Below, one piece after another: positions 1 through 32,000 of a stretch of 32,000 nucleotides of DNA. Every line of letters starts with the position of its first letter. Within the stretch, counting starts at the first letter, position 1. Origin of the DNA: Deinococcus radiodurans R1 = ATCC 13939 = DSM 20539. GTDB lineage: Bacteria; Deinococcota; Deinococci; Deinococcales; Deinococcaceae. Made by a program: the position numbers and the translations under genes. The notes beneath the pieces are model-generated. The model searched no databases. It saw nothing but the letters and a program-made list of their open reading frames with translations, and was not told where the DNA came from. Location of the stretch: the NCBI RefSeq assembly GCF_000008565.1, contig NC_001264.1:256346-288345 (forward strand). Direction: 5' to 3'.

Positions 1-234
1 CTCGCCGACACGCTGCGGCTGCTGGAGCGCTTACCGCTGAGCACGGGCGACCTCGTGTACCTGTCGCCCTTCGTCGAACACGGCGACTATGCGGCGCGGG
101 CGCGAGAGCACGGGGTGCTGCCCCTCACCATCACCGAGCGCGAGGCCCAGGCGGCGGCCCTGCGCGAGTTCCTGAAAACGCACAAGCCAGGCGTACAAGT
201 CGCACGTTACGACATCGAAGAATTTCTGTATTGA
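1..234 (+). CDS. 3' end of an unidentified protein-coding gene (last 77 codons; the 5' part lies outside the window)
   Basis: Frame +1 is open from base 1 to TGA at 232-234, with G/C-rich third codon positions. The translated tail is ...LVYLSPFVEHGDYAARAREHGVLPLTITEREAQAAALREFLKTHKPGVQVARYDIEEFLY. No family was recognised with confidence. Confidence 0.55.
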   Translation, partial: LADTLRLLERLPLSTGDLVYLSPFVEHGDYAARAREHGVLPLTITEREAQAAALREFLKTHKPGVQVARYDIEEFLY

Positions 235-237
235 AGA

Positions 238-269
238 GGGGCGGCCTCCCCTTTGGAGTCAGCCGCCCC
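238..269. terminator. GC-rich stem-loop between convergent genes (candidate bidirectional terminator)
   Basis: ggggcggc (238-245) pairs perfectly with gccgcccc (262-269). It lies between the TGA at 232-234 (+) and the TAA of the minus-strand gene at 289-291. Confidence 0.5.
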
Positions 270-288
270 CATTACTGCATTGTTCTTT

Positions 289-1878
289 TTACTTCTTCTT
301 CCAGCTCTTGCCGACGAGCGACACCGTGTTGTACGGCTCGCTGCTGAAGGGGCTCAGTACCCAGCCCTTCACGTAGCTGCGGGCAGCGGCGACTGACTGG
401 CTGTGGACGAGCGGAATACGGTAGCCCGCGTTGTAGGTCAACTCGTGGATGCGGGCATACGCCTGCGCCCGTGCCTGCCGGGTCAGGCCACTGCGGGCCT
501 GCTGAAGCAGGGTGTCGAGCTCGGCGGGCGCGTTCCAGCCGATGTCGTTGGTGGAGGTGGGATTGTACAGCGCCCCGTAGAAGTAGTCGGGGTCGCCGTA
601 GTCACCGATGAGGCCAATCTGGAACATGCTCAGGCGGCCCGCAAAGAGGTCGTCGAGATATTTGGCCCAGTCCTCGGTCTTGAGGTTGACCTTGATTCCG
701 ACGTCGGCGAGGTCGGCGGCCATCGCCTCGGCGGACGCCTTGGGTTGCGGGAAATAGCTGCGGGTGATCGGCATGTACCAGAAGTCGAGCGTGAAGCCGT
801 TGGGGTAGCCCGCCTCGGCGAGCAGTTTTTTCGCGGCGGCGGGGTCGAACTTGTAGTCGGCGGGCACTTTGGAACTGGTCGCCCAGCCGAGCGCGGGCGG
901 CACGATGCTGGTGTCGGTGCGGCCCAGGCCCGACCAGAAGGCGTCCACGACGGCGCGGCGGTTGATCGCCATGCTGATCGCCTGCCGGACCTTGGGGTTT
1001 TTCAGGTACTCGTTGCGGTTGTTGAGCCCGATGTAGCCGAGGTTGAAGCTGGGCCGCTTGTAGAGCACCAGATTTTTATCGGCCTGAATGGCCTTCATGT
1101 CGTCGGGTTGCAGGTCGCCCACGAGGTCCACCGTGCCGGCGCGCAGTTCGTTGAGGCGCTGGTTGGGGTCCTTGATGCTGCGAATGATGAGGGTGTCCAC
1201 TTTCGGCTTGCTGCCCCAGTAGGCCGTATTCGCCCGCAGCGTCACGCGGTCGCCGCTGCGCCAGCTCCCAAAGACGAAGGGGCCGGTGCCCACCGCCGTG
1301 CCCTGCGGCGTGCCGTACTTCGCGCCCTGGGCTTTGATGGCCGCCGGGCTGGCAATGCCCCAGTACGACGCGCTCATCTGCACCGGAAACACCGTGTTCG
1401 GGCGGGTCAGGTCCACCCGCACCACGGAATCGTTCACTTTGACGATGTTCTTGATGATGGCGTTTTTCTCGCCCTTGTAGCCGCCGAGCAGGTCAGCCAC
1501 GATGGAAAAGGTCCGGCCCTGGTCGCGCAGGCCGTTGGGGTCGCTCTTGTCCCACCAGCGGCGCAGGTTGAAGACCACGGCGTCGGCATTAAACGGCGTG
1601 CCGTCGTGAAACTTGACGCCCCGGCGCAGGGTGAAGGTCCAGCTCGTCGCGTCCTTGTTGGGGGCCCAGCTCGTCGCCAGCCCCGGCGCGAGGTCGGTGC
1701 TGCCGGGCTTGACGTTGATCAGGCGGTCATAAATCTGCCGCTGCACGTGCATGGTCACCGAGTCGTGGGCGTTGGCCGATTCCAGCGTGGCGGGTTCGCC
1801 GCTGCCGGCGACGACCAGGGTGCCGCTCGCGGCGGCGGAACTGCACAGCAGGGCGGCGAAAAGAGCGCGTTTTTTCAT
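289..1878 (-). CDS. ABC transporter substrate-binding protein, family 5 (peptide/nickel, DppA/OppA-like), secreted
   Basis: 529-aa ORF with ATG at 1878-1876. The N-terminal signal-like sequence is MKKRALFAALLCSSAAASG. Length and sequence are typical of SBP family 5. The overlapping + strand ORF 403-1893 is an antisense shadow. Confidence 0.85.
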   Translation of the reverse strand: MKKRALFAALLCSSAAASGTLVVAGSGEPATLESANAHDSVTMHVQRQIYDRLINVKPGSTDLAPGLATSWAPNKDATSWTFTLRRGVKFHDGTPFNADAVVFNLRRWWDKSDPNGLRDQGRTFSIVADLLGGYKGEKNAIIKNIVKVNDSVVRVDLTRPNTVFPVQMSASYWGIASPAAIKAQGAKYGTPQGTAVGTGPFVFGSWRSGDRVTLRANTAYWGSKPKVDTLIIRSIKDPNQRLNELRAGTVDLVGDLQPDDMKAIQADKNLVLYKRPSFNLGYIGLNNRNEYLKNPKVRQAISMAINRRAVVDAFWSGLGRTDTSIVPPALGWATSSKVPADYKFDPAAAKKLLAEAGYPNGFTLDFWYMPITRSYFPQPKASAEAMAADLADVGIKVNLKTEDWAKYLDDLFAGRLSMFQIGLIGDYGDPDYFYGALYNPTSTNDIGWNAPAELDTLLQQARSGLTRQARAQAYARIHELTYNAGYRIPLVHSQSVAAARSYVKGWVLSPFSSEPYNTVSLVGKSWKKK

Positions 1879-1955
1879 CGGCCTAGAGGGTAGACCATCG
1901 CGGGGCGCAGAGGGCGAGGCGGGCTACGTTTGCCGGCTCTCCTGCCCCGTGAGAC

Positions 1956-1990
1956 AAAAAAACCGGAGGTCCCTCACGGAAACCCCCGGT
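1956..1990 (-). terminator. Intrinsic terminator downstream of the MFS gene
   Basis: On the minus strand, ccggggg/ccggagg-type stem arms (1983-1989 and 1963-1969, one mismatch) are followed by a run of 7 T (A-run 1956-1962 on the + strand). The structure lies 17 nt after the MFS stop at 2007. Confidence 0.6.
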
Positions 1991-2006
1991 TCTTGGTGTG
2001 CGTGGC

Positions 2007-4099
<2,093 letters not shown>

Positions 4100-4103
<4 letters not shown>

Positions 4104-4636
4104 GCAGGCTCCTGGGTGGGGGTGGGGTCGGAAACGCACAGGGGGTCGGTGGCAGAAGCGGGCAGGCCGATGTCGGCCAGAGCCTCGATGGTGTCGAGCA
4201 GCATCAGCAGTCGCTCGAATTCGAGGTGCCCGAGGCGCTGACCCGTACTGTCCTTGATGGCCCGGCTGATGTTGTCGAGCATCGCCTGTCCGGCGTCCGT
4301 CAGGGTGAGGTGAATGCGGCGCGAGTCCTCACGGTCGATCTGGCGTTCGAGCAGCCCGGCCTTGACCAGTTGTTCGAGATACCGGCTGAGCAGGCTGGGC
4401 GGCATGTCGAGCGCTTCGGCGAGCTGTTTGGGATACGCGTGACCGTGGTGAATCGCCTGCAACACAAAGTAGCGGCGGAGGTCGATGCCGTGCCGCTCGG
4501 CGAGCAGCGGGCCCACGTCCTGCTTCATGCGGCGGTTGAGGCGCCAGATGCCGCCCAGAAACCGCAGGATGAGTTCGTCGGTCAGTTGCTCCGGCAGCAG
4601 CGGCGTGGAAAGCGCACCCGGCTCGGACGGCTTCAC
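4100..4636 (-). CDS. MarR-family transcriptional regulator
   Basis: 178-aa ORF with a GTG start at 4636. The winged-helix region is [61 protein letters not shown]. Its stop overlaps the start of the downstream MFS gene by 4 nt. Confidence 0.85.
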
Positions 4637-4731
4637 CGGACCCCCGGCGGAGGTTGGCTGCCCATCAGGCCCGTTGCGGCGCCCCGTGGGGAAGCAAAGG
4701 AAAGGTCAACCATGACCCCAGTTTAGAGCCG

Positions 4732-4753
4732 TTAGTTCACTTAAGTCAACTAA
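4732..4753. promoter_or_regulatory. Near-perfect 22-bp palindrome, candidate MarR operator
   Basis: ttagttcacttaagtcaactaa matches its own reverse complement at 20 of 22 positions. It lies about 95 bp upstream of the marR start, in the divergent intergenic region. A further agtgaac half-site follows at 4761-4767. Confidence 0.5.
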
Positions 4754-5125
4754 TTTGGGAAGTGAACATCTGCCGATATGGAACTATTGACACACCATGA
4801 GATGAGGCGGGGGCAGGATAGACAACGCACCTGCGGGGATTTCCGCGCTGAGGCTGACAAAACACTCGTCGGCGGGTGATTGACGCACTGTCTTGATGAG
4901 GGCTTGAGCGGACGCACACATAAATCACACAAACCGCCGTGTAGTTTTCTCCTCAGCTTCAAAGGAAGGCAGCACAGTTTCTAGGGTCGGTGGCAGCTCG
5001 CCGCCTACACCTGGGACGCCTTGCCCGACTTCCATCAAGCTACTTCTGTGGCCGCGCCCCTGAGTTTTGAGGCCTGTTCGTTGCCCGGCTTTCCTCACCC
5101 TGGCCTTTGTTGCAAGGAGCCCCAC

Positions 5126-6094
5126 ATGACCCGACTGACCACCCCTGCCCATCTCACCGCCGCTGCCCTGGGCCTGAGCCTGCTGCTCGCCTCGTGCGGC
5201 GCCGGCAGCAACCAGACCGCCGTGACGGACGCCGCCGCCAATGCCCGCCCCGAACAAGCCGGCACCGTGAACGTGACCGACCTGCCGGTAGACCCCTACG
5301 TGAAGACGGCGCCTGTGCAATCGCAGGCCACCGAGCCCTACAACATCACCCTGAAGTTTGCCCCCGGCAGCGACCCCAGCGTGGTGAGCGCCATGCAGGC
5401 CGCCGCGAACCGCTGGCAGAGCGTGATTACCCAGGGCCAGCCCGACGCCACCGCCAGCATCCCCGCCGGGGCGTGCGGCAGCAACGCGGCGTTCAGCGGC
5501 ACCATCGACGACATTCTTGTCTTTACCGGCAACACCAGCATTGACGGCCCTGGCGGCGTGCTCGCCCAGAGCGGCCCGTGCAGCGTGCGGACCAGCACCG
5601 GCCTGACCACCTACTCCACCCTGGTCTTCGACACCGCCGACCTCGGGCAGTTCAGCGGGCAACTCGCCGACATCGCCGTACACGAGCTGGGGCACTCGCT
5701 GGGCATCGGGTCGCTGTGGTCGCGCTTCCGGATCGTCAGCGGCACCGGCACCAGCAACCCCGTCTACACCGGCACCAACGGCGTGCGCGAGTACCGCGCG
5801 GCGGGCGGCACCCTCAGCAGCGTGCCCGTCGAGAACCAGGGCGGCCAGGGCACGGCGGGCTCGCACTGGCGCGAAACCACTTTCAAGACCGAGCTGATGA
5901 CCGGCTACCTCAACAGCGGCGTGGTCAACCCCCTCTCGCGCATGAGCGTGGGCAGCTTGCAGGATATGGGCTACGCGGTCAACTACGCCGCCGCCGACGC
6001 CTACCGCGTGCCCAGCGCCGCTGCGTTGAGCGCGGAGAAACTCGAACTCGGCGGGCACGAGCAGATCATCGAGCCGAAGTACCGCAGCGAGTAA
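5126..6094 (+). CDS. Zinc metalloprotease lipoprotein, leishmanolysin (peptidase M8)-like
   Basis: ATG at 5126 is preceded by AAGGAG (5114-5119). The signal peptide has a lipobox (LLLASC). Motifs HELGHSLG (HExxH) and the downstream GSHWRE...ELMTG match my recollection of the M8 family signature. Confidence 0.75.
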   Translation: MTRLTTPAHLTAAALGLSLLLASCGAGSNQTAVTDAAANARPEQAGTVNVTDLPVDPYVKTAPVQSQATEPYNITLKFAPGSDPSVVSAMQAAANRWQSVITQGQPDATASIPAGACGSNAAFSGTIDDILVFTGNTSIDGPGGVLAQSGPCSVRTSTGLTTYSTLVFDTADLGQFSGQLADIAVHELGHSLGIGSLWSRFRIVSGTGTSNPVYTGTNGVREYRAAGGTLSSVPVENQGGQGTAGSHWRETTFKTELMTGYLNSGVVNPLSRMSVGSLQDMGYAVNYAAADAYRVPSAAALSAEKLELGGHEQIIEPKYRSE

Positions 6095-6123
6095 GGTTTT
6101 TTCGCAGGACATTCACAACAGCA

Positions 6124-6159
6124 GCGCACCTCGGCCTTGTCGCCTGGGTGCGCTTTTTT
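6124..6159 (+). terminator. Intrinsic terminator of the protease gene
   Basis: gcgcacc (6124-6130) pairs with ggtgcgc (6147-6153) and is followed by tttttt (6154-6159), about 30 nt after the stop. Confidence 0.7.
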
Positions 6160-6173
6160 GTGGTTGAGGGGGC

Positions 6174-6304
6174 TGAGCGCATTTGACGGAGAGATTGTGT
6201 GCTGTTGACCCTCTACCAAGGGGAGACTTGTAAAGCTGCGAAGCAGAGGGCCTTGCAAAGCAAGGGGTGAGGGTGTCTTTTTTCTGTTTTCTGTCGAAAA
6301 CTCC
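6174..6304 (+). repeat. Small non-coding repeat (MITE-like), copy A
   Basis: It aligns over its whole length with 13806-13934. Shared blocks are gcatttgac, ttgaccctctacc, agagggccttgc[a/g]aagcaaggggtg and tctttttctgtc. The terminal inverted repeats are degenerate in this copy. Confidence 0.75.
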
Positions 6305-6406
6305 AGTGACTGACCGATTGCCGCAGCACATACAGGGCGTCAGTCACGCCAAACAAATGAAAGAGGGAACCGTCCCCGATTCCCCCTCCCCTCCGTTTCT
6401 CCTGCC

Positions 6407-8203
<1,797 letters not shown>

Positions 8204-8394
8204 CAGGACCAACCTCCGGAGGAAAAAGGGGCGCAGGGACGGGAAGCAGCGGCAAACGCAGCAGGCAGAAAAATGTCCGTCAACGTTTACTTTGTACGTT
8301 GGCGTTACTATAGGGCACACCCGCCTGACCGTCTCTCTCTTTTCTTCCTCTTCGCCCCTTGCTCCTCGTCCCAGCTTTTTCCGGAGGTTTTGCC

Positions 8395-9369
8395 ATGCGT
8401 GCCCTCGTTTGCCAGCAGTTCGACCAGCCCGAAACCCTGACCGTTCTTGAGAGCCCCGACCCCACGCCCGGCGCCGGCGAGGTCGTGATTGCCGTGGAAG
8501 CCGCCGGCGTCAACTTCCCCGACGCCCTGATGGTGATGGGCCAGTACCAGGTTCGCCCGCCGCTGCCCTTCGTGGCGGGGGCCGAGGCCGCCGGAACCGT
8601 CGCCGCCATGGGCGAGGGCGTGCGGCACCTCAAGCCCGGTCAGAACGTGGTGGCCTTTACCGGCACCGGGGCTTTCGCGTCGCATCTGGTGGCGCCTGCC
8701 TCCAATGTGATTCCGCTGCCGCCCGGCTTTCCGGCGGACGTGGCGGCGACGCTGCCGCTCGCTTACGGCACCACCCTGCACGCCCTGATTCAGCGCGGGC
8801 AACTGAAAGAAGGCGAAACGCTGCTGGTCCTCGGCGCGGCGGGCGGTGTGGGGCTGGCCGCCGTGATGATCGGCAAGGCGCTCGGCGCACGGGTCATCGC
8901 GGCAGCGTCCACGCCGGAAAAATGCGCGGTGGCGAGTGAGCACGGCGCCGACGAAGTCATCAACTACACGGACGAGGACCTGCGCGAGCGGCTCAAGGCG
9001 CTGACCGGCAAAAAGGGCCTGGACGTGGTGTTCGACCCGGTGGGCGACCGCTACGCCGAACCCGCTTTCCGCTCGCTCGGCTGGAACGGGCGCTACCTCG
9101 TCATCGGCTTCGCGGGCGGCGAGATTCCCAAGCTGCCGCTCAACCTGCCGCTGCTCAAGGGCTCCAGCCTCGTCGGCGTGTTCTGGGGCGAATTCGCGCA
9201 GCGCGAGCCGAAGGCCAATGCCGAGAACATGGCGCGGCTCATCGGCTGGATTGCCGAGGGCAAAGTACGCCCCCTCGTCAGTGAGCGCTACCCGCTGGAG
9301 CGCGGCTCCGAGGCGCTGCGGGCGCTGCTGGGGCGACAGGTGACGGGGAAGGTGGTCATTACACCTTGA
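8395..9369 (+). CDS. qor: NADPH:quinone oxidoreductase / zinc-type alcohol dehydrogenase superfamily (MDR)
   Basis: ATG at 8395 (MRALVCQQF...) is preceded by GGAGG (8383-8387). The Rossmann motif is VLGAAGGVGLAAV, and the C-terminal GKVVITP is typical of Qor-like MDR proteins. Confidence 0.85.
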   Translation: MRALVCQQFDQPETLTVLESPDPTPGAGEVVIAVEAAGVNFPDALMVMGQYQVRPPLPFVAGAEAAGTVAAMGEGVRHLKPGQNVVAFTGTGAFASHLVAPASNVIPLPPGFPADVAATLPLAYGTTLHALIQRGQLKEGETLLVLGAAGGVGLAAVMIGKALGARVIAAASTPEKCAVASEHGADEVINYTDEDLRERLKALTGKKGLDVVFDPVGDRYAEPAFRSLGWNGRYLVIGFAGGEIPKLPLNLPLLKGSSLVGVFWGEFAQREPKANAENMARLIGWIAEGKVRPLVSERYPLERGSEALRALLGRQVTGKVVITP

Positions 9370-9830
9370 CGACCCCTTCCAAATCGACGGCGCCCACTGA
9401 CGAGGCCGGCAGCGACCTCACCTTCTACACCACCGCCGAACTCGCCCGCGAGGCGGGGGTCACCCGGCGCACGGTGATGCACTACGCCGAAATCGGCCTG
9501 CTGCCGCCCGACCAAGTGACGGCCTCGGGCCGGGTGCTGTACGCGCCTTACTCACTGCGGCTGCTGCGCGACCTGATTGACCTGCGGGCCCTGGGAATGA
9601 CGCTGGAAGAATCGCGCGACATGGTGACCCTGCGCCGCGCCACCCACGCCCCCGACGGCACCTACCGCCGCGACTGGGTGCGCGAGGACGTGCCGCTGAG
9701 CGACGAGCAGCTTCAGCGCCTTCAGACCCGGCTGCATGTCCTGAACAGCGCCTACGAGCGGCAAAAGGACAACCTCGCCCGCTTTGACCGCTGGCTGACG
9801 AAGCGGTTCGTGGCGACGCGCGACAGTTAA
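9366..9830 (+). CDS. MerR-family transcriptional regulator
   Basis: The TTG start at 9366 overlaps the qor TGA (TTGA). The HTH is YTTAELAREAGVTRRTVMHYAEIGLLPP. The only in-frame internal Met (M38, within the HTH) would truncate the HTH, so the TTG start is preferred. Confidence 0.75.
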   Translation: MTTPSKSTAPTDEAGSDLTFYTTAELAREAGVTRRTVMHYAEIGLLPPDQVTASGRVLYAPYSLRLLRDLIDLRALGMTLEESRDMVTLRRATHAPDGTYRRDWVREDVPLSDEQLQRLQTRLHVLNSAYERQKDNLARFDRWLTKRFVATRDS

Positions 9831-9856
9831 GACGCCGCTCGATAGCAGCAAGAGAA

Positions 9857-9892
9857 AAGAGCGCAGGCCATCGCATCGGCCTGCGCTCTTTT
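9857..9892 (+). terminator. Intrinsic terminator of the merR-like gene
   Basis: aagagcgcaggcc (9857-9869) pairs perfectly with ggcctgcgctctt (9878-9890) and is followed by tt. Confidence 0.75.
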
Positions 9893-9915
9893 GGGTGGAG
9901 GCATAAATTTGGCGC

Positions 9916-11247
9916 TGGTCTGAACCAATGGTTCGTGCAGTTTTAGGCGGCTTTAAGTCCGAAATCCAGCGGACTGAACGGCGAATTCGCTCATTCTTCA
10001 AAGCGAGCCGAGAGGTCCAGATTGGATAAAATGACCTGGGCCAGCAGGGCGTTATACGCCCTGCGTTTCATGTCTTCGAGACTGAACACCAGATCCTGCC
10101 CGCCACCTGCCGCTCGCAGGGCCTCCAGTCGGCAAAGATTCAGGGTCAGCAGCACCACGTTCCAATGCGCCTCGATGCCCTGCTGTGACCGCAGTTGCAC
10201 ATCCTGGCCCCCCAGGAACTGTTTGGCATCCCGGAAGATCAGTTCGATCTCAAAGCGGCTTCGATACAGCGCCATGACCTCATGAGCCGGCATGGTCACA
10301 GCGGTGCTGAACAGCACCGCGTAGCCGGTGACCTGACCCTTTTTACCAATCTGCTGAATGACGACTGCGCGCACTTCCCGCGCCCACTGCACGCTCCAGA
10401 CCACCTGCGTCCACACCCGCTCAGTCGGCCTTGCAGAGACGAGGTCGAAGCGCTGCAGGTCACTGAAGTCCACCTTACCGTCGAACTTCTTCTTTCGCCC
10501 CCGTCGTCTGGGATGCTCACCGGTGTAGAGGTCGTTGAGGTTGGCGTTGCGAGGCAATCTGGAGATAAACGGGAGACCGTGACCCGTCACGGTCTCCACG
10601 ATGGGTTCCTTCGCGTAATTCCCGTCGGCAACGACAGCAGCCAGATCAAGCTGTTGAACAGTCCGGAGATCGAGCAGCACGTCATCCAGCTGATCGGCGG
10701 CCTGTTCCAGACGAGTTGGAGCCTCAGACCCGGTCAGGGTCTGACGGACATCGACCGTCAAGGCCTGCCGGTGCTGGACATCAATGAGGGCACAACAGGA
10801 TTGCTCGATTCCGCGTTCGGTCCGCGCGGCACAGCCATTCCAGAACGAGCCGAGGTGTGCGGTGTGCTGACCGGCTTTGCGGTGAAAAGAGGCGTCGATG
10901 GCCAGAACGCACAGTGGGCTGATCAGCCCACTCTCGATTGCTGTACTGACAGTCGCCTGGTGTAACGCGCCCCACGGAATGGCCCCATCGTCACTTCGGT
11001 GCAGCCAACGACGAATCGTACTCTCCGAGCAGGCTGCATACCGGGAGAGATTCAGGGCGTTCAGCCGTCCAGGAACAGCGAGAAAAACGCTGAGCAGCAC
11101 GGTCAGGAAATTCCGCTGCGTCTTGCGCAGCGGGACCGCGCTGAGAACGTACTGTAGGATGGCCATCAGACCCATTGGAAGCGGTGATTTCACAGCTCCA
11201 TTTTCAATGGGTCTTTCCTTTTGGGCTCAAAACTGCACGAACCATTG
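9916..11247 (-). mobile_element. Intact IS4-family insertion sequence (1332 bp) with a 6-bp target-site duplication
   Basis: Terminal inverted repeats are caatggttcgtgcagtttta (9916-9935) and caaaactgcacgaaccattg (11228-11247), matching at 19 of 20 positions. The direct repeat ctgaac flanks them at 9910-9915 and 11248-11253. A single transposase ORF lies inside. Confidence 0.9.
9991..11193 (-). CDS. IS4-family DDE transposase
   Basis: 400-aa ORF with a GTG start at 11193 (alternative ATG at 11175). Candidate DDE residues are in LAIDASF, VVADGNY and the Y-x2-R-x3-E-x6-K (YREK) motif YRSRFEIELIFRDAK, which is diagnostic of IS4-family enzymes. Confidence 0.9.
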   Translation of the reverse strand: MKSPLPMGLMAILQYVLSAVPLRKTQRNFLTVLLSVFLAVPGRLNALNLSRYAACSESTIRRWLHRSDDGAIPWGALHQATVSTAIESGLISPLCVLAIDASFHRKAGQHTAHLGSFWNGCAARTERGIEQSCCALIDVQHRQALTVDVRQTLTGSEAPTRLEQAADQLDDVLLDLRTVQQLDLAAVVADGNYAKEPIVETVTGHGLPFISRLPRNANLNDLYTGEHPRRRGRKKKFDGKVDFSDLQRFDLVSARPTERVWTQVVWSVQWAREVRAVVIQQIGKKGQVTGYAVLFSTAVTMPAHEVMALYRSRFEIELIFRDAKQFLGGQDVQLRSQQGIEAHWNVVLLTLNLCRLEALRAAGGGQDLVFSLEDMKRRAYNALLAQVILSNLDLSARFEE

Positions 11248-11253
11248 CTGAAC

Positions 11254-11316
11254 GCCCCCTCACCCCTTTGCTTCGCAAAGGCCCTCTCCCACAAGGGGAG
11301 AGGGTAGAAAAAGCAT
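11254..11316 (-). repeat. Small non-coding repeat, truncated copy C (inverted orientation)
   Basis: ccctcacccctttgcttcgcaaaggccctctcccacaaggggagagggta is the reverse-complement counterpart of the core of copies A and B, with an internal deletion. It directly abuts the right target duplication of the IS. Confidence 0.6.
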
Positions 11317-13674
11317 TTACTCCGAAAGCTGCACCACCGTCCGCGTCGGGTCGGCTTCGATTTCAGGCTGGGTAAAGGGCAGTTTGACCCACTCACTGCG
11401 CGAGAACAGCCGCGTCTGGTCGCTGAAGTAGGGCGACTCGGGATTGCTCGACTGGCTGTAGGTCAGCACGGCTTCGGCCTGGACGCCGCTGTCGGTGAAG
11501 CCCACCGTCTGGATATAGCTGCTCGCGTTGCCGACGACGCCCCGGTAGCCACCCGGAGCGAGCGGGTTGAAGTCGATTTTGTCGAGCACGCCCTCGAACT
11601 CGGCGCCGCCGGGGAGCGAGATGAAGTCGCCGCCGCGCACCACGCCCTGCACCTCGCCCAGCGGGGCGTCGAAGGGAATGCCAGCGGCAGTCAGGGCGGC
11701 GGCGGCTTCCCGCAGAGCCCCCAGCAAGGCCGTCTGGGCAGCGGGGTCCGCCGTGTTCAGGCCGCGCGGCGTGTTCACCGGGTCGGCGGGGTCGAAGGGC
11801 ACCGCGTAGACGTTGGGAATCGCCCGCGCCCGGCGCCAGAATTCGCGCCAGAGGGCCGCGCCCCGGCTTTCCTGCGAGCTGCGGCGGTCCCAGGCCGCGA
11901 GCGCGTTGCAGGCGGGTTGCAGCTCGGCGCCGCCTGCCGACTGGCACAGCTTGGCCGCGTCGGCAGCGTACATTTCGCCCGTGAGATTGCTCTCGCGCAG
12001 CAAGGTCGCCTGCAAGGTCGGAATGTCGAAGGTCCGGCCCGGCAGGCCATCCGTGCCGCTCAGGCGCCGCCCGATTTCCAGCAGGCCCATGCGGGTACGC
12101 GGCGACTGCGGGGCGTTGACCTCGCCGACAAGCGGGTCGAGGCCGGTTTGCGGCGCGGCGGGGTTGGCGAGCCACGCGCTGTTGTTGGAGTTGGCGACGA
12201 AATCCTGGCGAATCAACACCGGCATCTTGTCCGGCGCCCGCAGCCCCGGCACCCGCGAGGCAGGGTCGGTTTTCCAGTCGCAGGCCGAGTGGCTGCCGTC
12301 GAGCACGGCCAGCCCCGCCGCCGGAAACAGCGGCGCGAGCGGCGGAGGCGTGCAGGCCTGCTGCTGCGCCGCCGACACGTTGGGCGAACTGGAAATGTCG
12401 GCGTAGAGCGCGCTGCCCGCCCGGTCCGCCGCGATGGTGTTGACCCAGGGAATGCCCTGCACGTTCAGCGAGGCGCGGATGTCCCGCACGCTCTTGGCCC
12501 CGGCGAACCCCAGCCAGGTGGCGAGCATCCGGGTGTTGTTGCGGTTGGCGTCGCGCAGCGCGAAGGCGTACTGCGGTGTCCAGGTCAGCCCGGCGGCGGG
12601 CAGGTTGACGAGCGGCCCCTCGGGCGTGAAATACACCGTGCGGGTGTGCAGGCGCGGACCGTTGGCCGTCTTGACCTCGATGACAGCGGTGCGGCGTTGC
12701 AGTCGGCGTTGCTGGCCGTCCTTGACATAGCTCAGCGGGTCACCGGGCACCAGCGTGAGCGCCGCGAGGGTAAAGCGCTTGTCGGTGGACACGGTGTGCG
12801 TCCAGGCCACGTCCTGATTGAAGCCGATGTTGACGACCGGCATCCCGCCCAGGCTGGCGCCCATCACGTCGAACTGGCCCGGCAGGGTGAGGTGCAGTTG
12901 GTAAAAGCGGTTCGACGTTTCCCAGGGAAAATGCGGGTTGCCGAGCAGCAGGCCGCGTCCGTTCGTCGTCGCCTCGCTCCCGAAGGCCCAGCCGTTGCTG
13001 CCGATGGGCAGGTCGTTGAAGCGGTACTGCCGGTTGAAGGCGGCGAGGTCAGGACGCGGCGCCGCCGTGCTGGCCCCCGCCTGAGGAGGCCGGGCGCTGG
13101 TAATGGCGCTCACCATGGCCCCGGCGCTCGCCTGAATGGCCTTCTCTTCCCCGAGGCGCATCACGTCGAGTTCGGTCAGGGGCCGCACCCAGTCGGCGTT
13201 CCGGCAGGCCGAGGGCCACTGCTCCGGCGGCGTGTCGCGCAGGTAGCGGTTGACGCCCGCCACGTAGCCGCGCATCAGCGCGAGAATCTGCGGCTGGTCG
13301 CGGTAGCCCGCCTGCAAGCGGCCCGGCTCGATGACGGTCTTGAAAAACACGTCGCTGTCGAGGTTGTTTACCGGCTGAAAGCCCACCACCGTCTTGCCCT
13401 CGGCCCCCAGAAACTTGGAGCGCTCGCCGCGCACGGTCATGACCTGGTCGGCGAGCAGACAGAGGTTGTCCTGCGCGTAGCTGTAGCCCACGCCGTAGCC
13501 GATGCCGCCGAGGTCGGACGCCTGAATATGCGGAATCCCGTGGGCGGTGCGCTGAATCTGAACCTGATAGGTCTGGGCGCTCGCCGCCCCGCCGAGCATG
13601 AGGGGGCCGAGCAGCAGAGAGCCGAGCAGCAAACGCGCGGGAAGCGAGACGGAAGAAAAGGGGGAACGCGACAT
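11317..13674 (-). CDS. Secreted Ntn-hydrolase acylase of the penicillin amidase / acyl-homoserine-lactone acylase family
   Basis: 785-aa ORF with ATG at 13674 preceded by GGAGG. The signal peptide is LLLGPLMLGGAASAQT. The N-terminal region IQRTAHGIPHIQA and the putative beta-subunit nucleophile context GSNGWAFG are typical of this family. Confidence 0.8.
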   Translation of the reverse strand: MSRSPFSSVSLPARLLLGSLLLGPLMLGGAASAQTYQVQIQRTAHGIPHIQASDLGGIGYGVGYSYAQDNLCLLADQVMTVRGERSKFLGAEGKTVVGFQPVNNLDSDVFFKTVIEPGRLQAGYRDQPQILALMRGYVAGVNRYLRDTPPEQWPSACRNADWVRPLTELDVMRLGEEKAIQASAGAMVSAITSARPPQAGASTAAPRPDLAAFNRQYRFNDLPIGSNGWAFGSEATTNGRGLLLGNPHFPWETSNRFYQLHLTLPGQFDVMGASLGGMPVVNIGFNQDVAWTHTVSTDKRFTLAALTLVPGDPLSYVKDGQQRRLQRRTAVIEVKTANGPRLHTRTVYFTPEGPLVNLPAAGLTWTPQYAFALRDANRNNTRMLATWLGFAGAKSVRDIRASLNVQGIPWVNTIAADRAGSALYADISSSPNVSAAQQQACTPPPLAPLFPAAGLAVLDGSHSACDWKTDPASRVPGLRAPDKMPVLIRQDFVANSNNSAWLANPAAPQTGLDPLVGEVNAPQSPRTRMGLLEIGRRLSGTDGLPGRTFDIPTLQATLLRESNLTGEMYAADAAKLCQSAGGAELQPACNALAAWDRRSSQESRGAALWREFWRRARAIPNVYAVPFDPADPVNTPRGLNTADPAAQTALLGALREAAAALTAAGIPFDAPLGEVQGVVRGGDFISLPGGAEFEGVLDKIDFNPLAPGGYRGVVGNASSYIQTVGFTDSGVQAEAVLTYSQSSNPESPYFSDQTRLFSRSEWVKLPFTQPEIEADPTRTVVQLSE

Positions 13675-13805
13675 GGAAGCCTCCGGGAAAAAGAAAAGGG
13701 CAAGGCACGGCCCGTGGGGACCGCGACACTGAACTAGAAATGGACGGGCGGCAGTCTACCCCCAGCGGCGCCGGGAGAGGGCAAATGGCCGTCAATAAAT
13801 CGCTG

Positions 13806-13934
13806 TTAGAGCATTTGACAGAATGATCTGGTCTGTCTTTGACCCTCTACCTTGATGGGACTCGGAGAGCTGCACCGCAGAGAGGGCCTTGCGAAGCAAG
13901 GGGTGCAGGTGTCTTTTTCTGTCAAATGCTCTAA
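13806..13934 (+). repeat. Small non-coding repeat (MITE-like), copy B with perfect 18-bp terminal inverted repeats
   Basis: ttagagcatttgacagaa (13806-13823) is the exact reverse complement of ttctgtcaaatgctctaa (13917-13934). The interior is homologous to 6174-6304. Confidence 0.8.
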
Positions 13935-13937
13935 AGC

Positions 13938-13972
13938 AGAGGGGAACACGCAGCGGTCACGTGCTCCCCTCT
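13938..13972 (-). terminator. Strong stem-loop downstream of paaK (candidate terminator)
   Basis: agaggggaacacg (13938-13950) pairs with cgtgctcccctct (13960-13972) at 12 of 13 positions. It lies 34 nt after the paaK stop. There is no clean T-run. Confidence 0.45.
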
Positions 13973-14005
13973 CCAACAGGCTGCCAATCCCCGTTTTTCT
14001 TCCGC

Positions 14006-15286
14006 TCAGCGGTCGCCGCGCAAGTCGGTGACGCGGCGCAGCTTGCCGCCCTCACTGCGGGGGAGGCTGCCGGGTACGTGCAGTTCGCAGCGCACCGTCA
14101 CGCCCACCTGGGCCTTGATCTGGCGCTCGATTTCCTGGCGCAGGGCGGCGCTTTCGCTCAGGGCTTCGATTTGCAGCGTCAGGTCGTCCATGATGCCGGT
14201 GCGGGTCAAGATGACGTGGTAGTGCGGGCTGGCCTGGCCCATGCCGAGCAGCACCGCTTCGAGCTGCGTGGGGTACACGTTGACCCCGCGCAGGATAATC
14301 AGGTCGTCCGAGCGGCCCCGGATCTGGTCCATGCGGCGCATGGTGCGCCCGGTGCCGTTTTGGGCGGGCAGCAGCCGGGTAATGTCGCCGGTCCAGTAGC
14401 GCAGCACCGGCAACGCGGTGCGGGTCATGCTGCTCAGAACGAGCACGCCCCACTCGCCGTCGGGCAGCACTTCGCCGGTGTCGGGGTCCAGAATCTCGGG
14501 GTAGAAGTGGTCTTCCCAGAGGTAACTGCCCCGCTGCTCGCTCACGTCCTCGTTGCTCACGCCGGGGCCGATGATTTCGGACAGGCCGTAGATGTTGGTC
14601 GCCTTCACGCCCAGCCGGGCTTCGACCTCGGTGCGGGTCTTGTTGGACCACGGCTCGGCGCCCAGCACCGCGTATTGCAGCGAGATGTCTTCCGGGCGCA
14701 TCCCGCAGCGGCCCAGCGCCTCGGCCAGCACCAGCGCGTAGCTCGGCGTGCAGGCGATGATCTGCGGTTCGAGGTCCTGAATAAGCTGCACCTGCTTCTC
14801 GGTGCCCCCGCCCGAAATGGGCACGGTGCACATGCCCAGCCGCTCGGCGCCGCCGTGGGTGCCCAGGCCGCCGGTAAACAGGCCGTAGCCGTAGGCGTTG
14901 TGGAACGTCATGCCGGGGCGCCCGCCCGCCGCGTAGAGGCTGCGCGCCACCACGTCGGAAAAGACGTTCAGGTCGTTGGCATCATAGGCCACCACGGTCG
15001 GTTTACCCGTGGTGCCGCTGCTCGCGTGGATGCGGCGCAGTTGGTCGCGGTCCGTCGCCAGCAGCCCCAGCGGATAGTTTTCGCGCAGGTCGCTCTTGCG
15101 GGTCAGCGGAAAGCGGGCGAGGTCGTCGAGCGTCTGTAGGTCGTCCGGGCGCACGCCCAGGGCATCGAATTTGGCGCGGTAGGCGGGCACGCGCTCGTAT
15201 TGCCGCGCCACCATGACTTGCAGTTGCGCGAGTTGCAGCGCGCGGAGCTGGGGCAGGGGCAGGGCCTCACGTTCAGGTTGAAACAA
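14006..15286 (-). CDS. paaK: Phenylacetate-CoA ligase family protein (PaaK / coenzyme F390 synthetase-like)
   Basis: 426-aa ORF with a TTG start at 15286 preceded by GAGGTG. Regions ...RFPLTRKSDLRENYP..., SSGTTGKPTVV and the C-terminal GKLRRVTDLR are typical of PaaK-type adenylating enzymes. Confidence 0.85.
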   Translation of the reverse strand: MFQPEREALPLPQLRALQLAQLQVMVARQYERVPAYRAKFDALGVRPDDLQTLDDLARFPLTRKSDLRENYPLGLLATDRDQLRRIHASSGTTGKPTVVAYDANDLNVFSDVVARSLYAAGGRPGMTFHNAYGYGLFTGGLGTHGGAERLGMCTVPISGGGTEKQVQLIQDLEPQIIACTPSYALVLAEALGRCGMRPEDISLQYAVLGAEPWSNKTRTEVEARLGVKATNIYGLSEIIGPGVSNEDVSEQRGSYLWEDHFYPEILDPDTGEVLPDGEWGVLVLSSMTRTALPVLRYWTGDITRLLPAQNGTGRTMRRMDQIRGRSDDLIILRGVNVYPTQLEAVLLGMGQASPHYHVILTRTGIMDDLTLQIEALSESAALRQEIERQIKAQVGVTVRCELHVPGSLPRSEGGKLRRVTDLRGDR

Positions 15287-15423
15287 GGAAAGAACACCTC
15301 CGGGACGGTCCAGCAGGACCAGACAACAGAATCTGAATTGAGACTTGTCCCGAATTGTAAACCCCTAACGAACGTTTGGTTGGTTGTTGCCCAGAGGAGT
15401 GCCGCCCGCTCTCCGCCAGCCAT

Positions 15424-15448
15424 AAAAAATCCCCCCGATGTGGGGGGG
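15424..15448 (-). terminator. Intrinsic terminator after the ankyrin gene
   Basis: On the minus strand, ccccccc / gggggga arms (15442-15448 and 15430-36) are followed by tttttt (A-run 15424-15429 on the + strand). The structure lies about 24 nt after the stop at 15472. Confidence 0.7.
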
Positions 15449-15471
15449 CCAGAGAAAACTGAAGCGGCGGT

Positions 15472-16014
15472 TCAACCCGAGCTGCGGGCCAGCCGTTCTT
15501 CAAGCCACGTCACCGAAGGCTGCGCGTTCATGGTGCGGGCGGCGTCGAGGGCGCTGGTGCCCGCGCTGTCCCGCGCTTGTAGGTCGGCGCCTCGCTCCAG
15601 CAGCAACTCCAGAATGTCGAGCCGGGCAAACATCGCCGCGAACATCAGGGCGGTGCGGCCCGTCGGCCCGCGGCTTTCCACGTCTACACCGTGGTCGAGC
15701 AGCAGTTGCACCATCGGCAGCTCGCCCTTGAAGGCGGCGGCTTGCAGCGGCGTCTGGCCCATGTCGTTGGCGATAGAGGCGTCGGCGCCGCGTTCGAGCA
15801 GCAGCCGAGTCGCGTCGAGATGGCTGTGGTAGACAGCGAGCATCAGCAGGGTGTCACCCTTCTGATTGCGGACATTGAGCGGCAGGCCCTGGTCGAGCAT
15901 CACGCGCAGTTCGGCGGCGTCGCCGGCACGGGCGACTTCAAAAGCGCGTTGCAAAAATTCGAGCACCTGACGGTCGAGGTCTGTGGGCGCAGAAGATGAG
16001 GTCATCGGAAACAC
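15472..16014 (-). CDS. Ankyrin-repeat protein
   Basis: About 4 ANK repeats are present (GDTLLMLAVYHSHLDATRLLLERGAD, GQTPLQAAAFKGELPMVQLLLDHGVD, GRTALMFAAMFARLDILELLLERGAD, GTSALDAA). The start is GTG at 16014 or ATG at 16005. Confidence 0.85.
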   Translation of the reverse strand: MFPMTSSSAPTDLDRQVLEFLQRAFEVARAGDAAELRVMLDQGLPLNVRNQKGDTLLMLAVYHSHLDATRLLLERGADASIANDMGQTPLQAAAFKGELPMVQLLLDHGVDVESRGPTGRTALMFAAMFARLDILELLLERGADLQARDSAGTSALDAARTMNAQPSVTWLEERLARSSG

Positions 16015-16026
16015 GTCCTTGGGGGC

Positions 16027-16761
16027 TTAGCGCTTGGGCGCGGGGCGGTAGAGCTGCACGAACGCTTCACCGCGCGGCACCGGACGGCTGCCCAGCACGC
16101 GGCGCACGTCGGCGTCGGCGGGGAGGGGGGTCACCTCGCCCTTGCCGGCCACCTTGAGGTAAGGCGCGAGCGCGGGCGCGGTGTCGGCCATCTGGCGGAA
16201 GCTGGCAGCGGGCAGCGTGTCGCGGAAGGGACCGTACCCGCTGAGCTGCGAGAGCAGGGTGAGGTGCTGCGCCTCGCTGGCGGCGATCTGGGCCATCGTC
16301 GCGGCGAGTTCGGGCTGCGCGGCGGCGAGCTGGTGGGCCGCGCCGAGGTAAGCGCTGGTCGAAATCTGCTCGAGCTTGAGCGCGGTGTCGGCAAAGACGC
16401 CCGCGTCAGTCAGCAGCCGCGCCGGGAGGGCAAACGACGCCGTGAGCGGGCGGCCCCCCAGCGAGCACAGCAGTTCGAGGTGATGCGACTCGGCGGCGAG
16501 CACGCCGCGCAGGTCGTCGGCGGTTTCGGGGGTCAGCATGAAGCTGGCGTGACTGAGCACCTGAAAGTACAGGGTGACAGACAGCGCCTCGGCGGTGGCC
16601 GCGAGGTCGAGCACGGAACTCTGCTTGCCGACGGGCGCCCCGGCGCCGCCCAGGCCGAAAGCGTCACTGAAACTCGCGGCGACGGCGGTTCCGGCGAGGC
16701 CGCGCAGGAAGGTACGGCGACTGCCTTCGTGGGGTCTGCCTGTCTTGAGATCATCGGTCAT
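16027..16761 (-). CDS. Tat-exported ferritin-like domain protein (Ferritin_2-like)
   Basis: The ORF is open to 16893, but the ATG at 16761 is preceded by GAGGAA. The twin-arginine signal is SRRTFLRGLAGTAVAA. Paired four-helix-bundle-type motifs are AESHHLELL and SEAQHLTLL. Confidence 0.7.
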   Translation of the reverse strand: MTDDLKTGRPHEGSRRTFLRGLAGTAVAASFSDAFGLGGAGAPVGKQSSVLDLAATAEALSVTLYFQVLSHASFMLTPETADDLRGVLAAESHHLELLCSLGGRPLTASFALPARLLTDAGVFADTALKLEQISTSAYLGAAHQLAAAQPELAATMAQIAASEAQHLTLLSQLSGYGPFRDTLPAASFRQMADTAPALAPYLKVAGKGEVTPLPADADVRRVLGSRPVPRGEAFVQLYRPAPKR

Positions 16762-16930
16762 GGTGGGGTTCCTCGTGAAGATGAACGGGGGGCCGGGCCA
16801 GCCCAAACGCTCTGTGCCCGGCCCCTGCTCGTGAGACTCAGAGCAGTCCTCCGAATTCCGTGGTGGGAGGAAAAGCGCCCCACACCACTCCATTCTCCGT
16901 TCTGCTCATCCAATTCACTCGCTTCGCTCG

Positions 16931-16967
16931 GTCCTCAAGGTGGCGTCTATTCCGCCACCTTGAGGAC
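16931..16967 (-). terminator. Perfect 15-bp stem-loop immediately after katE (T-less terminator or RNA processing/stability element)
   Basis: gtcctcaaggtggcg (16931-16945) pairs perfectly with cgccaccttgaggac (16953-16967) across a 7-nt loop. It lies 7 nt after the katE stop codon. No U-tract follows on the transcribed strand. Confidence 0.5.
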
Positions 16968-16974
16968 TAATGGT

Positions 16975-19251
<2,277 letters not shown>

Positions 19252-19511
19252 GAGCCACCTTCCTTTGAGAAGAGCGAAGTGAAAGTCAGCCACCAGAGCG
19301 CGGCCTTTTCGGGAAGACGTGTTCCTGGGAAACCCCAGGTGAACCCCCACAGAGTAGGCGCAAAGGGCGCCGTGAAAAAAGAAACACCTATTACGAAGAC
19401 TCACTTCTACTTGATCTTCAAAGGTTCTCTAAAACCCACTAACTTGCAAAGATTAATCGGATAAGTTAGATGACCAATAGTTATTAAAGTGGGCCGCACT
19501 CGGCAGGCAAA

Positions 19512-19539
19512 GGCAAACCTGCTCCGTGTCCGGAACAGG
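19512..19539 (-). terminator. Candidate terminator of the liv-type operon
   Basis: cctgctccg (19518-19526) pairs with cggaacagg (19531-19539) at 8 of 9 positions. It is followed on the minus strand by the T-rich tttgcctttgcc and lies about 34 nt after the livF stop. Confidence 0.4.
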
Positions 19540-19572
19540 CCTCCCCTCCTCTGCTGTGCGCCTTGTTTCCGC

Positions 19573-20289
19573 TTACCCGCCCAGGTAACTCGCCACCACC
19601 GCCGGGTCGTCCGCCAGCCTCGCGGCGGGGCCCTCGAGTTTGACGTGCCCGCCTTCGAGCACGTAGCCGTAGTCACTGATGGCGAGCGCGGCGCGGGCGT
19701 TTTGCTCGACGAGCAGCACGGTCACGCCGCTGTCGCGCAGTTCGGCCACGATGTGCAGGATGTCGCGCACGATCAGCGGCGCGAGACCCAGGCTCGGTTC
19801 GTCGAGCAGCAGCAGCTTGGGCCGGGCCATCAGCGCGCGGCCAATGGCGAGCATCTGCTGTTCGCCGCCCGAGAGGGTGCCGGCGAGCTGCTTGCGGCGC
19901 TCCAGCAAGCGCGGAAAGCGGCGGAACACGTCGGCCAGCCCACTTTGCATGCCCGCGCGCTGGGTGTAGGCACCGAGTTGCAGGTTGTCTTCCACCGTCA
20001 TGGAGCCGAACAGTTCGCGGCGCTCGGGCACCAGCGTCATGCCCGCCGCCACCCGGTCTTCGAGCGGCATCTGGCGAACGTCGCGGCCCGCGTACCGAAT
20101 GACGCCGCGTGAGGGCAGCGCGCCGATAAGGGCCGCCAGCAGCGTGCTTTTGCCCGCGCCGTTCGCCCCGATGACCGACACGATTTGCCCGGCCTCCACG
20201 CTGAGATTGACGCCCGTGACCGCTTCGACGCGCCCGTAGGCCACGTGCAGGTCGTCCACTTGCAGCAGCGCCCCAGGGTGGCCCGTCAT
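19573..20289 (-). CDS. livF: Branched-chain amino-acid ABC transporter ATP-binding protein (LivF-like)
   Basis: 238 aa counted from the ATG at 20289, which overlaps the upstream gene's TGA as ATGA. Motifs are Walker [10 protein letters not shown], signature LSGGEQQ and Walker B LLLLDEPS. The 520-aa ORF in the track is an upstream over-extension. Confidence 0.9.
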
Positions 20290-22049
20290 ACTTCCGCCCC
20301 CAGATAGGCTTCGCGCACCGCCGGGTTGCTGCGAACCTGCTGCGGGCTGCCCTGCGCGAGTTCCTGCCCGCTGTTCATGACCACCAGACGGTCCACCAGA
20401 TTCATGACCAGGTCCATGTCGTGCTCCACGATGAGGATGGTGACGCCTTCGTCGCGCAGTTTCCTGAGCAGCGTCGCAAGCTCCTGTTTTTCTCCGAAGC
20501 GCAGCCCCGCCGCCGGTTCGTCGAGCAGCAGGAAACTGGGGTCGGCGACCAGCGCGCGGGCGATTTCGAGCAGCCGTTGCTGGCCGAGCGCGAGGTTGCC
20601 GGCCTGCTCGTAGGCTTGCTCGCTCAGGCCGACGCGTTCGAGTTGTGTGAGCGCGAGCCCTTGCAGCGCCGCTTCCTCGCCGCGCTCGAGGTGCAACATG
20701 CTTCGCAGCAACCCGGCCTGACCACGGGCGTAGCCGCCCATCATGGTATTTTCGAGCAGCGAGAGTTCGGGAAACAGCTTGACGTGCTGAAAGGTCCGCG
20801 CCACGCCGAGGCGGTGAATCGCCCGCGCCGGCAGCCGCCCGGCGTCGTGGCCCAGCACTTCCACCGTGCCGGAGGTCGCCGGGTTGACGCCCGTGACGAG
20901 GTTGAACATGGTGGACTTGCCCGCCCCGTTCGGCCCGATGAGGCCCACGATTTCGCCCGCGTTGACATCGAAGCTCACGTCGTTGACGGCCTTGAGCCCG
21001 CCGAACTGCTTGACGGCGTTGCGTACTTTCAGTATCGGACTGCCGGGCGCCGGGGTGGGCCGGTGCGGAAAAGTCACGGCCCGCGCCAGCAGCCGGGGCT
21101 TGCCCGCCGGGACAAAGCGCTCGATAAGCGGCCACAGCCCGCGCCGGGCAAATTGCAGCGTCAGGATAATGAGGATGCCGAGCACGACGATTTCGTAGTT
21201 GGTGTTTTCACCGAGCAGCCGGGGCAGCACGTCCTGCAAGACCTCGCGCAGCAGGGTGATGAGCACCGCGCCCGCCACGCCGCCCCAGACGTAGCCGCTG
21301 CCGCCGATAACCGCCATAAAGAGGTACTCGATGCCCACGTTCAGCCCGAACGGCGTGGGATTCACGAAGCGCTGCTGGTGGGCGTAGAGCCAGCCCGCCA
21401 CCGACGCCATGACCGCCGAGAGCACGAACACCTGCACGCGCAGGGCAAAGGTATTGGCCCCGAACGCCTCCGCCACCACCGGCCCGGTTCGCAGCGCCCG
21501 CAGCGCCCGCCCGAAGCGGCTGGAAAGCAGAAACTGGGCGGCCACGATGGTCAGCGCCAGAAACGCCAGCGCCAGATAAGCGAATTCGCGCGGCTGGTCG
21601 AGCACCCTGCCGAAAAAGCTGACCGGCGGAATCTCGCGGATGCCGGTAAAGCCGCCGAGCGCGGGCGTGTTGCCGAACACGTAATACAAACTGATGCCCC
21701 AGGCAATCGTCGCCAGCGGCAGGTAGTGCCCCTGCATCCTCAGCGTGATGAGGCCGAGGATATTGGCGACGGCGGCGGTGAGCAGCATCCCCGCCGGCAG
21801 CGTGAGCCAGGGGCTCCAGCCGTATTTGGTGGTGAGCAGCGCGGTGGTGTAGGCGCCCACGCCCATGAAGGCCGCTTGCCCGAACGAGGTCAGGCCCGAA
21901 ATGCCCGTCAGCAGCACCAGCCCGATAACGGTGATGGACACGATGGCGATGTTCGTGAGCAGCGTGACCTGAAACACCGGCAGGACCAGGGGCAGCACCA
22001 GCGCCAGCACGGCGGCGATAATGGCGAGCAGCGTGCGCGGGCGCATCAC
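20286..22049 (-). CDS. Fused branched-chain amino-acid ABC permease (LivM-like) and ATP-binding (LivG-like) protein
   Basis: 587 aa. The N-terminal ~330 aa is hydrophobic and permease-like. The C-terminal ~250 aa carries GPNGAGKST, the FQH Q-loop, [15 protein letters not shown] and LLLDEPAAG. The start is GTG at 22049 or ATG at 22046, overlapping the livH stop. Confidence 0.88.
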
Positions 22050-23095
22050 TCTTCCTCCTCGTCATGGTGCCGGGTGGAGAGGGAACGCCACAGCAGCACC
22101 GGCAAAATCAGGGTGAACACGATGACTTCTTTCCACTGGCTGAGGCTGAAACTGGCGTAACTCTCGATGAGGCCCACCAGCAGCGCCCCGATGGCGGCCA
22201 GCGGAAAAGACGCCAGCCCGCCGATAATCGCGCCGACAAAGCCCTTGAGACCGATGAGGAAGCCGGTGTCGTACCCGATGGGGAACTTGGGGCCGATGAG
22301 CAGGCCGCTCAGCACGCCCATCAAGGCCGCCACCGTAAAGGCGAGTGACCCGGCGAACTCGGGCCGAATGCCCACCAGCCGCGCGCCCAGCCGGTTCACG
22401 GCGGTGGCCCGCAGCGCCTTGCCGAGCAGCGTGCGCTCGAAAAAGACGGCGAGGCCCGCCATCAGCGCCAGCGAAACGACCATGACGAGCAGGTTCTGGT
22501 AACTCAGCGAAAAGCTGCCGATGTGGAGATCACCGCTGACGAAGGCGGGCGTGTTGCTGCCCTCGGCGCCGAAGAACGCAAGCCCCAGCCCGGTGAGCGC
22601 GAGGTGCAGCGCGACCGAGGCGATGAGCAGCACCAGCACGGTGGCGTTGCGAAGCGGCTGGTACACCACGCGGTAAAGCAGCGGCCCCAGCGGCACGACG
22701 AGCAGCAGCGTCAGCAGCACCTGCACCGCCAGTGGCGCCTTGAGCGGCGCGAGCCAGCCGGTCAGCGCCCACAGCAGCGCCCAGGCGCCCAGGCCAATCA
22801 GGACACTTCGCAGCGCCGCTTGAGTGTGCCCGGCGCGCAGCGACTGTACCACGTTCAGAATCACGCTCAGGGCGAGCAGCGCCAGTACCAGTTTCAGCGT
22901 GCCGGGCACCTTTCCTGCTTGCAGGCTCGCCAGCGTCAGCGCCCCGAACATCACGAATTCGCCCTGCGGAATAAAAATCACGCGGGTCACGGCAAACACC
23001 AGCACCAGCGCCAGCGAAAGCAGCGCGTACACCGCGCCGTTCGTCAGCCCGTCGGTGGTCAGGATGGGAAAAATGGTGGGGTCAAAAATATCCAC
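22046..23095 (-). CDS. livH: Branched-chain amino-acid ABC transporter permease (LivH-like)
   Basis: 349-aa polytopic membrane protein. The N-terminus [37 protein letters not shown] is typical of LivH. It ends in an acidic tail, HHDEEEE. Confidence 0.88.
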
Positions 23096-23214
23096 AGCGG
23101 GCCCTTTCTCGAATCAAAACCCCTCTCCGGCGGCGCGGGCAAAAAAGCTCCGCAAGGCAGGAGAGGGCGTCGCGTGGCGGTGGGAGGGAGGTATTCCCCT
23201 CCCCCCCTCGGCAC

Positions 23215-24354
<1,140 letters not shown>

Positions 24355-24658
24355 GGGGAATCCTCCAAAGGAAAAAGTCAGCGCCAGGACTCGCCGGACA
24401 CCACAACAAATTGAACTGAACGAACGGATGTTAGCAAAAGCTTGAGGCAGTTCACATCCAGCTTGCACAGCCCGCAACTGTCTAGCCAAATGTCAGAAAT
24501 CTAGAAAAGTTTGGCGCGGTTCTGCCTCCCCGCTGCGGAACGCGCTAAACTCCGGTCATCCACCAACCATCTGGGTGCCGTGAACCGGCCAGTCGGCGGA
24601 GGGCAGTGCTGCCCTTTCTTCTCTTCCTGGCAGGCCATGGCATCTGCTCAGGAGACCT

Positions 24659-26361
<1,703 letters not shown>

Positions 26362-26393
26362 GCGACTGAATTCACGACCACATTTTTCCAAAA

Positions 26394-26429
26394 GCGTCCC
26401 GGCCTCCTTGTGCCGGGCGCTTTTCTTTT
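26394..26429 (+). terminator. Intrinsic terminator after the acyl-CoA ligase gene
   Basis: gcgtcccggc (26394-26403) pairs with gccgggcgc (26412-26420), with one bulge. It is followed by ttttctttt (26421-26429). Confidence 0.7.
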
Positions 26430-26431
26430 GG

Positions 26432-26576
26432 GCTGGGAAGTTGAGCTGGGAAGGCAGACAAACCACCCAGCGTTCTGAAGAAAATCTGCTGGCTTTCTTT
26501 CTTTCTTGCCACCTCCTGCTAGAGTCGCTCTTGAGACTCTTTGTCAGGTCAGGCTCTCCCACGGCGCTGACCTGAC
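26432..26576 (+). promoter_or_regulatory. Leader/promoter region of the three-gene module, containing direct and inverted repeats (candidate RHH operator sites)
   Basis: The direct repeat gctgggaag occurs at 26432-26440 and 26445-26453. A (cttt)3 tract lies around 26494-26507. The palindrome agagtc/gactct is at 26521-26526 and 26535-26540. A perfect 10-bp inverted repeat, gtcaggtcag (26543-26552) and ctgacctgac (26567-26576), ends 6 nt before the RBS GAGGAGG (26583-26589). Confidence 0.45.
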
Positions 26577-26595
26577 GCGCCGAGGAGGTGCCGAC

Positions 26596-26802
26596 ATGTC
26601 CCCCCAGGACCCCCGTAACGTCCTGCCCGATCCCCACGAATCTGTTTCCGCCTCCAGCACCGACCCGCTCGAACCGTTCAACAGCCGCCTGCCACGCAGT
26701 TTGCAGCGGCGGCTGCGGGTGTACGCCGCGCTGCATGACCGCAAAATTCAGGACGTGCTGGGCAGCGCCCTCGACGAATACCTGCGCCAGCGGGAGGAGT
26801 AG
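26596..26802 (+). CDS. Small ribbon-helix-helix (CopG/Arc/MetJ-like) DNA-binding protein
   Basis: ATG at 26596 lies 6 nt after GAGGAGG (26583-26589); the TTG at 26506 listed in the track is less likely. The protein is 68 aa. The C-terminal 40 aa, FNSRLPRSLQRRLRVYAALHDRKIQDVLGSALDEYL, fits a strand-helix-helix pattern. Confidence 0.65.
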   Translation: MSPQDPRNVLPDPHESVSASSTDPLEPFNSRLPRSLQRRLRVYAALHDRKIQDVLGSALDEYLRQREE

Positions 26803-26805
26803 GCC

Positions 26806-28353
26806 ATGCCGCCGGACTCCCCTCTGGGCACCCTGGCCGATGTGAGCGCGCCGCCCGGCCCCGCCGCGCAGATCGTGGCTGAGGAACGCTCGGTGTTCCT
26901 GCCGACCCGCGAACTGGCGCTCGAAGTCTGGCTGGGCGAGCAGCGGCTGTCGTTTTTCATCAACGGCAACCGTGACCGCGTGCCGCACATCGAGCAGCTC
27001 ACGTCGGCAGGGGTCAGCATTCGCCTGACCGACTGGGTAGGCCGCCTGCCCTTCCGGCTGGTCTACGAGGACAGCGAAGAAGTGCAGGAAGTGGTCGTTT
27101 ACCCCGCCAAGCTCTCGCGCACGCCGGGCACCGCGTTTGCCGCCCTGGCGCGGATGGTGGCCGAGCTGCCCGAGTTGCAGCGGCGGCTGCACTTCGAGGG
27201 GGGTGACCTGCCCGAAGCGCTCAGCGGGGTGCAGACCCTGTGGACGGTGCCGCTGCGCGCCCAGGACCTGCTGGAGCTGGCCGGAGAAGCGTGGCAACTG
27301 TGGCAACTCGCCCGGCGGCAGCCGCGCCCGGCGCACAGCGCGCAGGCCGGACGCGCCCGCGAGCGCGTGGTGCTGGGCGGACAGGTGCCCGACCGGGTGG
27401 ACTGGAACCGCACGCTCGACCTGTGGGGCCGCGGCGAGTTTCCGCACCACGTCGCCCTCGACCTGCCTGCGCCGCAGCCGCCGCCCGCGCTGGCCGCCCT
27501 GCGTGAGCTGTGGCAGGCAATGGAAGAGGCCGCCGCGCAACTCGCTCCTGGCCCTGAGCGCGACGAGGTGCAGAGGCGTTTTGCCCGCGCCCTGGCGGAG
27601 TTTCCCCGGCCTGACCCGGCAAGCACGCCTGCTGCGGCCCGGCCCGGCCCCCCGGCCCGCGACCCCCTGTCGCGCCGCGCCGCGCAGCTCACCGCCGAGG
27701 TGCGTTCGCTCACCCGGCCCACCAGCGGGCTGCCGGGGGGGCGGGTCCGCATGGCCGAGCTGTACGAGTTCTGGGCGCAGATGACGCTGGCGCGGGTGTT
27801 CGGCGCCGTGCAGGGCGAGCTGTCCACCACCGCCGACGGCCTCTACACCGGCACCCTCCGCAGCGAGACCGGGCCCCTGCACAGCGACGCAGAGCCGAAC
27901 GAAACGCAGCCCTGGGCCACCGTGTCGCTCAATCCCCGGCTGATGTTCAGCGGCATCGGCTCGTCCTCGCAGACCTTGCAGCCCGACCTGCTGGCGGTGC
28001 TGGGGCAGGGCGCCGGGAGCGAAGTCGTGGTGGCCGACGTGAAATACCGACCCCTGGACCGCCTGGGCACCGACCACCAGCGCGAAATCAACGACCAGTT
28101 GCTGCGCTACATGGGCCTGACCCACGCCGCCACCGGGCTGGTGCTGTGGCCCGGCAGCGACCCCGAGGCGGACCTGGACGGCGCCGCGCCCCCCGACCCC
28201 ACGACTGACCGCCGCCTGAGCATCTTGCCGGGAGGCCGCGCCCGGCTGGTGCGGCTGCGGCTGCATCCCCTCGATCCGCCGCACCACCTTGACGACGACC
28301 TGCGCGACCTCGGGCTGCTGCCTGAGCGCCCTGAGCCCCACCCGGAGAACTGA
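26806..28353 (+). CDS. McrC/DUF2357-like protein with C-terminal PD-(D/E)xK nuclease core
   Basis: ATG at 26806 lies 8 nt after GGGAGGAG. The protein is 515 aa. The N-terminal McrC-like strand motif is VVVYPAKL. The nuclease motifs are AELYEFW (from 27757), QPD (D at 27985), VVADVKY (D-x-K at 28036-28044) and QLLRY (to 28110). Confidence 0.7.
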   Translation: MPPDSPLGTLADVSAPPGPAAQIVAEERSVFLPTRELALEVWLGEQRLSFFINGNRDRVPHIEQLTSAGVSIRLTDWVGRLPFRLVYEDSEEVQEVVVYPAKLSRTPGTAFAALARMVAELPELQRRLHFEGGDLPEALSGVQTLWTVPLRAQDLLELAGEAWQLWQLARRQPRPAHSAQAGRARERVVLGGQVPDRVDWNRTLDLWGRGEFPHHVALDLPAPQPPPALAALRELWQAMEEAAAQLAPGPERDEVQRRFARALAEFPRPDPASTPAAARPGPPARDPLSRRAAQLTAEVRSLTRPTSGLPGGRVRMAELYEFWAQMTLARVFGAVQGELSTTADGLYTGTLRSETGPLHSDAEPNETQPWATVSLNPRLMFSGIGSSSQTLQPDLLAVLGQGAGSEVVVADVKYRPLDRLGTDHQREINDQLLRYMGLTHAATGLVLWPGSDPEADLDGAAPPDPTTDRRLSILPGGRARLVRLRLHPLDPPHHLDDDLRDLGLLPERPEPHPEN

Positions 28354-28354
28354 C

Positions 28355-30325
28355 ATGAACTTCACGACTATTTTTGCCCAGTACAAGATTGCCCGCGAAA
28401 CTTTGGCCACCCTTTCTCCCGAGCAGCAAGAAGCGCTGGAGCGCGCAGCCTGGGGCGCCGACTGGTCTACCGATGCGGGCGGGGGAATGCTTTCGCCGTT
28501 GCTGCCGTTGCAGATGCCGCCGGACCCCGAGCCGGGTGGCGCGGCGCCGCCGCAGACGCGAGCGCTCGACTTTCCCTGGGCCGACCGCGCGACGGCGGGG
28601 CAAGCGCGGCAGGCGGCGCAGGCCCAACTGGTGGTGTTCGACGTGTCGAGCGCGGCGCCGCTCGGCGGAGAAATGCGGCTGATTCACTCGGCGCATTTTG
28701 CCGACATGCAGGGCGACCCGCTGATCGCCTACGCGCCCGCGCCGCACAAACTGGGCCAGCAGGTGATTCAGGCCGAGCGCGCAGACATGGGCCTCGGCCA
28801 GCTCACCCGCACCACCGTCTTCGCTTACCGCGCCCTGCCGCCGGGACAGGAGGTGCGAACGCTGGAAGCGCGGCTGGTCTTTTTGCCGCGCAAGAATCAG
28901 GTGAGCAAGGTGCGTTGGCTGGCGGCTTACGACCACCAGTTGCAGGTGCAGGGCGGCGAAACGCGGCATGTCTGTCAACTGCGAGCGGCGCTCGACCAGG
29001 AAGGCAACGGCAAGCGCAGTTTTCACGCCTCCACCCTGGGCAGCACCCAGCTCAGCCCCCTGGCGCTGCACGCCCTGAGCGCGGGCGGCACCCGGCCCTA
29101 CGCCACGCTGGAAAACGAAACCGCCCCGGCGCCCACCCCGGCGGCGCGGCACCTGCTCGACGAACTGCTCAACCCGCCGGTGCCCGCGCCCCCCAAGGTC
29201 AAGCCGCCCAAACCTCCCAAGCCGCCGAAGGCGAACCGCAAGGCCAAGCCCGCGCCCGTTGCGCCGGAACCTGTGGAAGCCGCATCTCCTCCTGAAGAAC
29301 CTGCCGCCGAGCCGCCCGCACCCGCTGCGCCAGTCTCGGAAGCCCCAGCCACCGACATTCCAGCCCCTGAAGTCCCAGCCACCGAACCTCCCGCGCCGCA
29401 GCCCGCGCCCGACCCCTGGGCCGCCATAGATGCCCGAATTGCGGTGGACGAGGACGTGCTGGCCGTGTCACGCGCCGCGCTCGAACGGCGCCGGCCTCTG
29501 CTGCTGACCGGCGCGCCCGGCACCGGCAAGACGCTGCTCGCCACGCTGCTGGCCGAGGTGCTGTGCGGCCCTGGCAACTTCACGCTGGTCACCGCCGACG
29601 CCCGCTGGACGAGCAGCGAGGTGCTCGGCGGCCTGCGGGTCATGCCCGGCGAGGGCCTGCGCTACAGCTTCGTGCCGGGGGTGGTCACGCGGGCGGCGCA
29701 GCGGCACCGCGAAAGTATGCAGGCGACCGGGCGGCCCCACGCCCTCATCATCGACGAATTCAACCGGGCGCATCAGGACGAGGCGTTCGGGCGGCTGCTC
29801 ACGCTGCTCGACCCCGCCTACCGTTCCCAGATGCCGTTGGTGGGCGTGCAGGACGGTGCCCCCGAGGACGTGTTTTTGCCCGCCGACTTCGTGCTCATCG
29901 CCACCATGAACGACGCCGACGTGGGGCGGCTGCATGAAATCGGCTCGGCCTTGCAGCGCCGCTTCGTGACGGTGCCGGTGGGGGTGCCTGCCGGGGAGCG
30001 CGCCTTTCTGGAACGGAGCTGGGCGCACCTGCCCGCCGGAACACTGGGGACGCTCTACGACTTCGTGGGCAGCGGCGACCCTGTCAGCGACCGTGAGGCC
30101 GGGCGACTGCGCGGGTTCGTGACAGTGGGGACCTTTTTCATGGAAGAGGTGCTGGGCATGGCGACCGATCTGGGCCTCGACCGGGCGCTGCGCAGTCAGG
30201 TGGCGCCGCAGCTCGGCAGCCTGGGCCGCAGCGACCTCGCCGCACTCGAAGCCCGCGCCCGGCAGACCGGCCTCCCCAAACTCGCCGCGCAACTGGCGAC
30301 GGCAGGGCAGCAAGCTCCGTTCTGA
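28355..30325 (+). CDS. McrB-like AAA+ GTPase with an unrecognised N-terminal domain and a Pro/Ala-rich linker
   Basis: ATG at 28355 lies 1 nt after the upstream TGA and is preceded by GGAG. Motifs are Walker A GAPGTGKT (29510-29533), Walker B LIIDEFNRA (D at 29753), the McrB-type signature TMNDAD (NxxD, N at 29909) and ALQRRF (around 29957). Confidence 0.8.
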   Translation: MNFTTIFAQYKIARETLATLSPEQQEALERAAWGADWSTDAGGGMLSPLLPLQMPPDPEPGGAAPPQTRALDFPWADRATAGQARQAAQAQLVVFDVSSAAPLGGEMRLIHSAHFADMQGDPLIAYAPAPHKLGQQVIQAERADMGLGQLTRTTVFAYRALPPGQEVRTLEARLVFLPRKNQVSKVRWLAAYDHQLQVQGGETRHVCQLRAALDQEGNGKRSFHASTLGSTQLSPLALHALSAGGTRPYATLENETAPAPTPAARHLLDELLNPPVPAPPKVKPPKPPKPPKANRKAKPAPVAPEPVEAASPPEEPAAEPPAPAAPVSEAPATDIPAPEVPATEPPAPQPAPDPWAAIDARIAVDEDVLAVSRAALERRRPLLLTGAPGTGKTLLATLLAEVLCGPGNFTLVTADARWTSSEVLGGLRVMPGEGLRYSFVPGVVTRAAQRHRESMQATGRPHALIIDEFNRAHQDEAFGRLLTLLDPAYRSQMPLVGVQDGAPEDVFLPADFVLIATMNDADVGRLHEIGSALQRRFVTVPVGVPAGERAFLERSWAHLPAGTLGTLYDFVGSGDPVSDREAGRLRGFVTVGTFFMEEVLGMATDLGLDRALRSQVAPQLGSLGRSDLAALEARARQTGLPKLAAQLATAGQQAPF

Positions 30326-30343
30326 ATATCCGGGGTTCAGCCC

Positions 30344-30940
30344 TCACAACAGGGTGAAGTAGCTGTCCCCCGCGCAGCCCCGGCACAGGGTTTCGTCTCC
30401 CTGCACCACCTCACGCTCGTTGACGATTTCCTCGCCGCAGCGGTCACACACGGCGCGTTTGCCGGCAGCACTGACGAGGGCCGCGAGGTCAAAGCGCAGG
30501 TCCACCGGCTGCACGTCGAACAGGTCGGCGTCCGGCCAGGTCTGGTAGGCGTCGAGGTACGCCTGATAGCGTGTTTGTCCCTCGGGGCGCCCGGCACGCA
30601 CCCGCGCCCGCAGGTCGGTCTGGGGCCGCACGCGCACCGCTCGCCCACTGCGGGTGTCCACCACCGCAGCGGCGACCTTGCCGTGGTCCACGAGCCGCAG
30701 CGTGCGCCGCCCCAGCCAGCAGCCGCTGCCCACGCTCACACCATCGGCGAAGCAGCCGTCGGTTTCGACGAAGACCAACGCCCGTTTGTCGCTGCGAGGA
30801 AAGTCCAGTCCCAGCGTCTCCCCCGCCAGCAGCGCCAGCCGCACGCCCAGCACCTGACGCGGGCAGAGGTGGCCGTGCAGCGCGCTGCTGCGGGCGAGCA
30901 GGTCGGCCAGGCGCGGGTCCGGCGGGGCGTGAGCGGTCAT
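30344..30940 (-). CDS. FmdE-family protein with C-terminal zinc ribbon
   Basis: 198 aa with ATG at 30940. The FmdE-like N-terminus is HGHLCPRQVLGVRLALLAG...VFVETDGCFADGVSV. The C-terminal CxxC...CxxC is CDRCGEE...LCRGCAG. Confidence 0.75.
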   Translation of the reverse strand: MTAHAPPDPRLADLLARSSALHGHLCPRQVLGVRLALLAGETLGLDFPRSDKRALVFVETDGCFADGVSVGSGCWLGRRTLRLVDHGKVAAAVVDTRSGRAVRVRPQTDLRARVRAGRPEGQTRYQAYLDAYQTWPDADLFDVQPVDLRFDLAALVSAAGKRAVCDRCGEEIVNEREVVQGDETLCRGCAGDSYFTLL

Positions 30941-31016
30941 TGGGCGCCAGTGTGGCGGACGGGCGGGCGGGCAATGGTCAGATGGAGCGCAAAAGAAGCG
31001 TGGGCAGAGGGCCGCC

Positions 31017-32000
31017 TTACCCTTCCCGGTCCAGCAATCGCCACGCCGTCACGTCGAGCAGGCCGCGCGGCGTCAGCTTGAGCGCCGGAATCACGCTCAG
31101 GCCGAGAAAACTCAGGGTGGTGACGGGATAGGGCAAGGTGCAGCCCAGCAAGCGCGCCGCCGCCGTCACCCGGCCCAGGGCAGCGGCGGCCTCGGCCGGA
31201 GGCTGGTCGGTCATCAGACCCGCGTAGGGCAGGGGCAACTGCTCGCGGACCTCGCCGTCCACGACCAGGACGATGCCGCCGCCGAGCCGTTCGAGCGCCC
31301 GACCCGCCGCGCGCAGGTCCGCGTCGCTGCCGCCGAGCAGGGCCACCTGATGCGCGTCGTGCAGAATGCTGATGCCCAGGGTGCCGCCGCGCAGGCCGCT
31401 GCCCAACGTCCAGCAGCTCGACCACTCGCCGCGCCCGTAGCGGTCGGCGACGACCAGCCGGGCGTCTCCGCTGCCCGGCGCCGCACGCCCGGTGACGATC
31501 TGGTCGGGAAACATCTGGAGCGTGGGCCAGTGCGCGGGCGGATCGAAGGTGGCCCCGTCCCAGCCGGGCCCGAGGTCGACGCCGCCACCGGGCAGGGGGG
31601 GCGTCTCGCCGCCGGGCCGCGCTTCCTCGCCGCCCACGAAGGTTTCCAGCACCCCGAAGTGTTGCAAGTCGCGCAGCAGCACGAAGTCGGCGTGATACCC
31701 AGGGGCGATCACCCCGAGGTCGTGCAGGCCCCAGTATTTCTCGATACCGCGCGCCCGCTGCGCTTCCCGCACGTCCTGCACGGTCTGCGCGACCACCGGA
31801 ATAAAGCGCAGGGTGAGCGACACGGCGAGGCTCACCCGCGCCGGATTGACCCCCAGCCGGGCCAGCGGCAGGGCGGCCCGTTCCAGTCCGGCCAGCAGCG
31901 CCGAAGTGCGTGTGGTGAGCGTGACCAGCGAGGCGAGCAGAATCATCACCCCGAAGCGCAGGGCGGTGACGACAGCGGTTTCCCAGTTCGTCAGCAGCCC
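31017..32000 (-). pseudogene. Chimeric ORF: an EcfT/CbiQ-type transporter segment fused in frame to the C-terminal domain of adenine deaminase (5' end outside the window)
   Basis: The reading frame is open to the window edge. The upstream part, ...TNWETAVVTALRFGVMILLASLVTLTTRTSALLAGLERAALPLARLGVNPARVSLAVSLTLRFIPVVAQTVQDVREAQRARG, is EcfT/CbiQ-like. From about 31740 downstream, GVIAPGYHADFVLLRDL... plus about 230 aa resembles the end of the amidohydrolase fold and the C-terminal domain of adenine deaminase. Confidence 0.55.

Follow-up and report, generated by a model that had tools for sequence, protein, structure and literature searches.

A divergent McrBC-type module, probably for restriction and specific to the Deinococcaceae, on chromosome II of Deinococcus radiodurans

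Our analysis of chromosome II of Deinococcus radiodurans R1 points to an operon of three genes (g1-g2-g3) that, judging from homology and structural models, is probably an NTP-driven, McrBC-type restriction module (Type IV-like) specific to the Deinococcaceae. As such, it would be a variant, particular to one lineage, of a type of DNA restriction system that is well known, and not a new kind of system. Part of the module was already on record. In Table S1 of Fukuda et al. (2008), g3 is listed as an McrB homolog of R1 (678 aa, NP_285589.1) with its McrC given as "ND", and its name in RefSeq is "McrB family protein". The chromosome II module is absent from the six restriction-modification (R-M) systems of R1 in the REBASE-derived list of the SLICER paper (PMC10085245). 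An earlier note, made from the sequence, had called the module possibly undescribed; this holds for the McrC partner (g2) and the N-terminal domain of g3, which were previously unrecognised, but not for g3 as an McrB.

The three genes lie on the same strand (Table 1; positions are counted from the first letter of the window, the whole stretch of 32,000 nucleotides that was analysed). They are spaced by 3 nt (g1/g2) and 1 nt (g2/g3), and a Shine-Dalgarno-like GGAGG or GGAG stands 7-8 nt upstream of each ATG, which bears out the compact operon described in the earlier note. An older annotation extends g3 to a 678-aa ORF with a TTG start at 28289. Because an intrinsic terminator parts the module from the ligase gene upstream, and because the FmdE gene downstream is convergent, 18 nt past the end of g3, the three genes form a unit of their own. 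The ligase gene had been read as frameshifted; it differs by a single base from that of isolate DRR11, in which it is intact. Within the 5' region of the module, a search for the sigma-70 consensus gave no match. A perfect inverted repeat, GTCAGGTCAG-N14-CTGACCTGAC, at 26543-26576, about 20 nt upstream of the g1 start codon, is a candidate operator for a ribbon-helix-helix (RHH) protein. The repeat is not kept in D. wulumuqiensis, with which only a TTTCTTTCTT…CTA(G/C)AGTCG block is held in common.

Table 1. Features of the g1-g2-g3 module and its upstream region
Feature	Position	Strand	Remarks
Intrinsic terminator of upstream long-chain-fatty-acid-CoA ligase gene	26398..26417	+	6 G-C pairs, then T-run
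5' region of module with presumed promoter	26420..26595	+	Inverted repeat at 26543-26576
g1	26596..26802	+	ATG 26596 to TAG 26802, 68 aa
g2	26806..28353	+	ATG 26806 to TGA 28353, 515 aa
g2 N-terminal beta-rich scaffold	~residues 20-105	+	TDWVGRL, VYPAKL
g2 helical/beta middle, "finger-like" region	~residues 106-310	+	Invariant block R187…GxVPDRVDW…W207…H215
g2 C-terminal PD-(D/E)xK nuclease	~residues 311-450	+	Catalytic motif
G7 homopolymer within g2	27735..27741	+	G6 in isolate DRR11
g2 nuclease catalytic core	27982..28044	+	P393-D394 … D411-V412-K413; translation checked
g3	28355..30325	+	ATG 28355 to stop ending 30325, 656 aa
g3 N-terminal domain	28355..29170	+	Residues 1-272, alpha/beta fold, ~270 aa
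g3 Pro-rich linker	29171..29404	+	~residues 273-350; 273-362 = 36% Pro
g3 McrB-type AAA+ NTPase domain and lid	29405..30325	+	Pfam AAA_5, 5.7e-30
g3 Walker A, GAPGTGKT	29510-29533	+	Translated
g3 Walker B, IIDEFNR	29747-29767	+	Translated
g3 consensus loop MNDAD, N519-D522	29909-29920	+	Translated (TMNDAD)
g3 trans-arginine pair R535-R536 in ALQRRF	Residues 535-536	+	Translated

All three genes are under purifying selection. When compared with D. wulumuqiensis, which has an intact, syntenic copy of the operon, and with D. sp. VB343, dN/dS was 0.28-0.30 for g1, 0.34-0.39 for g2, and 0.17-0.21 for g3. Since these ratios (0.17-0.39) are low and the AlphaFold models of g2 and of the g3 N-terminal domain are confident, we rejected the idea that the open reading frames are artefacts of high GC content.

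Profile comparisons place g3 in the McrB family of AAA+ NTPases. The best PDB matches of its profile were McrB of Escherichia coli (4.4e-17) and McrB of Thermococcus gammatolerans (1.2e-12), followed by Midasin (1e-9), so that the next-best AAA+ protein trails by about seven and three orders of E-value, respectively. In addition, hhalign aligned g3 with E. coli McrB over 229 columns with a probability of 98.8%. The Walker A, Walker B, MNxxD, and RRF motif residues, in which the earlier note had rightly seen an McrB signature, are invariant among 20 homologs. That note had also taken the NxxD element as a mark of GTP specificity. According to Niu et al. (2020; PMC7680126), NxxD is instead the consensus loop for catalysis, whose position is shifted by McrC; guanine recognition falls to elements that precede the AAA+ core, and nucleotide preference is not readable from sequence.

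The N-terminal domain of g3 proved as unrecognisable as the earlier note had claimed. It is modelled with high confidence (AF2 pLDDT 92.7, pTM 0.89) and is under purifying selection (dN/dS 0.14-0.22), and its sequence had no match in Pfam, in the PDB, or in a tblastn search of phages, nor did Foldseek find a structural match in the PDB (best E 0.02) or BFVD. Mean pairwise identity among homologs is 38% for this domain versus 71% for the AAA+ core, and such faster divergence agrees with a specificity domain. The domain is presumed to be the target-recognition module; DNA is the assumed ligand of a protein region that is mildly acidic (pI 6.2) with no detectable DNA-binding fold. The Pro-rich linker that follows opens with a basic stretch, PPKVKPPKPPKPPKANRKAKP, and varies in length among homologs (63-115 aa), one of which carries an insert of ~440 aa instead.

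The partner gene, g2, is predicted to encode an McrC-like nuclease on the basis of fold and catalytic motif. Translation confirmed the motifs VYPAKL, ELYEFW, PD…ADVK, and QLLRY. Residue E321 (in ELYEFW) lies upstream of the catalytic core and Q431xxxY435 downstream; among 20 homologs, P393, D394, K413, E321, Q431, and Y435 are invariant, while at least 90% keep D411 and V412. Furthermore, the catalytic region aligns in register with residues 242-307 of E. coli McrC, the stretch bearing its DAK motif. The AF2 model (pLDDT 80) had a single significant Foldseek match in the PDB, McrC of T. gammatolerans (TgMcrC, 6ut5_G; E 4.3e-5, prob 0.99), which spans the full chain over 347 columns at ~12% sequence identity. 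The gene is too divergent for detection by Pfam or PADLOC. The Pfam McrBC model gave 12.8 bits against a threshold of 23.9 and matched 12 of the 20 homologs weakly, whereas remote relatives of g2, found with HMMER, pass that threshold and align with g2 at 98.7% in hhalign. The earlier assignment to McrC/DUF2357 stands in its first half: the Pfam DUF2357 model matched neither g2 (E<=1) nor the homologs of g2 (E<=0.1). PADLOC left g1 and g2 without a match, and what it reported for g3 was no more than P-loop noise.

The two larger genes behave as one unit with a conserved order. In 15 of the 16 loci examined, all of them in Deinococcaceae, g2 precedes g3 and the genes are adjacent or overlapping, in line with the claim that the nuclease gene comes before that of the motor; Deinobacterium also carries the pair. 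HMMER, run exhaustively against 1.84 billion representatives, returned 35 matches, and g2 occurs in only 5 of 72,556 plasmid records, all Deinococcus megaplasmids. Across Deinococcus genomes the module is accessory and patchy rather than core, with changing contexts on chromosome II or megaplasmids. For example, it adjoins ParA/ParB and a replication gene, along with IS elements, in D. sp. QL22 and D. cavernae; a CRISPR array lies directly upstream in D. murrayi; BrxC/BrxD, UvrD, and AddAB-like genes accompany it in Deinobacterium; and a CSD-containing protein is encoded directly upstream of a relative in D. antarcticus. The accessory part of the earlier proposal of an accessory or defence islet is therefore upheld, but in D. 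radiodurans the neighbours are ordinary metabolic genes, and an island of multiple defence systems was rejected for that reason. Elsewhere the window contains an IS element, and the nearby genes DR_A0268/0269 are rearranged remnants (PMC11219805).

The leading gene, g1, is more restricted than its partners. Residues 1-30 look unstructured and acidic, and residues 31-68 form the RHH domain, whose best match is the CopG/ORF56-like Pfam family 56B_RHH (E 9e-7, 29.2 bits, cut-off 27.2). Homologs were found only in loci L001, L002, L006, L007, and L019, which belong to a subclade of D. radiodurans, D. wulumuqiensis, VB343, and VB142. An RHH gene does lead the operon there, as had been noted, but it is absent from most family members and is not a defining part of the module.

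The same McrB/McrC-type machine could serve the host in ways other than defence, by processing damaged or aberrant DNA or by stabilising the megaplasmid or secondary chromosome through addiction. Its confinement to Deinococcaceae, its location on chromosome II or megaplasmids, its place beside ParA/ParB and a replication gene in two species, an N-terminal domain unlike any solved modification reader, and the ability of E. coli McrBC itself to act in post-segregational-type killing (PMC2614495) would all suit such a role. Yet the patchy spread argues against core repair, ParAB adjoins only 2 of ~18 loci, other loci border a CRISPR array or BrxC/D, and none of the papers searched mentions the presumed locus tags of g1-g3. 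We regard a host function of this kind as unlikely.

Decay into a non-functional relic is more doubtful still. The G6 run of isolate DRR11 splits g2 into two annotated coding sequences, which could reflect inactivation or an assembly error, and the remnants and the IS element mentioned above would fit a decaying region. Nevertheless, all three reading frames are intact in the window, catalytic residues are invariant and selection is purifying, and D. wulumuqiensis retains the operon. Finally, tight coupling of a leading RHH gene to the next gene is typical of type II toxin-antitoxin operons, and g1 weakly matches Antitox_RHH (E 0.007) and a RelB-like antitoxin (E 0.056), so that g1 might neutralise the g2 nuclease with g3 as an accessory ATPase. 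We give this reading very little credence: g2 and g3 stay paired where the RHH gene is missing, the best RHH match of g1 lies elsewhere, and a large multi-domain McrC-like protein corresponds to no known toxin of such systems.

Under the preferred reading of a restriction module, a mechanism can be proposed by homology to the McrBC systems of E. coli and T. gammatolerans. The C-terminal AAA+ domain of g3 would assemble into a hexameric ring, into which one g2 would place its middle "finger" region; this would shift the MNDAD consensus loop and thereby stimulate the hydrolysis of NTP, presumably GTP. On their long Pro-rich tethers, the N-terminal domains of g3 would detect foreign DNA by one of its features (probably a modification or else a structure), and cleavage would fall to the PD-(D/E)xK domain of g2. 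Where the RHH protein is present, in the subclade of D. radiodurans, it most likely autoregulates transcription of the operon, in a way that would recall the controllers of mobile restriction systems.

The canonical Type IV modification-dependent enzyme, E. coli K-12 McrBC (EcoKMcrBC), likewise combines an AAA+ NTPase, bearing the same four motifs and an N-terminal target-binding domain, with a PD-(D/E)xK partner, and its two genes lie side by side with translational coupling and have no cognate methyltransferase. Because no methyltransferase was found in or beside the Deinococcus operon, a Type IV-style system fits. The differences are considerable, however. The order is C then B, whereas McrB is upstream "in most cases" (PMC11090510); the N-terminal fold of g3 replaces a DUF3578-type 5mC reader; the g3 family has the Pro-rich tether; g2 has an N-terminal beta scaffold that E. 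coli McrC lacks; and g3, although its top NCBIfam match is McrB, scores 32.7 against an equivalog cut-off of 637. The T. gammatolerans system (PDB 6ut5 and related) resembles the module in the three-part plan of its McrC, namely, scaffold barrel, finger, and C-terminal nuclease (PMC7680126), but the N-terminal fold of its McrB differs, and nothing like it appeared among the Foldseek matches of the g3 domain.

Other relatives pair an McrB-like motor with an McrC-like nuclease in unusual ways. CoCoNuTs, McrBC relatives of the NxD type with RNA as their predicted target, share the pair and the presence of unusual added domains, and the CSD-containing protein next to the D. antarcticus relative is a further point of resemblance; since g3 has NxxD and the module lacks coiled-coil inserts, tandem nucleases, and helicase partners, we rejected this identity (PMC11090510). 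Systems of the LlaJI, LlaI, and BsuMI type also have non-canonical arrangements of more than two genes, but they include methyltransferases and use B3-like domains to read specific sites that are unmodified (PMC12707154), whereas the third gene here is that of the presumed RHH regulator. A further comparison is with a second mcrBC of the same system type in the same genome, on megaplasmid MP1 (969-aa McrB, NP_051672.1), which, unlike the chromosome II module, has a recognised McrC and is listed among the R-M systems of R1 (PMC10085245); Fukuda et al. (2008) recorded that the two R1 McrB homologs differ in their N-terminal regions.

The three genes of the operon form a compact unit, exactly at the positions first proposed for them. 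They encode an RHH protein (g1), a McrC-like nuclease (g2) and a McrB-like AAA+ NTPase (g3), and they are co-directional, with gaps of 3 nt (g1/g2) and 1 nt (g2/g3) and with a Shine-Dalgarno-like GGAGG or GGAG located 7-8 nt 5' of every ATG. Because an intrinsic terminator closes the upstream long-chain-fatty-acid-CoA ligase gene and a convergent FmdE gene lies 18 nt past the end of g3, the operon is self-contained. RefSeq annotates g1 and g2 as hypothetical and names g3 "McrB family protein." All three are real genes, given the confident AlphaFold models and the purifying selection acting on their homologs (dN/dS of 0.28-0.30 for g1, 0.34-0.39 for g2, and 0.17-0.21 for g3 in comparisons with D. 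wulumuqiensis and D. sp. VB343). Long spurious ORFs are common in high-GC genomes, and an antisense ORF that covers the ligase, g1, and g2 is such an artefact, not a gene.

Features of the operon and its surroundings (window positions)
Feature	Position	Strand	Product
ORF at position of ISDra7 transposase	9991-11193	-	400 aa
Antisense ORF (high-GC artefact)	25306-28410	-	1034 aa
Intrinsic terminator of ligase gene	26398-26417		
Tandem 13-nt direct repeat	26428-26453		
Perfect inverted repeat	26543-26576		
g1	26596-26802	+	68 aa
g2	26806-28353	+	515 aa
g3	28355-30325	+	656 aa
Adenine-deaminase-like ORF DR_A0268	31017-31949		

Profile and motif comparisons place g3 in the McrB family, although not as an ortholog of the E. 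coli protein (EcMcrB). Its sole Pfam match is to the generic AAA_5 domain (5.7e-30). When a profile of 20 homologs was run against all PDB sequences, EcMcrB came first (4.4e-17), followed by McrB of Thermococcus gammatolerans (TgMcrB; 1.2e-12), with Midasin third (1.4e-9); McrB is thus the best profile match, clearly above other AAA+ clades. In addition, hhalign aligned g3 with EcMcrB over 229 columns at 98.8% probability, while the NCBIfam equivalog for EcMcrB, PRK11331, gave 32.7 bits, under its cut-off of 637. The McrB-clade motifs that the earlier note had read in g3 (GAPGTGKT, IIDEFNR, MNDAD, and ALQRRF) are present and invariant family-wide (n = 20 homologs). Specifically, Walker A (386-393) and Walker B (465-471) have the forms GxxGxGKT and DE(I/F)NR, with the G, K, and T positions of the former and D-E-F-N-R of the latter unchanged in every homolog. 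The trans-arginine pair (sensor II / arginine finger) lies in ALQRRF, where R535, R536, and F537 are invariant and align with ALRRRF of EcMcrB. Finally, the consensus loop T-M-N519-D-A-D522 is the counterpart of MNTAD in the EcMcrB alignment, and its N519 and D522 are unchanged in all homologs. All McrB homologs share such an MNxxD consensus loop in place of sensor I as their signature (PMC7680126, PMC11090510). This NxxD element had been taken for a determinant of GTP specificity, a view contradicted by its role as a catalytic loop that is repositioned by McrC (Niu et al. 2020, PMC7680126). Since the elements that read out guanine lie upstream of the AAA+ core and vary between McrB homologs (Niu et al. 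2020, PMC7680126), GTP use by g3 would be an expectation from family membership.

A fold match, the domain layout, catalytic motifs, and a bridge through remote relatives converge in identifying g2 as a highly diverged McrC. Against Pfam McrBC (PF10117), g2 reached an E value of 0.056 (12.8 bits, under the gathering threshold of 23.9), and 12 of 20 homologs gave weak matches (best E 0.002). Pfam DUF2357, the McrC N-terminal domain, was unmatched by g2 at E<=1 and by the 20 homologs at E<=0.1. In UniRef, two g2 homologs have entries named DUF2357 or 5-methylcytosine-restriction. A search of PDB sequences with the g2 family profile returned a spurious Csm1 match only. Using the AlphaFold model of g2 (pLDDT 80), Foldseek placed T. 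gammatolerans McrC (TgMcrC; 6ut5_G) at the top of the PDB matches and as the sole match with E under 1e-3 (4.3e-5; prob 0.99, 347 columns), with a global TM (0.15 / 0.22) that is low because the domain orientations differ. Weaker matches included the PD-(D/E)xK enzymes Card1/Can2, BamHI, MunI, and SgrAI. In its predicted layout, g2 begins with a beta-rich region, continues with a helical/beta middle, and has the nuclease at its C-terminal end, which mirrors the scaffold-finger-nuclease plan of TgMcrC (PMC7680126). The nuclease motifs are E321, P393-D394, D411-V412-K413, and Q431xxxY435; across 20 homologs, at least 90% keep D411 and V412, and all the other motif residues are invariant. These motifs fall in register with residues 242-307 of E. 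coli McrC (EcMcrC) in an hhalign alignment whose score alone is not significant (E 0.16). The McrC/DUF2357 pattern attributed to g2 stands for the nuclease motifs and the TgMcrC-like fold, but not for the Pfam DUF2357 domain. Furthermore, an exhaustive HMMER search with the g2 profile led to remote relatives that match Pfam McrBC, one of them (P0101) over the threshold at 24.3 bits, and hhalign connected the g2 family to this remote family at 98.7%. Another remote nuclease relative, P0106, was rejected as context evidence; it has no McrB neighbour and thus supports nuclease-domain homology only. Within the middle region of g2 lies a strongly conserved block, R187…GxVPDRVDW…W207…H215 (RxxxxGxVPDRVDW), in which R187 and R197 are invariant. 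This block is the obvious candidate for a ring-contact surface, and it may carry the Arg/Lys finger that contacts the NxxD loop, as do R263 in TgMcrC and K157 in EcMcrC.

The N-terminal part of g3 was described at the outset as unrecognisable and joined to the motor by a Pro-rich linker, and our searches bear this out. Residues 1-272 form a domain that is conserved in every family member (39 full-length homologs are known), is under purifying selection (dN/dS 0.14-0.22), and is modelled by AlphaFold with high confidence (pLDDT 92.7, pTM 0.89). It had no match in Pfam or in a profile search of PDB sequences. Foldseek gave nothing meaningful in the PDB (best E 0.02, low probability), where solved McrB N-terminal domains were absent among the matches, or in BFVD, and the same was true of tblastn against phages. 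No known modification reader was matched in the Foldseek PDB, Pfam, or PDB profile searches. Mean pairwise identity is 38% for this domain versus 71% for the motor, and such faster divergence is typical of specificity domains. It is possible, if somewhat unlikely, that the domain is an unprecedented nucleic-acid-recognition fold that confers a new target specificity on this McrBC variant. If so, its target could be a DNA modification or structure unread by any characterised Type IV enzyme, and the module would be an active seventh restriction barrier of R1, missed by published restriction-minus engineering. Modification-dependent enzymes serve as epigenomic reagents, and the domain, if a DNA reader, would add a specificity module to the Type IV toolbox. 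The linker behind it is 36% proline over residues 273-362, starts with a basic PPKVKPPKPPKPPK stretch, and spans 63-115 aa among homologs, with one exception. In this metagenomic homolog (P0077, 1063 aa; 24% identity to g3 in the N-terminal domain and 50% in the motor), the linker is replaced by an insert of ~440 aa without a Pfam match, so the tether is an insertion hotspot.

Homology, motifs, pairing, and selection are what our analyses show; the assembly of the module, its nucleotide preference, its target, and its biological role we infer. The best-supported reading, which draws on homology with the E. coli and T. gammatolerans complexes of solved structure, is a McrBC-type mechanism. By this analogy, g3 would assemble as a hexameric ring, and a single g2 would insert its finger-like middle region into the pore, boosting NTP hydrolysis via the MNDAD loop. 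The target would be chosen by the tethered N-terminal domains of g3, and cutting would fall to the g2 nuclease.

All named homologs of g2 or g3 belong to Deinococcus or Deinobacterium. Among 1.84 billion cluster representatives, HMMER with the g2 profile retrieved only 35 proteins at E<=1e-3, of which 26 had E<=1e-10. Only 5 of 72,556 plasmid records carried g2, all of them Deinococcus megaplasmids, and several further Deinococcus megaplasmids have the ligase gene and lack the module. This is how an accessory, laterally mobile module is distributed. An empty-site comparison anchored on the ligase gene was abandoned, as synteny does not hold in D. gobiensis and D. sp. AJ005. The placement of the nuclease gene before the GTPase gene, which had been singled out as a departure from E. 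coli, is constant: g2 is followed by a co-directional, adjoining or overlapping g3 in 15 of 16 fetched loci, as well as in Deinobacterium chartae. The position in D. wulumuqiensis is the same as in D. radiodurans, and in D. sp. QL22 and D. cavernae the context includes ParA/ParB, a replication gene, and IS elements. In D. murrayi, the g2 homolog is immediately preceded by a CRISPR array (L013 6871-7812; same region as L018 7699-8769), which comprises ~15 units of the 29-nt repeat GTTTTCCCCACGGGTGTGGGGATGGTCCG with a period of 61 nt and is annotated as the gene of a 356-aa protein in the source assembly; a 1761-aa RNase_T + DEAD-helicase gene follows the g2-g3 pair. The D. antarcticus locus (L017 2588-3955) encodes a 455-aa cold-shock-domain (CSD) protein (Pfam CSD 2.7e-8) that ends 1 nt before the g2 homolog, a third operon member in the place of the RHH gene. 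Flanking g2-g3 in Deinobacterium chartae (L022 4009-17440) are a BrxC/BrxD-family ATPase, a UvrD-like helicase, and an AddAB-like nuclease-helicase pair, in what may be a defence-type neighbourhood. In D. radiodurans, however, the neighbours are metabolic genes, so the "accessory or defence islet" of the earlier note is a patchy, laterally moving module inserted singly, not an island. No methyltransferase was found in the operon or flanking genes of D. radiodurans and D. wulumuqiensis, as in a Type IV system.

The RHH gene is an add-on, not a core part of the module. Although g1 is over the threshold for Pfam 56B_RHH (CopG/ORF56-like) and does lead the operon in D. radiodurans, as had been pointed out, it is not a defining member: RHH genes were present in 5 of ~18 loci, all in the closest subclade (D. 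radiodurans, D. wulumuqiensis, VB343, VB142, and one MAG). The RHH protein most likely represses the operon promoter. In this it would be comparable to the controllers that mobile restriction systems use to postpone nuclease expression on entering a new host. Directly 5' of g1 lies a perfect inverted repeat, a candidate operator; since the repeat is not kept in D. wulumuqiensis, it was rejected as a conserved RHH operator, and this reading is speculative. The stretch from the ligase terminator to the g1 promoter region also contains a tandem direct repeat (TTGGGCTGGGAAG / TTGAGCTGGGAAG).

An RHH gene at the head of an operon could also be read as part of a type II toxin-antitoxin system. That reading is unlikely, as members of the family can do without the gene and its pairing is not obligate. 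Alternatively, the module could serve the host, in DNA processing or replicon addiction, which would accord with its lineage restriction, its replicon location, and its ParAB neighbours in two species. Its patchy distribution and its CRISPR and Brx neighbours argue otherwise, and we consider a host function improbable. The module could also be decaying in D. radiodurans. DRR11, another isolate of the species, whose 412-kb "plasmid 3" matches the window (chromosome II) at ~100% identity, has G6 in place of G7 at 27735-27741, and its g2 is thereby split. Nevertheless, the ORFs are intact in the window, the catalytic residues are invariant, and dN/dS is well under 1, all of which argues against decay, a very improbable reading.

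The McrBC-type reading that we favour can be set against known systems. CoCoNuTs have an NxD variant, coiled-coil inserts, and tandem nucleases, whereas the motif of g3 is NxxD (NDAD), and the AF2 secondary structure contained no long coiled coils. In the available part of the CoCoNuT paper's supplement, D. geothermalis is the sole mention and the g2-g3 family is absent. The CSD gene of D. antarcticus recalls CoCoNuT CSD fusions, but the motor of that species has NxxD. More directly, D. radiodurans R1 is on record as having two mcrBC homologs, and Table S1 of that study lists a 678-aa McrB homolog, NP_285589.1, with its McrC given as "ND" (Fukuda et al. 2008, PMC2614495). When read from its TTG start (28289-30325), g3 has precisely this length. 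Literature on locus tags DR_A0264-0267 yielded nothing relevant. The 2024 census of ~34,000 McrBC systems found very large N-terminal-domain diversity and McrB upstream only "in most cases" (PMC11090510), so a new N-terminal domain and an inverted order are variations on a known theme. "Possibly undescribed" is therefore too broad for g3, catalogued as a McrB homolog in 2008, but apt for its McrC partner and N-terminal domain, both unrecognised until now. Otherwise, the observation in the earlier note is confirmed, and its interpretation was largely correct. What is new here is that the cryptic McrC partner is recognised, that g3 carries an orphan N-terminal domain with a confident fold, held on a long proline tether, and that the RHH gene is specific to one subclade.

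Another McrBC variant will not surprise a specialist, but the N-terminal domain and an overlooked barrier in a model organism are concrete and testable. The McrB homolog that stood without a McrC in the 2008 catalogue now has a partner, which had gone undetected; this protein is highly divergent, and its gene precedes mcrB. The case exposes a blind spot, in that defence finders built on HMMs overlook McrC partners that have diverged strongly. Among the follow-up tools initially suggested, PADLOC named no system, returning nothing except P-loop noise for the three proteins and no match at all for g2; Foldseek led from g2 to TgMcrC but came back empty for the g3 N-terminal domain. The SLICER study considered six R1 R-M systems, summarised from REBASE (ORF14075, Mrr, ORF15360, Mrr2, ORF2230, and MP1 mcrBC), from which the chromosome II module is missing, and restriction-minus chassis work on these six brought little transformation gain (PMC10085245). 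Being outside that list, the module is a concrete next knockout target for strain engineering.

Some smaller observations concern the flanks. The window and DRR11 differ by three single-base indels within 7.7 kb (25373; 27735-27741; 31595), which are either homopolymer sequencing errors or real strain/phase variation. At 25373, the ligase is frameshifted in the window, as originally noted for the upstream gene, but by a single-base difference, and the DRR11 copy is intact. The indel at 31595 falls in a G-run inside the adenine-deaminase-like remnant. That ORF, DR_A0268, had been called a chimeric gene remnant; it is described as the product of recombination involving DR_A0270 and a segment of chromosome I, and is reported to be missing from strain ATCC 13939K (PMC11219805). 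Finally, a 400-aa ORF occupies the place at which DRR11 has an annotated IS4-like ISDra7 transposase; it lies ~15 kb away from the module, not adjoining it.

Follow-up and report, generated by a model that had tools for sequence, protein, structure and literature searches.

What does an McrB-type motor respond to when the domain in front of it resembles none of the known readers? McrB motors are known to swap their N-terminal readers, and the reader sets what the system attacks. The question is raised by a locus in Deinococcus radiodurans R1, where we analyzed a stretch of 32,000 nucleotides (NC_001264.1:256346-288345), referred to here as the window. A preliminary description had singled out its McrB-like GTPase gene for an unrecognizable N-terminal domain and had proposed this domain as a candidate novel specificity or sensor module. 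Within the limits of computation, our analysis confirms this observation and supports its interpretation: the locus resembles an McrBC cassette in which the gene order is inverted, a long tether joins front domain and motor, and the front domain is restricted to one lineage and has no assigned fold.

The 656 amino acid product of the third ORF of the locus (28355-30325, + strand) is, by its sequence, an McrB-family AAA+ GTPase of the NxxD type, which bears out the host protein proposed in the preliminary description. Pfam, PDB and BLASTP comparisons place the GTPase module at residues 353-656 (29411-30325, + strand). Residues 381-537 match PF07728 (AAA_5) at 5.7e-30. Among single-domain matches in the PDB, E. 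coli McrB ranks best (6hz4, 2.4e-9; 6ut6, 5.5e-9), and the McrB of Thermococcus gammatolerans (6ut3) is matched at 4.5e-6. In BLASTP, E. coli McrB aligns with the C-terminal half (4e-16) with all four hallmark motifs in register. These are, all on the + strand, the Walker A motif GAPGTGKT (residues 386-393, 29510-29533; GPPGVGKT in E. coli), the Walker B motif IIDEFNRA (residues 465-472, 29747-29770; IIDEINRA), the NxxD signature NDAD (N519-D522, 29909-29920), whose MNDAD context at residues 518-522 aligns with MNTAD, and the arginine motif RRF within ALQRRF (29948-29965; ALRRRF). The NxxD signature sets McrB GTPases apart within the AAA+ proteins (PMC11090510), and each of the 11 complete family members checked has it. 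Over the motor region, the McrB equivalog model of NCBIfam (PRK11331) scores 32.7 bits against a cut-off of 637, so the protein is a member of the McrB family and not an EcoKMcrB orthologue. An assignment of the motor to the MoxR/midasin-type AAA_5 ATPases was weighed and rejected, given the NxxD signature and a neighboring gene product of PD-DxK rather than VWA type; matches to midasin break up into numerous short segments near the P-loop and similar motifs, each of them non-significant on its own.

The motor gene is the last of three + strand ORFs separated by gaps of 1-3 nucleotides, each preceded by a Shine-Dalgarno-like sequence. The first (26596-26802) encodes a 68 amino acid ribbon-helix-helix (RHH) protein, a candidate regulator, and the second (26806-28353) a 515 amino acid McrC-like partner. 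The ATG of the motor gene at 28355 lies 1 nucleotide past the stop codon of the partner gene with GGAG about 8 nucleotides upstream; the homologous methionine is used as start by orthologues in 8 other Deinococcus genomes, and the NCBI annotation of D. wulumuqiensis has the same start. Upstream of the three genes, 3' of a CoA-ligase gene, a hairpin resembling an intrinsic terminator (26398-26427, + strand) combines six G-C pairs with the T-run CGCTTTTCTT. This hairpin closes the CoA-ligase gene, and the three genes downstream thus form a transcription unit of their own. Positions 20354-31738 of the window align with the 412,465-bp replicon of D. radiodurans isolate DRR11 at 99.97% identity with 0 mismatches and four single-base indels; the DRR11 record names this replicon 'plasmid 3', and it is as large as chromosome II of strain R1. 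In both DRR11 and D. wulumuqiensis R12, NCBI annotates the motor gene as 'McrB family protein' and both genes 5' of it as 'hypothetical protein'.

The RHH gene was found in the closest relatives only. Its product matches PF21432 (56B_RHH) at 1.8e-6, which passes the Pfam cut-off, and weakly matches a PHROG family of Arc-like repressors; GAGGAGG stands upstream of its ATG. An orthologue of 61% identity is present in two VB343-type genomes (L002 and L003), and D. wulumuqiensis has an annotated 68 amino acid hypothetical gene at the syntenic position, the likeness being one of size and place. By tblastn, the RHH gene was not found in the remaining family loci. A 10-bp inverted repeat 5' of the gene was examined as a possible operator and set aside, as it is not conserved in two related species. 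PADLOC makes no system-level call for any of the three operon proteins. A link to the DNA-damage regulon was tested through the radiation/desiccation response motif, which has 0 matches within the window. In the window as in D. wulumuqiensis, the genes next to the operon include neither a methyltransferase nor another modification gene, and nothing there therefore points to a particular modification.

Judging from its motifs, the partner is likely a diverged McrC-like PD-DxK nuclease. Among 34 family members, P393-D394 and K413 are invariant and D411 is nearly so (D or E), followed by QLLxYMG; the core residues D394, D411 and K413 are encoded at 27985-27987, 28036-28038 and 28042-28044 on the + strand. 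The McrBC family PF10117 covers the PD-DxK motif in 30 of the 34 members, with all matches under the 23.9-bit gathering cut-off and a best E-value of 4.4e-4. Aligning the partner family with E. coli McrC by hhalign places the motif in register with TDITI..VDAKY..YQLMNY at a non-significant E-value of 0.18, with either 7 or 34 sequences, and we use the register of the motif alone from this comparison. The E. coli McrC triad in register is D244/D257/K259. Two partner orthologues carry the UniRef names 'DUF2357 domain-containing' and 5-methylcytosine-specific restriction component; in Pfam, none of the 34 members matches DUF2357, the N-terminal domain of McrC, at E ≤ 1. The N-terminal two thirds of the partner (about 380 residues) are conserved and family-specific, with the motifs RLTDWVGRL and VPDRVDW, and match no family; a comparison of the partner with PDB sequences returned ankyrin-repeat noise, which we disregarded. 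The partner gene also holds a G7 tract (27729-27735), a candidate site of sequencing error or phase variation. In every locus with upstream DNA examined, the partner gene lies directly upstream of the motor gene, and it is homologous even in the most distant members (33% and 27% identity). The partner-then-motor order thus seen in the window and in each of these relatives is the reverse of the arrangement in which McrB is located upstream of McrC 'in most cases' (PMC11090510).

The front part of the McrB-family protein is predicted to fold into a confident alpha+beta domain spanning residues 1-268 (28355-29158, + strand). Of the span first proposed for it (28355-29173, residues 1-273), the start stands while the end moves to near residue 268 at nucleotide 29158. 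Conserved motifs within the domain are FAQYKI (7-12), DWxxDxxGxLLS (36-47), FPWxD (73-77), AYR (157-159) and LHALS (238-242), and the net charge is roughly neutral, between -5 and +2 among full-length family members. Based on a 17-sequence alignment, AlphaFold2 gave a pLDDT of 92.5 and a pTM of 0.90 with no residue under 50, and all five models reached at least 90.5 pLDDT; a prediction from two sequences alone (pLDDT 31) was discarded in favor of the 17-row alignment. The domain is hence predicted to be ordered, which speaks against the disorder that had been raised as an objection to a sensor domain. The predicted fold comprises about 12 strands and about 8 helices. Strands include residues 2-12, 50-53, 67-70, 89-102 and 108-116 and four long ones at residues 152-161, 166-177, 182-199 and 202-214, and helices are found at residues 14-18, 22-34, 78-87, 131-145, 225-229, 234-241 and 262-269. 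The fold is thus mixed alpha/beta and does not consist solely of the beta-like segments of the preliminary description.

The predicted domain matches no known family by sequence or structure. Residues 1-273 of the window protein have no significant match in Pfam, PADLOC, NCBIfam or PHROGs, 17 family members scanned singly against Pfam gave none, and a profile of the N-domain family found 0 matches among all PDB sequences at E ≤ 10. Against the N-domain of E. coli McrB (residues 1-161), hhalign returned a probability of 0.1. A Foldseek search of the model against 350,542 PDB chains yielded 0 matches at E ≤ 1e-3 (best E 0.019, TM 0.12), and none was found at this threshold in BFVD (best E 0.07). 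By profile or, among the best 50 Foldseek-PDB matches, by structure, residues 1-268 show no likeness to DUF3578/ADAM, EVE/YTH/PUA, SRA, B3-like, winged helix or NEco domains. Structures have been solved for the McrB N-domain and for YTH/EVE, SRA, B3-like and winged-helix readers, so these should be contained in the PDB library that was searched. Among the Foldseek matches listed, an rmsd below 9 Å was obtained solely for the START/SRPBCC-type structure 3rd6 (115 columns); its TM of 0.35, normalized to target length, is lower than the usual same-fold level. The description of the domain as unrecognizable has thus withstood the profile and structure comparisons that could have turned it into a known reader.

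We next consider how widely the N-domain is distributed. An exhaustive HMMER scan of 1.84 billion representatives returned 17 proteins, 16 of which are true relatives; the weakest match, P0017, was excluded as a translation artefact made of repeats. Word-seeded searches of 5.8 billion proteins, started from the domain or from a profile of 7 sequences, recovered two relatives, and a scan of one genome per species identified nine Deinococcus loci with the N-domain. On the available sequences, the family is confined to Deinococcus and a few metagenomic relatives. All complete relatives are organized as N-domain, a spacer of 58-494 amino acids that is Pro/Ala-rich or helical, and McrB motor. The remaining, shorter relatives are parts of the same N-domain, spacer and AAA_5 layout, left incomplete by contig ends or by pseudogene decay. 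Fusions of the domain to other effectors, which the preliminary description had suggested seeking in other genomes, did not turn up in the HMMER scan, where it occurs on McrB-like motors alone. No homologue of the N-domain protein was detected in viral contigs by a single-protein scan or in phage records by tblastn.

Across Deinococcus, the N-domain is 33-86% identical. Comparison with D. wulumuqiensis gives a dN/dS of 0.14 for the N-domain and comparison with VB343 one of 0.21, with similar values for the motor domain (0.14-0.18). From alignments and model together, we conclude that the N-domain is a genuine folded domain under purifying selection, beyond what chance would produce. In five more distant loci, identity to the window protein is 33-45% for the N-domain and 62-67% for the motor. 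This faster divergence of the N-domain is as expected of a specificity module.

N-domain and motor are connected by a low-complexity spacer of 84 amino acids (residues 269-352, 29159-29410, + strand), recognized by its composition of 37% Pro, 21% Ala and 11% Glu. It opens with a basic Lys/Pro stretch, PPKVKPPKPPKPPKANRKAKPAP, at residues 279-301. Spacers in the family are mostly Pro/Ala-rich and 58-106 amino acids long; one member (P0012) has an E/R/K-rich spacer and another (P0016) a helical-looking one of 494 amino acids. Spacer length and sequence differ even among close species, with residues gained and lost between D. radiodurans and D. wulumuqiensis. As far as the sequences indicate, a long tether from front domain to motor is a family trait.

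The nuclease-motor pair represents a constant core, with flanking genes that differ between clades. In the clade of D. radiodurans, D. wulumuqiensis and VB343, the operon is located amid metabolic genes at a conserved position with no obvious defence island. Loci of the D. aquatilis group are flanked by sugar-transferase and glycan-binding genes. In D. murrayi, a 16-repeat CRISPR array ends just before the cassette and a large exonuclease-helicase fusion follows it, and D. lacus carries a frameshifted copy amid RNA-repair and Ter-associated genes. The nuclease-motor pair with its clade-specific flanks behaves as a cassette.

Taken together, these features lead us to lean, with modest confidence, towards a reading in which the N-domain recognizes the target for a McrBC restriction system of Type IV-like character. 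Its assignment as a sensor is suggested by its position in the architecture. Nucleic-acid binding by the N-domain and the nature of its target are inferred, as are GTPase stimulation, cleavage and a role in defence. In the proposed mechanism, the tethered N-domains would recognize foreign nucleic acid by one of its features, with a DNA modification as the most probable one, and the motor domains would assemble into a GTP-dependent ring. The McrC-like partner would dock on this ring, stimulate GTP hydrolysis and cut DNA.

Several observations stand against this model. Its near-neutral charge is atypical of many DNA binders, and no modification gene adjoins the operon in the two genomes inspected for one. 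The McrC assignment builds on a short motif, with Pfam matches below cut-off, a non-significant hhalign comparison and 0 matches to DUF2357. In addition, the gene order is opposite to the usual McrB to McrC arrangement, and the metabolic setting in the D. radiodurans clade has no obvious defence island.

Part of this evidence would also suit an N-domain whose cue is not modified DNA but, for example, RNA, a structural feature of DNA or a protein made by a phage, and which switches on motor and nuclease in an abortive-infection-like manner. We consider such a sensor unlikely. The near-neutral charge, a fold unlike any known base reader and an operon without a linked methyltransferase all fit it, and the very long spacers, including the helical one of 494 amino acids, recall McrB relatives with coiled coils, for which an action on RNA is predicted (PMC11090510). 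However, the motor possesses the NxxD signature of DNA-acting McrB proteins rather than the NxD of the coiled-coil systems, the partner retains a DNase-type PD-DxK core and the basic Lys/Pro stretch beside the N-domain would suit non-specific DNA contact. For a phage-protein sensor in particular, the phage records and viral contigs searched offer no homologue that would hint at a mimic of a phage protein.

A structural or regulatory module, involved in auto-inhibition of the motor, in assembly or in docking of the large N-terminal part of the partner, would fit the finding that the N-domain occurs solely with this motor and this partner. The N-terminal 380 residues of the partner are family-specific as well, and the two novel regions could have evolved jointly as interaction partners. 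Characterized McrB proteins, in contrast, have a DNA-recognition domain at the N-terminus (PMC11090510; PMC2614495), a flexible spacer of 58-494 amino acids is better suited to a binding domain that reaches out on a tether than to a fixed regulatory contact and the N-domain diverges faster than the motor, making this role quite unlikely. About as unlikely is a strongly diverged member of a known fold or reader family missed by the searches, given that neither the 350,542 PDB chains at E ≤ 1e-3, nor the best 50 Foldseek-PDB matches, nor the PDB sequences compared with the family profile even at E ≤ 10 offered a known reader or any other significant match.

Among known systems, the cassette is close to the McrBC system of E. 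coli K-12 (EcoKMcrBC) with a number of distinct features. Both are two-gene systems with Walker A and B, NxxD and RRF motifs in register and an extra N-terminal domain on the motor subunit, and the PD-DxK triad of the partner falls, non-significantly, in register with that of McrC. The EcoKMcrB N-domain is of DUF3578/ADAM type with about 160 amino acids, whereas that of Deinococcus has 268 and is unrelated to it by hhalign, with no 3SSC-type structure among the Foldseek matches listed. The Deinococcus protein has an 84 amino acid Pro-rich spacer instead of a short linker, and the partner comes first in the operon, the reverse of EcoKMcrBC. This partner is 515 amino acids long and lacks a DUF2357 match, compared to 348 amino acids for E. 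coli McrC, and in the D. radiodurans clade the operon is preceded by the RHH gene, again unlike EcoKMcrBC. Exchange of N-terminal readers on a retained GTPase is also exemplified by T. gammatolerans McrB (YTH/EVE-like) and LlaJI-type homologues (B3-like). Structures of the N-domains of these proteins have been solved and show small readers built as a beta-barrel or pseudobarrel, and the Deinococcus N-domain matches neither of them by sequence or Foldseek.

The cassette also shares the long spacer between N-terminal modules and GTPase with CoCoNuT systems (PMC11090510), and the P0012 and P0016 spacers are charged and helical-looking. CoCoNuT GTPases have a shortened NxD signature and are accompanied by extra helicase, HEPN or cold-shock components (PMC11090510). 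The Deinococcus family differs from them by its NxxD signature, its plain PD-DxK partner and a mostly Pro/Ala-rich rather than coiled-coil spacer. Within D. radiodurans, the motor belongs to the same family as that of DraMcrBC (NP_051672.1) on megaplasmid MP1; in contrast to DraMcrBC, the window gene is located on the 412-kb replicon and its partner is annotated merely as hypothetical. Fukuda et al. (2008) noted one more McrB homologue in D. radiodurans beyond the megaplasmid mcrBC, for which no McrC was counted, and found the N-termini of McrB paralogues to be divergent (PMC2614495). This extra homologue is probably the window motor gene. We found no functional study of the window McrB-family gene in the literature. 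The SLICER study targeted six restriction-modification systems of D. radiodurans for deletion, and the window operon is not among them (PMC10085245); in the main text of the 2024 McrBC census, Deinococcus is absent (PMC11090510).

The N-domain occurs in a model organism that is amenable to genetics and whose poor uptake of DNA by transformation has been put down to several restriction systems. Its predicted fold is a candidate new structural family. If the ligand is an ordinary methylated base, the system would be a routine addition to a very diverse family. A bolder reading, which we regard as doubtful, is that the domain has a truly new fold and reads a nucleic-acid feature that McrBC-type enzymes are not known to target, such as a DNA lesion, a hypermodified base of phage DNA or a Deinococcus-relevant structure, or else a non-nucleic-acid ligand. 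If this reading is true, specificity modules of Type IV-like systems would gain a new class with this domain, and the operon would be a seventh, overlooked restriction barrier in D. radiodurans. Knowing what the domain binds would extend the Type IV repertoire by a new recognition module and could lift a barrier to Deinococcus engineering.

The McrC-like nuclease gene of the cassette (26806-28353, forward strand) contains a run of seven G residues at 27729-27735, of which only six are present in the 412,465-bp replicon of the D. radiodurans isolate DRR11. This difference in length may stem from a sequencing error in the homopolymer, or the nuclease gene may be switched on and off by frameshifting at this run. 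The six-G version in DRR11 is annotated as two overlapping hypothetical coding sequences. The RHH gene (26596-26802) leads the cassette, and just 5' of its ribosome-binding site a perfect 10-bp inverted repeat, GTCAGGTCAG-N14-CTGACCTGAC, is found at 26543-26576. This repeat might serve as an operator or form a 5' hairpin, but neither of the close relatives D. wulumuqiensis and Deinococcus sp. VB343 conserves it. Further upstream lies a split long-chain-fatty-acid CoA ligase gene (24659-26361, forward strand), which is intact in DRR11 and broken in the window by a single-base deletion at 25373. The two halves match the AMP-binding model at profile positions 2-189 and 205-384, together with the C-terminal domain. 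The split is due to a sequencing error or else marks a pseudogene specific to this strain.

Downstream, the McrB-like gene (28355-30325) converges with a reverse-strand gene (30344-30940) whose product belongs to the FmdE family and carries a DksA/TraR-type zinc finger at its C-terminus, the two stop codons being separated by just 18 nt. This pairing is also retained in D. wulumuqiensis; no functional link between the two neighbors was seen. A further reverse-strand reading frame (31017-31949) is chimeric, joining a CbiQ transporter fragment (residues 2-70) to an adenine deaminase C-terminal domain (residues 163-302), which indicates a deletion or rearrangement junction. Identity between the window and DRR11 stops within this reading frame, at 31738, and the sequences differ past that point.

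Related cassettes in other Deinococcus species occupy different surroundings. At the D. murrayi locus, the McrC-like gene begins approximately 40 nt past the end of a CRISPR array (6757-7700) in which the repeat GTTTTCCCCACGGGTGTGGGGATGGTCCG occurs 16 times with a period of 61. Encoded downstream (11095-16383) is a 1762-amino acid protein in which an RNase T-type exonuclease is joined to both a DinG-like and a DEAD/RecQ helicase. The D. lacus cassette (about 8676-11946) appears to have decayed: its McrB-like coding sequence is now spread over three or more frames, and only pieces of it (P0002, P0053) survive in public annotation. The neighbors of this cassette are an RNA repair enzyme of the Pnkp type and an ATP-grasp/phosphoribosyltransferase protein associated with Ter operons.

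In two distant metagenomic members of the family, P0012 and P0014, a Cys-rich stretch of about 40 residues is inserted soon after Walker A and may bind metal. One of them is encoded next to ribosomal protein S15 on a contig with a G+C content of 46.6%. The family is therefore not limited to high-G+C Deinococcus.
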